Source: Oscillospiraceae bacterium (GTDB lineage Bacteria > Bacillota > Clostridia > Oscillospirales > Oscillospiraceae). Taken from it: 64,000 bases of DNA. Positions 1 to 64,000 of the stretch are shown one piece after another. The DNA is taken from positions 131,115-195,114 of the forward strand of contig CADBJU010000002.1 of NCBI GenBank assembly GCA_902795045.1, in the 5' to 3' direction. The notes under the pieces are model-generated. The model was given only the letters and a program-made list of their open reading frames with translations. It had not been told where the DNA came from and did no database searches. Both the position numbers and the translations under genes were made by a program. Numbering within the stretch: the stretch's first letter is position 1; each line of letters opens with the position of its first letter.

Positions 1-2
1 GC

Positions 3-1478
3 TACCTGAAACTGTGGGATTTCTCGACACTCGAGCAGCGCCTGGACGCCTCGGGCCGCAGCTCCATCTCCGGCTGCTTTCGCTGCCGCGTCAGCGACGG
101 GCAATACAACTGGAAGCAGTTCATCGTCCTGCGCTATCAGCCGGGCATCGTGCTGGAGCTCATCCACAACGCCCAGGACGAGCTCACCCCCTTCACGCAT
201 CGCAAGGAAAAAGCGGAGGCATTGTCTGTCGAAACGCTTTGGAATAACCTTCTCCGCTCGGACGTGGTGCGGCTTTTCTGGAAAGACCGCGAGCGCCGCT
301 TCCTCGGGGTAAACCGAGGCTTTCTCGATTACTACGGCTTCGGTTCAGCCCGGGAAGTGATCGGCAAAACGGACGAGGATCTGGGCTGGCACATCCATCC
401 GGACCTCTACATGGACGACGAGCTGCGCGTCATTCACGAGGGTGTTACCACCCACAATATACCGGGAAGGTGCATCTCCAACGGGGAAAACCGGGAGATC
501 CTCGCAAACAAGACCCCGCTTTTCAACGAGGCCGGGGAGATCGTTGGCCTGCTCGGTTCCTTCGTTGACAGGGAGCTTTTGTACATGCACGATCTGCGCG
601 GGCAGGATACCTCCAGCCGCGACGAGATGACGGGACTTCTCAATTCCCGCGGCCTGTTCGAGCATGTGCACGCTTTTCAGGAGGAATACTATCTGCGCGG
701 TACGGACTTCATGCGCCTGCATGTGGCCATTGATGACATTGCCACCATCAACCGGCAGTACGGCTTCGACTTCGGCGACAAGGTGATCGCGGCTCTCGGC
801 CGTGAGCTCAAGAAGACCTTCGGCGTAAGCTCCGCCGTCGGACGCATCAACGGCTACCAGTTCGTGGTGCTTCACCAGATCCGGGACAAGAAGGAGCCCG
901 GTGCCCTGCGCGCGTCGGTGCGGCAGATCGCGGAGAGCATCCGGGACATCGACGGCACGCCCGTCACGCTCTATCTGTCCACGGGCTACTCCCTCTATTC
1001 CGAGTGCGAGGATCTGGACGAGATGACCCAGAACGCCGAAATGCGCCTGCTCGCCGACCACGACGACCATGCGCCGCTTGAGAGAAGGCAGTCGCATACC
1101 TCAGACTTCTTCCGGCTTTACGATAATCTCCCCATCTCCTTCGCCGTCTACAAGGTGGAGGTCAACCGGCGCAAGAAGGTCACCGACGCTGTGCTCTTCT
1201 ACGCAAACCAGCTCTTCGGGCAGCGCGCCGGGGTGCCCGTCAGGGAGATGCTGGGCAAAAGCGTCCGGGAGCTCTTCCCCTTCCTCGATGCCAAATGGTA
1301 CGACATGGCGGGCCGCGCCGCGCTGTATGGGGAAACCGTCGTCGACACCATGTACTTTACGGGGACGGACAAGACCTATTACATGACCGCAAACCAGATC
1401 ATCCACTCCGGCTACTGCTCCGTAACCTACCAGGAGGTAGACAGCCTGGGCCGTCCCGTCGACCCCGACAAAATGTAA
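3..1478 (+). CDS. PAS / degenerate-GGDEF / PAS-like signalling protein (5' end outside window)
   Basis: Frame is open from the window edge: YLKLWDFSTLEQRL... precedes the first Met of ORF 150..1478. The central region has GGDEF-domain markers (DEMTGLLNSRG, FGDKVI), but the signature position reads GRINGYQFVV rather than RxGGDEF. PAS-like blocks lie on both sides. Confidence 0.8.
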   Translation, partial: YLKLWDFSTLEQRLDASGRSSISGCFRCRVSDGQYNWKQFIVLRYQPGIVLELIHNAQDELTPFTHRKEKAEALSVETLWNNLLRSDVVRLFWKDRERRFLGVNRGFLDYYGFGSAREVIGKTDEDLGWHIHPDLYMDDELRVIHEGVTTHNIPGRCISNGENREILANKTPLFNEAGEIVGLLGSFVDRELLYMHDLRGQDTSSRDEMTGLLNSRGLFEHVHAFQEEYYLRGTDFMRLHVAIDDIATINRQYGFDFGDKVIAALGRELKKTFGVSSAVGRINGYQFVVLHQIRDKKEPGALRASVRQIAESIRDIDGTPVTLYLSTGYSLYSECEDLDEMTQNAEMRLLADHDDHAPLERRQSHTSDFFRLYDNLPISFAVYKVEVNRRKKVTDAVLFYANQLFGQRAGVPVREMLGKSVRELFPFLDAKWYDMAGRAALYGETVVDTMYFTGTDKTYYMTANQIIHSGYCSVTYQEVDSLGRPVDPDKM

Positions 1479-1480
1479 AG

Positions 1481-1975
1481 ATGAGAACCGAAATCACCCA
1501 TCCCTTCCCTGCCCTTTACGATCGGGATTCCCGCATTCTGATCCTGGGCTCCTTTCCCTCGGTCAAATCCCGGGAGCAGCAGTTTTTCTACGGCCATGCG
1601 CAAAACCGTTTCTGGAAGGTCATGGCGGCCGTGCTCGGCTGCGATACGCCGCAGACGATCCCGGAGAAGAAGGAGATGCTCCTCACACACGGCGTGGCGC
1701 TGTGGGACTCGATCGCCAGGTGCAGCATCGAGGGCTCGTCCGACGCGAGCATCGACGATGTCGTCCCGAACGATCTCACGCCGATCTTTGCCTCCGCCTC
1801 CATCCGTCAGGTCTTCTGCAACGGGAAGAAATCCTGGGAGATGTATCACCGCTTTTCGGAACCCGTGAGCGGAAGGCCCGCACTGTGCCTGCCCTCCACA
1901 AGTCCGGCCAATGCCGCCTGGTCCCTTGAGCGCCTCACGCAGACCTGGCGCGAGCAGCTTGCGCCATATCTTTGA
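1481..1975 (+). CDS. UDG-superfamily DNA glycosylase (deoxyinosine/hypoxanthine DNA glycosylase-like)
   Basis: ATG at 1481, 2 nt after the upstream stop; it is an internal Met of ORF 1295..1975. Motifs ILILGSFPS, AQNRFW and LPSTSPANA are typical of this glycosylase family. Confidence 0.8.
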   Translation: MRTEITHPFPALYDRDSRILILGSFPSVKSREQQFFYGHAQNRFWKVMAAVLGCDTPQTIPEKKEMLLTHGVALWDSIARCSIEGSSDASIDDVVPNDLTPIFASASIRQVFCNGKKSWEMYHRFSEPVSGRPALCLPSTSPANAAWSLERLTQTWREQLAPYL

Positions 1976-2024
1976 CCGCTTTCGGCGGGGTAACGCAAAA
2001 TATTGCGGAAAGTGAAAAAAACAC

Positions 2025-2053
2025 TTGAAATGTTCTGGCGCTTGTGATATACT
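2025..2053 (+). promoter_or_regulatory. sigma-A type promoter for secG
   Basis: TTGAAA (2025-2030), 17-nt spacer, TATACT (2048-2053), about 45 nt upstream of the secG ATG. Confidence 0.5.
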
Positions 2054-2096
2054 TCAAAAGCTGTTTAGTAAACATAATTCGAAAGGATTGAAATAC

Positions 2097-2333
2097 ATGT
2101 CTTCACTTACGATCGTATTCACCATTCTTCAGGTTCTGTCCGGTCTGGCTGTCACCGTCATCGTGCTTATGCAGAGCGGCAAGAGCGCCGGTCTGTCCGG
2201 CTCCATCTCCGGCGGCGCCGAGACCTTCCTCTCCAAGGGGCAGGCCAAGACCCTGGACGCAAAGCTTGCGAAGGCCACCAAGTGGTTCGCGCTTGCTTTC
2301 GTTCTGCTGACCCTGATCCTGAATCTGATCTGA
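2097..2333 (+). CDS. secG: preprotein translocase subunit SecG
   Basis: 78 aa with two hydrophobic helices around MQSGKSAGLSGSISGG (typical SecG core). AAAGGA RBS before the ATG at 2097, which is an internal Met of ORF 2025..2333. Confidence 0.85.
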   Translation: MSSLTIVFTILQVLSGLAVTVIVLMQSGKSAGLSGSISGGAETFLSKGQAKTLDAKLAKATKWFALAFVLLTLILNLI

Positions 2334-2350
2334 TCTTCAGGCAATGAAAA

Positions 2351-2374
2351 GACGCCCGTTCGGGCGTCTTTTTT
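2351..2374. terminator. bidirectional rho-independent terminator (secG / arsC-like convergent pair)
   Basis: gacgcccg-ttcg-cgggcgtc hairpin flanked by an A-run upstream and T6 downstream. Confidence 0.7.
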
Positions 2375-2380
2375 GTTATC

Positions 2381-2713
2381 TTATTTCCAGTCCTTCCAGA
2401 TTTCCGGACAGTAGCCGACGGTGGCCTGCCTGCCGTTACGCACCACAGGCGTCTTGATAAGCTCGGGCACCTCATAGAGCTTGTCCAGCTTTGCCTCCGT
2501 GGTGGCCAGGTACTGAAACAGCGGGTAGTCCTGATCGGCGGTGTCGACCATGCTGTCCAGGCCGACCGCGTTTTTCACGCTTCTGAGCTCACCCCGGCTC
2601 ATGCCGTATTTCAGAATGTCGATATACTGGTATTTGATCCGGCGCTCCTTGAACCAGCGCTCGGCCTTTTTGGTGTCAAAGCATTTGGACTTGCCGAAGA
2701 TCTGGATGTTCAT
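2381..2713 (-). CDS. ArsC/Spx-family thioredoxin-fold protein
   Basis: MNIQIFGKSKCFDTKKAERWFKERRIKYQYIDI... is the N-terminal Cys-containing beta-alpha motif of the ArsC/Spx/YffB family. Start taken at internal Met (2713) of ORF 2381..2839. Confidence 0.8.
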   Translation of the reverse strand: MNIQIFGKSKCFDTKKAERWFKERRIKYQYIDILKYGMSRGELRSVKNAVGLDSMVDTADQDYPLFQYLATTEAKLDKLYEVPELIKTPVVRNGRQATVGYCPEIWKDWK

Positions 2714-2870
2714 GCTCTCATACCCCGTAAAACAATTATTGTTATCAGTATATGCGGCCGCGCCCCCGCTGTCAAATATTTCTTTCCTTCTCCCGCGCTT
2801 TGTGGCGTATTTGCTTTTGTTCTTCTTTACCTCGACCACCCTCGTATGGTATACTCATCTCAGATCATGA

Positions 2871-3320
2871 GGGAGGCTTCGGGCAGAGGATGGAGAGCCG
2901 GTTTTTTCCCACATCCCGGACTGGTATGCATGGGAGCGCGACTGTGTGCGCAAAGAGCTTGAGGAGGGCCGTTACCGGCTTGAGCTGCCGGTGGTGATCC
3001 GCATGCTGGTGGACACCAAGTGTCTCTATACCGTGGGTGAGGGAATGCTTATTCATACGTCTGAGGGTTTTCATCTCACCGGCTGCGGCGGGAAGCTGGA
3101 GTACCGCCAATCCCCTGTCTTCTCCTACAGTCTGAACGCGGACTATTTCTGGTACGAGCTGGGCGACATGATCAGCATCGGGGACATGAACGCGCTCTAC
3201 TACTGCTTCCCCAAAACAGCGGGCGACGTGGTCGCAAAGACGCGCCTTGCGGCGGAGGAGCTGTTTAAGATGCAGCGGCAAGAAAAACAACGGCTGAAAA
3301 CTATCTGCCAATCAGAATGA
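2871..3320 (+). pseudogene. orphan C-terminal fragment of an acyltransferase-associated domain (possible truncated or frameshifted gene)
   Basis: Frame is open from 2871 (after TGA 2868-2870) and reads ...EPVFSHIPDWYAWERDCVRKELEEGRYRLELPV..., with no ATG. The first in-frame start is GTG 2946. From memory this matches the C-terminal region of long PlsC-like lysophospholipid acyltransferases; no N-terminal acyltransferase domain is present upstream. Confidence 0.45.
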
Positions 3321-3332
3321 CGGAGGTACGCG

Positions 3333-3908
3333 ATGAACAAACCGATACTCTATGTGAATGCCTGTGTGCGAAAAAACTCCCGGACAAAGCTCCTGGCGGA
3401 AAAGCTGCTGGCAAGGCTGGGCAGGCCGATTGAAGAAGTCCGTCTGGAGGAGATCTCTTTTCCGGTCTTTAACGAAGCCTTTAATGACAGGCGTGACCGG
3501 CTGATCGCGCAGGGGGATTTTCAGGATCCTCTGTTTGACCTTGCACGGCAGTTTTCCGAAGCGGACACCATCGTGATCGCGGCTCCGTACTGGGACCTCT
3601 CCTTCCCGGCCATGCTCAAGCAGTATCTGGAGCAGATCACCGTCGTGGGCCTCACCTTCAAATATTCGGAGGAGGGGGTGCCGGTCAGTCTGTGCCGGGC
3701 GAAGAGACTGTTTTATGTGACCACGGCGGGCGGCAATTACGTGCCGGACGATTACGGCTTCGGCTATGTAAAGGCGCTGGTGCAGAGCTATTACGCGATT
3801 GCGGATGTTCGGAAGATCGAAGCCGACGGACTCGATATCGTCGGCGCCGATGTTGATGCCATCATGGCAGAGGCGGAGGAAGCCCTGAACGCTATGGAAT
3901 TGGACTGA
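3333..3908 (+). CDS. flavodoxin-like-fold NAD(P)H-dependent FMN oxidoreductase (azoreductase/quinone reductase-like)
   Basis: GGAGG RBS. ILYVNACVR...SRTK N-terminus and IVIAAPYWDLSFPAMLKQYLEQI motif are typical of AzoR/NQO-like flavodoxin-fold reductases. Confidence 0.8.
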   Translation: MNKPILYVNACVRKNSRTKLLAEKLLARLGRPIEEVRLEEISFPVFNEAFNDRRDRLIAQGDFQDPLFDLARQFSEADTIVIAAPYWDLSFPAMLKQYLEQITVVGLTFKYSEEGVPVSLCRAKRLFYVTTAGGNYVPDDYGFGYVKALVQSYYAIADVRKIEADGLDIVGADVDAIMAEAEEALNAMELD

Positions 3909-4001
3909 CACTGCCGTGACCTCGTATTGATTATTGCCTGCCGATTTGGTAGAATATTATTAAGCTTATCATCATGCTGTCATAAAAAAGGGGGGTTATT
4001 C

Positions 4002-5192
4002 ATGCAGTACAGAAAGGACCGAAGCGGCAACGACCTGAGCATCCTGGGCTACGGTTGCATGCGCTTTTCCAAGAAGGGCGCGGGCATCGACATCGCCAAA
4101 ACCGAGACGGAGCTCATGGCCGCCTACCGCGCCGGTGTAAACTATTTTGACACAGCCTACATCTATCCCGGCAGCGAGGCTGCCGTGGGCGAGATCTTCG
4201 AGCGCAACCACATCCGCGACAAGGTCCATATCGCCACGAAGCTCCCGCAGTACCTGATCGGGAACCGCGCCGCGCTCGACCGCTTCTTCAATGAGGAGCT
4301 CAGCCGTCTGCGCACTGATTACGTGGACTACTACCTGATGCACCATCTGACCGATGTAGCCATGTGGGAAAAGCTCAAGACCGTCGGAATCCTGGACTGG
4401 ATCCGGGAAAAGAAGGAGTCCGGGGCTATCCGAAACATCGGCTTTTCCTATCACGGCAACACGGAAAACTTTCTGAAAATCCTCAATGACTACGACTGGG
4501 ATTTCTGCCAGATCCAGTATAATTACCTCGACGAGGTGGCCCAGGCGGGCCGGGACGGTTTGCACGCCGCCGCGGCGAAGGGCGTGCCCGTCATGATCAT
4601 GGAGCCGCTGCGGGGCGGCAAACTTGTCAATCTGCTGCCGGAAGGCGCGAAGAAGGCCATGCAGGAAAGCGGCCGCGACTGGAGCCCCGCCGAGTGGGGC
4701 CTGCGCTGGCTGTATAACCAGCCGGAGGTGACGGTGGTCCTGTCGGGCATGAACTCGCTGGAAATGGTGGAGGCCAACTGCCGCACGGCAAGTCAGGCGC
4801 AGGCCGGGTCCCTGACAGAGGCGGACCTGGAGACCCTCGAGAAGGTCAAACGGGCCATACGGGAGAAAGAAAAGGTTGGCTGCACGGGCTGCCGCTACTG
4901 CATGCCGTGTCCCAAGGGGGTGGATATCCCCGGCACCTTCCGCAGCTACAACACCATGTACGCCGAGTCAAAGCTCGCCGGGCGCACCCAGTTCATCCAG
5001 ACGGTGGGCCTGACACGGGAACCGGCCTTTGCCTCCCAGTGCATACGCTGCGGCAAATGCGAGCAGCACTGCCCCCAGTCCATCCCCATCCGCGACAAGC
5101 TCCGGGAGGCAGACCGCGCCCTGCGGCCCTTCCCGTACAACGTTGCCATTCAGGCCGCCCGCGCCTTCATGTTCCGCAAAGCGAAAAAATAA
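4002..5192 (+). CDS. aldo/keto reductase with C-terminal 4Fe-4S ferredoxin-type cluster motif
   Basis: GGGGGG RBS before the ATG at 4002. N-terminus LSILGYGCMRF and FDTAYIYPGSE are AKR hallmarks. C-terminus has CxxCxxC...CP patterns (CTGCRYCMPCP, CIRCGKCEQHCP). Confidence 0.85.
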   Translation: MQYRKDRSGNDLSILGYGCMRFSKKGAGIDIAKTETELMAAYRAGVNYFDTAYIYPGSEAAVGEIFERNHIRDKVHIATKLPQYLIGNRAALDRFFNEELSRLRTDYVDYYLMHHLTDVAMWEKLKTVGILDWIREKKESGAIRNIGFSYHGNTENFLKILNDYDWDFCQIQYNYLDEVAQAGRDGLHAAAAKGVPVMIMEPLRGGKLVNLLPEGAKKAMQESGRDWSPAEWGLRWLYNQPEVTVVLSGMNSLEMVEANCRTASQAQAGSLTEADLETLEKVKRAIREKEKVGCTGCRYCMPCPKGVDIPGTFRSYNTMYAESKLAGRTQFIQTVGLTREPAFASQCIRCGKCEQHCPQSIPIRDKLREADRALRPFPYNVAIQAARAFMFRKAKK

Positions 5193-5238
5193 AGCCGATA
5201 TTTTTGTATCACGATTAAAAAGCAAGGAGTATATGAAC

Positions 5239-5430
5239 ATGGCCAAGAACAGCAGATTTGAAAAGATCTATTCCCAGGGCACCATGACCGTCACCGAAAT
5301 CTGGGTGGACAAGGTGACGGGCGTGAACTATGTTTTCCACCAGAACGGGTATGCCGGCGGCATGACCCCGTTGCTCGGCAGGGACGGCCAGCCCGTCATC
5401 TCGCCCGTCGTAAATCCGTACAACGAGTGA
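5239..5430 (+). CDS. small conserved protein (DUF6440-like)
   Basis: AAGGAG RBS 9 nt before the ATG at 5239. The 63 aa sequence ...VDKVTGVNYVFHQNGYAGGMTPLLGRDGQPV resembles small Firmicute proteins of that family (recollection only). Confidence 0.6.
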   Translation: MAKNSRFEKIYSQGTMTVTEIWVDKVTGVNYVFHQNGYAGGMTPLLGRDGQPVISPVVNPYNE

Positions 5431-5525
5431 ACGCATGAATACTGCACTGGATTATTAACAGAATATAAGGTATAATCAAAACAGTTATCCTTTACGAAAA
5501 ACCGATCAGGATAGGAGGTTTCAAC

Positions 5526-7889
5526 TTGTCAAAGCTTACAAAAACCCCCGCGACCGAGGCCGAGCTTCAGGTGATGGACAAATACTGGCGCGCCGCCAAT
5601 TACCTCACCGCCTGCCAGCTCTACCTGCTGGACAATCCCCTGCTTGAAAAGCCCCTCACCGCCGAGCATGTCAAGAAGAAGATCGTCGGCCACTGGGGGA
5701 CCTGCCCCGGCCAGAACTTCATCTACACGCACCTCAACCGCGTCATCAAGGAATTTGATCTGGATATGATCTACCTCTCCGGCCCCGGTCACGGCGGCAA
5801 CGCCATGGTCGCCCAGGACTGGCTCGACGGCAGCTACCAGGAGGTCTACCCGGATATCAGCCAGGACCGCGAGGGCATGCACCGCCTCTTCAAGCGCTTC
5901 TCCTTCCCCGGCGGCATCCCGAGCCACGTGGCCCCCGAGACCCCCGGCTCCATCAACGAGGGCGGCGAGCTCGGCTACTCCCTGGCCCACGCCTTCGGCG
6001 CCGTGACGGACAACCCCGAGCTCATCGCCGCTGTCGCGGTGGGCGACGGCGAGGCCGAGACCGGCCCGCTTGCCACCTCCTGGCAGCTCAACAAATTCCT
6101 CTCCGCCAAAACCGACGGCGCGGTCCTGCCCATCCTGCACTTAAACGGCTACAAGATCGCAAACCCCACCGTGCTGTCCCGCATCTCCCATGAGGAGCTG
6201 GAGAGCTTCTTCATCGGCTGCGGCTGGGAGCCGCATTTTGTCGAGGGCAGCGACCCCATGCAGATGCACCGCCTGATGGCCAATACCCTGGACGATTGCG
6301 TGGAGAAGATCCTGCAATACCAGAAGGCCGCCCGCGAAGGCGGGAACTGTGAGCGCCCCCGCTGGCCCATGATCGTGCTGCGCACGCCCAAGGGCTGGAC
6401 CGCCCCGGCCTTTGTAGACGGTGCGAAGGTGGAGGGCTATTGGCGTGCCCATCAGGTGCCGGTCGCGCCCGACTCCGAGGCGCATATCCGCCTGCTGGAG
6501 CAGTGGCTCAAAAGCTATAAGCCCGAGGAGCTGTTCGACGCAAACGGCGCGCCCATCGAGGAGCTGCGCGAGCTGCCGCCCAAGGGCAAACGCCGCATGG
6601 GCGCAAACCCCCACGCAAACGGCGGACTGCTGCTGCGCGATCTGAAAATGCCGGACTTCCGCGACTACGCAGTGAATGTCCCCTCTCCCGGCGCTGTGGA
6701 GGCCCAGGACATGTCCGAACTCGGCAAATTTGTCCGCGACATCTTCAAGCTCAATGAGAAAGAGCGCAACTTCCGCTCCTTCTCCCCCGATGAAAACAAC
6801 TCCAACCGCCTCAACGCCGTCTTCGAGGCGGCGGACCGCGTTTGGCACGGCGAAACATGGGACACCGACGACCATCTCGACGAGTACGGCCGCGTCATGG
6901 ACTCCATGCTCTCCGAGCATGTGTGCCAGGGCATGCTCGAGGGCTATCTGCTCACCGGCCGCCACGGCTTCTTCAACTCCTACGAGGCCTTTATCCGCAT
7001 CGTCGACTCCATGTTCTCCCAGCACGCCAAGTGGCTCAAGGTCTGCAATCAGCTGCCCTGGCGGCAGAAGATCGCCTCGCTCAACTATGTGCTGACCTCC
7101 CACGTCTGGCAGCAGGACCACAACGGCTTTACCCACCAGGATCCGGGCTTCCTGGACCACATGGTCAACAAGAAGGCGGATGTGGTGCGCCTCTACCTGC
7201 CCCCGGACGCAAACTGCCTCTTAAGCTGCTTTGACCACTGCATACGCTCGCGCAACTATATCAACTGCATTGTGGCCTCCAAGCACCCGCGGCCCCAGTG
7301 GCTGACCATGGAGCAGGCTGTCAAGCATTGCACCCAGGGCATCGGCATCTGGCAGTGGGCCTCCACCGACGAGGGACAGGAGCCGGACATCGTCATGGCC
7401 TGCTGCGGCGACACGCCGACGCTCGAGACCCTTGCCGCCGTGACCATCCTGCGCGACGCCTTCCCGGAGCTCAAGATCCGCGTCATCAACGTGGTGGACC
7501 TCATGCGCCTGCAGGCCGATACCCAGCACCCCCACGGCCTGAGCCAGCAGGAGTACGATATGCTCTTCACCAGGGACAAGCCCATTATCTTCGCCTACCA
7601 CGGCTATCCGAGCCTCATCCACGAGCTGACCTACAAGCGCTTCAACAAGAACATCCATGTGCGCGGCTACATCGAGGAGGGCACCATCACCACGCCCTTC
7701 GACATGCGTGTCTTAAACCGCATCGACCGCTTCAACCTGGTCATGTCGGCGGTATACAATCTGCCGCAGCTCGGCAACCGCGGCGCTTACCTTGTCCAGC
7801 AGATGCAGGACAAGCTGGTGGAGCACCGGCAGTATATCGCCGAATACGGCGTCGATCTGCCGGAGGTCACCGAGTGGAAGTGGAAATAA
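5526..7889 (+). CDS. xfp: xylulose-5-phosphate/fructose-6-phosphate phosphoketolase
   Basis: 787 aa. TTG start after a GGAGG RBS. Motifs [21 protein letters not shown] and [12 protein letters not shown] are characteristic of ThDP-dependent phosphoketolases. Confidence 0.95.
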
Positions 7890-7931
7890 CGCAGCGGCGC
7901 CTGTTTTGAAGAGCCCTTCCGGAGAACACGA

Positions 7932-7971
7932 AGCCATAACCGTCCTTAACCCGGCGGTTATGGCTTTTTCT
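7932..7971 (+). terminator. rho-independent terminator after xfp
   Basis: agccataaccg ... cggttatggct hairpin followed by TTTTT. Confidence 0.6.
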
Positions 7972-8020
7972 CGGCGCAGACGCGGATTGCACTTTTTTCA
8001 GATTATTTCGCTCCCCCCAC

Positions 8021-8049
8021 TTCCCATCGAGGTTTTTTCCTGTTATAAT
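8021..8049 (+). promoter_or_regulatory. candidate extended -10 promoter for the HD-GYP gene
   Basis: TGtTATAAT (8041-8049) with a weak -35 TTCCCA 17 nt upstream. Confidence 0.4.
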
Positions 8050-8126
8050 GCTGTAAATAAGACAGTAGATCCGTTCATCGTGGAGCTTTGCACAGAGCTG
8101 CCGACGGCATACACGGAGGGAATGGT

Positions 8127-10280
8127 ATGAATCAGGAAATCAGCTCCACCCGGGAGCAGCAGAAACAGAGCCGAAAATACGTTGTCCTTCTTTGCATAGC
8201 GGGCCTGGCGATCAACGTCCTGCTTGCTCAGCTTGCAAAGGAACTGAAGCTGCCGCTGTATCTGGACAATATCGGCAGCGCGCTGGCGGCGGCTCTCGGG
8301 GGCTATCTGCCGGGCATCATCGTCGGCTTCTTTACAAACCTCGTCAACGGCATCGGCGACTATACAACCGCCTATTACGGCTGCCTGACCGTGCTGATCG
8401 CTATTGCCTCGGCCTGGTTTGCCGAAAAAGATTACTACAGCTTCCGCAAGCCCTGGCGGCTGCTCGTGATCATTGCGGTGTTCGCTTTTATCGGCGGCGG
8501 GCTGGGCTCTGTCCTGACCTGGGCGCTTTGTGGCTTTGAATTCGGCACCGGGCTTTCGTCACCGCTTGCGCAGCGCTTTTTCGACAGCGGTGTGCAGAAT
8601 CAATTCCTGGCTCAGTTCTCGGCGGACATCCTGGTCGACCTTGTGGACAAGAGCATCACCGTTGGGATCGTTGCGGTCGTCCTGCATATCATGCCCGATC
8701 CCCTCAAGAAAGCTTTCTACATGGCAGGCTGGCAGCAGCGGCCCATCTCCCGGGAAAAGCTCATGGCCGCAAGCCACAAAAAATCCCGCTCCATGTCCCT
8801 GCGCTCGAAGATCGTCGTGCTGGTGACCGCGGGCATGGTGATCACCGGCACGATCGTCACGATCATCAGTTTCGTCCATTTCCGTACCTCCGCCGTGGCC
8901 GAGCAGATGGAGCTTGCCCAGGGTGTGGCGAATGTCGCGTCGGACGCCATCGACGCAGACCGTGTGGAGGATTACATACGCCTCGGTGAGGCGGCCGAGG
9001 GCTACGCCCGTGTCAACAAGCGCTTCAACGATCTTGCAAACAGCACCGACAGCATCCAGTATGTCTACGCCTACAAGATCCTGGAAGATGGCTGCCAGGT
9101 GGTCTTTGATGCTGACACCCCCGATACCCCGGGCGGCAAGCCGGGCGATATGGTCGATTTTGATACGGACTTCAAGGATGTGCTGCCGGATCTTCAGGAA
9201 GGGAAAGAGGTGGACCCGATCATCGCCACCGGTCAGTTTGGCTGGCTTCTGACGGTGTATAAGCCGATATACGACAGTCAGGGCGTTTGCCAATGCTATG
9301 TGGGCGTGGATGTCAGCATGAACCACATCCTGCAAAACGGCTACGAATTTCTGGCGCGCGTGGTCTCCCTGTTCTTCAGCTTCTTCCTGCTGCTGCTGAC
9401 GGCTACGATCTGGTTTGCGGAATATAACATCATCCTGCCGATCAATGCCCTGGACAGCGCCACCGAAAACTCCGTATACACCAACGAAAGCGAACGCACA
9501 GAGACCGTCAGCCGCATCCATCACCTGGACATCCGCACCGGCGACGAGATCGAAAGCCTGTACCACTCCGTGACCCGGACCACTGAGGACATGGTGAACA
9601 CCATCGAAAACGTCGAGCGGCAGAGCGAGATCATCAACAAGCTGCAAAACGGCCTGATCCTGGTGCTGGCCGATATGGTGGAAAGCCGCGACAAATGTAC
9701 CGGCGACCACGTGCGAAAGACGGCGGCCTATACGGATATCATCATGCGCGAGCTGAGAAAAGAGGGCGTCTATACCGAACAGTTGACGGACGCCTTTATG
9801 AACGACGTGGTCAACTCCGCGCCGCTTCACGATATCGGCAAGATCCAGGTTTCCGACACGATCCTCAACAAACCCGGCAGGCTCACGGATGATGAGTTTG
9901 AGATCATGAAGACCCACACGACCGCCGGTGCCGAGGTCATCAAGCACGCCATCAACACGGTCTCCGAGGAAAACTCCGGCTACCTCAAGGAAGCGATGAA
10001 CCTTGCCCATTACCACCACGAGAAGTGGAACGGCACGGGCTATCCCTGCGGTCTGAAGGGCGAGGAAATCCCCCTGTCCGCCAGGATCATGGCGGTGGCC
10101 GATGTGTTCGACGCCCTTGTCTCCAAGCGCAGCTACAAGGAGGGCTTCCCGTTTGAAAAGGCCATGTCCATCATACAGGAGGGCTCCGGCTCCCACTTTG
10201 ACCCGAAGATCGCCCAGGCCTTCATCAACGCCTCCGACGAGGTGCGCCGGGTGATGAACACGAATATGTCCATCGAATAA
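8127..10280 (+). CDS. polytopic membrane sensor with extracytoplasmic Cache-like domain and HD-GYP c-di-GMP phosphodiesterase domain
   Basis: GGAGGG RBS before the ATG at 8127. Several N-terminal TM helices, an extracytoplasmic block (FGWLLTVYKPIYD, VGVDVSM), one further TM, then HD-GYP motifs HDIGK and HHEKWNGTGYP. Confidence 0.9.
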   Translation: MNQEISSTREQQKQSRKYVVLLCIAGLAINVLLAQLAKELKLPLYLDNIGSALAAALGGYLPGIIVGFFTNLVNGIGDYTTAYYGCLTVLIAIASAWFAEKDYYSFRKPWRLLVIIAVFAFIGGGLGSVLTWALCGFEFGTGLSSPLAQRFFDSGVQNQFLAQFSADILVDLVDKSITVGIVAVVLHIMPDPLKKAFYMAGWQQRPISREKLMAASHKKSRSMSLRSKIVVLVTAGMVITGTIVTIISFVHFRTSAVAEQMELAQGVANVASDAIDADRVEDYIRLGEAAEGYARVNKRFNDLANSTDSIQYVYAYKILEDGCQVVFDADTPDTPGGKPGDMVDFDTDFKDVLPDLQEGKEVDPIIATGQFGWLLTVYKPIYDSQGVCQCYVGVDVSMNHILQNGYEFLARVVSLFFSFFLLLLTATIWFAEYNIILPINALDSATENSVYTNESERTETVSRIHHLDIRTGDEIESLYHSVTRTTEDMVNTIENVERQSEIINKLQNGLILVLADMVESRDKCTGDHVRKTAAYTDIIMRELRKEGVYTEQLTDAFMNDVVNSAPLHDIGKIQVSDTILNKPGRLTDDEFEIMKTHTTAGAEVIKHAINTVSEENSGYLKEAMNLAHYHHEKWNGTGYPCGLKGEEIPLSARIMAVADVFDALVSKRSYKEGFPFEKAMSIIQEGSGSHFDPKIAQAFINASDEVRRVMNTNMSIE

Positions 10281-10292
10281 GCAACAAGAATG

Positions 10293-10337
10293 AAAAACCT
10301 GCGGATTTGCCGTTGCCGGCAGATCCGCAGGTTTTTC
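10293..10337. terminator. bidirectional terminator between HD-GYP gene and glgB
   Basis: Long hairpin aacctgcggat...atccgcaggtt with an inner gccg/cggc stem, flanked by A5 and T5. Confidence 0.75.
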
Positions 10338-10383
10338 ATGTAGTTTAACGAAACTCAGAGATGATCGACAGAAACACCGATTT

Positions 10384-12459
10384 TTACTTTTTCAGAAGCT
10401 TCAGGACCTCTTCCACGCTCTTGCCGCTTTCCTCGATGGCCTTCAGGATCGCTTTCTGCTCGTCCGTCAGCTGCTTTGCGGCCTTCGAGGACTTCTTTGC
10501 GGGGGTGGCTTCCTTGGCAGCCTTCTTTCTCGGGGCGGCCTTCTTCTGCGCATCCGCATAGTTGAAGGTGAACGCGGAGACCGAGAAGGGCGGCACGTCA
10601 AACTCGATGGAGTACTCCTTGCCGTCCCAGGGGATGGGATCGGCCTTGACGACCTGAGAGGGGAAATTCCCGGTGCCGCCGAAGACGGCCTCGTCGCTGT
10701 TGAGCACCTGGTGATAGGTCCCCTTGCACAGGGCGCCGATGCGGTGCTTGGGATAGGCCACGGGCGAGAAGTTGAAGTGGAAGAGCAGGCACTCTTTTTT
10801 ATCGGTGCTCATGCGGCAGAAGCTGAGCATGTTGTGGGTGGCGTCGGCGCCGTTGATCCATTCGAAGCCGCAGGGCTCGCAGTCGTTCTCAAACAGGGCG
10901 GGGTAATTGCGGTACATGGCCAGCAGCGCGCGCATGTAGTTGTTGAGCGCCCGGTGCTTCGGCTCCTGGTCCAGCAGGTACCAGTCAAGGCTGCGCTCCT
11001 CGCTCCACTCGCGCTCCTGGGCAAAGTCCTGGCCCATGAAGAGGAGCTTCTTGCCGGGGTGGGCCATCATGAGGCCGTAAGCCAGGCGGAGGTTGCCGAA
11101 CTTGTCGTCCATGCTGCCGGGCATCTTGTTGATCATGGAGCCTTTCATGTGCACGACTTCGTCATGGGAAAACGGGAGCACGTAGTTTTCGCTGAAGGCA
11201 TAGGTGAAGCTGAACGTGACATTGTTGTGCACAAACTGGCGCATGAAAGGATCGGCCTTTAAATACTCCAGCACGTCGTGCATCCAGCCCATGTTCCACT
11301 TGAAGGTGAAGCCGAGGCCGCCGTCCTCCGGGGGTCTCGAGACCAGCGGGAAGGCGGTGGATTCCTCTGCGATCATCATGGAGCCGGGCACGCGCTGGCC
11401 GATGATGGAGTTGAGGTGCTTCAAAAACTCGATGGCGTCGTAGTTGATGTTGCCGCCGTCGGCGTTCGGGACCCACTGGCCGTCCTTCTTGCCGTAGTCG
11501 AGGTACAGCATGGAGGCCACGGCGTCCACGCGCAGGCCGTCGACGTGGAATTTCTCAAGCCAGAACAGGGCGTTTGCGATCAGGAAGTTCTTGACCTGCG
11601 GGCGCTGGTAATTGAAGATATAGGTGCCCCAGTCGGGGTGCTCGCCGAGTCTGGGATCGGGGTGCTCATACTCCGCCACGCCGTCAAAGCGGGCAAGGCC
11701 GTAGGCGTCGCGCGGGAAGTGGGCCGGGACCCAGTCCAGGATCACGCCGATACCCTCCCTGTGCAGGTAGTCCACGAGGTACATGAAGTCCTCGGCGCTG
11801 CCGTAGCGCGCGGTCGGAGCGTAGTAGTTGGTGACCTGATAGCCCCAGGAGCCGTCAAAGGGGTGCTCGGCGATGCCGATGAACTCCACATGGGTGTAGC
11901 CCATATAGTTTACGTACTCGGCAAGCTCCGGCGCGAGGTCCCGGTAGCGGCGGAAGCCGTAGTTTGCACCGCTCTCGTCCTTCTTCCAGGAGCCGAGATG
12001 AACCTCATAGATGGACATGGGGCGCTTTCTCACGTCCTGCATCTTGCGCGCGGCCATCCAGGCGTCGTCCTGCCAGCTGTAAGAGGAGAGATCGGCTACG
12101 ACGGAGGCGTTGTCCGGGCGCAGCTGGGACTGGTTGCCGTAGGGATCCGCCTTGAATAGGATGTCGCCGGTCTTCGTTTCGACGGCGAACTTATACAGCG
12201 CGTGCGCGCCGAGACCCGGGATAAAGAGATCATAGATGCCGGACTCCGCGATGGGCTCCATTCGGCTCTGTCCGGGCGCCCAGCCGTTAAAATCCCCGAC
12301 GACGCTGACCGAGCGCGCGTTCGGCGCCCAGACGGCGAAGTACACGCCGCTCTGCCCGTTTTCCTCAGCCGGGTGCGCCCCGAGCTTTTCATAGATGGTA
12401 TAGTGCGTCCCTCTGCCGAAGAGGTAGGTGTCCAGTTCGGTAATGCGATGCTGCTCCAT
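10384..12459 (-). CDS. glgB: 1,4-alpha-glucan branching enzyme with Lys/Ala-rich C-terminal extension
   Basis: GH13 branching-enzyme motifs (DWVPAHF, GLRVDAVASMLY, MIAEEST, FSHDEVVH). Start placed at the second ATG (12459) because GGAGGGG lies 8 nt upstream; the first ATG is 12474. Confidence 0.95.
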   Translation of the reverse strand: MEQHRITELDTYLFGRGTHYTIYEKLGAHPAEENGQSGVYFAVWAPNARSVSVVGDFNGWAPGQSRMEPIAESGIYDLFIPGLGAHALYKFAVETKTGDILFKADPYGNQSQLRPDNASVVADLSSYSWQDDAWMAARKMQDVRKRPMSIYEVHLGSWKKDESGANYGFRRYRDLAPELAEYVNYMGYTHVEFIGIAEHPFDGSWGYQVTNYYAPTARYGSAEDFMYLVDYLHREGIGVILDWVPAHFPRDAYGLARFDGVAEYEHPDPRLGEHPDWGTYIFNYQRPQVKNFLIANALFWLEKFHVDGLRVDAVASMLYLDYGKKDGQWVPNADGGNINYDAIEFLKHLNSIIGQRVPGSMMIAEESTAFPLVSRPPEDGGLGFTFKWNMGWMHDVLEYLKADPFMRQFVHNNVTFSFTYAFSENYVLPFSHDEVVHMKGSMINKMPGSMDDKFGNLRLAYGLMMAHPGKKLLFMGQDFAQEREWSEERSLDWYLLDQEPKHRALNNYMRALLAMYRNYPALFENDCEPCGFEWINGADATHNMLSFCRMSTDKKECLLFHFNFSPVAYPKHRIGALCKGTYHQVLNSDEAVFGGTGNFPSQVVKADPIPWDGKEYSIEFDVPPFSVSAFTFNYADAQKKAAPRKKAAKEATPAKKSSKAAKQLTDEQKAILKAIEESGKSVEEVLKLLKK

Positions 12460-12554
12460 GGTGTTCCCCTCCATTTTTTATATAACCGTAACATACAGGA
12501 TGTATGAAATGCTCTTGTTCCGTGCCGAAGCCGATGTCTTTGTTTATCACTCTG

Positions 12555-12583
12555 ATTATACACGAGCATCCCTCGTCCTGCAA
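12555..12583 (-). promoter_or_regulatory. sigma-A type promoter for glgB
   Basis: Minus strand TTGCAG, 17 nt, TATAAT; about 95-nt leader. Confidence 0.5.
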
Positions 12584-12615
12584 GTGAAATAGTGAGATAG
12601 TTTCCCGACCTGTAT

Positions 12616-12650
12616 AAAAATCGGGAGATGCCGGAATATCGGCACCTCCC
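12616..12650 (-). terminator. rho-independent terminator after the S66 peptidase gene
   Basis: Minus strand gggaggtgccg-atattc-cggcatctccc followed by a U-run (plus-strand A5 at 12616-12620). Confidence 0.65.
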
Positions 12651-12665
12651 TTTTTGTATATGTTT

Positions 12666-14030
12666 TTACGACTGCGATTGGCAAACCCAGGACAGCGTAT
12701 AGCTGTCCGAGTTTACCTCGAGCTTTGTCTCCGCGCCCATCAGCAGCGGGTAGTTGACATCTCCGTGTCCTGCGGGGAAACCGAAGGCGACCGGCACCTT
12801 AAAATGTTTCAGAAGCTGTCTTGTGATCATTTCCGCCACAGACTGGAACAGGCCGCCCCTGGCCTCGCCGTAGTTGCCCTCGCCGTCGGCGGGGAGCTCC
12901 GTCCACTGTCCGAAGACGATGCCGGCGGCGTTATCCAGGATGTCCCTGTGCTTGAGGATCGTGAGATAGCGGTGGATGTGCTGCATGTTCTCGCCCACCT
13001 CTTCAAGGAACAGGATATAGGGCTTATCAAGTTTCGTGCTGTCATAGGCGGTGTCCAGAGTCGCGGTGAAGGTGGAGAGGTTGCCGCCGATCAGGATGCC
13101 CTCCGCCGTGCCCTCGCGGCACAGGGAGTTGGTCTGGCACTCATAGGTGGGGATCTCGCCTGCCATGATATGCTGCTCTGCCTCAATGCAAGCCTCCGGG
13201 AGGCCATCAAAGGCAGCGCTCATGCAGGCGTGGATCGAGGGAAGCCCGGCGGTGGTCCAGGCCGCGTGATAGGCCGTGATATCACTGTAGCCGATAATGG
13301 GCTTGCCCGCGGAGGCTATCAGATCCCCGGCGGCATCAATGACCTCGGTCGCGCCGTAGCCGCCGCGTACGCAGAAGATAGCCTTGATCTCCGGGTCCTC
13401 GATCGCCCAGCGCAGATCCTCCATGCACTCCTCAAGCGTGCGTACCTGGGCATAGACATGCTTGCCCTCCACAGGCTCAAAGCCCCAGCTTCGAAGGCCC
13501 GCGACCGTTGCCGCTGTCTGCTCCTCGCCGGGCAGGGCGGAGGGAGAAATGACCGCGATCTTGTCCCCGGGAGAGAGGAAGTAGCCTTCGGGCATGCCCT
13601 CGTATTTCGTATAGCCGGTGATCCGGATGCCGGTGTCGGTGCCTTCGTTGAGGTACGAAAGTGTAGTGCCGTCCGCGGAAAAAACAGGCTCCATGACAGG
13701 GGCGGGCGCGGGGCTGCTTTCGGGCTCCGGCTCCGGATAAACCTGCACGAAGCCGAGCTCCGCGGGGTCTGTATCGCTCTCGCTGTCGCCGTCGAAATCC
13801 TCACCGGTGCTGATCTGCAGCTCGTCATTTTCTATGACATACTGCTTATAGCTGCCGTCGGCATACAGGTACAGGACCGTGGAGGAGGGTTCCCCGCTCC
13901 CCTCTTCGGTATCGGCCACGTCATAGGGCGCGACATATACGGCGCTCGGCGCCTCAGCCGTGACAGACGGGATCAGTGTGAAGAAGAGGGCGCACACGAG
14001 GAAAATGCTGAATAGTTTTTTCATGCTCAT
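12666..14030 (-). CDS. exported S66-family LD-carboxypeptidase/MccF-like serine peptidase
   Basis: GGAGG RBS 9 nt before the ATG at 14030. Signal peptide MSMKKLFSIFLVCALFFTLIPSVTA-EA, an acidic about 150 aa linker region, then S66 motifs (IIGYSDITAYH nucleophile Ser, FGFPAGHG His). Confidence 0.85.
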   Translation of the reverse strand: MSMKKLFSIFLVCALFFTLIPSVTAEAPSAVYVAPYDVADTEEGSGEPSSTVLYLYADGSYKQYVIENDELQISTGEDFDGDSESDTDPAELGFVQVYPEPEPESSPAPAPVMEPVFSADGTTLSYLNEGTDTGIRITGYTKYEGMPEGYFLSPGDKIAVISPSALPGEEQTAATVAGLRSWGFEPVEGKHVYAQVRTLEECMEDLRWAIEDPEIKAIFCVRGGYGATEVIDAAGDLIASAGKPIIGYSDITAYHAAWTTAGLPSIHACMSAAFDGLPEACIEAEQHIMAGEIPTYECQTNSLCREGTAEGILIGGNLSTFTATLDTAYDSTKLDKPYILFLEEVGENMQHIHRYLTILKHRDILDNAAGIVFGQWTELPADGEGNYGEARGGLFQSVAEMITRQLLKHFKVPVAFGFPAGHGDVNYPLLMGAETKLEVNSDSYTLSWVCQSQS

Positions 14031-14064
14031 TGTTCGGTTCCTCCGTTTCCCTGCTATTGCCTCC

Positions 14065-14093
14065 ATCATAAAGAGAAAACGCTGCCGCGTCAA
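14065..14093 (-). promoter_or_regulatory. sigma-A type promoter for the S66 peptidase gene
   Basis: Minus strand TTGACG, 17 nt, TATGAT. Confidence 0.5.
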
Positions 14094-14129
14094 GTGGAAA
14101 CTGTCGTAAACATCACCTGCTTGCGCGAA

Positions 14130-14160
14130 AGCCGGCACACCCCGGGGGGTGCACCGGCTC
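14130..14160 (-). terminator. candidate terminator after the GNAT gene
   Basis: On the minus-strand RNA agccggugcacc/ggugugccggcu pairs fully with two G-U wobbles; weak U-tract. Confidence 0.45.
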
Positions 14161-14177
14161 CCGCGTTTACAACGCGA

Positions 14178-14804
14178 TCAGAAAATCTGGCCGGGCAGTC
14201 TCAGCTTTTCCTTTTCGGGGAAAGCTTTGTCAAATTCCTCGACGTCCTTATCCTCGACATAGTAGCCCTGCGGCGTCCGGTATACACCGGTGATGCCGCG
14301 GAGAGCGCCGGGGATCAGCTCCCTGCAGAGGAAGAACGAATCGTCCGCCCCTTCCGGGAGATCGTGATAGCGGATGCCGAAGTTTCCGGCATAGTCAAAG
14401 CCGCTTTTGCCGTAGAAGGCGATGTTGCCCTCGAACAGTACCGCGCGAAAGCCCATGGCCGCGGCCCTTTCCAGGGAGTAGTCCAGCAGCTTTTTCCCAT
14501 AGCCCTTTCGCTTGAGCTCCGGGATGATGCAGATCGGCCCCATGGTCAGGACCGGGACAGTGCGGCCGTCGTCCGCGTCGATGACGGTGTGCATGAACAT
14601 GTTCTGTCCGATCAGCCTGCCGTCCTTTTCCATGACGAAGTCCAGCTCCGTGATAAAGGCCGGGTCATGGCGCAGCACATGCATCACGTAGTGCTCGCTG
14701 CAGCCCGGGCGGTACACGTTCCAGAACGCTTCCCGGATCAGGTTTTCGACCTCTGCCTCGTCTTCCTTCTTTTCCAAACGGATCGTATAGTCATTTTTAT
14801 TCAT
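14178..14804 (-). CDS. GNAT-family N-acetyltransferase (YhbS-like)
   Basis: Acetyl-CoA-binding motif region IIPELKRKGYGKKLLDYSLERA (Q/RxxGxG/A pattern); length and layout as in YhbS-type GNATs. Confidence 0.85.
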   Translation of the reverse strand: MNKNDYTIRLEKKEDEAEVENLIREAFWNVYRPGCSEHYVMHVLRHDPAFITELDFVMEKDGRLIGQNMFMHTVIDADDGRTVPVLTMGPICIIPELKRKGYGKKLLDYSLERAAAMGFRAVLFEGNIAFYGKSGFDYAGNFGIRYHDLPEGADDSFFLCRELIPGALRGITGVYRTPQGYYVEDKDVEEFDKAFPEKEKLRLPGQIF

Positions 14805-14985
14805 TGTTTAACCTCCTGAAAATTGTTGACAGCAATTGCTTTTCAGCGGGAGGCTTGTCCGACTGCGGCAAACCTCCCGGTCAGCGCACAGTCTCCAAAG
14901 TGTTGTTCGTTTTCAAACAGCAAACTCCTAAAAAATATTTATAATCAGGCCAGAGAGGCCGGATTACCCGATATGTGCCCCAGCC

Positions 14986-16353
14986 TCATTTTCTCTTGAG
15001 CGCCGGGTTTCTTTCATAAAAGGCCTGCTTGTCGGCGTACATCCGCTCATCCGCGATGCGAAACGCCGTTTTGATATCCGTCGTGCCGTCCGACCAGTAC
15101 TCCCCGATGGCAAAGCTGACGTCGGTGTTTTTCATCACATCGCCGCGCAGGCGGTCCAGCTTTTTATAAAAGGTGTCCAGGCTGATCGAGTCGGTGATGA
15201 CGATGAATTCGTCTCCGCCGGTGCGAAACAGATCCTCCTGATAGAATACCTTCCGCAGGATCTCCCCCGCCTGTATGAGCAGTCTGTCCCCTGCCTCATG
15301 GCCATCCCGGTCGTTGACGGTCTTGAGACCGTTGAGGTCGATGTTGACGATGCCGAAGGGGGTATTCTCCCGACGGGAAACCAGCTCCATGCGCTTTTTC
15401 ATCGCGCGCCGGTTGCCGAGTCCCGTCAGCGTGTCCACCTGGCTGAGCGTCTCCAGTTTCTGCAAAAGCAGGTGGTTATAGATCTCCGCGCCCAACACCA
15501 GGGACATGAGTTCCATCAGTTCCTTGACCTCGACGACCTTGGCGGTGTCGAAGTTGAGAGTATATAGATAGCCGATCACGTCCTTCCCGCGCCGAAGCGG
15601 GATCAGCACCAGGCTTTCCACCCGGTTCATGCGAAGGGATCGAGCCCAGGCGGGGTTTTCCCGTTCGATCTGGGCAAAGTCCTGTTCGCCCTGTATAATG
15701 ACGGCATTGCTCACGCCGAGCATCCGCTCCCAGGAATCCAGGACCTCATAGGATATCGTCTCAACGCCGTTTTCGAATACCGGCTTTGCGTCCCCGGAGA
15801 GCACGCGGCAGAAGTCGACCGCCTTCTTGTCCTCGCGGTCAATGAGCAGGATCTGGGCGGCCTTCGCGTCCGCCTCCTCCAGGATGACCCGGAGCACCTC
15901 GCGCACGTTTGTCTGGAAATCCGCGGGATGGAGCAGCATCAGGCTTGCCCGGATGACCGCGTTTGCGGTGCCGACGGATACGGCGGACATGCGTTCGGCC
16001 TCCGAGTGCTTTGTAAACTCAAAGATAAACTGGCAGCAGCCCCTGTCCTCCCGGTCAGATTCCAGCGGGATCAGGGTCTGGTCCGTCCAGGTGTCCAGCG
16101 CCCGGGTCTCCACATAAGCATGCATGCGCTGCTTCAAAATCGCCGCGCGGAAGCAGTAGTCCTCAAATTTATTATCCTGCGGCACAAGCTCGCTGTAGAG
16201 CATGCCGTCATAATACCCGGGGCCCATGACGGCTTTGTAGACAGCGTTTGCCGCAATGATGCGGATATCACCATAGCCGCCGTCTCCGGCCTTGTCCACG
16301 GAGATCACGCAGCACGGCATGGCAACCTGATCGACGAATTTCTGATAATCCAT
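14986..16353 (-). CDS. PAS-like/GAF/GGDEF diguanylate cyclase
   Basis: Canonical DTLTGLGNRRA and RTGGDEFIVIT motifs. A preceding GAF-like block (SLVLIPLRRGKDVIGYLY). Confidence 0.9.
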   Translation of the reverse strand: MDYQKFVDQVAMPCCVISVDKAGDGGYGDIRIIAANAVYKAVMGPGYYDGMLYSELVPQDNKFEDYCFRAAILKQRMHAYVETRALDTWTDQTLIPLESDREDRGCCQFIFEFTKHSEAERMSAVSVGTANAVIRASLMLLHPADFQTNVREVLRVILEEADAKAAQILLIDREDKKAVDFCRVLSGDAKPVFENGVETISYEVLDSWERMLGVSNAVIIQGEQDFAQIERENPAWARSLRMNRVESLVLIPLRRGKDVIGYLYTLNFDTAKVVEVKELMELMSLVLGAEIYNHLLLQKLETLSQVDTLTGLGNRRAMKKRMELVSRRENTPFGIVNIDLNGLKTVNDRDGHEAGDRLLIQAGEILRKVFYQEDLFRTGGDEFIVITDSISLDTFYKKLDRLRGDVMKNTDVSFAIGEYWSDGTTDIKTAFRIADERMYADKQAFYERNPALKRK

Positions 16354-16537
16354 ATCTCGCTCGCCTTTCCCGTAAACGGAGTCCCCGCCGTTTTTTATCT
16401 CTGTTCTATACTATAGCACATTCTGGTTCATATTTCCATCCTGAATATGATTATTTGCATGTATCGAGTTCAAACAGTAGCATTCTTCCATTTTCTGATG
16501 TATAATAACAAAAGACTTTTATCAAGAGGTAAACAAC

Positions 16538-17503
16538 ATGAAGACGAGACAGATCCTGATCCTCATTCTCGCGCTGGCCCTGGTTTTCCTGACAGCCTGC
16601 AGACGGAGCAGCAAGACCCCCGAGGTCGTTACGCTCACACCGGCGGCGACAGTTCCCCCGGTCCAGACCGCGGCACCGACTCAAATTCCGGCCCCGACCT
16701 TTGCGCCGACCCCGGTGCCGACGCTGATGCCCACCATAGCGCCGACGCCCGTTCCTACCCTTGCGCCGACGCCCTTCCCCACGCCGTATTTTACACCCGC
16801 GCCCACGCCGTATAATCCGCCGGTGCAGTCCAATCTCCCCCGCATCACCAAGGACCCGACGGACGAGACCGTGACGGCAGGCGGCAAGTGCCAGTTCGTC
16901 ACGCGCTATGAAAACGCCGAGCTTGCCGAGTGGCACTTTTTAAGCCCCAACGGCGCGCTGGATGTGACCTACAAGGACGTGCAGAACCAGTACCCCGCGC
17001 TGCGCATCATCGGCGGCAACACCAAGGACATGACCCTTGAGAACATCCCCGCGGAGCTCAACGGCTGCCGGGTCTACTGCCGCTTCAGCAACTACGCGGG
17101 CGCCGTCAATACCAATTCCGCCCTCATCACCGTGAGGAACATCCCCGGTCGGCCGACCGCCGCTCCGGCGCGTCAGGGCTTTGAGGGCCGCTGGGTGGAG
17201 CCGATCGCGGGCCGCTGTCAGGTCACGATCACCTACCGGGCCGAAGGGAGCATGAATGTGGACATCCAGTGGTCCGGCTCCGCATGGCAGCTTGCCCGCT
17301 GGCAGATGACCGCGAACGTGTACCGGGATGACATTCTTACCTACAGCGACGGCCATTACTGGGTCGAGACCTACAGCGACGACACGAGCTACGCGGTCAC
17401 GGAGGAATCCTTCGGCGGCACCGGCAGCTTCTACTTTCAAAACGGCCAGCTCCACTGGCACGACGATCTAACGGGCCAGGACACCGCGCTGATCCCCGCA
17501 TAA
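16538..17503 (+). CDS. lipoprotein with Pro/Thr-rich linker and Ig-like plus beta-rich domains (function unknown)
   Basis: Signal peptide with lipobox LTAC, then about 70 aa of (A/V)PTP repeats, then an Ig-like block (ITKDPTDETVTAGGKCQF...RVYCRFSN). Confidence 0.7.
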   Translation: MKTRQILILILALALVFLTACRRSSKTPEVVTLTPAATVPPVQTAAPTQIPAPTFAPTPVPTLMPTIAPTPVPTLAPTPFPTPYFTPAPTPYNPPVQSNLPRITKDPTDETVTAGGKCQFVTRYENAELAEWHFLSPNGALDVTYKDVQNQYPALRIIGGNTKDMTLENIPAELNGCRVYCRFSNYAGAVNTNSALITVRNIPGRPTAAPARQGFEGRWVEPIAGRCQVTITYRAEGSMNVDIQWSGSAWQLARWQMTANVYRDDILTYSDGHYWVETYSDDTSYAVTEESFGGTGSFYFQNGQLHWHDDLTGQDTALIPA

Positions 17504-17509
17504 GGCAAA

Positions 17510-17548
17510 CAGCCGCCCTCCAGTCGGAGGGCGGCTGCTGTTTCATTT
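17510..17548. terminator. terminator between convergent lipoprotein and C11 peptidase genes
   Basis: cagccgccctcc-agtc-ggagggcggctg hairpin followed by a T-rich tract. Confidence 0.7.
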
Positions 17549-17561
17549 TACGCTGTGTAAC

Positions 17562-20057
17562 TCAGTAATCCCGGCCGAAGAAGCCCTCGTCGACCTTCCA
17601 TTCGGTGATGGCTCTGCCGGATGCCGTGGCGCCGATGACCCGGGAGTAATAGTTGTCGCCGCGGGAATCCGAGATCACGGCCGTGGTGAGGTAGTAGCCC
17701 TTGGGCAGCTGCTCACGGGTGACTTCGATACGGGCGGAAAACCGGATACTCTTACCCTCAACAGACTTTGTCTCGCCGGTCTTGTAATTCGTCTGTACAT
17801 AGAGAGGCACGATTTTCTTGCCGGCCTCCGGCTCAATGATGGAACGGGTGCTTGCCAGGGAGTTGATCGCGTTATCCTCATCCACCTTGCGGATGCCGCT
17901 GATGGCGCACTCGCCGGTATCCCTGTCACAGGAGATCATCAGATAGGCCTCATTGCCGTCATAATTGATATGCGCCTTGTACTCGATGCCCGCCGCGGTG
18001 GAGGAAACCGGTTCCACATACAGCGGTTCACCGTTGAGGCAGATCCAGGTACCGTCAAAGGTGCTTTCGAGGCCGCCCTCTCCGTCAAGGCGCAGCGCAT
18101 CCGCGCGGCCATAGTAGGTGATGGTTTGCTCGTCATCATCATACTTGCCGATCTCAAGCTGATATCCGGTCATGAGGCGCTGGAGCTCAGCATTCACGGG
18201 GATCACAAAGCCTTCGGAGTCGATAGCGGGTTCCGCCCTGCTGAAGTCGTGGAAGGCGGTGATATCCAGAATCTCAGGCTCTTTGTCGGTAAGCGTGGCG
18301 ACATACTTCTTTAGCTCGTCATTGAGGCAGCCCGCCTGCTTGTAGTAATACAGAGATCTGACGCTGTCACTGTCGCAGATGTCATAAACATACTCAAGGT
18401 AGTACACCAGACCGTTCAGGTCGCTGACATCAGTGGGGATGTAAACGGCCATGCCGGTGGAATCGCTGAGGGTGCCGCTGTCGCGATGGTACAGCACCGC
18501 TTCTTTGATGAGGTCCTTGATGCGGCTGCTCTGCTCGGGGTAGCTGTCGATGGTGTAGTCGACGTAGTTGCCGAGGTCCGCGGTATTGAAGACATTCGCG
18601 TGGTTGACACCGTAGCGCGTGGCGCGTACACCGCAGCGGCCGATATCCGCCAGCACGCCGAGATCCTGCACAGCGTCGACGAGCTGCGCCCGGCATAGCG
18701 CGCTGTAGGCATCATAGAGCTCACTTGCCTTGCTTGCGTCGATGACTGAGAAGGTTGTGTTGTTTTCAAGCATCGGCACATTGATGTTCTGGGTCACATA
18801 GTAATCCGTATAGGAATCGGCGATCTTCCGGCCGACCAGGGCGGGACTCATGGTGGGATCGTCCGTCAGGGCCTGCAGCCAGGGGCCGTAGTCCCAGCCG
18901 TCGCCGGGGATGACCTCCTCACTCAGGCAGTAGTAGCTTGCAAAGCCTTCAAGGGCGTGCGTCACCTCAAGGCAGCCCATGAGGCAGGCGTCAAAGCCGA
19001 TGATGTCAAAGGCAGGCTTTGCGCTGTTGGGACGGTAAACGCTCGAGAGTGCCTCGCGGATATTCTTGAGGGATAACATCTGGTCGAAGATGGAGTCCTG
19101 ACCGTAGCCGAAGGGGCCGCCGCCGTGGTCCCAGAGGACCAGCATATTGTGGTCGGCGGGGTACTCGTCCCGGCAGAAGCGCAGGAAGCCCGCCAGGGTG
19201 TCCGGCTCGGACGCCGGCTGCAGGGGCAGATCGGCCACCTCGGTGAACTTGCCGCCCTTATACAGGAAGCGCTGGGTGCGGTTCGGATTGATGAGGTCAT
19301 TCGTCCAGTGGGTGGCGCCGCCGGTCTGAATGACGATCTGGATATTGTCCCCCCAGACGCCGGAGGTCATTTCCGAAATGTCAGCCGAGGCCATGCCGGT
19401 ACGCTCGGAGACATGGACATCCTGCGTTACCACCGTGGAGGAGGCAACCGGCACATCGGGATAGTAGAAAAACTTCGGCAGCTCCAAACCGTTGTCCGCA
19501 AGCTCGGTGTTGTAGCGGTTGAGGCGGTCCATGGTCGCCATCCGGCTTTCATTCGCGGCGTCCTGTGCCGCGTCTCTCGTCATGACCGTGGTCACATAGG
19601 ACAGATCGTTTTCCGTATCGTCCTCCAGGTCCGCGCCGACGATATAGACGCTGATCGTCCAGGTTTCGTCCGCCTTGGACTTCGGCAGGGCGTCGATACG
19701 CGCTGCCCCCTCCTCGTCAATGGGAGACAGCTCATAGATCTGCTTCTTCTGTTCCTCGCTGAGGGGCTTGTTGCGCTGCTCCATGATGCTTGTCCGCAGA
19801 ATGGGGACAACGATTTCGTTGAAGATCGTCTCCATATTCGCGGCCAGCACGCCGACGATGAGCAGCAGCACCATCACGACCTTCAAAACCTTTTTCAGCC
19901 AGAGGTTCCACACCTTCTTGGGCCAGGGCGCATAGCGATAGTACTCCCGCTGCTCCTGCTTCTTGGCCCGCTTGGCCGCCTTCCAGCGCGCCCGTTTTTC
20001 CTTGCGCGTCAGCCGCTCCTTTCGGGCGGGTGCCGCAGTCTTTTCGTTTTCGTTCAT
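17562..20057 (-). CDS. membrane-anchored clostripain-family (C11) cysteine peptidase
   Basis: Basic cytoplasmic N-terminus, one TM (VLKVVMVLLLIVGVLAA), and catalytic His/Cys contexts LVLWDHGGGPFGYG and IIGFDACLMG typical of C11. The start ATG overlaps the stop of the upstream PP2C gene (ATGA). Confidence 0.85.
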   Translation of the reverse strand: MNENEKTAAPARKERLTRKEKRARWKAAKRAKKQEQREYYRYAPWPKKVWNLWLKKVLKVVMVLLLIVGVLAANMETIFNEIVVPILRTSIMEQRNKPLSEEQKKQIYELSPIDEEGAARIDALPKSKADETWTISVYIVGADLEDDTENDLSYVTTVMTRDAAQDAANESRMATMDRLNRYNTELADNGLELPKFFYYPDVPVASSTVVTQDVHVSERTGMASADISEMTSGVWGDNIQIVIQTGGATHWTNDLINPNRTQRFLYKGGKFTEVADLPLQPASEPDTLAGFLRFCRDEYPADHNMLVLWDHGGGPFGYGQDSIFDQMLSLKNIREALSSVYRPNSAKPAFDIIGFDACLMGCLEVTHALEGFASYYCLSEEVIPGDGWDYGPWLQALTDDPTMSPALVGRKIADSYTDYYVTQNINVPMLENNTTFSVIDASKASELYDAYSALCRAQLVDAVQDLGVLADIGRCGVRATRYGVNHANVFNTADLGNYVDYTIDSYPEQSSRIKDLIKEAVLYHRDSGTLSDSTGMAVYIPTDVSDLNGLVYYLEYVYDICDSDSVRSLYYYKQAGCLNDELKKYVATLTDKEPEILDITAFHDFSRAEPAIDSEGFVIPVNAELQRLMTGYQLEIGKYDDDEQTITYYGRADALRLDGEGGLESTFDGTWICLNGEPLYVEPVSSTAAGIEYKAHINYDGNEAYLMISCDRDTGECAISGIRKVDEDNAINSLASTRSIIEPEAGKKIVPLYVQTNYKTGETKSVEGKSIRFSARIEVTREQLPKGYYLTTAVISDSRGDNYYSRVIGATASGRAITEWKVDEGFFGRDY

Positions 20058-21904
20058 TCGTTTACCTGCGCTTTCTTGTTTTCAGTAATCTGTCCTGTAC
20101 TTCCCGCCGGTCGCCGACTTGCTCCCGGCCTGCCCTTGTATTCCAAACACAGCATGGTCAGGTCGTCAAACTGCGTGGCCTCGCCGGTAAAGGCCTCCAC
20201 GTCCGCCTTGACCCCCTCCAGGATGTGCTTTGGGTCTTTCTCTGCGTTTTTGTTAAGTGCGGCCTCCATGCGTTCCATGCCGTAGAAGGCGCCCTCTGCA
20301 TTATTGGCTTCGGGCACGCCGTCGGTATAGACGAAGACGGCATCGCCCGGCGCCATGTTGATCTCATAGTCCCGGTATTTGGATTTTGCCAGCGCCCCCA
20401 CCACGAGGCCGTGCCGGTCCTTAAAGATACGGAACACCCCGTCGGTCCCCCGGACCACCGGGTACTCGTGCCCGGCGTTTGCGCATGTGAGCACACCGGT
20501 TTTCAGATCGAGGATGCCGAGCCAGACGGTGACGAACATTTTGCTCTTGTTGTTCTTGCAGATCTCCGCGTTCACCGCGCCGAGGATCTCGCTGGGACTG
20601 CCGCCCATCTGCGCGCGATAATTGATGAGGATCTTGGAGGACATCATGAACAGCGCCGCCGGGACCCCCTTGTCGGACACGTCCGCGATCAGTACCGCAA
20701 GGTGGCCCTCGTCGATGAGGAAGAAATCATAGAAATCCCCACCCACCTCTTTGGCGGGCGTCATGCTGGCATAGAGATCAAATTCGTCCCGGTCGGGAAA
20801 GGCCGGGAAAATACTCGGCAGCATGGATTCCTGGATCTGGGAGGCGGTGCGCAGCTCGGTACTGACGCGTTCCTTCTCGGCCGTGGCCCGGGTCAGGTTC
20901 TCGGTGTAATCCACGATGCGGTTTTCCATGGAACGTATCTCATGATAGAGGTCCGTGACCTCGTCATTGCCCGGGATATCCAGGTCGATGACATCCTCCT
21001 TGGTGAAGGCCCGGTCTTCCTTGGCAAAGCGGGTGGCCGCTTCAGCAAGCTTCCGCAGAGGCTTGACGGCGGTGCGCTGGAGTACCGCCACACTGACGGC
21101 GATCGCGCCCGCCAGCAGGATCGCCATAAAGACGAGGCTCTGCCTGAGGAAGGAATAGCGCTCGCCGATGATGTCGGTCATGTTGATGTCAACACCCGCG
21201 ACCGCGGCAGGCTTCTTCGTATCCCAGTCGATCACCGGTTCGATCGCGGTGAGAAGCCATCCGAAGGCCGAGCGGTACACGATCGGCGGTACGGCGACAT
21301 TGCCCTCGTATTCCTCAAACTCAGCGACCGGCTGCTCGATCGTGCCGATATAAAACATGCTTTCGTCAGGGTCCGCGATGTTATAGGTGACGCTGCCTTC
21401 GCCATACTGGTAATACGCGGCATCAACGTCAAAGTACTCCTTGATCCCGAGAAGGCCGGAGAGGATGTCCTCATAGTCGTCCAACAGCGTCCATGCTTCG
21501 TTCTGCGTGTCATGCTCATCGTCAAAAACAGGATCATTTTCCGTGCTGACGGCTTCTGGCTGCAAAAAGAAGCTCTGTTGGCTGCGCATCCAGTCCCCGA
21601 TCGGCGTTTCGTCGTTTATGTCCTTCGCGCGCTTTTGTACCTCCCGGAACTCATCCGTGTTGACCTTGTCCCAGAAGTACATCAGCATATCGGCCGATAC
21701 GTTGTTGGCACAGGCCTCCGCCGCACGGCGGACGGTCCGGTCGTATTTATCGTCGACTCGCTGGCAGAAGATATAGTAGCTGATCGCCGTAAGGCCCGCC
21801 GCGACAAGCAGCATGCTGCAGATCACAAGCGCGCTCAGCTTTACCTGCATGCTTACGCGGTGCGGCTGCTTTTCCGACCTGTTCTGTTTCCTTGTCTCTT
21901 CCAT
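20054..21904 (-). CDS. membrane sensor PP2C (SpoIIE/RsbU-type) serine phosphatase with extracytoplasmic Cache-like and HAMP domains
   Basis: TM, about 230 aa external block (FGWLLTAIEPVID, AGVDINM), TM, HAMP (AVKPLRKLAEAATRF), then PP2C motifs (EVGGDFYDF, IADVSDKG, VYTDGVPEA, DDLTMLCL). Confidence 0.9.
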   Translation of the reverse strand: MEETRKQNRSEKQPHRVSMQVKLSALVICSMLLVAAGLTAISYYIFCQRVDDKYDRTVRRAAEACANNVSADMLMYFWDKVNTDEFREVQKRAKDINDETPIGDWMRSQQSFFLQPEAVSTENDPVFDDEHDTQNEAWTLLDDYEDILSGLLGIKEYFDVDAAYYQYGEGSVTYNIADPDESMFYIGTIEQPVAEFEEYEGNVAVPPIVYRSAFGWLLTAIEPVIDWDTKKPAAVAGVDINMTDIIGERYSFLRQSLVFMAILLAGAIAVSVAVLQRTAVKPLRKLAEAATRFAKEDRAFTKEDVIDLDIPGNDEVTDLYHEIRSMENRIVDYTENLTRATAEKERVSTELRTASQIQESMLPSIFPAFPDRDEFDLYASMTPAKEVGGDFYDFFLIDEGHLAVLIADVSDKGVPAALFMMSSKILINYRAQMGGSPSEILGAVNAEICKNNKSKMFVTVWLGILDLKTGVLTCANAGHEYPVVRGTDGVFRIFKDRHGLVVGALAKSKYRDYEINMAPGDAVFVYTDGVPEANNAEGAFYGMERMEAALNKNAEKDPKHILEGVKADVEAFTGEATQFDDLTMLCLEYKGRPGASRRPAGSTGQITENKKAQVNE

Positions 21905-21908
21905 GGCG

Positions 21909-22316
21909 CTACAGAACCTTCCTGATGGTCAGGATGTTCTTCCCTTCCCTGTACTCATAGCGGACATCGTCCATGCTCTTTTTTACCATGTAGATGCCAA
22001 GGCCCCCGATCTTCCGGTCTCTGGCGGAGAGCGTGGTATCCGGGTCGCTTCTCTCGAGGGGATTGAAGGGCCTGCCCCCATCCGTGAAAGTGATGGAAAC
22101 AATACGCGGTTCACGCTGCGTCTCCATCGCCACGGTCACCTCGCCGCCGTCGTCGTCAAAGCCGTATTTGGCAATGTTGCTGTACAGCTCGTCGATGGCA
22201 ATGTCGATCTGGGCCTTTGTCTTGAGCGCGCAGCCCATGCGTTCAAGCTCCCGGTTGACAAATTCGATGATCGCCGGGATATTTGTCTGTCTCGCGGGCA
22301 ATGTCAATTCTTTCAT
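21909..22316 (-). CDS. RsbW/SpoIIAB-like anti-sigma-type serine kinase (HATPase)
   Basis: GGAGGG RBS 8 nt before the ATG at 22316 (ORF-track start 22346 is possible). N-box DELYSNIAKYG, G-boxes DGGRPFNP and GGLGIYMVKK. Confidence 0.85.
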   Translation of the reverse strand: MKELTLPARQTNIPAIIEFVNRELERMGCALKTKAQIDIAIDELYSNIAKYGFDDDGGEVTVAMETQREPRIVSITFTDGGRPFNPLERSDPDTTLSARDRKIGGLGIYMVKKSMDDVRYEYREGKNILTIRKVL

Positions 22317-22354
22317 CCGCCGCACCCTCCGTATATTTGCGGGCACGCGGCCAG

Positions 22355-22657
22355 TCAGACAATGTTCATGATTTCAAGAAAACCGGTCACGTCGAACACA
22401 TCGTGAATGATGTCATTGACATTGCGAAGCTCCATCTTCTTGCCCTGATCCTCCAGCGTCTGCTCGAAGGTGAGCAGCACGCGCAGACCGGCCGAGGAAA
22501 TGTAGTCGAGCTTTTCACAGTCCAGCTTCAGCTCGGAGATGCCGTCGAGCATCGGCTCCACTTCCCTCTGGAATTCCGGCGCGGTATTGGTGTCCAGGCG
22601 CCCGTCCAGCGCGACGTCGAGGACGCCGTTTCCGAGCTTCTTCGTGATATTGAGCAT
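22355..22657 (-). CDS. STAS-domain anti-sigma-factor antagonist (RsbV/SpoIIAA-like)
   Basis: 100 aa. The phosphorylatable-Ser context LDYISSAGLRVLL is typical of SpoIIAA/RsbV. Confidence 0.9.
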   Translation of the reverse strand: MLNITKKLGNGVLDVALDGRLDTNTAPEFQREVEPMLDGISELKLDCEKLDYISSAGLRVLLTFEQTLEDQGKKMELRNVNDIIHDVFDVTGFLEIMNIV

Positions 22658-22684
22658 GGTGTTTCCCTCCTGAAAATGACTGAT

Positions 22685-24022
22685 TTATAAATACTGATAC
22701 TTGGAACGATATTTATTCAAGGCATACGCCGTGACAAAAGCGCTCAGAAGCTCCGCCGCCGGCCAGGCGCTCCAGAGTCCCGGACCGCCGAAGAGGGCCG
22801 TCAGGCCGTAGAGGCAGCCGCTCAGGATCACAAAGGAGCGGATAAAGGACAAAAGTCCCGACACGACGCCGTTGCCGAAGGCGGTGAAGAGCCCGGAGCC
22901 GAAGATATTGAAGCCGATAAACAGGCACGCGGGCAGGATGATCAGATAGCCGAGAGAGGCGATGCGGTGAAACTCCGTCCCCTCCTTGAAGAAGATCCCG
23001 ACCATGGGGCCGCGCAGCAAGAACAGCAGCAGCATCATGACCACGCCGAAGATCAGGTTCCACCGGATGCTCAGGCGGAAAACTCGCTTTCGCATCTCCA
23101 CGTTCCCGCTGCCGTAGTGGAAGGAGAATACCGGCTCCACGGCGGAGGTGTAGCCCATGAAGACCATCGAGATCAGCACCTGCACATAGGTGATCACTGC
23201 GAGCGCGCTCACGCCGACCTCGCCGTAGCAGCGGTAGGCCAGATGATTCATGAACAGCACCGTGATGCCCTCGGCCAGATTGGAGATCATGTCGGACGAG
23301 CCGTTAAAGCAGATGCCGCCGATCTCCTTCATGTCGGGCTTGGCAAGCTCCAAATGATAGGAGCTTTTGCGCGCGATGATGTAAAACCACACGGCGTAGA
23401 CGATGGTGCTGCAATAGCCGATCACGGTAGCAAGCGCCGCCCCGCGAATGCCCATGTGGAGCTTCGCCATAAAAACATAGTCCAGCACACAATTGAGCAC
23501 ACCGCCGATCATGATGACGATGGCCGCCACCACGGTTTTCCCCTCGCCGATGATGAGGATGCCGAGCTCGGACTGCAAAAGGATCGCGAGGGAAAAGCTG
23601 CTCAGGGTCATATAGTAGGGGCGCAGGTACTCGATATTTCCCTCTGTTGCGCCGCAAAGGCGCATGATGGGATCGGCAAAAAGCAGGCAAACCGCGGTAA
23701 AGACGATGCCGCAGATCACCGTAAAGGTCATCACGCGCGAGAAGGTCTGGCCCGCCTCTTTGCGCTTGCCCTCGCCGACCTTGCGGACGATGACGGCGTT
23801 GCCGCCGGTGCCGATCATGATGCCGACGGCGATGAAAAGGCTGATGATGGGATAATAGAGGTTGATGGCGCTGATGGCGAGCTCCCCCACATAGCGCTCG
23901 ATAAACAGCCCGTCCACCATCTGGTACACCCCGATAAAGACGAAGGTGAAGATGCTGGGGGCCACAAATTTCAGCAGTGACCAGAAGGTAAACTCCTGGG
24001 ACAGCTCTTTTTCCTGATCCAT
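22685..24022 (-). CDS. MATE-family efflux transporter
   Basis: 445 aa, 12 predicted hydrophobic helices. The N-terminal LLKFVAPSIFTFVF..YQMVDGLFI pattern is typical of MATE/NorM proteins. Confidence 0.9.
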   Translation of the reverse strand: MDQEKELSQEFTFWSLLKFVAPSIFTFVFIGVYQMVDGLFIERYVGELAISAINLYYPIISLFIAVGIMIGTGGNAVIVRKVGEGKRKEAGQTFSRVMTFTVICGIVFTAVCLLFADPIMRLCGATEGNIEYLRPYYMTLSSFSLAILLQSELGILIIGEGKTVVAAIVIMIGGVLNCVLDYVFMAKLHMGIRGAALATVIGYCSTIVYAVWFYIIARKSSYHLELAKPDMKEIGGICFNGSSDMISNLAEGITVLFMNHLAYRCYGEVGVSALAVITYVQVLISMVFMGYTSAVEPVFSFHYGSGNVEMRKRVFRLSIRWNLIFGVVMMLLLFLLRGPMVGIFFKEGTEFHRIASLGYLIILPACLFIGFNIFGSGLFTAFGNGVVSGLLSFIRSFVILSGCLYGLTALFGGPGLWSAWPAAELLSAFVTAYALNKYRSKYQYL

Positions 24023-24028
24023 GGCCGC

Positions 24029-27019
24029 TTACTTCTTTCTGCTGAAGATGCCCGCGATGGTCTTGAAGAAGTTCTTATGATCTTCGAGCTTATCCTTGAT
24101 CTCGCCGATGGTCACGTCCGCCTGGGAGTTATGGGTCACGAGCGCCTGGGCAAGCTTTACATAGATGTCCTTGAAACGCTCCATGCTCTCCTCCTTGTAG
24201 CGGGAGGCGGCAAAGTCGATCATCAAGGTCAGACCGTCGGCCCCGTCGAGGATCTCCATGTCCAGGATGGTCTGGGAGGCCGCCTGGTTCTGGCGGATAT
24301 CTACCATCTCCACGTCAAAGCCGTCCTTGCCGCCCATGTCGCGGATGTCCTGCTGATAGAGAAGATAGGCGCATTCGCTCTCCCCCGCCTGGTTTCGGCT
24401 GTCCACATAGGGGTAGCAGCTGTGCTCGATGCCCTTCTGCACCTGCTCGTGCACATCGGCAAAGACATTGCGCAGGGTGTCCCGGTCCTTGAAGCGGATG
24501 CCGATGGGCAGATCGCGGAAGAGAAGGCCCACCGTGGTCATGTTCTCCATATCCTCGCGCCCGTTGTAGATCCAGGAGATCTTCACATCCGGCGTGCGGT
24601 TGTAGATGGAGATGGCAAGCGCCGCCACCGTGATGAAAAACTCGTTGCGGCTGATCTTATAGGCCTTCTCCATGGCGTTCATCTGGGGCTGGAGGATGCC
24701 GAGGGGCGCAAAGAGCTCGCCCATCTCGTTGTCTCTCGACTCGTGGTCGGTCTGCGGGAAGCAGGACCAGTCGACCCGGTCATAGCGCTTTTCAAAGTAG
24801 CGGCGGCTCTCTTCATAGAAGGCGGAGTTTACCGCGTCCTCGCGGCGCTGGAGCATGAGGTAATAGAAGTCGGGATCGGCCTCGAGGCCAAGATAGGTCT
24901 TGCCGATGTCCGACATGAACACCTTCAGGGAAGTGCCGTCAAAAACAGAGTGGTGCACGTCGAAGAAGACATAGCCCGCCTTCTCGGTCTCAAACACCCG
25001 GCAGCGGCAGAGTCTGCCGCCCACGATCTTGAAGGGATAGACCAGCGTATCGCGCACATAGCGCAGCTCAAACTCGGTGAGCTTTTCCACATCTATGTCC
25101 CAAAGCTCCTCCGGGTGGTAGCTCTGCACCAACTCCCGGTCACGGTTCCAGGCAAATTTCGTCAGCAGGGCCGGATGGTGGGAGATGACGGCCTTGAGCG
25201 TCTCGGCCATCTTCTCCATGTCGATGGCGTCCTTGTCAAGCTTCATCATGGAGTAGAGGTTATACATCGTGGAGTTTGGCGTATAGAGCTGATAGTCCAC
25301 CATATAGAGCTGTTCGGTGGTGAGGGGGTGCTCTTTTCCCCGCGCCTCCTGCTCCTTCACCTCGGGCGCGACGCCGTCGTTCTGAGCAAGGCTGTCCATA
25401 TAGAGCTTTGCGATCTTCTCCGGCGTGCGGCCGCGGAAGATGAGTCCCGCGTTCAGGCCCTCGAGGGCGCACCTTGTCACAACGTCAATAGAGCCGAGAG
25501 AGTCGCCGCCCATCTCGTAGAAATCGTCCTCGATGCCGACGCGGTTGAGGCCCAGGACCTTGGCCATCGCCTTGCAGATCACCTTCTCGACATCGTTTGT
25601 CGGGGCCAGGTAGCTGCTCTGGAAGTCCTTCGCGTCCGGCGCGGGCAGGGCCTTGCGGTCAAGCTTGCCGTTGGCCTTGAGGGGGACGCTATCAATCTTC
25701 ATGAAGTAGGCCGGGATCATGTAATAGGGCAGGCGCTTTAATAACTCCTCGCGCAGGGCCGCCGGGTCAAAATGCACATCCGCCGTATAGTAGGCGCAAA
25801 GGTAGCTCTTGCCCTCCTCCTCGAAGCCTCGGGCCGCGCACCAGTCGATATTGAGGGCCTGCTTGACGGCGGCCTCGATCTCGGCGGGCTCGATGCGGTT
25901 GCCGTTTATTTTGATCATGTCGCCGCTGCGGCCGAGCAGGACATAGTTGCCGTTTTCGTCCTTTGCCGCGAGGTCCCCCGTGTGGTAGACGCCGTTTACG
26001 AAGGCCTTCGCCGTCTCCTCGGGGAGATTGATGTAACCGCGCACATAGGGATTCGTAAAGCAGAGCTCGCCGGTCTCGCCGTCGGCGACCTCTTTTCCGT
26101 CCTCGCCGATGAGCGTGATCTCCGTCTCCACCTGGGGCTTGCCGATGGGGCAGGTCTCGTAGGGCTTGTCGATCTTGAAAAAGCCCACGGCAAAGCCGCT
26201 CTCGCTGCATGCGTAGATGTTGATGAGGTCGAGGTTTTTGTTATAGAGGTTGTTGGCGGGCTCGCTGCCCACGAACAGCATGCGCAGGAAGGGGCCGGTG
26301 TTATTGCCGATCTTGCGCACATAGGACGGGGTCAGGAAGGTGATGGTGATGCGCTTGGAGAGGAAGAACTTCGCAAGCGCCGCCGTATTTTTGATGGTTG
26401 AATAGGATACGATATAGTTCTTGCCGCAGTAGACATTCAGCGCCGCGAGGATAACGATGACGGTGGCGACAAAGTTCATCGGGGCCAGGGTCGCAAGGCG
26501 GTCCTTCTCGTTGAAGGGCACCTCGCCGTCGATGCGGATGGAGTCGATAGCGCGCTGGAGATTGCCGTATTCGTGCAGCACGCCCTTGGGGTTTCCTGTC
26601 GTGCCGGAGGTATAGATCGCGTAGGCCGCGTCATGCTCGTCCGGGTCCTCGTGGCCGGCAAGGGGTGTTACACGCATGATGTCGTCCCAGTTGTCGGCGC
26701 TGATTTCCAGCTTGCAGCCGCAGTCCGTGCGGATATAATTGATGCGCTCTGGGGCGTAGGTATCCTCCACCAGCGCCCAGGCGGCTCCCGCCTTCCAGAC
26801 ACCGATCATGGCGATCACCGGCAGCACGCCGCGCGGCAGGTCGATGAGCACGAAGTCCTCCCGCCCGATTTTGTTCTCCTTCAGCCATGCGTAGACACGG
26901 CCCGACATATCGTCCAGCTGCGCATAGGTGACGCCCTTGGCATGCAGATCGTCAAAGAGGATCGGCGCGCCGGGGTTTTGCTCGGTATACTGCTGAAGCT
27001 TATCAATGATTGTTTGCAT
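24029..27019 (-). CDS. single-module nonribosomal peptide synthetase, A-T-C architecture
   Basis: GGAG RBS 8 nt before the ATG at 27019 (ORF track starts at TTG 27025). A-domain cores YTSGTTGNPKGV, YHTGDLA, GRSGDMIKINGNRIEPAEIE, NGKLDRKALP. Carrier motif FYEMGGDSLGS. C-domain motif HHSVFDGTS. Confidence 0.9.
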   Translation of the reverse strand: MQTIIDKLQQYTEQNPGAPILFDDLHAKGVTYAQLDDMSGRVYAWLKENKIGREDFVLIDLPRGVLPVIAMIGVWKAGAAWALVEDTYAPERINYIRTDCGCKLEISADNWDDIMRVTPLAGHEDPDEHDAAYAIYTSGTTGNPKGVLHEYGNLQRAIDSIRIDGEVPFNEKDRLATLAPMNFVATVIVILAALNVYCGKNYIVSYSTIKNTAALAKFFLSKRITITFLTPSYVRKIGNNTGPFLRMLFVGSEPANNLYNKNLDLINIYACSESGFAVGFFKIDKPYETCPIGKPQVETEITLIGEDGKEVADGETGELCFTNPYVRGYINLPEETAKAFVNGVYHTGDLAAKDENGNYVLLGRSGDMIKINGNRIEPAEIEAAVKQALNIDWCAARGFEEEGKSYLCAYYTADVHFDPAALREELLKRLPYYMIPAYFMKIDSVPLKANGKLDRKALPAPDAKDFQSSYLAPTNDVEKVICKAMAKVLGLNRVGIEDDFYEMGGDSLGSIDVVTRCALEGLNAGLIFRGRTPEKIAKLYMDSLAQNDGVAPEVKEQEARGKEHPLTTEQLYMVDYQLYTPNSTMYNLYSMMKLDKDAIDMEKMAETLKAVISHHPALLTKFAWNRDRELVQSYHPEELWDIDVEKLTEFELRYVRDTLVYPFKIVGGRLCRCRVFETEKAGYVFFDVHHSVFDGTSLKVFMSDIGKTYLGLEADPDFYYLMLQRREDAVNSAFYEESRRYFEKRYDRVDWSCFPQTDHESRDNEMGELFAPLGILQPQMNAMEKAYKISRNEFFITVAALAISIYNRTPDVKISWIYNGREDMENMTTVGLLFRDLPIGIRFKDRDTLRNVFADVHEQVQKGIEHSCYPYVDSRNQAGESECAYLLYQQDIRDMGGKDGFDVEMVDIRQNQAASQTILDMEILDGADGLTLMIDFAASRYKEESMERFKDIYVKLAQALVTHNSQADVTIGEIKDKLEDHKNFFKTIAGIFSRKK

Positions 27020-27059
27020 GACCAATTCTCCAGTCGTTGCAGAAATTTCCTAATTTAGT

Positions 27060-27088
27060 ATTTTACCACTGCAAATTCACTCACGCAA
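27060..27088 (-). promoter_or_regulatory. sigma-A type promoter (extended -10) for the NRPS cluster
   Basis: Minus strand TTGCGT, 17 nt, TGgTAAAAT; about 35 nt upstream of the NRPS start. Confidence 0.55.
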
Positions 27089-27156
27089 GAGGCGGCGGAA
27101 AAGTTATTTTTTATCATGCCAGGGTCAGGAGCTTATGAGATGATGCTATGTAAAAA

Positions 27157-27294
27157 GGCACGCTGCAAAATGCTTAGCATTTTGTCATCCTGAGGCATAA
27201 AATGACGAAGGATCTTTCTTTTGAAGGTTTTTGCAAACTTTCAGGGAAAGATCCTTCGCTTACGCTCAGGATGACACGCATTTTGCAACGTGCC
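27157..27294. repeat. long imperfect palindromic intergenic element (family E); acts as terminator for the upstream small gene
   Basis: Left arm ggcacgctgcaaaatgc..gtcatcctgag..cgaaggatctttc mirrors right arm gaaagatccttcg..ctcaggatgac..gcattttgcaacgtgcc. On the minus strand the hairpin is followed by TTTTT. Confidence 0.7.
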
Positions 27295-27330
27295 CATCAT
27301 CAAACTCTCAGCCCATGCGGGCCGCCGAAA

Positions 27331-27408
27331 TCACGCACGCTTGATCAGAATGAAAGCAGCAGCGCAGACGCAGAGACCGCCGATAACCAGAGCAATAATC
27401 TTTTTCAT
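27331..27408 (-). CDS. 25-aa hydrophobic small membrane peptide (MKKIIALVIGGLCVCAAAFILIKRA)
   Basis: Not in the ORF track (below size cutoff). GGAGGAAC RBS 7 nt before the ATG at 27408, TGA at 27333-27331. It has its own near-consensus promoter and a hairpin+T5 terminator. Confidence 0.55.
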   Translation of the reverse strand: MKKIIALVIGGLCVCAAAFILIKRA

Positions 27409-27447
27409 GTTTGTTCCTCCTTTTCTATTTATTGGATTTCGACATCT

Positions 27448-27476
27448 ATTTTATGTCATAAGTGCTTTCCTGTCAA
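27448..27476 (-). promoter_or_regulatory. near-consensus sigma-A promoter for the small peptide gene
   Basis: Minus strand TTGACA (27476-27471), 17 nt, TAAAAT (27453-27448). Confidence 0.6.
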
Positions 27477-27482
27477 GCATGA

Positions 27483-27511
27483 TTGAAAAGGGGAGTTTGG
27501 CGTGATATAAT
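27483..27511 (+). promoter_or_regulatory. sigma-A promoter (extended -10) for the isochorismatase-family gene
   Basis: TTGAAA (27483-27488), 17 nt, TGaTATAAT (27503-27511). Back to back with the small-gene promoter; the -35 boxes are 6 nt apart. Confidence 0.6.
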
Positions 27512-27585
27512 CTATAAAAAAATCCATCATCGCGAAGCGACACCATCACTTCCCTTTTCACTTTATTATACCGGAGGTCATTGCC

Positions 27586-28113
27586 ATGAGACAGTTTCTT
27601 GTTGTGGTCGATATGCAGAAGGATTTCGTGGACGGCGCGCTCGGCACCAAGGAGGCGCAGGCCATTATCCCCGCGGCGGTTGAAAAGATCCGCGGCTGGG
27701 ACGGCGAGCTCTTTGTCACCTATGACACTCACTTTGAGGACTACCTGGATACCGCCGAGGGCAAAAAGCTGCCGGTCCCCCACTGCATCTACGGCACGCC
27801 CGGCTGGGAGCTCAACGATGAAATCCTTGAGGTCGTGGAGGAAAAGCCCCACGCGAAGATCCAGAAATATACCTTCGGATCCACGGCACTCCCACGACTG
27901 ATCGCGGAGTTTGCCGACGAGGAGGAGTTCAGCCTGGAGCTCATCGGCCTTTGTACCGACATCTGCGTGGTCTCAAACGCATTGCTTCTCAAGGCTCATT
28001 TTCCCGAGGTCCCCATTTCGGTGGATGCCCGCTGCTGTGCCGGGGTCACGCCCGCGCTGCACGAGGCTGCCCTGCAGACCATGGGCAGCTGCCAGATTGA
28101 GATCAAACGCTGA
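27586..28113 (+). CDS. isochorismatase-family cysteine hydrolase (nicotinamidase-like)
   Basis: LVVVDMQKDFVDGALG (catalytic Asp context) and LIGLCTDICVVSNA (catalytic Cys context). Confidence 0.85.
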   Translation: MRQFLVVVDMQKDFVDGALGTKEAQAIIPAAVEKIRGWDGELFVTYDTHFEDYLDTAEGKKLPVPHCIYGTPGWELNDEILEVVEEKPHAKIQKYTFGSTALPRLIAEFADEEEFSLELIGLCTDICVVSNALLLKAHFPEVPISVDARCCAGVTPALHEAALQTMGSCQIEIKR

Positions 28114-28180
28114 GAATTTTACTTGTTCAAAACGGAAAAGTTTTTATCATCGGCGCCCGCCGATTCGTTCAAATCATCCC

Positions 28181-28209
28181 TTGACAAGCACGCTTTAAAA
28201 TGCTAAACT
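28181..28209 (+). promoter_or_regulatory. sigma-A promoter of the T-box leader
   Basis: TTGACA (28181-28186), 17 nt, TAAACT (28204-28209). Confidence 0.6.
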
Positions 28210-28214
28210 CCAGC

Positions 28215-28497
28215 CATAAACCGCAGAGGAAGAGTGAGTAAGCCAGATCTCCTTTCCCGCAGCGAGCCGCCGACGGTGCAAGGGCGGCGGAAAGCGTTTG
28301 GCCGAATGGACTTCCGAGGGCGATCGGAAAGGGCTTTGCCCGAGTATGTGAGCCGGGGACGGACTCCCCGTTAGCAAAAGCCGGCGTATGACAGTACGCG
28401 TAAAGTGGGCGCGCAAAGCGCGTCAAGCCGGGTGGCACCGCAGGTTCGTTAATTCGATCCTGTCCCAGCAAAGAAATTTGCAGGGACAGGATTTTTT
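28215..28497 (+). promoter_or_regulatory. T-box riboswitch leader, Trp (UGG) specifier
   Basis: Stem I has AGUAA on the 5' side and CGAA-UGG-A on the 3' side of the specifier loop (UGG at 28307-28309). AG-bay/distal loop agcgag...GGTGCAA. T-box GGGTGGCACCGC (28430-28441). Terminator atcctgtccc/gggacaggat (28457-28492) plus T6. Confidence 0.8.
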
Positions 28498-28530
28498 CTG
28501 CCTGTCCCAAAAAGAAAGGAAGCGTTCCCC

Positions 28531-29556
28531 ATGAAAAAAGCCGTCTCCATCCTCCTCGCCGTTCTGCTGTTTGCAAGCCTGACCGTCCCGGCCTTCGCCG
28601 AGGAAAAGACCACCTACACCGTTGGCATCTGCAACTTTGTCGACGATGCCTCCCTCAACCAGATCATCGCCAACATCCGCGCAAGACTCTCAGAGCTCGA
28701 AAGCGACAAAGTCAGCTTCAACATCCTCGAGGACAACTGCAACCTTGATGCGAACGTCATGAACCAGATCATCACAAACTTCCTGGCCCAGAAAGCGGAC
28801 CTGCTGGTGGGCGTCGCCACTCCGGTCGCCATGGGCATGCAGACCGCAACCGAAGACAACAAGGTCCCCGTGGTCTTCGCCGCCGTGTCCGATCCCCTGG
28901 GCGCGGGTCTGGTGGATTCCCTCGAGGCTCCGGGCGCAAACATCACCGGCACCTCCGACTATCTTGACACCAATGCCGTCATGAACCTGATCTTCGCAGC
29001 AAATCCCGACGCGGACCTGATCGGCCTTCTCTACAACGTGAGCGAGGACTCCTCCACTGCTCCCATCGCCGCGGCAAAGGAGTATCTCGACGCAAAGGGT
29101 GTCAAGTATATCGAGCGCACCGGCACCACGGTGGACGAGGTCATGCTGGCGGCCGAAGCGCTTGTGAGCGCGGGTGTCGACGCGGTCTTCACCCCGACCG
29201 ACAACACCGTCATGAACGCGGAGCTCGCCATCTATGAGACCTTTGCCGAGGCGAAGATCCCCCACTACACCGGGGCCGACAGCTTTGCCCTCAACGGTGC
29301 GTTCCTGGGCTACGGCGTGGACTACGCAAACCTCGGCGTGGAGACGGCGAACATGATCGCCGAGATCCTGCTCGATGGCAAGGACCCCGGCACGGTGCCG
29401 GTCAAGACCTTCGATAACGGCACCGCCACGGTCAACACCGACATCTGCGCGGCCTTGGGCCTCGACTACGACAAGGTCGCCGAGACCTTCGCTCCCTTCT
29501 GCACCAAGGTCCAGCCCATCACCACCGCCGAGAGCTTCGACGATCTCACAAAGTAA
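28531..29556 (+). CDS. ABC transporter substrate-binding protein (TrpX-like, putative tryptophan uptake)
   Basis: Signal peptide MKKAVSILLAVLLFASLTVPAFA. VGICNFVDDASLN and VFAAVSDPLGAGLV blocks are typical of the ABC_sub_bind family. Sits downstream of the Trp T-box. Confidence 0.8.
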   Translation: MKKAVSILLAVLLFASLTVPAFAEEKTTYTVGICNFVDDASLNQIIANIRARLSELESDKVSFNILEDNCNLDANVMNQIITNFLAQKADLLVGVATPVAMGMQTATEDNKVPVVFAAVSDPLGAGLVDSLEAPGANITGTSDYLDTNAVMNLIFAANPDADLIGLLYNVSEDSSTAPIAAAKEYLDAKGVKYIERTGTTVDEVMLAAEALVSAGVDAVFTPTDNTVMNAELAIYETFAEAKIPHYTGADSFALNGAFLGYGVDYANLGVETANMIAEILLDGKDPGTVPVKTFDNGTATVNTDICAALGLDYDKVAETFAPFCTKVQPITTAESFDDLTK

Positions 29557-29661
29557 GCGATACCCCGCCGCCAGGCTCCCCCTTTGGGGGAGCCTGCACG
29601 GCCAATCCCCCCCGCGAGGCCGTGACTGAGAGGGTAAGTCAAATAAGGAGTTGTTGTTTCG

Positions 29662-30588
29662 TTGCTGTCCATTCTGCAAACCGCCCTGGAGCTGGGCCTG
29701 ATCGGCTCGCTCACGGTGCTGGCGCTGTTTCTGAGCTATACGATGCTGGGGGTGTGCGATCTCTCCACCGACGGCTGCTTCACCCTCGGGGCCGCGGTCG
29801 GCGCGGTGGTGGCGATCTCCGGCCACCCTTGGCTGTCGCTGCCCGCCGCCATGTGCGCGGGGGTCCTGTCCGGCTTTGTGACCGCCCTGCTGCAAACGAA
29901 GCTCGGCATCGACAGCCTGCTTGCGGGCATCATCGTGAATACCGGGCTATATTCCATCAACATCGCCGTGATGGACGGAGCCTCGCTTCTCAACATGAAC
30001 AAGACCGGCACAGTATTCACCATGCTCAAAAAGCTGCTGGCGGGCACGGCGGTATCGAGCCTTTATAAGCTCTTTGTGGGCCTGATCGCGGCGGCGCTGG
30101 TCGTGTGGTTCCTGAGCATCTTTCTGCGCACGCGCCTCGGGCTTGCCATCCACGCAACCGGCGATAACCCGGACATGGTGCGCTCCTCGTCGATTAACCC
30201 CGCCTTCACGACCATTGTGGGCCTGTGCATCTCGGGAAGCCTTACGGCCCTCTCCGGCTGCTTGCTTGCCCAGTCGCAGAAGTCGGTGAACATCGACATC
30301 GGTTCCGGCATGGTGACGATCGCGCTGGCGTCGCTTCTCATCGGGCGCGCCTTCGCCCCGAAGGGCGGTATCCCTATTCGGGCCATAGGCGCAGTCATCG
30401 GCGCAGTGGTGTTCCGTCTTGTCTATGCCGTGGCGCTGCGGCTCAACATGCCCGCCTTCATGCTCAAGCTGGTGTCCTCGGTCATCGTCGTCATCGCCAT
30501 CGCGGGCCCGTACCTCAAGGCCCATTACCCGGAGCTGCACCGCCGTCTCACCCACGCGCGGCAGAAAGGGGGCGAGGGCCATGCTTGA
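29662..30588 (+). CDS. ABC transporter permease (TrpY-like)
   Basis: TTG start after an AAGGAG RBS; about 8-10 hydrophobic helices; operon position between the binding protein and the ATPase. Confidence 0.8.
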   Translation: MLSILQTALELGLIGSLTVLALFLSYTMLGVCDLSTDGCFTLGAAVGAVVAISGHPWLSLPAAMCAGVLSGFVTALLQTKLGIDSLLAGIIVNTGLYSINIAVMDGASLLNMNKTGTVFTMLKKLLAGTAVSSLYKLFVGLIAAALVVWFLSIFLRTRLGLAIHATGDNPDMVRSSSINPAFTTIVGLCISGSLTALSGCLLAQSQKSVNIDIGSGMVTIALASLLIGRAFAPKGGIPIRAIGAVIGAVVFRLVYAVALRLNMPAFMLKLVSSVIVVIAIAGPYLKAHYPELHRRLTHARQKGGEGHA

Positions 30589-31366
30589 GCTGGACCGCAT
30601 CTCTAAAACCTTCAACCCCGGCACCGTGAACGAAAAGCAGGCGCTTCACGAACTGACGCTGCACGTCAAGGACGGCGACTTCATCTCCATCATCGGTGCA
30701 AACGGCGCAGGCAAGTCCACCCTCTTCAACGCCATCGCTGGCTCCTTCTTCACCGACAGCGGGCGCATCACCCTCGGCGGCACGGACATCACTCTCCAGC
30801 CCGAGCATGTGCGCGCCAAGGTGATCGGCAGGCTCTTTCAGGACCCCATGCGCGGCACCGCGCCGGGCATGACGATCGAGGAAAATCTCGCCCTCGCGGC
30901 GGGCCGCGGCGGCTGGCTCGGGCGGATCACGAAAGCGGACAAGGCGTTTTTCCGCGACAGGCTCGCCCCTCTCGGCATGGGGCTTGAGGACCGGCTGCAG
31001 CACCCGGTGGGCCTGCTCTCCGGCGGGCAGCGGCAGGCGCTTTCCCTCATGATGGCAACCATCAACACCCCAAAGCTTCTGCTTCTCGACGAGCACACCG
31101 CGGCTCTCGACCCGGCAACGGCGGAGAAGGTGCTGAACCTCACAAAGCACATCGTGAAGGACGACAAGCTCACCTGCCTCATGGTGACGCACAACATGCA
31201 GTCGGCCCTTGAGCTCGGAAACCGTACGCTTATGATGGACGGGGGCCGCATCATCTTCGACGTGGAGGGCGAGGAACGCGCAAAGCTCACGGTCCCCGAC
31301 CTGCTGGTCCTCTTCCGCGAGGCTGCCGGACGCAATCTCGACAACGACCGCATGATGCTGTCATAA
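30581..31366 (+). CDS. ABC transporter ATP-binding protein (TrpZ-like)
   Basis: The ATG at 30581 overlaps the permease stop (ATGCTTGA). Walker A GANGAGKST, signature LSGGQRQ, Walker B LLLLDEHTAALD. Confidence 0.9.
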   Translation: MLELDRISKTFNPGTVNEKQALHELTLHVKDGDFISIIGANGAGKSTLFNAIAGSFFTDSGRITLGGTDITLQPEHVRAKVIGRLFQDPMRGTAPGMTIEENLALAAGRGGWLGRITKADKAFFRDRLAPLGMGLEDRLQHPVGLLSGGQRQALSLMMATINTPKLLLLDEHTAALDPATAEKVLNLTKHIVKDDKLTCLMVTHNMQSALELGNRTLMMDGGRIIFDVEGEERAKLTVPDLLVLFREAAGRNLDNDRMMLS

Positions 31367-31381
31367 TCGTACACATAAAAA

Positions 31382-31408
31382 ACGGGCTGCCGAAGCAGTC
31401 CGTTTTTT
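31382..31408. terminator. bidirectional terminator between ABC ATPase and M18 aminopeptidase genes
   Basis: acgggctgc-cgaa-gcagtccgt hairpin flanked by A6 and T6. Confidence 0.7.
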
Positions 31409-31414
31409 ATGCGA

Positions 31415-32797
31415 TCACTTGTCACTGTAGGCGGCGAGAACGCCCTTGTAGGTCATGTAGCAGTCAAGCTTGGCAACCAGCTCAAGCGGGGCGTGCATGC
31501 TCATGACGGGCACGCCCGCGTCGATGGTGTCGATGTTGCGGTTGGCCATGAACTTGGCGATGGTGCCGCCGCCGCCCTTGTCGACCTTGCCCATCTCCGA
31601 AAGCTGCCAGATGACGCCGGCCTTGTCGAAGATGCGGCGCAGATAGGCCACCACCTCGGCGGAGGCGTCGCTGGTGCCGGACTTGCCGCGCGCGCCGGTA
31701 AACTTGCAGATGCCCATGCCGTAGTTGAACTTGGAGCCGTTGGTCTTCTCGTAGACGTCGGCATAGAGGGGATCGTAGGCCGCAGTCACGTCGGCGGAGA
31801 GGCAGAAGCTCTTTTCAAAGCAGCGGCGTACTTCCACGCCCTGGGCAGCGCACAGGTCTGCCATGAAGGTGTCGAAGGCCTGGCTCTGCATGCCGCTGAC
31901 ACCCTCGGAACCGATCTCTTCTTTGTCTGCCAGGATGCACACGCAGGTGCGCACCGGGTTTTCCACATCCAGGATCGCCTTGAGCTCGGCGTAGGCGCAG
32001 ACCCTGTCGTCGTGGCCGTAGCCGCCGATCATGCTGCGGTCAAGGCCGATCTCGCAGGCGTCGAAGGCGGGCACTGCGGTGAGCTCGGCGGAGAGGAAAT
32101 CCTCCTCCTTGATGCCGTACATGTCATTCAGAACGCTCAGCACCGCGAGCTTGACGCGGTCCTTGCCCTCGTCGGCGTAAGGGGCGGAGCCGATGAGGAT
32201 GTTCAGGCCCTCGCCGGTGATGCCCTCGGCCATGGTCTTCTTCATCTGGTCCTGGGCCAAGTGCGGCAGCAGGTCGGTGATCACGAAGCGGGGGTCACCC
32301 GGCTCACGGCCAAGACGCACGTCCACAAGCTCCCCGCTCTTGAGGGCGACGACGCCGTGCAGCTCGAGGGGGATCGTGACCCACTGGTACTTTTTGATGC
32401 CGCCATAGTAGTGGGTGCGCAGGTAGCACAGCTCGTCCGTCTCGTACATGGGGATCTGCTTGAGGTCGAGGCGCGGGGAGTCGATGTGCGCGCCCGCGAT
32501 CACAGTGCCGTCGGAAAGGCTGCGCTGGCCGATGACAGCGAGCATAAGGGCCTTGCCGCGGTTGGAGCTGTAAATCTTCATGCCGGGGGCGAGGGCCATG
32601 CCGGGTACAAACGGGACGAATCCCGCCGCCTCGGCAAGGCGGATGGCGTTGACGACGGCCTCGCGCTCGGTGCGGGAGTCGTTGAGGTACTCGATGTAGC
32701 CGCGGCAGTAGTTGTCGGCGGCGACATGCTCCTCAGGCCCGATGAGGTCATAGCCGTTTTTTTGCGTGTAAAAAAGCTGGGTTCTCAGATCATCCAT
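31415..32797 (-). CDS. M18-family aminopeptidase
   Basis: AAGGAG RBS before the ATG at 32797, an internal Met of ORF 31415..33064. Blocks AHIDSPRLDLK, GYGHDDRVCAY, DKEEIGSEG and MSMHAP are typical of M18/aminopeptidase I-type enzymes. Confidence 0.85.
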   Translation of the reverse strand: MDDLRTQLFYTQKNGYDLIGPEEHVAADNYCRGYIEYLNDSRTEREAVVNAIRLAEAAGFVPFVPGMALAPGMKIYSSNRGKALMLAVIGQRSLSDGTVIAGAHIDSPRLDLKQIPMYETDELCYLRTHYYGGIKKYQWVTIPLELHGVVALKSGELVDVRLGREPGDPRFVITDLLPHLAQDQMKKTMAEGITGEGLNILIGSAPYADEGKDRVKLAVLSVLNDMYGIKEEDFLSAELTAVPAFDACEIGLDRSMIGGYGHDDRVCAYAELKAILDVENPVRTCVCILADKEEIGSEGVSGMQSQAFDTFMADLCAAQGVEVRRCFEKSFCLSADVTAAYDPLYADVYEKTNGSKFNYGMGICKFTGARGKSGTSDASAEVVAYLRRIFDKAGVIWQLSEMGKVDKGGGGTIAKFMANRNIDTIDAGVPVMSMHAPLELVAKLDCYMTYKGVLAAYSDK

Positions 32798-33995
32798 GGT
32801 ATATCTCCTTATACAACTGGCGGCAGGCAGCGGCGAAGCCCTCCCTGTCGGCATTATTAAACAACAGATGGGTGCAGTTGGTCTGATAGTAGCTGTCGGG
32901 CTTCTGGGAACGGATGCGCGCGAGGGCCGCTTCCCTGCCGATGCCGTCGCGGGCCATGATGCGTGCAACGCGAATCTCCTCATCCGCCAGCACCCCGACG
33001 ACGGCGTCACAGCGCTCGGCCATGCCCGCGGAGATAAGCTCCACGGCGTCGATGGCGGCGACAAGCCCGCCCCGCATGGCGAAGGCGCGCAGGCGTCTTT
33101 CCGTCTCGTCCATCACATAGCGGTGGGTGATCCTGTTCAGAAGCGCGAGCTTTTCCGCGTCCGCGAACACGATACGCCCGAGCGCCCTGCGGTCGAGCTT
33201 CCCGTTAATGACCGTGCCGGGGAAGGCGCTTTCGAGCTCTTGCAGGAGTGCTTGATTGCTCTCCAGCAGCTCGTGATAAATTTTGTCGCAGTCCAGCACC
33301 AGCGTGTCGAAGCCCTCCAGTTCCTGCAGAGCCGTGGTCTTGCCGCAGCCGGAGGGGCCTGTGATGCCGATGACTGTCAGGTTTTCCGCCAGCGCTTCGG
33401 CGACCGTTTCCTCATGAAGCGCGGCCTCGCGCAGGATTCTGTAGGGTGTGCGGCTCATGTCTATAAGCGTGGATTCCCGGCCGAGACCGCAGGGGCCGCC
33501 GTCAATGACGGCGTCGATCCTGCCGTCAAAGTAGCCCAGTACCTGCTCCGCCGTTTTGGGGCTTGGCTCGCCGGAGGGATTGGCCGAGGGCGCTGCCAGC
33601 GGCAGGCCGCAGCTTTTGAGAAGCGAAAGCGTCAGCGGGTGGTCCGGGCAGCGAAGCCCCACCGTCGTACCGCCCGCGAGGACGATGGACGGGATCTCGG
33701 GCTTTGCCTTCAATACGATGGTGAGCGGCCCCGGCCAGAAACGTTTTGCCAGGGCGTGGGCCTGGGGCGGAACGTCTTCGCAGTATAGCTCCATGGCGCT
33801 CTCGTCCGGGACCATGAGGGACAGCGGTTTGACTGCGGGTCTCCCCTTCACCTCGTAGATTTCCGAGACGGCTTTCTCGTTAAGGCCATTGCCCGCAAGG
33901 CCGTAGACCGTCTCCGTCGGGACGGCGACAAGGCCGCCCGCGCGGATGATTTGCGCCGCGTCTTCTATTTTGTCGGTAATGCGTTTGGTTTCCAT
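32790..33995 (-). CDS. fusion protein: L-threonylcarbamoyladenylate synthase (TsaC/YrdC domain) + dephospho-CoA kinase (CoaE domain)
   Basis: N-terminal half: PTETVYGLA, KGRPAVKPLSLMV, APSANPSGEPSP (YrdC fold). C-terminal half: P-loop GITGPSGCGKTT plus a CoaE-like layout (LDCDKIYHELL, LDRRALGRIVFAD, LNRITHRYV). One uninterrupted frame. Confidence 0.8.
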   Translation of the reverse strand: METKRITDKIEDAAQIIRAGGLVAVPTETVYGLAGNGLNEKAVSEIYEVKGRPAVKPLSLMVPDESAMELYCEDVPPQAHALAKRFWPGPLTIVLKAKPEIPSIVLAGGTTVGLRCPDHPLTLSLLKSCGLPLAAPSANPSGEPSPKTAEQVLGYFDGRIDAVIDGGPCGLGRESTLIDMSRTPYRILREAALHEETVAEALAENLTVIGITGPSGCGKTTALQELEGFDTLVLDCDKIYHELLESNQALLQELESAFPGTVINGKLDRRALGRIVFADAEKLALLNRITHRYVMDETERRLRAFAMRGGLVAAIDAVELISAGMAERCDAVVGVLADEEIRVARIMARDGIGREAALARIRSQKPDSYYQTNCTHLLFNNADREGFAAACRQLYKEIYHG

Positions 33996-35066
<1,071 letters not shown>

Positions 35067-35124
35067 GGCATACCCTCCCAAAAGAGATTGTATTATATCA
35101 TGTTCTCAAGGGAATGTAAACACG

Positions 35125-35149
35125 AAAAAGGAGCCGCAAACGCGGCTCC
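35125..35149 (-). terminator. rho-independent terminator after the liv operon
   Basis: Minus strand ggagccgc-gttt-gcggctcc followed by TTTTT. Confidence 0.6.
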
Positions 35150-35165
35150 TCAGTTCGTATTCTGT

Positions 35166-35870
35166 TCAGCTTCCGAGATACGCCTTCTTCACGTCCTCGT
35201 TGACCAGCAGTTCCCTGCCGGTGCCGGTGAGGGTGATGCGGCCCGTCTCCAGGACGTAGGCAAAGTCCGCGATCTTGAGGGCCATGTTGGCGTTCTGCTC
35301 GATCAGCAGGACCGTAACGCCCTGGTCGTTGATCTGACGGATGATGTCAAAGATGCCCTTGACCACCAGCGGCGCAAGGCCGAGGGACGGTTCGTCCATC
35401 ATGATGACCCTGGGCTTGCTCATGAGGGCCCTAGCCACGGCCAGCATCTGCTGCTCGCCGCCGGAGAGGGTGCCCGCCATCTGCCAGGAGCGCTCCTTGA
35501 GGCGCGGGAACAGCTCGTAGACCCACTGGAGGTCCTTTTCGATCTGGGCCTTGTCGTTTCGGAGGTAGGCCCCGATGCGGAGGTTTTCCAGCACGCTCAG
35601 GTTTGTGAACACACGCCGTCCCTCGGGGACCAGCGCGATGCCCTTTTCGAGGATCTTGTTGATAGGCATGCCCAGAAGCTCCTGTCCGTCGTAGGTGATG
35701 GAGCCGCTGTCGGCCTTGACAAGGCCGGAGATGGTGCGCAGCGTCGTGGACTTGCCCGCGCCGTTAGCGCCGATGAGGGTGACAATCTTGCCGTCCGGCA
35801 CCTCTAGGCTCACACCCTGCAGGGCGCGGATGCCGCCGTAGGACACATGCAGGTTATCAATCTTCAGCAT
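35166..35870 (-). CDS. livF: branched-chain amino acid ABC transporter ATP-binding protein LivF
   Basis: Walker A GANGAGKST, signature LSGGEQQML, Walker B MMDEPSLGLAP. Last gene of a LivHMGF-type operon. Confidence 0.9.
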   Translation of the reverse strand: MLKIDNLHVSYGGIRALQGVSLEVPDGKIVTLIGANGAGKSTTLRTISGLVKADSGSITYDGQELLGMPINKILEKGIALVPEGRRVFTNLSVLENLRIGAYLRNDKAQIEKDLQWVYELFPRLKERSWQMAGTLSGGEQQMLAVARALMSKPRVIMMDEPSLGLAPLVVKGIFDIIRQINDQGVTVLLIEQNANMALKIADFAYVLETGRITLTGTGRELLVNEDVKKAYLGS

Positions 35871-36711
35871 CTTCTACCACCCCCAGATAGGCGTCGATGA
35901 CCTTTTCGTTGCGCTGGATCTCGTCCGGCGTGCCGTGGGCAATGAGCCGTCCGAAGTCCAGGACGTAAATGCGGTCGGAGATGTCCATGACCAGGTCCAT
36001 GTGGTGCTCGATGAGCAGGATGGTCACGTTGAAATCCTTTCGGATCTGCGCGATGAACTGTGTGAGGTCGCCTGTCTCCTGCGGGTTCATGCCGGCTGCC
36101 GGTTCGTCCAGCAGGAGAAGCGTCGGTTCGGTGGCAAGCGCGCGGGCGATCTCCAGGCGGCGCTGCTTGCCGTAGGGCAGCGAGGTCGCGAGATCATCCT
36201 TCTCGTCCTCAAGGCCCACCACACGCAGAAGCTCCATGACCTCGGCGCGGTGCCTCGCCTCCTCGGCGCTGTTGAAGCGGAAGGCGGCGGAGAAGAGATT
36301 GCTGGAGCGCTTCATGTGCTTGGCAATGAGAATGTTGTCGAACACCGTCATACTCTTCCACAGGCGGATGTTCTGGAAGGTGCGCGCCATGCCGAGTGCT
36401 GTAAGTTTATCGGGTGTGGGCTCCTTGATCTCATGGAACATGTCGCCGTTTGCGCCGAGATAGCTTTTTTTCATCTTGCCGTGGGGATAGTTTTCCACCA
36501 CGCACTCGCCGTCAAAGCTGACGCGGCCGTTGGTCGGCGCGTAGACGCCGGTGATGACGTTGAAGGCCGTGGTCTTGCCCGCGCCGTTGGGGCCGATGAT
36601 GGCGACGATCTCACCCTCACGCACCTCCATCGACAGGTCGTTGACAGCCACGACGCCGCCGAACTGCATGGTGACATGCTCCACCAGCAGCTTTGTTTTC
36701 TGCTCGCTCAT
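35857..36711 (-). CDS. livG: branched-chain amino acid ABC transporter ATP-binding protein LivG
   Basis: Walker A GPNGAGKTT, signature LPYGKQRRLEIARAL, Walker B LLLLDEPAAGMN. 14-nt overlap with livF. Confidence 0.9.
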   Translation of the reverse strand: MSEQKTKLLVEHVTMQFGGVVAVNDLSMEVREGEIVAIIGPNGAGKTTAFNVITGVYAPTNGRVSFDGECVVENYPHGKMKKSYLGANGDMFHEIKEPTPDKLTALGMARTFQNIRLWKSMTVFDNILIAKHMKRSSNLFSAAFRFNSAEEARHRAEVMELLRVVGLEDEKDDLATSLPYGKQRRLEIARALATEPTLLLLDEPAAGMNPQETGDLTQFIAQIRKDFNVTILLIEHHMDLVMDISDRIYVLDFGRLIAHGTPDEIQRNEKVIDAYLGVVEDAED

Positions 36712-37871
36712 GACTGTGCCTCCTTCGCCGGGTCTTTCTTCTTTTTCCGGAACAGGTCAGGCAGCTCCTTCTCGCCCATGATGCCCTCGCGGAAGAAGAG
36801 CACCACGATCATGATGATGACGGAGAAGACCACGAGCCTGAAGCCGTTGCGGAAAATGTTCGGCGCCTCGATGCCGAGAAACTTGCCGGAGTCGAGGCCT
36901 CTCAGCCACCACTCGGACGCTGCCACAAACAGCAGCGAGCCGATGACCGAGCCCGTGATGGAGCCGATGCCGCCGAGAACGACCATGAGCAGGATCTCAT
37001 AGGTCATGGCGGATTTGAAGTTGTTGGCCTGGGCGATCGACAGCACCATCGCAAGCGTCGCGCCCGCCACGCCCGCAAAGAAGGAGCTTGTGACAAAGGC
37101 GATCATCTTGTGCTTGGCGAGATTGATGCCCATGGCCTCCGCCGCCACCTCATCGTCACGGATGGCCTTGAAGGCACGGCCGTAGGTGGAATTGACGATC
37201 AGGACGATGAGGGTGATCGACACCGTGGCGATCAGGACCGGTACAAAGGTTGACAGACTCAGCTTTGTCCCTGCGATCTCTAATTTAAACTTGCTGGCGC
37301 GGGCAAAGTTTTTCAAAAGGTTGGAGCCGTTGGTGATGGGACCGAGCTTGCTCCACTGGAAGACGGCGCGGATGATCTCGGCAAAGCCGAGGGTCGCAAT
37401 GGCGAGGTAGTCGGATTTAAGGCGCAGGACCGGCAGGCCGATGAGCCACGCCATCAGCGCCGCGACGAGACCCGCCAGCACCAGCGCGATGAACACGCCG
37501 AGGGCCGTGCCGAAGCCTCCCATATGCTGGGAGAGCTTTTCCGGGATGGAGAAGCGGATGGCCGCGTCAAAGTACTGATACACTGCGTCGCGGGATTTGT
37601 CGGGGATGGTGAAGATGGCGTAGGTGTAAGCGCCCAGGAGCATGAAGCCCGCGTGGCCCAGGGAGAAAAGACCCGTGTAGCCGTTCAAGAGGTTCATGGA
37701 CACGGCGGCGAGGGCGTAGACAGAACCCTTTTGCAGCACAATAAGCAGCATGCCGAGCTTGTCGGTGGGCTTGATCCACTGGTCAAGGCAGAAGACCAGC
37801 GCGAGGAAGGCCAGCACGCAGAGGAAGGCGATCCAGGCATTTTTCCGTTTTTGGCTTTTGTTTTCGATCAT
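36708..37871 (-). CDS. livM: branched-chain amino acid ABC transporter permease LivM
   Basis: Polytopic membrane protein; SLGHAGFMLLGAY motif typical of LivM; 4-nt overlap with livG. Confidence 0.88.
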   Translation of the reverse strand: MIENKSQKRKNAWIAFLCVLAFLALVFCLDQWIKPTDKLGMLLIVLQKGSVYALAAVSMNLLNGYTGLFSLGHAGFMLLGAYTYAIFTIPDKSRDAVYQYFDAAIRFSIPEKLSQHMGGFGTALGVFIALVLAGLVAALMAWLIGLPVLRLKSDYLAIATLGFAEIIRAVFQWSKLGPITNGSNLLKNFARASKFKLEIAGTKLSLSTFVPVLIATVSITLIVLIVNSTYGRAFKAIRDDEVAAEAMGINLAKHKMIAFVTSSFFAGVAGATLAMVLSIAQANNFKSAMTYEILLMVVLGGIGSITGSVIGSLLFVAASEWWLRGLDSGKFLGIEAPNIFRNGFRLVVFSVIIMIVVLFFREGIMGEKELPDLFRKKKKDPAKEAQS

Positions 37872-37886
37872 ATCCTTCCCCTCCTC

Positions 37887-38813
37887 TCAGACCTTGTCGG
37901 TGCTCTTCTCGCCGAAGAGGCCGGTGGGCTTGAATACCAGAATGATGATGAGCAGCACGAAGGTGAAGGCGTCGGAGAAGGTGGCAAGGCCGATCTGCTC
38001 GCTGATGACGCCGTTGACAATGAGGATGGTGTCAAGGCCCTTGATGACGCTCTCGGCAATGCCGATGATGAAAGCGCCGATCACAGCGCCGGGGATGGAG
38101 CCGATGCCGCCGAACACCGCCGCCACGAAGGCCTTCAGGCCGGGCATGGCACCCGAGGTGGGCACGACGCCTGGGTAGTTGGTGAAGAAGAGGATGGAGC
38201 CGACGGCGGCGAGGAAGGTGCCGATGATGAAGGTCGCGGAGATGACGCGGTTGATCTGAATGCCCATGAGCTGGGAGGTCTCAAAATCGCGGGACACGGC
38301 GCGCATGGCCATGCCGATCTTGGTGTGATTGATGAGCATGACGAGGGCGAAGACCAGTACGATCGTGAGAAAGGGCGTGATGACCGTGACGCGGGAGGTC
38401 TCCATGCCGAAGAGGCTGATGCGGTCCGAGATCCACGGGATCTGAGGATAGTTCTTGTTCAGGCCGCCTGTGATGTAAAGGGCGAGGTTCTGCAGCAGAT
38501 AGCTCACGCCGATGGCGGAGATCATGACGGACATGCGCGGCGCGGTCCTGAGCGGCTTATAGGCCACGCGCTCAATAGTGAAGCCCAGCAGAACCGTGAT
38601 GAGGATCATCAACGGGATCGCGAGATACAGCGGCAGGGAAGCCGAGAGATACACCATCATAAGTCCCGCCACCATGAACACATCGCCGTGCGCGAAGTTG
38701 ATCAGGCGCAGGATGCCGTAGACCATGGTGTAGCCGATGGCGATCAGCGCGTACTGCCCGCCCACCGAGATGCCGGAAATGATATAAGGGAGGGTCGTTT
38801 TCAAAACATCCAT
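37887..38813 (-). CDS. livH: branched-chain amino acid ABC transporter permease LivH
   Basis: Polytopic membrane protein; LINFAHGDVFMVAG motif typical of LivH. Confidence 0.88.
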   Translation of the reverse strand: MDVLKTTLPYIISGISVGGQYALIAIGYTMVYGILRLINFAHGDVFMVAGLMMVYLSASLPLYLAIPLMILITVLLGFTIERVAYKPLRTAPRMSVMISAIGVSYLLQNLALYITGGLNKNYPQIPWISDRISLFGMETSRVTVITPFLTIVLVFALVMLINHTKIGMAMRAVSRDFETSQLMGIQINRVISATFIIGTFLAAVGSILFFTNYPGVVPTSGAMPGLKAFVAAVFGGIGSIPGAVIGAFIIGIAESVIKGLDTILIVNGVISEQIGLATFSDAFTFVLLIIILVFKPTGLFGEKSTDKV

Positions 38814-38990
38814 AAGCGGATTTCCTTCCTGTGAGGAGTTTTAATATGCGTACCGGATGAAAAAGTGTGGAGTTTGGCGTGCGGAGTTAAGCAGTCGGTA
38901 AACCGCTGACCCACTTTTTCATATACATGCAAGTGCTGGCGGGAGCTGTGACCCCCGCCAGCGAAGAAATCATTTGATTGATCCGGAAAC

Positions 38991-40151
38991 TCAGCCGACA
39001 GTGGCGACAGACACGAAGTCCCAAACGCCGGTCTCGGTATTGCACTGCTTGACGAAAGCGCTGTCACGCACGGCATCGCCGATCTCGTCGAAGGCAATGG
39101 GGCCGGTCACGCCGGTGTAGCTGACGGTGGGCAGGACCTCGAGCACGTCGGCAGGATCGGTGGAGCCTGCGGCCTTCAGGGCCTCGAGAGCCATGTAGTA
39201 GGCGTCATAGCCCATGACGGTCACGGCAGCCAGCTCGTCATTGCCGCCGTTGTTGGCAAGAGCGGTAGCGTCGGAGTTGATCCAGGACTTGATGCCCGCG
39301 TCGAACTCGGCGTCAGCGCCTTCCTGATAGAAGGTGGTCACGCAGATTTTGACATTGGTGCCCTTGGCGGCCTGGAGGATAACGTTGGAGTCCCAGGTGT
39401 CGCCGGCGAGGATGGGCATGCCGAGCGCCTGGGTGTCAGCCTTGGCAATGATCTGGGCGGCAGCCTCGGTGGAGACAGGAGCGAAGAAGACATCGCAGCC
39501 CTGGTTCTGGGCATTGGTGATGTAGGTGGAGTAGTCGGAGGTGCCTTCCGGGAACTGCTCGTAGACGCAGTTGTCCTTGCCGAAGGCTTCGATAAAGTAG
39601 TTGCACAGACCGCCGGAGTAGTCATCGCCCTGCTTGGCCAGGCAGTAGGCCTTGGTGGCGCCGAGCTCAGCCTTGGCGAAGTTTGCAAGGACGGTGCCCT
39701 GGAAGGGATCGAGGAAGCAGATGCGGAAGTACACATCGCAGCCCGCGGTGACCTGGGGGTTGGTGCAGGTGACGCCGATGGCGGGGACGCCGGCAGCATC
39801 AAAGGTGTCGCTTGCGGCGATGGAGACGCCGGAGCCGTAGGAGCCGAGGACCAGGGACACGCCGCTGGAAATCAGGGTCTGGGCCGCGGTGGGCGCCTTG
39901 TCGTTGGAGGAGGCGTTGTCAGCGTAGACAAGCTCCACATCGTATGTGGTGCCGCCGATGTCGACGGTGGGGGTCAGGTGGTTTGCGTACTGCATGCCCA
40001 GAATCTCCTGCTTGCCGCCGGCGCCGTTGTCGCCGGACTGAGGCTCGAACACGCCGATTTTCACGACGGGGTTATCGGCATGGGCAACGCCGACAGAACA
40101 CAGGGCAAAGATCATGATCAGGGCCAGTGTTAAAGACAGAACCTTTTTCAT
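38991..40151 (-). CDS. LivJ/LivK-type amino acid ABC transporter substrate-binding protein
   Basis: GGGAGG RBS before the ATG at 40151, an internal Met of ORF 38991..40223. Signal peptide MKKVLSLTLALIMIFALCSVGVAHA; periplasmic-binding-protein type I layout (KIGVFEPQSGDNGAGG). Confidence 0.88.
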   Translation of the reverse strand: MKKVLSLTLALIMIFALCSVGVAHADNPVVKIGVFEPQSGDNGAGGKQEILGMQYANHLTPTVDIGGTTYDVELVYADNASSNDKAPTAAQTLISSGVSLVLGSYGSGVSIAASDTFDAAGVPAIGVTCTNPQVTAGCDVYFRICFLDPFQGTVLANFAKAELGATKAYCLAKQGDDYSGGLCNYFIEAFGKDNCVYEQFPEGTSDYSTYITNAQNQGCDVFFAPVSTEAAAQIIAKADTQALGMPILAGDTWDSNVILQAAKGTNVKICVTTFYQEGADAEFDAGIKSWINSDATALANNGGNDELAAVTVMGYDAYYMALEALKAAGSTDPADVLEVLPTVSYTGVTGPIAFDEIGDAVRDSAFVKQCNTETGVWDFVSVATVG

Positions 40152-40181
40152 TTTGTTTCCTCCCTTTTTGAGTCCGTATTT

Positions 40182-40199
40182 CAAAGACAGCTGTCTTTG
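40182..40199. promoter_or_regulatory. 18-bp perfect palindrome in the liv operon leader (candidate operator or hairpin)
   Basis: caaagacagctgtctttg, located between a candidate promoter (minus strand TTGCAA, 17 nt, CATAAT) and the livJ-type RBS. Confidence 0.3.
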
Positions 40200-40293
40200 T
40201 TCTAACACATGATTATTATGCACGTTAAACCGTTAAATTGCAATTGTGGTTTTTTTGAAAAATTTGAAGCAAATCTTTTCCTCTTTCGTCAAT

Positions 40294-41511
40294 TTAGACA
40301 ATGACCGTGCTTTTCCGCCAATCCTCCCCGGGCTCACACCGTCCCGCTGACGGACAGACCAGGCGGTAGAGCTCATGCGCCTCCGCGCCGAGTCTGAACA
40401 CTTTCTGAGCCTGCAATCCGGCTCTTTTGATCTCTCCCGATTTGTTTAGGACCGGCAGCGGCGTTTTCCCCCGCAGAGACGCAAGCTGAGCTCTCCCCTT
40501 CTCGCTTGCGGCGAGGACGCGGATGTAGGACGGGGCGGTCTTTGTATCTTCTGCACAAAGGCCGAGAGCGGCACCATACAGCATACGCCGCATGCGGGCC
40601 GCGGTATACCGTTTTCCGGAGCCCTCCCTGACGATTTCGTCCATGCTCCCGCACATCCACAGGGCGCGGTACAGCCGACGGCCCGCGCCGCCGCCCGCGT
40701 CCGGCAGGTCGTCGAAGTCCTTCGGGGCGAGCCGGTACAGGCGCGACAGCAGCGCGGTTTCAAGCAGGTCCCGGCGGGGCGTTCGGCCTGCCTGTATCTC
40801 GCGGGTGAATACCGTCATGGCGGGCGCAGGGATGTGGACGGAGATGTCCCCACCGCCGCGCAGCAATTCACGCAGGCGCATGGCGGAGGGGTACTCCCCT
40901 TCTCTCTTGCTGTCATGGGCGACGCCTTCACGGCGGATCGCCAGCGGCTCTATCCCCACGCCTGTTTTGGCTATTGCCTTAAGGTACTCCACCGCGAGGA
41001 TGTCATTGGGGTTTGACAGCAGCGCCGCCGCGTCCCCCAGTGCCTCCGCCGCCGCAAGCTGCCGGGCGCGGGCGAAGGAGAGCGTTTCGTCCGCGTCCAT
41101 GAGGGCATGGATGCGGTCCTGGGCTTCTTTCCCTGAGAGGAAGGCCGCAAGGGAACGCAGCGCCAAAGTGTCCGCGCTCTCGCTGCCGAAGCTGAGAGTG
41201 TCGCAGCCGAGGGCCGAGAGCAGGGACACCGATCCGAAGGCGAAGCCCTCGGCAGAGCTTAAGCACCAGGGCAGCGGCAGTTCGACCACGAGATCTGCCC
41301 CGCAGCGGCAGGCGGCCTCCGCGCGGGCAAATTTGTCGAAGACCGCAGCTTCGCCCCGCTGTACGAAATCACCTGACATGACGCAGACCGTCACCGTGTC
41401 CGCACCAAACAGGCGGCGGGTCTCGTTCAATTGATAGAGGTGCCCATTATGAAAGGGGTTATACTCACAGACAATGCCGACTGTATGCAAAATTACTTCT
41501 CTCCCTGCCAT
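40294..41511 (-). CDS. tmcAL: tRNA(Met) cytidine acetate ligase TmcAL (YlbM/UPF0348 nucleotidyltransferase)
   Basis: N-terminal GIVCEYNPFHNGHLYQL (HxGH nucleotidyltransferase motif) and overall about 400 aa layout as in YlbM/TmcAL. Confidence 0.85.
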   Translation of the reverse strand: MAGREVILHTVGIVCEYNPFHNGHLYQLNETRRLFGADTVTVCVMSGDFVQRGEAAVFDKFARAEAACRCGADLVVELPLPWCLSSAEGFAFGSVSLLSALGCDTLSFGSESADTLALRSLAAFLSGKEAQDRIHALMDADETLSFARARQLAAAEALGDAAALLSNPNDILAVEYLKAIAKTGVGIEPLAIRREGVAHDSKREGEYPSAMRLRELLRGGGDISVHIPAPAMTVFTREIQAGRTPRRDLLETALLSRLYRLAPKDFDDLPDAGGGAGRRLYRALWMCGSMDEIVREGSGKRYTAARMRRMLYGAALGLCAEDTKTAPSYIRVLAASEKGRAQLASLRGKTPLPVLNKSGEIKRAGLQAQKVFRLGAEAHELYRLVCPSAGRCEPGEDWRKSTVIV

Positions 41512-41542
41512 GTATGTATTCTCATCCTAATCGATTTAATAT

Positions 41543-41680
41543 GTTTTTGAGGGAGCTTTGCTTCCCCGAAAACACCCTGAGCTGAGCTATGCGAGGCCTC
41601 GCGCCGACCAAACACGGCGTGTCACGATCCGCCGTGTGCGATAAGCGCGAGTACTCAATTGCGAACCGCGTTCGCAATTG
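41543..41680 (+). repeat. structured multi-hairpin intergenic repeat, family A, copy 1
   Basis: gtttttgagggagctttgctt..gcgaggcctcgcgccga..acacggcg/cgccgtgt stem..gcgataagcgcgagt..aattgcgaa/ttcgcaatt hairpin. An inverted copy lies at 56738-56929. Confidence 0.7.
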
Positions 41681-41690
41681 AAAAATAATC

Positions 41691-41718
41691 TTGCTTTTTC
41701 CTGTAAATGTATTAGAAT
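41691..41718 (+). promoter_or_regulatory. candidate promoter for ackA
   Basis: TTGCTT, 16 nt, TAGAAT, about 58 nt upstream of the ackA ATG. Confidence 0.35.
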
Positions 41719-41776
41719 AGACACAGGCATATTTTATAGGACAATCGCAGCAATTACAATAGAAAGGGAAAGTAAC

Positions 41777-42973
41777 ATGAAAATTTTAGTCATCAACGCC
41801 GGCAGTTCCTCGCTCAAGTACCAGCTCATCGACATGGAGACCGAACAGGTCATGGCCAAAGGCCTTTGCGAACGCATCGGCATCGACGGTCATCTCAAGC
41901 ACAGCCCCCTGGTCGGCGGCAAGCCCGTCTTCAATGAGGACGTCGCCATGCCCACCCACTCCGAGGCCATCGCGGCTGTCATCGACAAGCTCACGAGCGC
42001 GGAATACGGCGTTGTCAGCTCCATGAAAGAGATCGACGCTGTCGGTCACCGCGTGGTCCACGGCGGCGAGAAGTTTGCTTCCTCCGTCAAGATCGACGAC
42101 GCCGTCATGGCCGCCATCGAGGAGTGCATCCCCTTCGCCCCTCTGCATAACCCCGCCAACATCACCGGCATCAAGGCCTGCCGCGACGTGATGGGTGACG
42201 TGCCCATGGTCGCCGTGTTCGACACCGCCTTCCACCAGACCATGCCCGGCAAGGCCTATCAGTACGCTGTCCCCTATGACTACTACAAGAATGACGGCAT
42301 CCGCCGCTACGGCTTCCACGGCACCTCCCACCGCTACGTCTCCGGCCGCTGCGCCGAGATGATGGGCAAGCCCATCGAAGAGCTCAAGCTCATCTCCTGC
42401 CACATGGGCAACGGCTCCTCCATCTGCGCCATCGACGGCGGCAAGAGCGTCGATACCTCCATGGGCTTTACGCCTCTGGTGGGCCTGCCCATGGGCACCC
42501 GCTGCGGCGATCTGGACGCGGGTGTCATCCAGTTCATCATGAACAAGTACGGCATCGACATCAACGAAATGCTCAACATCCTCAACAAGAAGTCCGGCGT
42601 GCTGGGCGTGTCCGGTGTCTCCTCCGACTTCCGTGACCTCTCCGCTGCCGCTGCCGAGGGCAACGAGCGTGCCCAGCTCGCCCTCGACATGTTCAGCTAC
42701 TGGGTGGCCAAGGTCGCCGGCTCCTATGTTGCCGCCATGAACGGCGTGGACGCCATCATCTTCACCGCCGGTGTCGGCGAGAACGACAAGGATACCCGCG
42801 CCGCCATCGCCAAGTACTTCGGCTACCTCGGCGTCAAGATCGACGAGGCCGCAAACTCCAAGCGCGGCGAGGACATCATGATCTCCACCCCCGACTCCAA
42901 GGTCAAGGTCTTCGTCATCCCCACCAACGAGGAGCTCGTCATCGCGCGCGACACCAAGGCCATCGTCGGCTGA
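41777..42973 (+). CDS. ackA: acetate kinase
   Basis: MKILVINAGSSSLKYQL N-terminus, plus GHRVVHGG, FDTAFHQTMP, YGFHGTSH and IPTNEELVIARD. Confidence 0.95.
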   Translation: MKILVINAGSSSLKYQLIDMETEQVMAKGLCERIGIDGHLKHSPLVGGKPVFNEDVAMPTHSEAIAAVIDKLTSAEYGVVSSMKEIDAVGHRVVHGGEKFASSVKIDDAVMAAIEECIPFAPLHNPANITGIKACRDVMGDVPMVAVFDTAFHQTMPGKAYQYAVPYDYYKNDGIRRYGFHGTSHRYVSGRCAEMMGKPIEELKLISCHMGNGSSICAIDGGKSVDTSMGFTPLVGLPMGTRCGDLDAGVIQFIMNKYGIDINEMLNILNKKSGVLGVSGVSSDFRDLSAAAAEGNERAQLALDMFSYWVAKVAGSYVAAMNGVDAIIFTAGVGENDKDTRAAIAKYFGYLGVKIDEAANSKRGEDIMISTPDSKVKVFVIPTNEELVIARDTKAIVG

Positions 42974-42991
42974 TTTTTCCGTAAATACAGA

Positions 42992-43019
42992 GGCCGCACC
43001 GGACCGGTGCGGCCTTTTC
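42992..43019 (+). terminator. rho-independent terminator after ackA
   Basis: ggccgcaccgg-a-ccggtgcggcc followed by TTTT. Confidence 0.7.
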
Positions 43020-43044
43020 CGAAACATATCAAGGAGGTTTCCCG

Positions 43045-43977
43045 ATGCCCACATTTGTTGATTTTTACTTCCCCTCCAGCACCGGACGCAATACCATCCA
43101 CGGCCTCAAGTGTCTGCCCGACGGCAAGCCGAAGGCCGTTGTTCAGATCGCCCACGGCATTGCCGAGCATATCGAGCGCTACCGCCCCTTCATGTCCTTC
43201 CTCGCCGAAAACGGCTATGTCGCCGTCGGCAACGACCATCTCGGCCACGGCAAGACCATCCGCATCCCCGAGGAGCAGGGCTTCTTTGCCGAGGAAAACG
43301 GCTGGGACTATGTGGTCGCCGATATGGACAACCTGCATGACCTGATAAAGCGGGATTTCCCGAATGTCCCCTATGTCTTCTTCGGCCACAGCATGGGCAG
43401 CTTTCTGACCCGCACCTACCTCATCAAGCATCCCGACAAATATGACGCCGCCATCATCAGCGGCACCGGCCACCAGTCACGCCTGATGGTTATCGGCGGC
43501 TACGCGGCTTCCTGCTTCTTTGTGCTCAAGGACGGCGCACACACCGTCGGCACCACGCTCAATAACATTGCCTTCGGCTCCTACAACAAGGGCTATGAAA
43601 ATCCCCGCACGATCTACGACTGGCTCAGCCGCGATCCCGCCGTGCCCGACGCCTACGCCGCCGATCCCCTCTGCGGCTTCATTGCCACGAACGGCCTCTT
43701 CTGCGACATGATGTACGGCATCAAGTTCATCACCGATCAGGCCAACATCAACAAGATGAACAAGGAGCACCCCATCTACTTCATGTCCGGCGACGCGGAC
43801 CCCGTTGGTGAAAACGGCGAAGGGGTCAAGCGGGCTTACGAGGCTTTCTGCAAGGCTGGCCTGCACGATGTGTTCATCCGCCTCTACCCCGGCGGACGGC
43901 ATGAGATGCTCAACGAGACCAACAAGGACGAGGTCTATCAGGACCTCCTGACCTGGCTCAAGGAGCGCGTCGGCTGA
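43045..43977 (+). CDS. alpha/beta hydrolase (lysophospholipase/monoacylglycerol lipase-like)
   Basis: HG oxyanion context VQIAHGIAEH, nucleophile elbow GHSMGS, C-terminal GGRHEMLNE. Confidence 0.85.
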   Translation: MPTFVDFYFPSSTGRNTIHGLKCLPDGKPKAVVQIAHGIAEHIERYRPFMSFLAENGYVAVGNDHLGHGKTIRIPEEQGFFAEENGWDYVVADMDNLHDLIKRDFPNVPYVFFGHSMGSFLTRTYLIKHPDKYDAAIISGTGHQSRLMVIGGYAASCFFVLKDGAHTVGTTLNNIAFGSYNKGYENPRTIYDWLSRDPAVPDAYAADPLCGFIATNGLFCDMMYGIKFITDQANINKMNKEHPIYFMSGDADPVGENGEGVKRAYEAFCKAGLHDVFIRLYPGGRHEMLNETNKDEVYQDLLTWLKERVG

Positions 43978-43996
43978 CGCCGTCGTTAATCACTGC

Positions 43997-44031
43997 AAAA
44001 AATGACGCTGCTTTCGCAGCGTCATTTGTGT
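43997..44031. terminator. bidirectional terminator between hydrolase and ispH-S1 genes
   Basis: aatgacgctgc-tttc-gcagcgtcatt flanked by A6 and a T-rich tract. Confidence 0.7.
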
Positions 44032-44042
44032 TTGTCGTTGAA

Positions 44043-46100
44043 TTACTCCTCTGCCTCGGGGGCGATGCCGGAGGCGACACCGTCTGCGGAGACCTCGTAA
44101 ACCAGAGCGTCTTCCTCGGCGGCGGGCTCTTCCTTGTACGCCTCTTCAACCTCAACGGGCTGGACAGGAGCGGGCTCGGACAGGGCACGGATGGACAGGG
44201 AGATCTTGTGCTTCTCCTCATCGATGGCGGTGATCTTGGCCTCGACCTCGTCGCCGACGGTCAGCACATCCTCGGGCTTGCCGATGCGGCGGTTGGCGAT
44301 CTGGGAGATGTGGATCAGGCCATCAACACCGGGCAGGACTTCGGCAAAGGCGCCGAAGGGCATGAGCTTGACGATCTTGACGTTGGCGATATCGCCGACC
44401 TGATAACGGCTGGTGAACTGGGTCCAGGGGTTGCCGTCGGGATCCTTGTAGCCGAGGGAGATCTTACGCTTGTCTTTATCGAAGCTGATGACGTAGACGT
44501 CGATCTCGTCGCCGACGGAGACGACCTCGGAGGGCTGGTGGATGCGGCCCCAGCTCAGCTCGGAGACATGAACCATGCCGTCGATGCCGCCGATGTCGAC
44601 GAAGGCACCGTAGCTGGTGAGGGACTTGACGACGCCGTGGTACTTCTTGCCGACCTCGATCTCGTTCCAGATGTTCTCAATGCGCTCACGGCGCTCGGCC
44701 TGGGCGACACGGCGGATGGAACCGACAACGCGCTTGCGGGCCTTGTTGACCTCGGTGATCTTGAGGCGGACAGTCTTCTTGAGAAGCTGGCTCAGCTCGG
44801 CATCACGGGGCAGATCGGTCTGGGAGGCGGGGACGAACACGCGCACGCCCTTGACGTTGACGACAACGCCGCCCTTGTTCTCTTCGGTGACAACACCCTC
44901 GAGCACAGCGCCGCTCTCGACGGCGTCCTCAATATCGGTCCACATCTTGGCGGCGTCCAGACGTTTCTTGGAAAGCATCGCGGTGCCTTCCACGTCGTTG
45001 ACGCGGACGACAACGGCCTCGATGGTATCGCCGACCTTGACGGCGTCTTCGACCTTGATGCCGTCGTCGGTGAACTCGGACGTGGGAATGAAGCCGGAAT
45101 ACTTGGTGCCGAGATCGACACTGATCTCAGTACCGGTAATCGCGACAACCAGGCCGGTTACCTTATCTCCATTATATATTGTTTTTAGCGTCTCCTCCAG
45201 CATTTCATCGAAGGACATCTCCTTCTCAACTGTGGACTGCTCATTTTTGATCTCGTCGCTCATTTTGTTTCTTACCTCCTTAATTATCCACGCAGGGGTC
45301 GATGCACCGGCAGTGAGGCCCACTGTGTCTGCGGCCTCAAGCCTGTCCGTGTCGAGCTCCTCGGTACGCTCGATAAACTGGACATTCCGGCAGTGCTCCG
45401 AACAGATCTGTGCAAGGTGCACGCTGTTGGCACTGTGCTTTCCGCCGATGACGACCATTGCGTCACACTCCGAAGCAATTCTCGCTGCTTCTTCTTGCCG
45501 CGTGGACGTAGCAAGACATATTGTATCAGATATTTTCGCATTTGTACATCTTTTTTTTATGAACAAACAACATTCGGTAAAATTACTGTGCGTCTGCGTC
45601 GTCTGCACCACCACAGTTATAGGTTTTTCCCAAGGATCGGGCTTTGATTTCAGCCATTTTTCCAGTTCTTCGGCATTTTCAAACACTTCATGTTCCCCGC
45701 ACCAGCCGCAGATCGCGTTGACCTCCGGGTGGGCGCGCATGCCGATGACGATGGTGAAGCGGCCTTCCTCCTTCGCCCGGGCTACGATTTTGTGGATAGC
45801 GCGCACCTTGGGGCAGGTGGCATCATGGATCTCGGCTCCCGCCTGCTCCAGCGCTTCGTAGATTCCCGGCGCGGCGCCGTGGGCGCGGACCAGCACCCGC
45901 TCCCCCGCCGTGACCTCCTCCGGCGTGTTCACCACACGCATGCCTTTTTCCTTGAGAGCGTTCACCACGTCCTCATTGTGGATGAGCTCCCCGAGGCTTG
46001 CGCACGCGCCGTGCTCGTCAAGAAGCTTCATTGCCATGTCCACCGAGCGCCGCACCCCGAAGCAGAAACCCGCACTCTCGGCCACGATCAGCTTTTTCAC
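44043..46100 (-). CDS. ispH: bifunctional 4-hydroxy-3-methylbut-2-enyl diphosphate reductase (IspH) / ribosomal protein S1-domain fusion
   Basis: N-terminal about 280 aa is IspH/LytB (GFCFGVRR, CPKV, three Cys ligand contexts). C-terminal half has four S1 OB-fold repeats (G.V..I...GAFV patterns). Confidence 0.9.
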   Translation of the reverse strand: MKKLIVAESAGFCFGVRRSVDMAMKLLDEHGACASLGELIHNEDVVNALKEKGMRVVNTPEEVTAGERVLVRAHGAAPGIYEALEQAGAEIHDATCPKVRAIHKIVARAKEEGRFTIVIGMRAHPEVNAICGWCGEHEVFENAEELEKWLKSKPDPWEKPITVVVQTTQTHSNFTECCLFIKKRCTNAKISDTICLATSTRQEEAARIASECDAMVVIGGKHSANSVHLAQICSEHCRNVQFIERTEELDTDRLEAADTVGLTAGASTPAWIIKEVRNKMSDEIKNEQSTVEKEMSFDEMLEETLKTIYNGDKVTGLVVAITGTEISVDLGTKYSGFIPTSEFTDDGIKVEDAVKVGDTIEAVVVRVNDVEGTAMLSKKRLDAAKMWTDIEDAVESGAVLEGVVTEENKGGVVVNVKGVRVFVPASQTDLPRDAELSQLLKKTVRLKITEVNKARKRVVGSIRRVAQAERRERIENIWNEIEVGKKYHGVVKSLTSYGAFVDIGGIDGMVHVSELSWGRIHQPSEVVSVGDEIDVYVISFDKDKRKISLGYKDPDGNPWTQFTSRYQVGDIANVKIVKLMPFGAFAEVLPGVDGLIHISQIANRRIGKPEDVLTVGDEVEAKITAIDEEKHKISLSIRALSEPAPVQPVEVEEAYKEEPAAEEDALVYEVSADGVASGIAPEAEE

Positions 46101-46795
46101 GCCTTCTCCTCCGGGCTTACGGCAAGCTTATTGATGACGATCTCGCACAGGCGGCCGAAGGTCTCCTCGATACTCATGCCGCCGCTGTCGACCTTGAATG
46201 CATCCTCCGCCTTTTTAAGGGGCGCGGCGGCGCGGGTGGTGTCCTGCTCGTCGCGCCGGATCATATCGTGCAAAACCTCGTCAAAGCTCACGTCATTGCC
46301 CTTTTCCTTCAGCTCGTTGTAGCGCCTGCGCGCCCGCACTTCGGCCGAGGCGGTGAGGAAGATCTTGAGCTCCGCGTCCGGCAGGACAACGGTGCCGATG
46401 TCGCGCCCGTCCATGATGACGTTGTTCTCACGGGCAAATTTGCGCTGCATGTCCAGCAGGAAGCTCCGCACCCGGGGGTGGGCAGAGACGTCGGAGGCGC
46501 ACAGGGAGATCTCCGGCTCGCGGATTTCCCGGGAAACGTCCCGGCCGTTTAAGTACATGCACTGCTCGCCCTGCTCGTTATAGCGTATGGCGATATCGAG
46601 CGTCGGGAGAAGCTCCATGACCGCGTCCTCATCCTTGCGGTCGATGCCCGCCTCATAGCAGGCAAGGCCGAGCGTGCGGTAGATGGCCCCGGTATCGACA
46701 TAGAGAAAGCCGAAGGCCTTAGCCAGGCGCTTGGCCATGGTGCTCTTCCCCACGCCGCTGGGGCCGTCGATGGCGATTGCGTTGAATCCGTTCAT
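46097..46795 (-). CDS. cmk: cytidylate kinase
   Basis: IAIDGPSGVGKSTMAK P-loop, YVDTGAIYR, and MDGRDIGTVVLPDA. Confidence 0.9.
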   Translation of the reverse strand: MNGFNAIAIDGPSGVGKSTMAKRLAKAFGFLYVDTGAIYRTLGLACYEAGIDRKDEDAVMELLPTLDIAIRYNEQGEQCMYLNGRDVSREIREPEISLCASDVSAHPRVRSFLLDMQRKFARENNVIMDGRDIGTVVLPDAELKIFLTASAEVRARRRYNELKEKGNDVSFDEVLHDMIRRDEQDTTRAAAPLKKAEDAFKVDSGGMSIEETFGRLCEIVINKLAVSPEEKA

Positions 46796-46809
46796 ATTGT
46801 TTGCTCCTT

Positions 46810-48039
46810 TTATATAGCGTTTCCGGCGACGAAGCCGGTGGACCAGGCGATCTGAAGATTGAAGCCGCCCGTGTAGGCGTCGAGGTCCAGGACCTCACCC
46901 GCAAAGTAAAGGCCGGAGACGAGCTTTGACTCCATGGTGCGAGGGTTGATCTCTTTAGTGCTCACGCCGCCGGCGGTGACGATGGCCTCGTCGATTGGAC
47001 GAAAGCCGGAGATGCTGACGGGAAACGCCTTCAAAAGCCGCACGAGGCCCAGACGCTCTTGGCGCGTAATGTCATGCACGGGCTTGCCCTCCGGGATACC
47101 GGAAAGGCGTACCAGCACGGGGATCATGGAGTGCCCCGCGAGATCGACCAGGGCGTTTTTGAAGTCGCGGTTTGCGTACTTATTGAAATCCCGCAGAACG
47201 CGGGCGTCGAGCTTCTTTTCGTCGAGACCAGGTTTCAGGTCTATGCTCAGGCGATACTGTGCCTGCCCCATGCGCCGCATGTGAGCGCTCGCCGAGAGGA
47301 CCAGCGGGCCGGAGACGCCGAAGTGGGTAAACAGCATCTCGCCCAGTTCCTTGTAAATAAGCTTGTCGTCCTCGTAGGCCGAGAGCGTCACGTTTTTGAG
47401 GGAGAAGCCCTGCATCTCGGCGCAGTATGTGTCCGGGCTTTCCAGCGGCACGAGGGACGGGCGGCGCGGCGTGACCGTGTGGCCCAGCTCTTCGGCAAAG
47501 CGGTAGCCCGCCCCGGTGGAGCCGGTCAGCGGGTAACTGAGCCCCCCGGTGCAGACGGCGGCGGCGCGGCACGGGAGATAGCCCTTCCCCGTCATGACGC
47601 CAGCCACGGCGCCGTTTTCGGCAATGATCTGCTTTGCGGAGGTTTTCACGATCTTCACCCCGGCCTTGCGGCAGAGGGACGCGATCGTCGCCGCCACGTC
47701 GTTTGCGTTGTCCGACTGAGGAAAGACGCGGTTTCCGCGCTCGGTCTTGAGCGGAAGCCCAGCGTTTTCAAAAAAGGCCATGGTATCGGCGGGGCCGAAG
47801 CGGTTCAGCGCGCTGTAGAGAAAGCGGCCGTCGCCGGGGATGTTCGCCATCATGGTCTTGACATCGCAGTTGTTGGTGAGGTTGCAGCGGCCTTTGCCCG
47901 TGATGCGGAGCTTGCGGCCCAGCTTGTCGTTCAGCTCCAGAAGCACGGTCTTCACCCCGCGGCTTGCCGCCTGATACGCGCACATCATGCCCGCGGGGCC
48001 GCCGCCGATGACGACAAGCTCTGTGGATTCAAGCTGCAT
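46810..48039 (-). CDS. HI0933/BaiN-like NAD(P)/FAD-dependent oxidoreductase
   Basis: VVIGGGPAGMM dinucleotide-binding motif, TGKGRCNLTN, and C-terminal YFAGEVLDLDAYTGGFNLQ, typical of the family. Confidence 0.8.
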   Translation of the reverse strand: MQLESTELVVIGGGPAGMMCAYQAASRGVKTVLLELNDKLGRKLRITGKGRCNLTNNCDVKTMMANIPGDGRFLYSALNRFGPADTMAFFENAGLPLKTERGNRVFPQSDNANDVAATIASLCRKAGVKIVKTSAKQIIAENGAVAGVMTGKGYLPCRAAAVCTGGLSYPLTGSTGAGYRFAEELGHTVTPRRPSLVPLESPDTYCAEMQGFSLKNVTLSAYEDDKLIYKELGEMLFTHFGVSGPLVLSASAHMRRMGQAQYRLSIDLKPGLDEKKLDARVLRDFNKYANRDFKNALVDLAGHSMIPVLVRLSGIPEGKPVHDITRQERLGLVRLLKAFPVSISGFRPIDEAIVTAGGVSTKEINPRTMESKLVSGLYFAGEVLDLDAYTGGFNLQIAWSTGFVAGNAI

Positions 48040-48045
48040 ATGTAG

Positions 48046-48759
48046 TCACTTCTTTCCGAGCAGCTTTGTGATTTCGCCCGGGGTCAGGTGCCGCCAGGTC
48101 CCGGTTTTGAGGCTGCCGAGCTCCACGCCGCCCTCCTCCACACGCACAAGACGCGTGACCTTGAGGCCCGCCTGCTCGCACATCTTGCGCACCTGGCGGT
48201 TTCTCCCCTCGCCGATGGTGACGGAAAGCTGCGCCCGGTCGGGATAGCCCTGGACGATGTCCACGCCCTTGGCCTGCACGGTGACGCCGTCGATGTCCAT
48301 GGGGCGGCGCAGGCGGCGGACCGCCTTTTCGATGTTCTCCCCGGTGACCCAGGTGTGGTAGACCTTGCTCACTTCATGCGAGGGGTGCATGACGCGGTTT
48401 GCAAAGTCGCCGTCGTTTGTAAGAAACAGCAGGCCCTCGGAGTACATGTCGAGCCTGCCCACCGGATAGACGCGGCTGCCGAGCTCTCCGACGAGCTCCG
48501 TCACGTTTTTGCGGCCCTTCTCGTCGTGCAGCGTGGTCACATAGCCCCGGGGCTTGTTGAGCATGAGGTAGAGCTTTTCGCCCTGCTTTGGCAGCACCTT
48601 CCCGTCCACGGTGATGGTGTCAAGCTCCGGATCTGCCTTGTCGCCGAGGCCGGCTTTCACGCCGTTGACCGCCACGCGGCCCGCGCTGATGGCCTCCTCC
48701 GCTGCCCGGCGGGACATGAGCCCCGCGGCGGAGATCAGTTTTTGAATTCGTTCTGTCAT
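48046..48759 (-). CDS. rluB: rRNA pseudouridine synthase (RluB/RsuA family)
   Basis: N-terminal S4 domain (RIQKLISAAGLMSRR) and catalytic motif VYPVGRLDMYSEGLLFLTNDG. Confidence 0.85.
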   Translation of the reverse strand: MTERIQKLISAAGLMSRRAAEEAISAGRVAVNGVKAGLGDKADPELDTITVDGKVLPKQGEKLYLMLNKPRGYVTTLHDEKGRKNVTELVGELGSRVYPVGRLDMYSEGLLFLTNDGDFANRVMHPSHEVSKVYHTWVTGENIEKAVRRLRRPMDIDGVTVQAKGVDIVQGYPDRAQLSVTIGEGRNRQVRKMCEQAGLKVTRLVRVEEGGVELGSLKTGTWRHLTPGEITKLLGKK

Positions 48760-48806
48760 GGTTTGGTTTCCTTTGTATGGCTGTCGGCTCAGATCAGCAG
48801 ACAGTC

Positions 48807-48962
48807 TCTCTTACCTCCCTTTGGAAAAAGGGAGGTGGCCGAAGGCCGGAGGGATCGATTTTCCCGGTTTGTGCTCTGTTCTCCGAAGCTGTGTGCAAAG
48901 CATTCGATCCCTCAGTCACCAGTGTGCGCACTGGTGACAGCTCCCTTTCGCAAAGGGAGCTA
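48807..48962. repeat. composite palindromic intergenic element, family D
   Basis: Serial hairpins cctcccttt/aaagggagg, ggcc-gaa-ggcc, gtcaccagtg/cactggtgac and agctcccttt/aaagggagct, plus long-range pairing ggagggatcga/tcgatccctc. Confidence 0.65.
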
Positions 48963-48973
48963 ACCAGCCTGTT

Positions 48974-50056
48974 TTAGCTTTTATCAATAATGACACATGG
49001 ATCGGCTAAAGCCGCGTCCTCAGCATAGATCAGCGGGAAGCGGGCGAGGGTCGTGCCGTTCTTCCAGTAGAGAAGCGTGCCCGCCCTGTCCCCCGCGCTC
49101 ACGGGCGCGAAGACGAAGCGCGGCAGCTCCGCTGTAAATTCGCTGTCCCTTCCCTTGGGCAGGACGAGCTTCGACCCCGGCGCGGGGACGGCCTGAACGC
49201 TTTCACGGCTGCCGGTGACAACGGGCACGTCGAAGGAAAGCTTCGTGCTCAGATCGTGCAGGGCATAGTCTGCATACGCCCGATCATACAGACGCATGTG
49301 GTCGTTCCAGTCGTCCGGGTCCGAGAGCGTGACGCACACGAGCCGCATCCCCTCACGCTCACAGCAGGAGACCAGGCAGCGGCCCGCCGCTTTGGTATAG
49401 CCGGTCTTGCCGCCGACGCAGCCCGGACACAGGCTCAAAAGCTTGTTGTGGTTTACAAGCGTCTGGCCCGCGGCGTTCGCCGTGCGCCGGGCGCTGAGCG
49501 AGCGGAAGGCGGGGTTTTCCATGCAGGCGCACATGAGCCTTCCGAGGTCCCGCGCCGTGGAATAGTGGGTCGAGGCATCGAGGCCGTGGGGATTATCAAA
49601 GTGCGTGTCCCTCATCCCCAGCGCCTGGGCCTTTTGGTTCATGAGCCCTACAAAGGCCGGGACGCTCCCCGCCGTATGCTCGGCGAGGGCCAGGGCCGCA
49701 TCGTTGCCGGAGGACAGCAGCAGCCCCAGCAAAAGCTCCCGCACGGTATAGCGCTCCCCCGCCTTGAGGTACATGGACGAGCCATCCACCGCACAGTGTC
49801 GGGCCTGTGCCGTGACGCTATCGTCGAACGCGGCATGCTCCAGGCACACCAGCGCCGTCATGAGCTTGGTCGTGCTGGCGATGAGACAGCGGCTGTCGGC
49901 GTTTTTTGCAAAAAGCGTGCTGCCGTCGTCGGCGCAGAGGACGATCGCGCTCTTTGCCTGCACCGACGCCGCCTCCGCATGCGCGGGGACGGGCAGCGTG
50001 AGCAGCATCATGCTTGTGAGCAATGTACAGATTACAGACCGAATAATAAGCACCAC
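48974..50056 (-). CDS. D-alanyl-D-alanine carboxypeptidase (S11 low-molecular-weight PBP)
   Basis: Signal peptide, SxxK (ASTTKLMTA), SxN (SGNDAA) and KTG (GKTGYT) motifs. Confidence 0.88.
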   Translation of the reverse strand: MVLIIRSVICTLLTSMMLLTLPVPAHAEAASVQAKSAIVLCADDGSTLFAKNADSRCLIASTTKLMTALVCLEHAAFDDSVTAQARHCAVDGSSMYLKAGERYTVRELLLGLLLSSGNDAALALAEHTAGSVPAFVGLMNQKAQALGMRDTHFDNPHGLDASTHYSTARDLGRLMCACMENPAFRSLSARRTANAAGQTLVNHNKLLSLCPGCVGGKTGYTKAAGRCLVSCCEREGMRLVCVTLSDPDDWNDHMRLYDRAYADYALHDLSTKLSFDVPVVTGSRESVQAVPAPGSKLVLPKGRDSEFTAELPRFVFAPVSAGDRAGTLLYWKNGTTLARFPLIYAEDAALADPCVIIDKS

Positions 50057-50103
50057 CCTGCTGATATTCTGGGCAGTGCTTATTATGCGCCTTTAAACGC
50101 CGA

Positions 50104-50508
50104 TTATTTTTTGTTGTTCTTGTCCTCGTTGTGTTTATCGATAAAGGCGTCGATGCGGTCCATGACTTGGGGCACCAGGTCGATCACGCGGTCGACGGTG
50201 GTGCTGGCGGGCGGGGTGACATTGACCATGCGCACAACGCCGTCCTTGATGATCAGAAAGCCGATGGGTTCGATCTTGACGCCGGTGGCGTTGCCGCCGC
50301 CGTAGGGGCGGGTCTCCCCTTCCTTCTTGCTGAACTCCACGCCGCCGCCGCCGAAGCCGACGCTGATCCGGGAAATGGGGACCAGCATGATCCCGTCGGG
50401 GGTAAAGATGGGATCGCCTACGACCGTGTCGACCTTGAGAATGTTCTTGACACTCTCCATTGTGTTCTGCATCAGTGCACCGATCGGATTATTCTCCATG
50501 TGAGTCAT
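50104..50508 (-). CDS. ytfJ: GerW/YtfJ-family sporulation protein
   Basis: VVGDPIFTPDGIMLVPISRISVGFGGGG... matches the YtfJ/GerW pattern. Confidence 0.85.
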   Translation of the reverse strand: MTHMENNPIGALMQNTMESVKNILKVDTVVGDPIFTPDGIMLVPISRISVGFGGGGVEFSKKEGETRPYGGGNATGVKIEPIGFLIIKDGVVRMVNVTPPASTTVDRVIDLVPQVMDRIDAFIDKHNEDKNNKK

Positions 50509-51304
50509 TCCTTTCCTCAGACTTCTCTTTTTGGATCTCTATGTCGGGAGTTGTTTCGCTCTGTTTCTCAACGACAGGTTCCGTGCCGTTCTGTTTGGCA
50601 AGCTTGGCCTCCCTGCGCAGGCGCAGCTTGTTTTTGATGAGCACCACGACCACGCCCCAACCCACCGCGAGGGCCATGCGCACCACCTGGATAAGGCGCA
50701 GCGTCACGCTGATTTCAAATTCGACGCTTGGAAATTCTTCAATAAAGTTTGCGTCCGTCCACACGTCGGGCTTGCAGGTGATCTTGAACTTGCGCGCGCA
50801 GATGGGGGCCAGCGTGCTCAGGGCCCAGTTGACGTAGCCGAGGCTCATAGCGGTGTTGTAGGGGTCGATTCCGCCCGCCGTAAAGTGCAGCATGAATTTG
50901 CGCACCGTGAGCTTGCCAAATTTGCCGAGGCCGTTGATCGCCCGCTTGATAAGCTCGAAGATCTCCTCCTTGGTGAAGTTGAGGCTCAGCTTCTTTTTGG
51001 GCTTTTCCTCCTTCGGCTTCTCCTCCTTGGGCGGCTCTTCCTTCTTTGGCTTGGGCTTTTCCTCCTTCGGCTTCTCCTCTTTCTGCTTTTTCGGCAGAAG
51101 CTGCAGGGCAAAGCCGTCTATGCGGACTGCAAGTTTGAACACCTTGTCCACATAGCCCACATCCGCGCCGATGGGCACGAAGAGCACCAGCGCAAGGATC
51201 AGCAGCACGAGTCCCACAAGGATCCAGGCCACCACAGGCAGGTAGATAAACAGCAGCACCAAGGCGACTATGACGCCGAGGGCTATCCATCCGATCAAAC
51301 TCAT
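50489..51304 (-). CDS. DUF2953 (YtfI-like) membrane protein with KEEKPK low-complexity insert
   Basis: N-terminal double TM, (K/E)EKPK repeats, position directly upstream of ytfJ as in Bacillus ytfI-ytfJ. Confidence 0.7.
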   Translation of the reverse strand: MSLIGWIALGVIVALVLLFIYLPVVAWILVGLVLLILALVLFVPIGADVGYVDKVFKLAVRIDGFALQLLPKKQKEEKPKEEKPKPKKEEPPKEEKPKEEKPKKKLSLNFTKEEIFELIKRAINGLGKFGKLTVRKFMLHFTAGGIDPYNTAMSLGYVNWALSTLAPICARKFKITCKPDVWTDANFIEEFPSVEFEISVTLRLIQVVRMALAVGWGVVVVLIKNKLRLRREAKLAKQNGTEPVVEKQSETTPDIEIQKEKSEERNDSHGE

Positions 51305-51924
51305 CCCTCCTCGCTGTTTGTGTCAGGGGCATCCTCCGTGCTTGTTTGTTCCGTCTGCTGGGGTTTGGTAAGCTTGTCGATCGCGCTCTGTATCTTTTCG
51401 AGGCCTTCGCTGCCGCTGATCTCAGGCAGGACGGGCAGCTCGGAAAGCTTCGTGACGCCCATGGTGCGCAGGAAAGCGTCCGTCGTGCGGAAGACGGCGG
51501 GACGGCCCGGGGCCTCCAGGCGTCCGCACTCCTCGATCAAGCCGCGCTCTGTGAGCATGCTCACGGTATAAGAGCTGTCCACGCCGCGCACCTGTTCCAC
51601 ATAAGCCCTCGTCACGGGCTGGAAATAAGCTACCATCGCGAGGGTCTCCAGCGCGCTCTGGGAGAGCATGGGGGGCTTTCGCGTCTCGAGACAGCGGCTG
51701 ATGACGGCGGCAAATTCCGGGGCCGAGCACATCTGCGCCTTGTCGTCGAGCCGCAATATGCGCATGCCGCGCTCCTCTTTCTCATAGCGCTCGGCCAGGG
51801 CGTCCACCGTATCGGAGACCGCCTGCTCGTCCGCCTCCAGCACCAGCGACAGGCGTTTCATGGGCACGCTGTCCCCGGCGGCAAAGAGTATGGCCTCGAT
51901 GGCCGAAGATAGATAATCTGTCAT
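51301..51924 (-). CDS. scpB: segregation and condensation protein B
   Basis: AIEAILFAAGDSVPMKRL N-terminus and two winged-helix repeats; follows scpA. Confidence 0.9.
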   Translation of the reverse strand: MTDYLSSAIEAILFAAGDSVPMKRLSLVLEADEQAVSDTVDALAERYEKEERGMRILRLDDKAQMCSAPEFAAVISRCLETRKPPMLSQSALETLAMVAYFQPVTRAYVEQVRGVDSSYTVSMLTERGLIEECGRLEAPGRPAVFRTTDAFLRTMGVTKLSELPVLPEISGSEGLEKIQSAIDKLTKPQQTEQTSTEDAPDTNSEEG

Positions 51925-52707
51925 TTATTCCACGATCTTTTCCATTATTTCATCCACATTGCCGCCCACGAAGCTGAGGCTGTAGCTGTCCTCGGTGCGC
52001 TCGATGTGGACGCTGCCGATGCTGCAAAGCTCCAGCACCGACACGAAGGTCGCCACGATCTCCGAACGGGAGGCGCACTCGCGGTAGAGCTCCTGCAGGC
52101 TCACGTCGCTGCGGCGCAGACGATTCAGGATCTGAAGACTCTTGTCGCGCACGCTGTAGACGATCCTCTGCGGCACTCTGGCGCTCATGTCCGGCGGGGC
52201 CGCTTTGCCGCCGCGGGCATAGATGCGGTACATGGCGCGAAGCAAATCCACCGGCTCATGTCGGTATTCGTATTCTCTGCCGACCTTCGGCAGCGGCTCG
52301 GGCTGTTTTGCGTAGTAGAGAAGGCCCAGCTCCGAGGCTTTTTTGAGCTCCGGCACAACCTTCTGAACGGACGTGTATACGTCTCTCGCCTTGAGCTGCT
52401 CGAGGGAGGTCATGAGCAGCTCGAGCTCCGACACCTCCTCCTCGTCGGCGGCAAGGAGGGTGCGGGTCTTGATATAGAGAAGCTGCGCCGCCATCTGGAC
52501 AAATTCGCTCGCGATCTCAAGGTCCATGCTCTGGGCCTGCTCCAGCCACGCGAGGTACTGGTCCAGGATGTCGGAGATGCTGATATCACGTATCTCGATC
52601 TTGTTTTTGGAGAGCAGCTGCAGGATCAGGCTCAAAGGGCCTTCAAAGTCCTGCATGGCGTCCTTCTCATGGACGATGCCCTCCAGAAAGAAATTGGGAT
52701 TTTCCAT
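51925..52707 (-). CDS. scpA: segregation and condensation protein A
   Basis: FEGPLSLILQLLSKNKIEIRDISISDILDQYL is the typical ScpA kleisin N-terminus. Confidence 0.9.
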   Translation of the reverse strand: MENPNFFLEGIVHEKDAMQDFEGPLSLILQLLSKNKIEIRDISISDILDQYLAWLEQAQSMDLEIASEFVQMAAQLLYIKTRTLLAADEEEVSELELLMTSLEQLKARDVYTSVQKVVPELKKASELGLLYYAKQPEPLPKVGREYEYRHEPVDLLRAMYRIYARGGKAAPPDMSARVPQRIVYSVRDKSLQILNRLRRSDVSLQELYRECASRSEIVATFVSVLELCSIGSVHIERTEDSYSLSFVGGNVDEIMEKIVE

Positions 52708-52713
52708 GTACGT

Positions 52714-53418
52714 TCACTTATAAAACAGCGTATTGACCGCATTGTTGGCCCACTGGGCAAGCGGGAAAAGCTTCATGAAGCACCAGCGGATCGCGGCGGA
52801 AAGCGGCCTGCCCAGAACGCCGGACCAAACCAGCGCAAGCAGGATCAGGCTGCCGTAGCGCTCATAGCGCATGAGCTTTCGGTAGCTGTCGTCCTCCATC
52901 AGGGAGAAGACGACCTTGGACCCGTCAAGCGGCGGGATGGGCAGCATGTTGAAGATCGCGTAGCCCATGCTGATATAGGCGGTAAGCTGCAGCATGTCCA
53001 GCACATAGGCGCCGACCTTGCTGCCCCCGAGGGGGCGATAGAGCGCGCCGTACAGGAGCAGGAACACCACCGTGATGAGCACGTTGCTCGCGGGGCCTGC
53101 AAGCGCGGTGATGGCCATGTCGCGCTTGGGGTTTTTGAACTTGTTCATGTTGACCGGCACGGGCTTTGCGTAGCCGAAATGAACGGTCAGCATCATGAGC
53201 AGGCCGATGGGGTCCAGGTGCTTCAACGGGTTGAGGGTCAGACGCCCGGCCCGCTTTGCCGTATCGTCCCCGAGCTTATAGGCCACAAGACCGTGGCTCA
53301 GCTCATGCAGGGTGATACAGATAAGAGACGGGATCACGCCGCTCAAAAGCTGCAGCAGATAGCTGAAATCAAAGCCGTTTTTGATTTGTTCCCAGTCGCT
53401 GATCGCAGTCACCCCCAA
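52714..53418 (-). CDS. site-2 protease family (M50) membrane metalloprotease
   Basis: HELSHGLVA zinc motif and NMLPIPPLDGSKV motif; multiple TM helices. Confidence 0.85.
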   Translation of the reverse strand: MGVTAISDWEQIKNGFDFSYLLQLLSGVIPSLICITLHELSHGLVAYKLGDDTAKRAGRLTLNPLKHLDPIGLLMMLTVHFGYAKPVPVNMNKFKNPKRDMAITALAGPASNVLITVVFLLLYGALYRPLGGSKVGAYVLDMLQLTAYISMGYAIFNMLPIPPLDGSKVVFSLMEDDSYRKLMRYERYGSLILLALVWSGVLGRPLSAAIRWCFMKLFPLAQWANNAVNTLFYK

Positions 53419-53554
53419 GATATCGTCATTCTACCAAATTCTGATACAAAATACAAGAGGCCCTTAAATGAAATCGTGCCTGTTTTCGTATAAAAAAGGC
53501 AGTCCGTAGGGGCCGGCAGCAGGATTTAACAAAGAGTGGCCCACTTCCCCGCTT

Positions 53555-53690
53555 TGTCATTGCGAGCCAGTGATCACACTGGCGTGGCAATCCGTTACTC
53601 CCAGCGGCCAGCTTATGGTTTGCGGCAGCTTACGGCCTCCGGCGGGCGGATTGCCACACCAGTGACATCGGTCACTGGCTCGCAATGACA
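53555..53690. repeat. palindromic intergenic element, family C
   Basis: About 40-nt arms tgtcattgcgagccagtga..cactggcgtggcaatccg and cggattgccacaccagtg..tcactggctcgcaatgaca, separated by about 52 nt. Confidence 0.65.
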
Positions 53691-53741
53691 GGATCGAGCA
53701 TTTTCGCTTCTGTCAGTCTATTTCACAAATATATCGTTTTT

Positions 53742-54329
53742 TTATACCAGCTTGTTGATTTCGGCCAGAAGTTCGTTCCTACCCTGGCCCTTCTCGGCGG
53801 AAAACGGGATGACCGGGACCTCTGCGGGAAGGCCGAGGGTCTCGCGGATGAGTGCGAGGTTCGGCTCAATCTCGCTCTTTTTGAGCTTGTCGAGCTTGTT
53901 GGCCACTACCACAAGCCTGCACGGCGCGCCTTTGAACCATTCCGCCATCGTCACATCGTCGGCGGTGGGCTTGTGCCGTGCGTCCACGATCATGACGCCG
54001 AGCTGAAAGAGGCTCGCCGCAAAGAAATCCTCCATGAGCTTGCCCCAGCGCTCGCGCTCTGCCTGAGAGACCTTTGCGTAGCCGTAGCCGGGCAGGTCGA
54101 TCAGATACAGGCGCTCGTCGATGAGGAAGTAATTGACATGGATGGTCTTGCCGGGCGTGGCCCCGACGCGGGCAAAGTTTTTGCGGTTGAGAAGCCGGTT
54201 AATGACCGAGGACTTCCCCACGTTGGATTTCCCCGCAAAGGCCGCGGCGGGCAGGGAGCTTTCGATAAACTGATTGGGTCTGACGGCGGATTTGACAAAC
54301 TCCGCCTTATTGACATTCAATGCTTTCAT
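53742..54329 (-). CDS. engB: ribosome biogenesis GTP-binding protein YsxC/EngB
   Basis: G1 GKSNVGKSS, G3 DLPGYG, G4 NKLDK; sits downstream of lon as in many Firmicutes. Confidence 0.9.
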   Translation of the reverse strand: MKALNVNKAEFVKSAVRPNQFIESSLPAAAFAGKSNVGKSSVINRLLNRKNFARVGATPGKTIHVNYFLIDERLYLIDLPGYGYAKVSQAERERWGKLMEDFFAASLFQLGVMIVDARHKPTADDVTMAEWFKGAPCRLVVVANKLDKLKKSEIEPNLALIRETLGLPAEVPVIPFSAEKGQGRNELLAEINKLV

Positions 54330-54330
54330 A

Positions 54331-56718
<2,388 letters not shown>

Positions 56719-56737
56719 GGCGTATCCTTTCTTATCG

Positions 56738-56929
56738 TCGATTGCGAAACTTTCGTTTCACAATCGAAGGACTCGCGCTTATCGCACACGGCGGACTGTA
56801 ACACGCCGTGTTTGTTCGGCGCGAGGCCTCGCAAAGCAAGCTTGGATCGTCGCGCGCTTCCCACGCGTCGCTATGCTCGGCTCAAGGTGTTTTTGAGAAA
56901 GCAAAGCTCCCTCAAAAACAATAAGATCT
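56738..56929 (-). repeat. structured multi-hairpin intergenic repeat, family A, copy 2 (inverted relative to copy 1)
   Basis: The reverse complement aligns block by block with 41543-41680 and carries roughly 40 extra nt. It lies between the clpX stop and the lon start. Confidence 0.7.
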
Positions 56930-56965
56930 GTAAACCTAAACTTTTGCAATCAGCACGATGTACGT

Positions 56966-58270
56966 TTACTCTGCGCTTTTCAGCTGTTTCTGCTCTTCGG
57001 GCTCGCCGAGTTCGATATCATGCTCGTGCAGCACGAGGGGGCTTATGCCCTCGCGCACGCTCTCGGCGGTGACGATGACCTTCTTCGCCGTCTTGTCGGA
57101 GGGGATGCGGTACATGATGTCTGTCATGACGCCCTCCACCACACTCCGAAGGCCGCGTGCGCCGATCTTCATCGCAACGGCCTTGTCGGCAATGGCCTCC
57201 AGGGCCTCCTTCTCGAAGGCAAGCTCCACCCCATCGTAGGACATGAGGGTCTGGTACTGGCGGGTCATGGCGTTTTTCGGCTCGGTGAGGATGCGGACCA
57301 GATCATCCCGCTTGAGGCTTTCAAGGGTTGCGACCACCGGCAGCCTGCCTATGAGCTCCGGGATGATGCCGAACTGCAAAAGGTCGTGCTGCTGCACCTG
57401 GGCCATGATCTGACCCACGTCGCGCTCGGCTTTGCTCACAATCTCTGCGCCGAAGCCCATGCTCTTTTTGTCGGTGCGACGCTCGATGATCTTATCCAGC
57501 CCGTCAAAGGCGCCGCCGCAGATAAAGAGGATGTTCGTGGTATCCACATGGATAAACTCCTGCTGCGGGTGCTTCCGCCCGCCGTTCGGCGGGACGTTTG
57601 CGATGGTGCCCTCAAGGAGTTTTAACATTGCCTGCTGCACACCCTCGCCCGACACGTCGCGGGTGATGGAGGTGTTCTCGCTCTTGCGGGCAATCTTGTC
57701 GATCTCGTCGATGTAGATGATGCCCTTCTGGGCGCGCTCCACGTCGAAGTCCGCAGCCTGCAGAAGCTTGAGGATGACATTCTCCACGTCCTCGCCCACA
57801 TAGCCCGCCTCGGTGAGGGTGGTGGCGTCGGCGATGGCGAAGGGCACATCCAGCATCTTGGCCATGGTCTGGGCAAAGAGGGTCTTGCCGCTGCCGGTGG
57901 GGCCGATGAGCAGGATGTTGCTCTTTTGCAGCTCCACGTCGTCCTTGGAGGCGTGGAGGATGCGTTTGTAGTGGTTGTATACCGCGACGGACAGGACGAT
58001 CTTGGCCCTCTCCTGGCCGATCACGTACTCGTCCAGGCGCTCCTTGATCTGCATGGGTTTGGGCAGCTTTTTAAGCTCCAGAGGACGGCCGTCGTGACCG
58101 ATCACGGTCTGCTGTTCGTCTTCCAATTTCTCGCCGATGATGCTCGCGCACATGCGCACGCAGTCGTCGCAGATGTAGCAGTTGTTGCCCGCAATCAGGT
58201 GGTCCACCAGGGACTGGGGCTTGCCGCAGAAGGAGCAGCGGATGCTGCGTCTGTCTTCATTTCTTGCCAT
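56966..58270 (-). CDS. clpX: ATP-dependent Clp protease ATP-binding subunit ClpX
   Basis: N-terminal zinc-binding CSFCGK...CDDC, Walker [18 protein letters not shown], pore loop GYVGEDVE. Confidence 0.95.
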
Positions 58271-58327
58271 AATATCTCCTTACGAAAGAAAGGAGGGATC
58301 GCATTCCGGTCCCCCCTTCCGCACTTA

Positions 58328-58909
58328 TCAACGCTTGTAGATGACCTTGTCGATCAGGCCGTACTCTTTGGCCTCGTCGGCGGACATGAAGTGATCGCGC
58401 TCGCAGTCGGCGGCGATCTGGTCCACGCTCTTGCCGGTATTCTCCGCCAGGATCGCGTTGAGCTTTTTCTTGATCTTCAGGATATGCTCCGCCTGGATCT
58501 GGATATCGGTGGCCTGGCCCTGGCTGCCGCCGGAGGGCTGGTGGATCATGATCTCGGCGTTGGGCAGGGCGATGCGCTTGCCCTTCGCGCCCGAGGACAG
58601 CAGGAACGCGCCCATGGAAGCGGCCATGCCGATGCAGATGGTCGACACATCGGGCTTGATGTACTGCATGGTGTCATAGATCGCAAGGCCCGCCGAGACG
58701 CTGCCGCCGGGGCTGTTGATATAAAACTGGATGTCCTTGTCCGGGTCCTGGGCTTCCAGATACAGAAGCTGGGCGACGATGAGGCTGGCAGTGGTGTCGT
58801 TGACCTCCTCGGACAGCATGACGATACGGTCATTGAGCAGGCGGGAAAAAATGTCATAGGACCGCTCTCCGCGGCTGGTCTGCTCGACTACATAGGGTAC
58901 TAAACTCAT
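58328..58909 (-). CDS. clpP: ATP-dependent Clp protease proteolytic subunit ClpP
   Basis: YDIFSRLL, catalytic [11 protein letters not shown], and IMIHQPSGG. Confidence 0.95.
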
Positions 58910-58965
58910 TGACTGGCTCCTTATAAAACAAAGATCAAAAAGAGCTTATCCGGTTTGCAGGAAAA

Positions 58966-60255
58966 TTATTCCGCCTTGACGGCAGCGCTGTCGACGATGA
59001 GGTCGGTGGCCAGCTCCTTGCGGAACTCGTGGCGCATGAAGTCCTCACCGAAATACTGCTTGAGCTGCTCGGCGGTGGCGCCGATGTCCTGGGCAGTTTT
59101 CTCCACGTAGGCGGCAAATGCCTCGTCGGTGTCGGCAAGCTCCTCGGCGTCCATCACAGCGTCGAGCAGAAGGTCGTTCTTGACCTGGAAGAGGGCGGCG
59201 GGTCGGATGCTTGTTTCCATGGCCTCGTCGGAAATGCCCATCATCTTCTTGAGCTCGTCGAGGCTGACATTGCGGTCGCGCATGCCGAACTGGCTTGCGT
59301 AGTTGCGCAGGATGTCCTCCACCTTCTCCTCGATCATGACCTCGGGGATGTCAGCGGTGATGTTCTCAACGGCCTGGCGCATGATCTCATTGCGGAAATC
59401 GGCGTCTGCGCGCTCGGTGCGGGACTTGGTGAGGTTTTCACGGATGCTGGCCTTATACTCGTCGAGGGTGTCAAACTCGGACACGTCCTTGGCAAACTCA
59501 TCGTCGAGCTCAGGAAGCTCGGGAGTGGTCAGGCTGTTGAGCTTGACCTTGAAGACCACGGCCTTGCCCGCAAGCTCGGGGGTGTAGTCCTCGGGGAAGG
59601 TGATGTCGATGTCTTTCTCCTCGCCGATCTTCATGCCGACGACCTGGTCCTCAAACCCGGGGACAAAGCTGTTGGAGCCGAGCTCGAGCGCGTAGCCCTC
59701 CGCCTTACCGCCGTCGAAGCGCTCGCCGTCGAGGTAGCCGTCAAAGTCAATGTTGGCGGTGTCGCCCATCTGAGCGGCGCGGTCGTCGATGTCGAGCATG
59801 CGCGCGTTGCGCTTGCGGGTGGCGTTGAGCTCCGCCTCCACGTCGGCGTCGGTGACCTCGGGGACGTTCTTGGCAGCCTCAAGTCCCTTGTACTGGCCGA
59901 GGGTGACCTCGGGGTAGACAGACACGGAGAAGGTGTAGGCGACGGTCTTGTCATCCGTGATGTTCACGTCGGAGATGGCGGGGGCGCCGACAGTCTTGAG
60001 ACTGGATTCCTTCAGGCCGAACTCAAAGGCCTCGGGGGCCAGCTCGTCCATGGCGTCCTGATAGAATACCTCGGGTCCGTACATGCCCTCGATCACAGCG
60101 CGGGGCGCCTTGCCCTTGCGAAAGCCCGGGATGCTTATGGAAGATCTGTTCTTGAGGTAGGCGTCATTGACGGCCTTGGAAAACTCGGCGGCGTCGGACT
60201 CGACCACAAAAGCAGCGGTATTGTTTTCTTTCTTTTCGACATTCTTCAGAATCAT
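58966..60255 (-). CDS. tig: trigger factor
   Basis: N-terminal GFRKGKAPR ribosome-binding signature, central FKBP-like PPIase block, about 430 aa. Confidence 0.95.
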   Translation of the reverse strand: MILKNVEKKENNTAAFVVESDAAEFSKAVNDAYLKNRSSISIPGFRKGKAPRAVIEGMYGPEVFYQDAMDELAPEAFEFGLKESSLKTVGAPAISDVNITDDKTVAYTFSVSVYPEVTLGQYKGLEAAKNVPEVTDADVEAELNATRKRNARMLDIDDRAAQMGDTANIDFDGYLDGERFDGGKAEGYALELGSNSFVPGFEDQVVGMKIGEEKDIDITFPEDYTPELAGKAVVFKVKLNSLTTPELPELDDEFAKDVSEFDTLDEYKASIRENLTKSRTERADADFRNEIMRQAVENITADIPEVMIEEKVEDILRNYASQFGMRDRNVSLDELKKMMGISDEAMETSIRPAALFQVKNDLLLDAVMDAEELADTDEAFAAYVEKTAQDIGATAEQLKQYFGEDFMRHEFRKELATDLIVDSAAVKAE

Positions 60256-60296
60256 TGTTGATTTCCTCCTCTATATGTGTCTGCACGCACTCGGTT

Positions 60297-60325
60297 ATGA
60301 TAACAGATAATTTTGGTAAAATCAA
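60297..60325 (-). promoter_or_regulatory. candidate sigma-A promoter for tig
   Basis: Minus strand TTGATT, 17 nt, TATCAT; about 35-nt leader with a GAGGAGG RBS. Confidence 0.45.
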
Positions 60326-60381
60326 TGATAAAATAATAAAAAGTGGGTATTCTTTGCTTTCCCTTGAGGGCATTGTGCCCT

Positions 60382-61080
60382 TTACTCCTCCGCAAAAGGT
60401 ACACGCACCGGGGTGAAATTGACGAAATCCGCTGAGACAAGCTTAAACTGCGTCCCGTCGTTAAAGCCGTTGAAGGCCCAGGAACAACCCTTGCCGTGGA
60501 TGTGGCCGTAATAGCACAGCGGCACGCGGTACTCCTTGAGCAGCGCCAGGATCTCCTCACAGCGATAATTGCCGTAGATGGGCGGGTAGTGGAGGAAGAC
60601 CAGCTTCATCCGCTCCCCCGCCGCTTTCAGCGACGCCTCCAGGCGCATGATCTCCCGGCGCATGATCTTCGCGTCGTGTTCGCCGCCCTTCTCCTCCTCG
60701 TAAAACCAGCCGCGGGTGCCGCAGATGGCGTAATCGCCCCAGAAAAAGGCGTTGTTGTGGAGGATGTCGATGGTGGTGATGCCCTGCTCTTCAAAGAAGC
60801 GTTTGGTCTTGGCTGCAGTGGTCCACCAGTAGTCGTGGTTTCCCTTGAGGATGACCTTTTTGCCGGGCAGAGAATCCACAAACTTGAAATCCGGCAGAGT
60901 TTCTTCGAGGTTCATGCCCCAGCTCAGGTCGCCGCACAGCACCGTCAGGTCGTCGCCGTTCAGCTTTGAAAAGGAAGCGCGCAGCTTTTCCGCGTGCCCG
61001 CGCCAATTGTCGCCGAAAATGTCCATCGGCTTTTCCTTATAGAATGACAGGTGCAGGTCACCGATGGTGTAGAGCGCCAT
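60382..61080 (-). CDS. calcineurin-like metallophosphoesterase
   Basis: GDLHL, GDLSW, GNHDYWW and YGHIHG metal-ligand motifs. Confidence 0.8.
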   Translation of the reverse strand: MALYTIGDLHLSFYKEKPMDIFGDNWRGHAEKLRASFSKLNGDDLTVLCGDLSWGMNLEETLPDFKFVDSLPGKKVILKGNHDYWWTTAAKTKRFFEEQGITTIDILHNNAFFWGDYAICGTRGWFYEEEKGGEHDAKIMRREIMRLEASLKAAGERMKLVFLHYPPIYGNYRCEEILALLKEYRVPLCYYGHIHGKGCSWAFNGFNDGTQFKLVSADFVNFTPVRVPFAEE

Positions 61081-61153
61081 ATTTCCTCCGTATAATCACA
61101 ATAAACCGGCAGATACTATGGCTGAATCCAAATCACAATGGAGGCAATGTATC

Positions 61154-61330
61154 ATGACGGAAAAGAAAAATCACACGTCCAATCCCGGCGTCGGCTGCGA
61201 CGTGATCGCCTGCAAGTACAACACCGTGGACTGCCGCTGCAACGCCGAGCGCATCAGCGTCCAGAACGAGAACGCAAGCTCCAAGGGCGAGACCTACTGC
61301 TCCACCTTCTGCCCGCGCGGCACGTGCTGA
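61154..61330 (+). CDS. small Cys-rich DUF1540-like protein
   Basis: GGAGG RBS before the ATG at 61154, an internal Met of ORF 61118..61330. Pattern VGCDVIACKYN..CRCNAERISV...YCSTFC is typical of DUF1540. Confidence 0.7.
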   Translation: MTEKKNHTSNPGVGCDVIACKYNTVDCRCNAERISVQNENASSKGETYCSTFCPRGTC

Positions 61331-61392
61331 CTGCGCCCTGCCCGTCCGGGCGGGGTACATATCAGACGAGTTCAGCAGATTCGGCTGTACAT

Positions 61393-61509
61393 CCGTAGGG
61401 GAGGGGCTTGCCCCTCCCGGCAGTATATGGCAAGTTTCTGTATTTGCCCGGGCGAATACGGGAAATGTCAGCTTCCCCGCGCGGGAGGGGCAAGCCCCTC
61501 CCCTACGGT
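61393..61509. repeat. nested palindromic intergenic element, family B
   Basis: Arms ccgtaggggaggggcttgcccctccc and gggaggggcaagcccctcccctacgg. Each arm is itself a gaggggc/gcccctc hairpin, and the arms are separated by about 65 nt. Confidence 0.7.
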
Positions 61510-61570
61510 AAAAAAACTACTCAATCAACAGAAAATTTACAGTATCGCACAAGTCTAGGCAACACTTCTA

Positions 61571-61939
61571 TCACACCGAAAACGCGTTTTCGATATGGTT
61601 GATCTCCGGCAGCAGCGTGTTTGTCCCCTCCGGGGCGTAGACCTCGATCACGTCGAAGCGGGGCTGGAGCTCGCAGCCTGTTTTCAAAAGCCAGAGCTCC
61701 GCCGCGGCGATCACGCGGCGCTGCTTGCTGTAGGTCACAAACTCGCGGGCCTCGCCGAAATCCGCGTTCTTGCGCTGCTTGACCTCCACGAAGGCCACCA
61801 TATCCCTCTTGCGGGCGATGATGTCGATCTCCCCCTGGCGGCAACGGAAGTTGCGCTCCACGATCTTATAGCCGTGCAGGCGCAGGTACAGGGCGGCGCG
61901 CTCCTCGCCCCAATTGCCGCGCTCCTTCTTGTCGTTCAT
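61571..61939 (-). CDS. yraN: YraN-family (UPF0102) endonuclease-like protein
   Basis: GEERAALYLRLHGYKIVERNFRCRQGEIDIIA...VAFVEVKQR matches the YraN pattern. Confidence 0.85.
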   Translation of the reverse strand: MNDKKERGNWGEERAALYLRLHGYKIVERNFRCRQGEIDIIARKRDMVAFVEVKQRKNADFGEAREFVTYSKQRRVIAAAELWLLKTGCELQPRFDVIEVYAPEGTNTLLPEINHIENAFSV

Positions 61940-62538
61940 CCGTACAGCTTCTTTAGAAAGCTCATGCGGTGGATGGGCGACGGGCCGTACTCCCGCAAAG
62001 CGTCATAGTGGAGCTTCGTGCCGTAGCCCTTGTGCTGCTCGAAATGGTATTCCGGGTACTTCTCGGCCATCTGGAGCATATAGCGGTCACGGCTCACCTT
62101 GGCCAGCACCGAGGCCGCCGCAATATCGGCGCATTTCGCGTCGCCCTTGACAACACAGCGGCTCGGGAAACGGATGCCCGTATTGCGGTTGCCGTCGATG
62201 AGGGCCAGCTCCGGCGCTGGGCTTAACTGCTCTATCGCGCGGTTCATGGCAAGAAAGGTGGCGTTCAGGATATTCAGCTCCTCGATCTCCTCGACCGCGG
62301 CAAAGGCAATGCCATAAGCGATCGCATATTCCCGGATGGGGTCAAACAGCGCCTCGCGCTTTTTCTCCGTGAGCTTCTTGGAGTCGTTCAGTCCCTTGAT
62401 CTCAAGACTGCGCGGCAGGATCACCGCGGCGGCATACACGGGGCCCGCAAGCGGTCCCCGGCCGGCCTCGTCCACGCCGCAGATCAGGGTATAGCCCTCG
62501 GCATATATCTCATTTTCCAGCGTCCAAAGCTCTGTCAT
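61936..62538 (-). CDS. rnhB: ribonuclease HII
   Basis: ICGVDEAGRGPLAGPVYAAAVIL and DSKKLT motifs. Confidence 0.9.
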   Translation of the reverse strand: MTELWTLENEIYAEGYTLICGVDEAGRGPLAGPVYAAAVILPRSLEIKGLNDSKKLTEKKREALFDPIREYAIAYGIAFAAVEEIEELNILNATFLAMNRAIEQLSPAPELALIDGNRNTGIRFPSRCVVKGDAKCADIAAASVLAKVSRDRYMLQMAEKYPEYHFEQHKGYGTKLHYDALREYGPSPIHRMSFLKKLYG

Positions 62539-63403
62539 CCGGCATCTCCAGTGTCAGTCTTCCAAGCTTGCCCTCGTGGTATTCCTTTAACAGGGTGTTC
62601 GCCATGCGCTCGATGTCGTACTCCCCGCGGGAGACGAGAAAGCCGCGCTTCTTTGCCGCCCGCTCCAGCAGCTCAAAGCCGTTGAGGGCGGGGTCGGGCT
62701 CGATCTTATAGCGCTCGCGCAGAGCGTCGGGGTAGTTTTCCCGCAGTCTCAGCATAAAGTTTGCGCCCAGAGTCTCCTTGTCCAGCACGTCCGCCTTGAT
62801 GGCGTTGGTGATGGCCAGCATCTCCCCCACCTCCTGGCTGTCGAACTTCGGCCAGAGGATGCCGGGGGTGTCCAGCAGGTCAAGGCCCGCGTCGATGCTG
62901 ATCCACTGCCTGCCGCGGGTGACGCCGGGCTTGTCCCCGGCGATGGCTGCCTTGCGGCCCGCCACTTTGTTGATAAAGGTGGACTTGCCCACGTTCGGGA
63001 TACCGAGGATCATCACGCGAAGGGGTCTTCCCGCCTGACCCTTGGCGGCGTAATCGGCAAGCTTGTCCTTGAGAAGCTCGCGCACGGCGGGGACAAACCC
63101 GTTCACGCCTTTGCCCGTCTTCGCGTCAGTCTCGAGGATGGCGATGCCCTGCGCCTGGAAAAACCTGCGCCAGCGGGCTGTCGCCTCGGGGTCAGCCAGA
63201 TCGCAGCGGTTTAAGATCACAAGGCGCGGCTTTCCGGCGGCAAGCCTGTCGATATCCGGGTTGCGGCTCGAGGCCGGGATACGGGCGTCGAGGATCTCAC
63301 ACACCGCGTCGACAAGCTTGAGGTTTTCTTCGATCATCCGCTGGGCCTTGGTCATATGACCAGGGAACCATTGGATGTTCATTTTCTCCATGCCCCCGCT
63401 CAT
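62510..63403 (-). CDS. ylqF: ribosome biogenesis GTPase YlqF/RbgA
   Basis: IQWFPGHMTKA N-terminus, circularly permuted GTPase motifs (NRCDL ... GIPNVGKST ... DTPGIL). True start may be an internal Met (63391 or 63382). Confidence 0.9.
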   Translation of the reverse strand: MSGGMEKMNIQWFPGHMTKAQRMIEENLKLVDAVCEILDARIPASSRNPDIDRLAAGKPRLVILNRCDLADPEATARWRRFFQAQGIAILETDAKTGKGVNGFVPAVRELLKDKLADYAAKGQAGRPLRVMILGIPNVGKSTFINKVAGRKAAIAGDKPGVTRGRQWISIDAGLDLLDTPGILWPKFDSQEVGEMLAITNAIKADVLDKETLGANFMLRLRENYPDALRERYKIEPDPALNGFELLERAAKKRGFLVSRGEYDIERMANTLLKEYHEGKLGRLTLEMPDDRALDAGK

Positions 63404-63990
63404 TTGATGGCGCGCAGGACCGACAGCGGGTAGATGACGTAATACGCCCTGCCGATGATGAGGCGGGTGTCGAGCATGCCGATCTCGTTCTTGCGGCTGT
63501 CGACCGAGGCGTTGCGGTTGTCGCCCATGACGAAAACGCAGCCCTCCGGCACGGTCTTCGGGCCAATGAAGTCCAGCTTGTTGTAGGTCAGATCGTTGAT
63601 ATAGGGCTCCACGATGGGCTCGCCGTCGATATAGACGATGCCGTTTGCAAAGTCCATGTTGATCTCCTGACCCTCGGTGGCGATAACGCGTTTTACCAGG
63701 GCGCGGTCGGGGCTGTACTCGTCCTTCTTGAAGATGACGATGTCCCCGGCCTTGGGCTTATACAGCAGGCCCGAGACCAGCATCTTGTCGCCGTTGTGCA
63801 GCGTCGGCACCATGGAGGTGCCCACCACGTCGATCACGTGGATCACAAACGCGAACAGGAGCACACACACGATCAGCGCGAACAGCAGGCACAGGATCCA
63901 GTCATAAAGGTCCTTTGTGGAGGCGTAAGGGTCCGGGGCCTCCCCCGCCGTTTTTTTCTTGTCTTTTGCCATATCCATTTCCTCCTTCAT
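63400..63990 (-). CDS. lepB: signal peptidase I
   Basis: TM anchor, catalytic Ser context VVGTSMVPTL, and the GDNRNASVDSR box. Confidence 0.9.
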   Translation of the reverse strand: MKEEMDMAKDKKKTAGEAPDPYASTKDLYDWILCLLFALIVCVLLFAFVIHVIDVVGTSMVPTLHNGDKMLVSGLLYKPKAGDIVIFKKDEYSPDRALVKRVIATEGQEINMDFANGIVYIDGEPIVEPYINDLTYNKLDFIGPKTVPEGCVFVMGDNRNASVDSRKNEIGMLDTRLIIGRAYYVIYPLSVLRAIK

Positions 63991-64000
63991 CGATTGCGAT

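Follow-up and report, generated by a model that had tools for sequence, protein, structure and literature searches.

In rumen and gut Clostridia, the gene of an NRPS-like enzyme is linked to genes of a partner switch, and this link is non-random and evolutionarily maintained. We took a census of 67 NRPS lineages (90% clusters, 47 to 100% identical to the enzyme encoded in the window, as we call the whole 64-kb stretch of DNA analyzed here), 25 of which had informative flanks. A partner-switch gene lay within 6 kb of the NRPS gene in 21 of these 25 lineages vs one of 43 control loci (Fisher p=1.4e-12), as counted with HMMs that were built from NRPS-linked members and may have missed STAS or kinase genes that have diverged in the control loci. 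STAS genes were found within that distance in 20/25 lineages, PP2C phosphatase genes in 16/25 and kinase genes in 8/25; nine lineages had no PP2C and 17 no kinase nearby. The slot directly 3' of the NRPS gene was occupied by a MATE exporter or a cytoplasmic carboxylesterase (COesterase) in 22/25 lineages, with MATE there in 12 and COesterase in 11. The conserved core thus consists of the NRPS-like enzyme and MATE, or COesterase elsewhere, linked to a STAS protein, often to a membrane PP2C and sometimes to an RsbW-type kinase.

The link holds across families and through at least five gene orders: 1) NRPS-MATE-STAS-[KIN]-PP2C, 2) [PP2C-[KIN]-]STAS-NRPS-COest, 3) PP2C-[KIN]-NRPS-MATE-STAS, 4) PP2C-STAS-KIN-NRPS and 5) PP2C/KIN-HD/STAS/APH-CDF-STAS-NRPS. 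STAS is the most constant partner and is located 2 to 32 nt upstream of the NRPS gene in the B-type orders. Minimal clusters of three genes, STAS-NRPS-COesterase, show gaps of 0 to 30 nt and include neither kinase nor phosphatase. Four of the 25 lineages (L114, L138, L140 and L175) carry NRPS and MATE or COesterase with no switch gene nearby, so that in them the switch is either dispensable or encoded in trans. The initial annotation of this DNA had proposed all six genes of the window operon, including a C11 peptidase, as one novel system. The association of the NRPS gene with the switch bore this out in part, but the C11 gene accompanied only 2/25 NRPS lineages and MATE was exchanged for a carboxylesterase in 11/25.

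A PP2C-NRPS fusion (L152) was considered as a Rosetta stone for this association and discarded, as it is a singleton on a contig of 2.5x coverage. It is probably chimeric because it contradicts the usual gene order of its lineage; its cluster has 578 members and, among the members listed, all but a few are 997 aa long.

Operon layout and boundaries

The six-gene operon belongs to an uncultured rumen Oscillospiraceae bacterium. ORF and Pfam analyses confirmed the six co-directional minus-strand genes of the initial annotation, with their coordinates, gaps and domains (Table 1). From NRPS to C11 the gaps measure 6, 27, 8 (or 38), 4 and -4 nt; the MATE ORF begins 6 nt past the NRPS stop, the PP2C stop and the C11 start overlap by 4 nt, and short or overlapping junctions of this kind are kept in the operons of relatives. 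From this layout one transcript for all six genes, as had been suggested, is plausible. Terminator-like sites inside the unit occur at chance level (11 observed vs 10.0 expected), and its GC content (0.54 to 0.59) is unremarkable against the window.

Table 1. Positions of the operon genes and adjoining features in the window
Feature	Position	Strand	Details and basis
Single-module NRPS-like enzyme, A-T-C	24029-27019/27025	minus	996/998 aa ORF; Pfam AMP-binding, PP-binding and Condensation; NCBIfam
MATE efflux transporter	22685-24022	minus	445 aa; Pfam MatE, TIGR00797
Single-domain STAS protein, anti-sigma-antagonist type	22355-22657	minus	100 aa; Pfam STAS, TIGR00377
RsbW/SpoIIAB-type serine kinase	21909-22346	minus	145 aa (GTG start) or 135 aa (ATG start at 22316); Pfam HATPase_c_2
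Membrane sensor phosphatase, TM1-Cache/PDC-like-TM2-HAMP-PP2C (SpoIIE/RsbU type)	20054-21904	minus	616 aa; Pfam, hydropathy, AF2, Foldseek
Membrane-anchored clostripain-family C11 cysteine peptidase	17562-20057	minus	831 aa; Pfam Peptidase_C11
Promoter-like site TTGCGT-17-(TG)TAAAAT, 5' of the NRPS gene	27060-27088	minus	sequence; conservation in relatives
GC-rich 14-bp hairpin that separates the C11 gene from the convergent gene of a 321-aa lipoprotein	17510-17537	.	folding energy
Predicted 321-aa lipoprotein	16538-17503	plus	lipobox LTAC; no Pfam family

Concerning the boundaries, the terminator predicted after the last gene was recovered as a hairpin (dG -33.8 kcal/mol, z = -4.15) with a weak U-tract that is probably a bidirectional terminator. 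The site upstream of the NRPS gene had been called a good promoter. It has an extended -10 TG, and TTGCnn-17-TAnnAT is located at an equal upstream distance in L007, L071, L009 and L096; however, its -35 element matches the consensus at 3/6 positions, which is below the scanner's criterion. We looked for a riboswitch or RNA leader with an Rfam scan of the whole window, and no match scored above the gathering threshold. Two other upstream elements were rejected as parts of the system: a 25-aa ORF (27330-27408) kept in L007 alone and a 138-nt inverted repeat missing even in L007.

The encoded proteins and known partner switches

The A domain of the NRPS-like enzyme (AMP-binding, 166 bits) has Lys517 and the core motifs, with YTSGTTGNPKG and ANGKLDR. 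It is followed by a T domain (PP-binding, 25.2 bits) with an intact GGDSL motif and a C domain (Condensation, 140 bits; best PDB match E=8e-12) with an intact HHSVFDG motif; no carrier domain was found downstream of this terminal C domain. Asp235 of NRPS A domains binds the alpha-amino group of the amino-acid substrate. In an alignment to LgrA, the Asp of FDGS falls on Val184 of the window enzyme, and the FDxS motif reads NFVAT. Because Asp235 is replaced by Val, the substrate would be a carboxylic acid without an alpha-amino group, and the A domain is predicted to activate and load a carboxylic acid other than an alpha-amino acid. The 10-residue specificity code is about V-A-I-F-F-G-I-F-A-K, read by eye against LgrA with PheA numbering. 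In 12 homologues of 75 to 100% identity, Val184, the specificity residues and the motifs NIYAxSESGFA, GGDSL and HHxxFDG are invariant. At 75% identity or above, the enzyme has relatives in more than 120 90%-clusters, almost all of them 995 to 999 aa long. Between Oscillospiraceae-type and dockerin-bearing Ruminococcus-type genomes the NRPS proteins are 75% identical, vs 44 to 51% for STAS and 57% for PP2C. As judged from these sequences, the NRPS-like enzyme is intact and under constraint. Its C-terminal tail, NFFKTIAGIFSRKK, is also conserved and looks like an amphipathic membrane-targeting helix.

The MATE protein matches Pfam MatE in two stretches (116.6 bits) and scores 148.0 with TIGR00797, just above the cut-off of 147.4 bits. 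The carboxylesterases linked to NRPS genes in other lineages have no signal peptide. The STAS protein scores 59.9 bits with Pfam and 75 bits with TIGR00377 (cut-off 53 bits), and its predicted phosphorylatable Ser, in the motif YISSAGLRVLL, aligns with SpoIIAA Ser58 and RsbV Ser56. This motif is invariant in nine NRPS-linked STAS proteins, even where no kinase is encoded nearby. The kinase (HATPase_c_2, 77.6 bits) shows the N-box DELYSN and the DGG and GGLG boxes. Its gene is missing from the close relatives L009, L011, L096 and L087; where the locus lacks it, the kinase must be supplied in trans.

Hydropathy places the extracytoplasmic domain of the sensor phosphatase at residues 47-255, between TM1 (22-46) and TM2 (256-277). 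Pfam assigns the protein a SpoIIE domain (165.8 bits) and a HAMP domain slightly below the cut-off (23.9 bits). The metal-binding motifs GGDFYD, DVSDKG, TDGVPE and QFDDLT are invariant in the PP2C domain. Foldseek matched this domain with RssB, SiaA (6k4e), SpoIIE and Rv1364c at E about 1e-13 and, going by the structural model, it is closest to the partner-switch phosphatases SiaA, RssB, SpoIIE and Rv1364c. Cache domains, of the PDC fold, start with a long helix, continue with an alpha/beta core that resembles PAS and lie between two TM helices. When the sensor domain was modelled alone (AF2, pLDDT 89), all the top Foldseek matches were Cache/PDC sensors, although weak (E about 1e-3), with target TM-scores of 0.5 to 0.58 over about 100 columns and query TM-scores of 0.3 to 0.38; Pfam gave no Cache match in this protein. 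Among NRPS-linked PP2Cs the sensor modules are unrelated: Cache-like plus HAMP in the A type, multi-TM in L088, L093 and L130, and a fusion of TM, Cache, HAMP and kinase in L154 and L110.

We compared these proteins with three kinds of known systems. SiaABCD of Pseudomonas aeruginosa, HsbR/HsbA-HsbD and BgrV-BgrR are partner switches with an enzyme as output (PMC8457831, PMC7647112), and SiaC-SiaD, HsbA-HsbD and BgrV-BgrR exemplify STAS-type proteins that switch enzymes directly (PMC8457831). A STAS domain that binds a carrier protein is represented by YchM-ACP, as cited in PMC3340395. SiaABCD resembles the window operon in that its sensor phosphatase is a HAMP-PP2C membrane protein, its kinase and its phosphorylatable antagonist are both small, an enzyme is encoded in the operon and a sigma factor is missing. 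The window phosphatase matches SiaA-PP2C (6k4e) at E=1e-13, but it scores 82 bits with the SiaA family NF038263, far under the 700-bit cut-off. The two systems also differ in enzyme (a diguanylate cyclase in SiaABCD, an NRPS-like A-T-C protein here) and in antagonist (SiaC is of the DUF1987 type with Thr, the protein here a canonical STAS with Ser), and here the kinase is often missing from the locus. A GGDEF protein of the window (14986-16353) was rejected as a SiaD-like output, since GGDEF genes are close to the NRPS gene in only 2/25 lineages.

The sigma switches RsbU/RsbV/RsbW-sigB and SpoIIE/SpoIIAA/SpoIIAB-sigF share with the window operon a STAS protein with an aligned phospho-Ser, a HATPase_c_2 kinase with N and G boxes and a SpoIIE/RsbU-type PP2C. 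They differ in that the window phosphatase carries an extracytoplasmic Cache-like sensor and in that the NCBIfam equivalog scores are all far under the cut-offs. A further difference concerns the sigma factor: a tblastn with SigF and RpoE queries, run with no positive control, detected no sigma-70 family member in the window and none in 181 loci fetched, which is a weak negative, and the Pfam tables of the loci examined showed none. This agrees with the initial annotation, which had described the switch as sigma-less. In 17 loci, an orphan response regulator is encoded close to the cluster.

Concerning the enzyme, gut Clostridia produce acyl amides by means of A, carrier and C proteins, as described in PMC13310621. 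OaaA/OaaACP/OaaC of Coprococcus eutactus resembles the window enzyme in its A, carrier and C functions, its non-amino-acid donor and its gut Clostridia hosts, and the acceptor of its C domain is a free small molecule, as would be the case here. However, the Oaa proteins are free-standing A, ACP and C proteins and their C motif is (D/H)HxxxDS, whereas the window enzyme is one fused protein of 996 aa with the canonical HHSVFDG. As both motif and architecture differ, membership of the Oaa fatty-acid-amide family was rejected; no mention of switch genes was found in the searched parts of PMC13310621.

Possible control of the NRPS-like enzyme by the switch

Our preferred reading, to which we give a probability of roughly 45%, is that the NRPS-like enzyme is under post-translational control of the partner switch by way of STAS, as SiaD is under that of SiaC, and that C11 is a lineage add-on. 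The contact of STAS with the enzyme is drawn only from gene adjacency. Two common metabolites would be joined by the enzyme to a small product, an acyl amide or ester, which would be exported by MATE or, in other lineages, processed by the esterase. A signal sensed by the Cache-like extracytoplasmic domain would lead PP2C to dephosphorylate STAS-P; unphosphorylated STAS may then bind the NRPS-like enzyme, possibly at the carrier domain, and turn it on or off until the switch is reset by a kinase encoded in cis or elsewhere. The logic would be that of SiaA/B/C on SiaD and of HsbA on HsbD. C11 would have joined the operon, at its 3' end, in this lineage only, co-expressed and not required.

Partner switches without a sigma factor are widespread in Clostridia, and most of them have no known output. 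The abundant and highly conserved NRPS-like family of rumen and human-gut Clostridia offers a concrete candidate output, an enzyme whose product is probably an acyl amide or ester that leaves the cell. If this is true, it would be the first case found, within the literature searched, of a partner switch controlling an NRPS-type enzyme post-translationally, and would imply that gut ecosystems contain a small molecule which is conserved and under environmental regulation. Full-text literature searches and the rumen BGC survey PMC8241843 contained no description of an NRPS-STAS/PP2C cluster, in agreement with the earlier view that the composition was undescribed.

The switch might instead act on a sigma factor or another enzyme encoded elsewhere, with NRPS and MATE as co-expressed cargo. 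This is in keeping with the many partner-switch modules of these Clostridia (L093 by itself encodes three STAS proteins as well as two pairs of kinase and PP2C), with the need for a trans-encoded kinase in kinase-less clusters and with the recurrent orphan response regulator. We consider it rather unlikely, since the association is kept across families despite shuffled gene orders, STAS alone stays with the NRPS gene in the minimal STAS-NRPS-COest clusters, GGDEF genes are near it in so few lineages (2/25), and the SigF and RpoE queries found no sigma factor in the 181 loci.

According to the initial annotation, the NRPS product exported by MATE, or a fragment generated by C11, could bind the extracytoplasmic domain of PP2C and close an autoregulatory, quorum-like loop. 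The position of MATE directly after NRPS, the confidently modelled Cache/PDC-like domain and the translational coupling of C11 to PP2C would fit such a loop. The proposal is nevertheless weakened because the NRPS specificity residues are invariant while the sensor modules of the linked PP2Cs are unrelated to one another. Moreover, a cytoplasmic esterase replaces the exporter in 11/25 lineages, no PP2C is nearby in 9/25 and C11 is present in 2/25 only, all of which makes the loop improbable.

A covalent switch seems more doubtful still: the NRPS would load a non-amino carboxylic acid and, by its terminal C domain, acylate STAS, e.g. at the conserved Ser, and the carboxylesterase would deacylate it, a cycle that would run alongside phosphorylation of that residue or compete with it. 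Such a cycle could explain the minimal STAS-NRPS-COesterase clusters without kinase or phosphatase, the esterases without signal peptides, the invariance of the STAS Ser in the absence of a local kinase and a terminal C domain without a defined acceptor. However, no C domain is known to us that takes a folded protein as acceptor, and MATE in the esterase slot in half of the lineages points to a small-molecule product. In a milder version, STAS would dock on the carrier domain and gate the enzyme by its phosphorylation state.

The C11 peptidase and adjoining genes

The C11 peptidase (PF03415, 133.5 bits, E=2e-38) consists of a basic N-terminal cytoplasmic stretch, one TM helix, the peptidase domain and, as an extension at the C-terminus, about 320 conserved aa; its catalytic dyad, His311 (DHGGG) and Cys358 (DACLM), is invariant across 16 homologues. 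MEROPS C11 peptidases include clostripain and PmC11, with which it shares the Peptidase_C11 domain and the His/Cys dyad. It differs from clostripain in its length of about 830 aa, its basic cytoplasmic tail, its TM anchor and its C-terminal extension, and it scores 25 bits with the clostripain family TIGR02806, for which the cut-off is 550.

When an alignment of C11 was used to scan the genomes of 185,579 species, the 72 homologue loci had no constant neighbour, and C11 was therefore rejected as an anchor of the system. The 43 informative loci with C11 at most 69% identical had no NRPS or MATE within 6 kb, and L033 was the sole one of them with partner-switch genes. The full six-gene array was found only with C11 homologues of 70% identity or more (L007, L008, L071 and L010), and L009, L011 and L096 already lack the kinase, so that the six genes do not hold together as one conserved system. 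In other A-type loci, the gene 3' of PP2C encodes an S41 peptidase (S41 occurs in 4/25 NRPS lineages) or a 475-aa secreted protein, or nothing exported follows; in the last case we found a response regulator, unrelated genes or the contig end. In our best reading, C11 would be a lineage-specific, co-transcribed surface protease, accessory to and outside the conserved core, which shifts experimental effort to the NRPS and switch genes.

That C11 homologues occur in many contexts, and that kinase, MATE and peptidases come and go, could suggest that compactness of the genome has brought six unrelated genes together by chance, an explanation with next to no probability, as it is contradicted for the NRPS-STAS/PP2C link by the census (21/25 vs 1/43, p=1.4e-12) and as very short or overlapping junctions are kept in relatives.

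The 321-aa lipoprotein, for which Pfam found no family, recurs beside the C11 or S41 peptidase in the clade, and its membership of the unit is uncertain. A 64%-identical homologue is co-directional after S41 in L087, L105 and L107.

The six-gene unit of the window

ORF calling located the six minus-strand genes exactly where the initial annotation had placed them, with junctions of 6, 27, 8 or 38, 4 and -4 nt from 5' to 3', and Pfam and NCBIfam bore out the domain calls of all six proteins. The terminator proposed after the C11 gene corresponds to a 14-bp GC hairpin (dG -33.8 kcal/mol, z = -4.15), and terminator-like sites inside the unit occur at chance level. The proposed promoter has a weak -35 element, but a similar site (TTGCnn-17-TAnnAT, extended -10) is kept at the same distance upstream in four diverged relatives. 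These six genes form an operon. As had been claimed, the window gave no sigma-factor hit, a weak negative given the SigF and RpoE query sequences used. Identical or near-identical arrays were found in bovine and rumen metagenome contigs and in Oscillospiraceae / Candidatus Limivicinus MAGs.

Features of the window, with positions
Feature	Position	Strand	Basis or remark
NRPS	24029-27019	-	ATG with GGAG Shine-Dalgarno; upstream TTG at 27025
MATE	22685-24022	-	ORF + Pfam/NCBIfam
STAS	22355-22657	-	ORF + Pfam/NCBIfam
Kinase	21909-22346 (GTG) or 21909-22316 (ATG)	-	ORF + Pfam/NCBIfam
PP2C	20054-21904	-	ORF + Pfam/NCBIfam
C11	17562-20057	-	ORF + Pfam/NCBIfam
Predicted lipoprotein, 321 aa	16538-17503	+	No Pfam family
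GGDEF protein, 455 aa	14986-16353	-	300-residue N-terminal region unannotated
Nested imperfect inverted repeat, 138 nt	27157-27294		Arms I1, I3, I2
Hydrophobic ORF, 25 aa	27330-27408	-	AAGGAGG Shine-Dalgarno
Promoter of the 25-aa ORF	27448-27476		11/12 sigma-70 match

The catalytic motifs are intact. The kinase has its N and G boxes, and in alignments the residue that is phosphorylated in SpoIIAA and RsbV corresponds to the STAS Ser. In PP2C, TM helices 22-46 and 256-277 lie on either side of a 210-residue extracytoplasmic domain (pLDDT 89 and pTM 0.84 when modelled alone), whose structural neighbours, at weak scores (E about 1e-3), were all Cache/PDC sensor domains: Tlp3, an Oscillibacter chemoreceptor, CitA, DcuS and KinD. 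A structure search placed the catalytic domain nearest to the partner-switch PP2Cs RssB, SiaA, SpoIIE and Rv1364c (E about 1e-13).

Linkage of the NRPS gene to a partner switch

NRPS neighbourhoods came from eight diverged members looked up one by one, a JGI metagenome scan (80 loci returned, 97-47% identity) and purpose-built HMMs run on six-frame ORFs. Dereplication at 90% left 67 clusters, 25 of them with at least 1.5 kb upstream and at least 1.8 kb downstream of the NRPS. The co-occurrence that the initial annotation proposed to look for held for the NRPS and the switch genes: at least one of the latter lay within 6 kb in 21 of the 25 lineages, as counted with HMMs derived from NRPS-linked members and on metagenome contigs whose phylogenetic independence goes no further than the 90% dereplication, versus one of 43 control C11 loci without NRPS (Fisher p=1.4e-12). 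Within the same distance, STAS was present in 20 lineages, PP2C in 16 and the kinase in 8; MATE was found in 12 and a cytoplasmic carboxylesterase (COesterase) in 11, one or the other in 22 and always 0-43 nt after the NRPS. An S41 peptidase was found in four, and C11 in two. The NRPS and its MATE or esterase are linked to a partner switch. These switch systems are sigma-less: none of the 181 loci fetched gave a sigma-factor hit.

Gene order varies between lineages, with at least five arrangements: NRPS-MATE-STAS-[KIN]-PP2C-[C11 / S41 / 475-aa secreted protein] (A), [PP2C-[KIN]-]STAS-NRPS-COesterase (B), PP2C-[KIN]-NRPS-MATE-STAS (C), PP2C-STAS-KIN-NRPS (D) and (PP2C+kinase fusion)-(HD_4+STAS+APH)-CDF transporter-STAS-NRPS (E, including one human-gut contig). 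Genes that stay close while their order changes are classically taken to be functionally coupled. The four lineages without a switch gene have NRPS+COesterase or NRPS+MATE amid housekeeping genes (PGK-TIM, transketolase, glycogen phosphorylase).

The original observation is confirmed and its interpretation supported in part. Compared with the first proposal, the finding covers fewer genes and a broader range of taxa: in Clostridia of rumen and gut, a sigma-less partner switch is hard-wired to an NRPS-like enzyme of acyl transfer. A full-text literature search, with most subscription journals outside its scope, returned no description of an NRPS-partner-switch cluster.

In L093, a 23-kb stretch holds three STAS genes and two kinase/PP2C pairs around a STAS-NRPS-COesterase trio, together with Y_phosphatase3, PAP2 and a 570-aa MATE, a hot spot of partner-switch modules. 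Unusual STAS fusions adjoin the NRPS in six loci (L153 6954-8762; L182 5033-6763; L151 183-1412; L168 15658-16887; L141 8577-9758; L093 15802-16935) and comprise HD_4 (RelA/SpoT-type HD) + STAS + APH-like kinase (576-602 aa), LCM-type methyltransferase + STAS (409 aa) and STAS + APH (377-393 aa). A 1524-aa ORF in L152 (5084-9658) joins a TM-sensor-HAMP-PP2C, ending right after QFDD, in frame with the NRPS. This fusion occurs once, on a contig of 2.5x coverage, whereas its cluster has 578 members that are 997 aa long bar a few of those listed; it is probably a chimera or else a rare deletion. An orphan response regulator (Response_reg + Trans_reg_C-like, about 270-283 aa, start MNAICVDDEA) without homologue in the 64-kb window adjoins A-type clusters, with 17 loci in all (e.g. 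L103 9158-9961, L096 19130-19963).

The NRPS-like enzyme and its possible control

The A-T-C family is abundant and unusually conserved, since over 120 clusters formed at 90% share 75% identity or more with the window NRPS, nearly all of 995-999 aa. In an alignment to LgrA, NFVAT stands in the place of the FDxS motif, with Val184 at the Asp235 position, and NIYACSE in that of NxYGPTE; Lys517 is present. The approximate 10-residue code, V-A-I-F-F-G-I-F-A-K (read by eye in PheA numbering), is hydrophobic and has no alpha-amino anchor. From its sequence, the A domain is predicted to load a carboxylic acid other than an alpha-amino acid. Specificity positions, the GGDSL Ser and HHxxFDG do not vary among 12 sequences that are 75-100% identical, which argues for an intact, constrained enzyme. 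The protein terminates in a C domain with no carrier downstream, suggesting a free nucleophile as acceptor, and its conserved tail NFFKTIAGIFSRKK appears to resemble an amphipathic membrane-targeting helix. Among described chemistries, the clostridial fatty-acid-amide pathway OaaA/OaaACP/OaaC comes closest. It relies on free-standing proteins and a (D/H)HxxxDS motif (PMC13310621), so that membership is ruled out and the window NRPS is an analogue.

We tentatively propose, at a probability of about 0.45, that the STAS protein directly regulates the NRPS-like enzyme, and that the sensor PP2C and a kinase determine the phosphorylation state of STAS. STAS is the candidate contact point because it is the most constant partner of the NRPS, because B-type clusters place it 2-32 nt upstream of the enzyme gene, in many cases where neither kinase nor phosphatase is close by, and because its Ser motif is invariant among the NRPS-linked STAS proteins compared. 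Partner-switch control of the same kind is described for SiaC-SiaD, HsbA-HsbD and BgrV-BgrR (PMC8457831), and a STAS-carrier-protein complex, YchM-ACP, is cited in PMC3340395. The autoinducer loop of the initial annotation, in which the phosphatase senses the exported product or a protease-generated fragment, is unlikely since the enzyme specificity residues are invariant whereas the linked PP2Cs have completely different sensor modules from one lineage to the next, and since about half of the lineages (11/25) have a cytoplasmic esterase where the exporter would be.

C11, other accessory genes and the upstream region

The C11 protein carries a basic tail on the cytoplasmic side, a single TM helix and a His/Cys dyad that is invariant. 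When GTDB was scanned with one genome for each species, C11 homologues from 98% down to 34% identity came up at 80 loci, in Oscillospiraceae and Lachnospiraceae (cultured Butyrivibrio included), among others. The claim of one conserved six-gene system did not hold: the full array occurs solely where C11 is at least 70% identical, and even there the kinase is absent from L009 and L011. Of the 43 informative loci at or below 69% identity, not one had NRPS or MATE within 6 kb. Switch genes were present in L033 alone, a Lentihominibacter MAG: a multi-TM PP2C (2937-4475) and a STAS-kinase pair (12672-13332), not adjacent to C11 and probably there by coincidence. All-against-all clustering of flanking ORFs gave no constant neighbour of C11. 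C11 is an accessory gene, its linkage confined to close relatives of the window.

In A-type clusters the gene after PP2C often encodes an exported protein: C11, an S41 peptidase, a lipoprotein plus S41, or a 475-aa secreted protein of no Pfam family. S41 may also lie just upstream of the NRPS. A distinct S41 family (N-terminal FPLFFIDGVDDLPYV) stands beside C11 homologues in L012, L013, L018 and L027 (and L009, L071, L096), even in NRPS-less genomes; the pairing is loose but recurrent and suggests a surface-protease pair. The 321-aa lipoprotein recurs beside C11 or S41 in the clade. Its gene converges on that of C11 in the window, whereas in L087 (lipoprotein at 18265-19236), L105 and L107 it follows S41 in the same direction. 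Taken together, these exported proteins suggest that the Limivicinus-like clade has a loose accessory module of envelope proteases. The GGDEF gene, two genes downstream, is conserved in L008; the NRPS family in general has no such association, a GGDEF gene being near the NRPS in just 2/25 lineages.

Upstream of the NRPS, the 25-aa ORF (MKKIIALVIGGLCVCAAAFILIKRA) is absent in L071, L009 and L096 and identical in L007, a 97%-identical relative. Between this ORF and the NRPS promoter lies the 138-nt repeat, which contains GTCATCCTGAGCGTAAGCGAAGGATC and is limited to L001-L003, contigs of near-identical strains. It is absent at the same place in L007, where the intergenic region is about 117 nt shorter, and looks like a MITE-like insertion.

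Follow-up and report, generated by a model that had tools for sequence, protein, structure and literature searches.

We found that the only condensation (C) domain in the genome of an Oscillospiraceae bacterium belongs to an intact single-module nonribosomal peptide synthetase (NRPS), which carries adenylation (A), thiolation (T) and C domains in one polypeptide and lacks the aspartate that holds the amino group of an amino-acid substrate. On balance, we favor a reading in which this NRPS-like protein is a self-contained acyl-transfer enzyme that loads a hydrophobic acid without an α-amino group and whose C domain passes the acyl group to a free nucleophile. The gene heads an operon that also encodes an efflux pump and a phospho-switch, and it belongs to an uncharacterized, very conserved family of ruminant-gut bacteria.

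The ORF call placed the 996-amino-acid A-T-C protein at 27019..24029 on the minus strand of the window (the whole 64,000-nucleotide stretch of DNA analyzed), with an ATG at 27017–27019, a GGAG 11 nt upstream of it and a stop codon at 24029–24031. The gene and its parts are as follows.

24029–27019, minus strand: single-module NRPS gene (A-T-C), 996 amino acids (ORF, start codon, ribosome-binding site; Pfam and NCBIfam domains)
25625–27019, minus strand: adenylation domain, residues 1–465 (Pfam AMP-binding; solved-structure matches; motifs A3, A7, A8 and A10)
26468–26470, minus strand: codon of Val184, the equivalent of PheA Asp235 (HMMER alignment to TycA; profile-column control)
26198–26221, minus strand: A5 core variant NIYACSES, canonically NxYGPTE (translation and alignment; family forms NIYAASESG and NIYACSESG)
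25385–25594, minus strand: thiolation (carrier) domain with GGDSL (Pfam PP-binding; Ser507 codon at 25499–25501)
24110–25333, minus strand: condensation domain, residues 563–970 (Pfam; HHSVFDGTS encoded at 24929–24955; AF2 model and fold match)
24032–24076, minus strand: basic, amphipathic C-terminal tail KNFFKTIAGIFSRKK, perhaps a helix that targets the membrane (conservation; hydrophobic moment; predicted helical)

Pfam matched AMP-binding at residues 10–327 (1e-48), PP-binding at 480–537 and Condensation at 563–970 (9e-41), and the strings EKDRLATLAPMNFVATVIVI, NIYACSES and HHSVFDGTS were all located in the translation at their computed coordinates, which bears out the architecture and motifs given in the initial annotation of this DNA. 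Judged against the ANL/NRPS core consensus (A3 TSGTTGxPKG, A7 YxTGD, A8 GRxDxxxKxxGxRIE and A10 NGKxDR), the A domain has readable motifs A3 (YTSGTTGNPKG), A7 (YHTGD), A8 (GRSGDMIKINGNRIEPAEIE) and A10 (NGKLDRK). Its unusual A5 core, singled out in the same annotation, proved to be family-wide, reading NIYA(A/C)SESG with the Ser/Thr-Glu pair kept. The domain is divergent, because it scores 212 bits against TIGR01733, under the 317-bit cut-off; the solved structures closest to it are the NRPS A domains of LgrA, TycA and GrsA. The carrier domain follows the GG(H/D)S(L/I) rule with GGDSL and Ser507, and GGDS is invariant across the family. The terminal C domain is intact, as had been claimed, with HHxxFDG present in 78 of 78 relatives, and the protein contains no downstream module or TE. 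Pfam detected no ketoreductase (KR) domain in the protein, which has no room for one. A decaying gene or pseudogene was considered and rejected on the grounds that every motif is intact and conservation is strong.

The loading pocket carries the evidence on substrate class. HMMER alignment to wild-type TycA (9bfd_A, SFDASVW) paired FDASVW with FVATVI at the top posterior probability, which makes Val184 the equivalent of Asp235, and a profile alignment put Val184 in the same column. As a control, that column held Asp in 736 of 803 other A domains (92%) drawn from 146 large NRPSs, such that the valine originally aligned there by eye now stands on two concordant alignments. Profile-based extraction of the ten-residue pocket code, which had been proposed as a check, gave VAISFVIFAK, a code that 64 of 78 relatives share without change; all 78, like the homologues with 40–48% identity, have Val or Ile at position 235. 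Thus, this NRPS and its whole family lack the Asp at PheA 235 that marks α-amino-acid A domains. To our knowledge, the rest of the code resembles no recognized amino-acid code. The A domain is most similar overall to the amino-acid A domains of LgrA, TycA and GrsA, which might suggest an ordinary amino-acid module whose lost aspartate is an alignment artefact; however, we consider this very improbable given the agreement of two independent alignments and the control column, the lack of any acidic residue in the ten-residue code or of an Asp shifted to position 236, and the Asp that does appear in that column in an unrelated A-T-C protein of the same bacterial family (L022).

The absence of the aspartate throughout the family favors the non-amino substrate suggested in the initial annotation, but the pocket allows the class to be proposed rather than fixed, and an acid that carries a nucleophile, for instance a 2-hydroxy acid, may fit this pocket as well. 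Residues other than Asp at position 235 were commoner in loading A domains (10 of 52) than in others (57 of 751), and a trimodular A-T-C-A-T-C-A-T-R synthetase starts with a loading A-T that is 54% identical and has Ile at this position. Related codes (VAISMVGMAK and VAISVVAIGK) also occur in C-A-T elongation modules that lack a KR; these modules must supply an amine or hydroxyl, and Val235 is therefore no proof of a nucleophile-free substrate. Replacement of Asp235 by an aliphatic residue is known from keto-acid-activating A domains (PMC10949194, PMC13643306). The 2-keto-acid A domains of the cereulide, cryptophycin and hectochlorin type share this feature but reside in A-KR-T modules, whereas the protein described here has the aliphatic residue and no ketoreductase.

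The AF2 model of the C domain (pLDDT 84) matched solved C-superfamily domains at fold Z scores of 28–34, a range that includes every type of the superfamily, and the fold scores therefore assign no subtype. In a tree of the superfamily the family sat in the LCL-type half and outside the E-domain clade, which comprises 58 tips with SH-like support of 100, but an AU test of a family-plus-E grouping gave p = 0.064 and left that grouping unrejected. This phylogeny, a check proposed with the initial annotation, thus placed the domain outside the E clade without fixing its subtype. The C-terminal domain might instead epimerize, which would make the enzyme an A-T-E like TycA and GrsA, or fail to condense in some other way; such an enzyme would activate an α-substituted acid, invert it on the carrier and release it through a hydrolase, for which most relatives have a linked esterase. 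This alternative draws on the unrejected AU grouping, on the proximity of E to C domains in family-profile scores (74.4 bits for BacC E and 61 for TycA E, versus 89.8 for TycC6 C), on an NGRED stretch that lines up with the E-domain GHGRE motif, and on a cytoplasm-facing esterase that is translationally coupled to the NRPS gene in 50–54 of 80 relatives. We nevertheless regard it as quite unlikely. All 45 context-defined E domains and 12 terminal ones fell into the one fully supported clade without the family, and the N-terminal motif PLTTEQLYM is C1-like and unlike the E-type PIQxWF. Moreover, no esterase is linked to the gene in the window's lineage and no TE was found in the genome, which would leave an A-T-E enzyme here without a release route, and the genome has no DCL-type partner C domain.

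The rest of the genome, which is 92% complete, narrowed the possible routes of release. It contains a single C domain, that of the NRPS, and two carrier domains, namely the NRPS's own and a 122-amino-acid frame taken as the fatty-acid ACP; searches of the assembly returned no second C domain, second NRPS carrier, TE or MbtH. Also as initially annotated, no PPTase or MbtH gene lies near the NRPS gene; the sole Sfp-type PPTase (221 amino acids) is on another contig. Because the genome is only 92% complete, there is room for a missing NRPS partner, but with no second carrier, C domain or TE found, release to a free nucleophile is the simplest route. The earlier proposal of release onto a free amine or alcohol is thereby strengthened, and VibH provides a precedent for it, whereas the AmbB logic with which it had been coupled is different.

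The initial annotation described the NRPS as stand-alone, which holds in that no module follows it, but the gene opens an operon of six genes, which encode the NRPS, a MATE exporter, a STAS protein, an RsbW-like kinase, a sensor PP2C phosphatase and a C11 peptidase, with gaps of 6, 27, 8, 4 and −4 nt in gene order. The features downstream of the NRPS gene are as follows.

22685–24022, minus strand: MATE efflux transporter (Pfam MatE, NCBIfam MATE), starting 6 nt past the NRPS stop
22355–22657, minus strand: STAS anti-sigma-antagonist-type protein with the phospho-Ser motif DYISSAGLRVLL (Pfam and NCBIfam matches)
21909–22346, minus strand: RsbW-like serine kinase (HATPase_c_2), with the ATG at 22316 as the likely start
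20054–21904, minus strand: membrane sensor-HAMP-PP2C (SpoIIE-type) phosphatase (domain matches)
17562–20057, minus strand: C11 (clostripain-family) peptidase, the last gene of the operon, sharing an ATGA overlap with the phosphatase gene
17510–17537, no strand assigned: GC-rich palindrome with a 12-bp stem, a likely terminator just beyond the final stop of the operon

Pfam and NCBIfam matches identified all three components of a partner switch of the RsbV/RsbW/RsbU or SpoIIAA/AB/E type, that is, a STAS protein with a phosphorylatable serine, a HATPase_c_2 serine kinase and a PP2C phosphatase, and the kinase boxes N (ELYSNIAKY), G1 (DGGRPF) and G2 (GGLGI) were readable. No sigma factor was found in the operon or among the recurrent neighbor families of 80 loci. 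A scan for sigma-70 promoters gave no prediction immediately upstream of the NRPS gene; by eye, a candidate promoter (TTGCGT-17-TAAAAT) lies at about 27040–27075. Pieces of the window were present in three RNA studies, and one 10.6-kb contig from a cDNA run covered 17000–26977 at about 98.4% identity. Adjoining intergenic and upstream DNA was covered too, and these matches, which DNA carry-over could produce, attest to presence and to neither transcription nor operon structure.

The 80 closest relatives are 68–96% identical and come nearly all from genomes labeled as ruminant gut or rumen and assigned to several orders; the hosts are mostly ruminant-gut Oscillospiraceae and Ruminococcus, and about 70% identity is kept across genomes labeled as different orders and classes. 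A representative search, dominated by giant NRPSs, yielded few 50%-identity clusters of this family, namely P0109 and P0194 plus two fragments, P0218 and P0239. We rejected a housekeeping role; a family-type homologue (at least 40% identity over the full length) was absent from two congeneric species and from 198 of 200 sampled species of the bacterial family. Among the neighbors of the relatives, only a gene for a tail-anchored carboxylesterase or for a MATE pump recurs, together with the STAS, kinase and phosphatase genes, and the remaining flanking genes are unrelated from locus to locus, the C11 peptidase being a clade-specific neighbor rather than a family-wide one. A carboxylesterase or MATE gene was present in 71 of the 73 relative loci with enough downstream DNA, with a MATE gene directly downstream of the NRPS gene in many relatives, and at least one switch gene was present in 28 of 35 well-flanked loci (STAS in 26). 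The NRPS is much more strongly conserved than the STAS neighbor, with mean column identities of 76% and 52%, respectively. We also observed a multi-pass membrane protein at 13 relative loci and a BaxI-like protein at seven, and downstream of a homologue with 41% identity lie genes for an Lnt-like N-acyltransferase and MatE.

These operon partners (the MATE pump, STAS protein, kinase and PP2C phosphatase), about which the initial annotation is silent, are the most distinctive trait of the family, which moves from one unrelated genomic setting to another in the company of an exporter or esterase and the phospho-switch. Its conservation, invariant pocket code, ruminant-gut bias and shuffled contexts suggest one specific small molecule with a role in the rumen, made on signal. 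A bolder idea, which we put forward tentatively and hold to be possible though not probable, is that the sigma-less switch acts directly on the NRPS, its carrier domain, the MATE pump or the esterase, and that the cassette is a self-contained and horizontally mobile rumen signaling-and-output unit, in which an enzyme at the membrane face would make or release a small acylated molecule only upon sensing an outside signal. If true, this would be control of a nonribosomal synthetase at the level of protein rather than transcription. A literature search returned no paper tying partner switching mechanistically to an NRPS. The family has two cultured carriers, Ruminococcus hollandia JE7B6 and R. 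vasco JL13D9, which makes both the product and direct control of the enzyme by the switch testable.

From the architecture, intact motifs, missing Asp235, conservation, gene linkage and lack of other NRPS parts in the genome, we infer a substrate class, a free acceptor, export, membrane association and a target for the switch. The A domain would adenylate a hydrophobic carboxylic acid without an α-amino group, given its code VAISFVIFAK with Val in place of Asp235, and the acid would be held as a thioester on the protein's own T domain, presumably primed by the genome's single Sfp-type PPTase. The C domain, with its HHSVFDGTS motif, would then release the acyl group to a free amine or hydroxyl that is not carrier-bound, and the product would be a small N- or O-acylated molecule. 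Because the pocket lacks an amino-holding residue, the probable overall reaction is the coupling of a greasy acid other than an amino acid to a small molecule in free form. Export of this product probably falls to the MATE pump of the operon. In most relatives, the NRPS gene is followed by one for a type-B carboxylesterase, tail-anchored and facing the cytoplasm, in place of the pump gene or in addition to it. Production or export is most likely tied to a signal by the sigma-less partner switch of sensor PP2C, RsbW-like kinase and STAS protein.

The C-terminal tail has a core hydrophobic moment of 0.64 and a helix predicted at low confidence, and it is preserved across the clade of 68% identity or higher; this amphipathic basic segment probably keeps the enzyme at the membrane. 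The acceptor could itself belong to the membrane or envelope, or be a protein, in which case the enzyme would be a membrane-face acyltransferase acting on a lipid, lipid-linked precursor or lipoprotein, and movement of the modified carrier would fall to the MATE protein, a member of the MOP superfamily. We think this unlikely: the conserved tail, the tail anchor of the partner esterase, the multi-pass and BaxI-like neighbors and the Lnt-like gene fit such a role, but the MATE protein scores as efflux-type and not as a flippase family, and the distant homologues (40–48% identity) lack the tail. Acylation of a free small molecule remains our preferred reading, and it can be compared with several known systems.

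AmbB, from the pathway to the antimetabolite AMB, has the same A-T-C order, and the C-domain model superposes on AmbB-TC with a Z of 32.5. AmbB activates L-Ala and hands it to a carrier-bound acceptor on AmbE, and because its acceptor is carrier-bound, it represents the same architecture with a different logic; in the genome studied here, a second NRPS carrier is absent. Better functional precedents are TybD, VibH and the gut fatty-acid-amide (FAA) pathway. VibH, of vibriobactin synthesis, is a C domain that joins a carrier-bound acyl donor to a free amine, and the model superposes on it with a Z of 30.5. VibH differs in being a free-standing C domain whose aryl donor is supplied in trans, and it gave no match to the family profile at E ≤ 0.01.

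The linkage of an NRPS to STAS, phosphatase and MatE genes has been known since 2010 for the rumen organism Methanobrevibacter ruminantium M1, where it was annotated but not analyzed: in mru0066–mru0071, an NRPS lies beside an anti-sigma-factor antagonist (STAS), serine phosphatases and MatE, neighbors read as serving sensing, regulation and export (Leahy et al., 2010; PMC2812497). The M. ruminantium synthetase has two modules (C-A-T-C-A-T), ends in a release domain and is accompanied by no esterase, unlike the A-T-C with a non-amino-acid pocket described here.

The FAA pathway of gut Firmicutes (OaaA/OaaACP/OaaC; ebf/ecf; Chang et al., 2021; PMC13310621, PMC10871352) passes an acid by way of a carrier and a C domain to a freely diffusing amine, and its clusters also contain a hydrolase. 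The NRPS could therefore be a fused version of this gut Clostridia pathway, joining a long-chain fatty acid to a biogenic amine, with its hydrophobic pocket and a tail that could bind membrane in keeping with such a role. There is little likelihood of this, in our estimation. The FAA C domains are described as having a (D/H)HxxxD motif followed mostly by Ser or Ala, with Gly in only 17%, and by this description are set apart from the HHxxFDG of our 78 relatives. The A domain here is NRPS-type, with LgrA, TycA and GrsA as its best matches, rather than a fatty-acyl-AMP ligase, and its bulky pocket residues (F299, V301, I322 and F330) would argue against a long chain. FAA clusters, in addition, comprise three separate proteins rather than one fused polypeptide and include SCP2-like and PPTase genes, both absent from our operon, and 95% of them occur in Clostridium cluster XIVa, in contrast to the mostly ruminant-gut Oscillospiraceae and Ruminococcus that carry the present family. 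OaaC was absent from the matches in our sequence and fold searches of solved structures.

A further parallel, in architecture and described function, is TybD of the Lactobacillus iners tyrocitabine cluster, a stand-alone A-PCP-C (Patel et al., 2022, as summarized in PMC13235161). Like our NRPS, TybD is a one-module enzyme of a Firmicute. According to that summary it acylates free hydroxyls of a small molecule and builds no peptide, as we propose for the NRPS, while a transporter of the cluster exports the product and esterases strip its acyl groups. The two systems differ in that genes resembling TybB (tRNA-synthetase-like), TybC and TybE are absent from our operon and its recurrent neighbors, and in that the cassette here has a phospho-switch and its relatives a tail-anchored esterase on the producer side. 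Most work on NRPSs concerns large peptide assembly lines, and one-module A-T-C acylators of free molecules are only starting to be characterized; TybD is one example, and the gut fatty-acid amides, whose targets are host receptors, are another.

The 996-residue protein is genuine and intact and belongs to an uncharacterised, recurrent family; its gene and Pfam domains have the following positions.

Window 24029–27019, reverse strand: NRPS ORF of 996 residues, ATG at 27017–27019, stop at 24029–24031, GGAG 11 nt upstream of the ATG
Residues 10–327: AMP-binding (A) domain
Residues 480–537: PP-binding (T) domain
Residues 563–970: Condensation (C) domain

NRPS families were the best NCBIfam matches, but the amino-acid adenylation model TIGR01733 scored 212 bits against its 317-bit cut-off, indicating that the A domain is divergent. 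In the translation, motifs A3, A7, A8 and A10 are canonical, and the three motif strings quoted in the initial annotation are all present, at coordinates that we checked. The A5 core, NIYA(A/C)SESG, is a variant found throughout the family, with the Tyr and the Ser/Thr-Glu pair retained. At its C-terminus the protein has a conserved, basic tail predicted to form an amphipathic helix.

The initial annotation had also reported Val at the position of PheA Asp235, which two independent alignments bore out. HMMER pairwise alignment with wild-type TycA (9bfd_A), which also covers the remaining specificity positions, paired SFDASVW with NFVATVI at the top posterior probability. As a control, a profile of the family was used to align 803 A domains drawn from 146 large NRPSs; the column of Val184 was Asp in 736 of them (92%), which identifies it as position 235. 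The pocket code extracted is V-A-I-S-F-V-I-F-A-K (positions 235, 236, 239, 278, 299, 301, 322, 330, 331 and 517), with no acidic residue at any of the ten and no Asp moved to position 236, and neither alignment put Asp at 235 in this protein. This code is identical in 64 of 78 family members, and all 78, distant homologues of 40–48% identity included, have Val or Ile at position 235; an unrelated A-T-C protein from the same bacterial family has Asp there. Adenylation domains that activate 2-keto acids carry an aliphatic residue in place of Asp235 (PMC10949194, PMC13643306), and no KR domain is present in the 996-residue protein. The pocket therefore looks, from its sequence, to be of a non-amino-acid type.

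A related A-T module opens a larger synthetase, the 2999-residue P0154 (A-T-C-A-T-C-A-T-R). This A-T shares 54% identity with ours and has Ile at position 235, whereas the first C domain of P0154 is only 21% identical to ours; an A-T of this type is thus in use as a loading module, and the A-T and C parts have had separate histories. Among the 803 control domains, a residue other than Asp at 235 occurred in 10 of 52 loading A domains versus 57 of 751 others. VAIS-type codes also occur in KR-less elongation C-A-T modules of the giant NRPSs P0166 (A domains at 1474 and 4935) and P0151 (A domain at 4908), which have Val235, codes starting VAIS or VAVS, and no space for a KR; possible building blocks for these modules are hydroxy acids and unusual amino acids. 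Such modules need a substrate that bears a nucleophile, and a 2-hydroxy acid or atypical amino acid is therefore a possible substrate here too. The earlier proposal of a substrate lacking an alpha-amino group agrees with the family-wide loss of Asp235, with the related codes in nucleophile-presenting modules as a caution. At the P0154 locus (L106:841-14106), the synthetase is followed by a 425-residue protein without a family, a STAS-APH kinase fusion and a 588-residue MatE protein; here STAS and a MATE pump accompany a second type of NRPS.

An AF2 model of residues 552–996 (pLDDT 84) superposed on every solved type of C-superfamily domain with Z of 28–34 (among them LgrA, RzmA starter C, CmnI, AmbB-TC and VibH), confirming the predicted fold without telling the subtype. 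The best single domain for the family profile was the TycC6 LCL domain (89.8 bits); VibH gave no match at E 0.01 or better in this search. The epimerization (E) domains of BacC and TycA scored nearby (74.4 and 61). Context was used to label 917 C-superfamily domains of large NRPSs, and 231 of these went into a tree, in which all 45 E domains and 12 terminal domains formed one clade (SH-like 100) with the family outside it, monophyletic and in the LCL-type half within a small mixed subclade. An AU test of a family-plus-E grouping did not formally reject it (p = 0.064), and we therefore keep the E reading as a minor rival to a condensation domain. The subtype phylogeny proposed earlier thus puts the family on the LCL side, short of formal rejection of an E relationship.

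If the domain is taken as a condensation domain, release would most simply occur by its transferring the acyl group to a free nucleophile, because partner carrier and thioesterase both appear absent. The 2.75-Mb assembly (92% complete) has one C domain, that of the NRPS, and two carrier domains, the second being a 122-residue frame taken to be the fatty-acid ACP; no MbtH or thioesterase was found in it. Release onto a free amine or alcohol, as first suggested, fits this inventory and the logic of VibH, TybD and the gut Clostridia fatty-acid-amide (FAA) pathway; with AmbB, just the architecture is shared. The absence of a nearby PPTase or MbtH also held: MbtH was found nowhere in the assembly, and the only PPTase (221 residues, Sfp type) lies on another contig, C15. 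No AcpS-type enzyme was detected in the 92%-complete genome, so the fatty-acid ACP and the NRPS presumably share this PPTase. Its gene overlaps the start of a downstream N6/N4 DNA methylase gene by 4 nt (ATGA; L001:473-2070).

The NRPS heads a six-gene operon (gaps of 6, 27, 8, 4 and -4 nt) that continues with a MATE pump, a STAS protein, an RsbW-like kinase, a membrane sensor-HAMP-PP2C phosphatase and a C11 peptidase, with a strong palindrome beyond the final stop codon. Large peptidases flank the cassette in the window's clade (window 17562-20057 and four other loci, L024, L025, L026 and L031), C11 downstream and S41 upstream; they are neighbours in this clade, not family-wide. Bovine-gut metatranscriptome libraries contain the locus, and one 10.6-kb contig covers the whole operon at ~98.4% identity; these matches show presence in RNA libraries only. 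Across the intergenic stretch 27098–27471, summed contig depth was several-fold above the flanks in four RNA-library runs (117 versus 21–31 in X2), and many loose contig ends ran into unrelated sequence. The stretch resembles a palindromic intergenic repeat that exists in many copies, in other genomes or elsewhere.

More than 100 protein clusters are 75–99% identical to the NRPS, nearly all of 995–999 residues. Searching a single genome for each species gave 552 candidate relatives, of which the best 80 (68–96% identical) come almost all from genomes titled as ruminant gut or rumen, labelled Oscillospiraceae, Ruminococcus, Candidatus Limivicinus, Lachnospiraceae, Butyrivibrio, Christensenellales and 'Bacilli', and include two strains that are in culture and completely sequenced, described as Ruminococcus hollandia JE7B6 and R. 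vasco JL13D9. Within the window's own family, a homologue occurred in 2 of 200 sampled species (40–42% identity), and neither of two congeneric species carried one. The high identity between genomes labelled as different orders, together with a patchy distribution and unrelated flanking DNA, points to horizontal spread.

When the flanking ORFs of all 80 loci were clustered, few recurrent neighbour families remained, none of them a sigma factor.

Recurrent neighbours of the NRPS gene at 80 loci
Type-B carboxylesterase, directly downstream of the NRPS: 50–54 loci
STAS protein, most often abutting the NRPS start: 39–53 loci
PP2C phosphatase: 29–31 loci
MATE pump: 28 loci
RsbW-like kinase: 16–26 loci
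Multi-pass membrane protein of ~231 residues, no Pfam family, beside the PP2C gene: 13 loci (L072:3252-3935 and 12 others)
BaxI-like (BaxI_1 family) protein, after the esterase: 7 loci

An esterase or MATE gene was present at 71 of the 73 loci with enough downstream DNA, and at least one switch gene at 28 of 35 well-flanked loci. Gene order differs by clade (PP2C-kinase-[MATE]-STAS-NRPS-esterase in some, NRPS-MATE-STAS-kinase-PP2C in the window), indicating that linkage has been maintained through rearrangement. Mean column identity is 76% for the NRPS versus 52% for STAS. The esterases lack a signal peptide, and at their C-termini a hydrophobic segment precedes basic residues; they are therefore predicted to be tail-anchored with a cytoplasmic catalytic domain. 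At L048:2876-4009 and two other loci, a 377-residue fusion of STAS to an APH-type phosphotransferase adjoins the cassette; its kinase belongs to a different family from the RsbW type, in the same kind of switch protein. At L021:1174-2652, a 41%-identical homologue precedes an LNT_N plus CN_hydrolase (apolipoprotein-N-acyltransferase-like) protein and then MatE, a hint that lipids or lipoproteins may be the targets of distant relatives. Direct control of the NRPS by the phospho-switch is offered only as a hypothesis.

Together, the family would comprise one-module NRPS-like acyltransferases with a non-amino-acid pocket, and the cassette appears to be a mobile exporter/esterase-plus-phospho-switch unit of mainly ruminant-gut genomes. 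An NRPS accompanied by STAS, phosphatases and MatE was annotated in the rumen organism M. ruminantium in 2010 (PMC2812497), and we found no mechanistic study of this linkage in the literature. AmbB and TybD have the same architecture as our protein, and for TybD the account is of O-acylation of a free molecule, export, and removal of the acyl group by an esterase (PMC13235161). The FAA pathway (OaaA/OaaACP/OaaC) is defined by having its activities on separate proteins and by a C motif that is not canonical, and keto-acid A-KR-T modules by a KR, features that the NRPS lacks. The proposed logic of the NRPS matches that of TybD, VibH and the FAA pathway.
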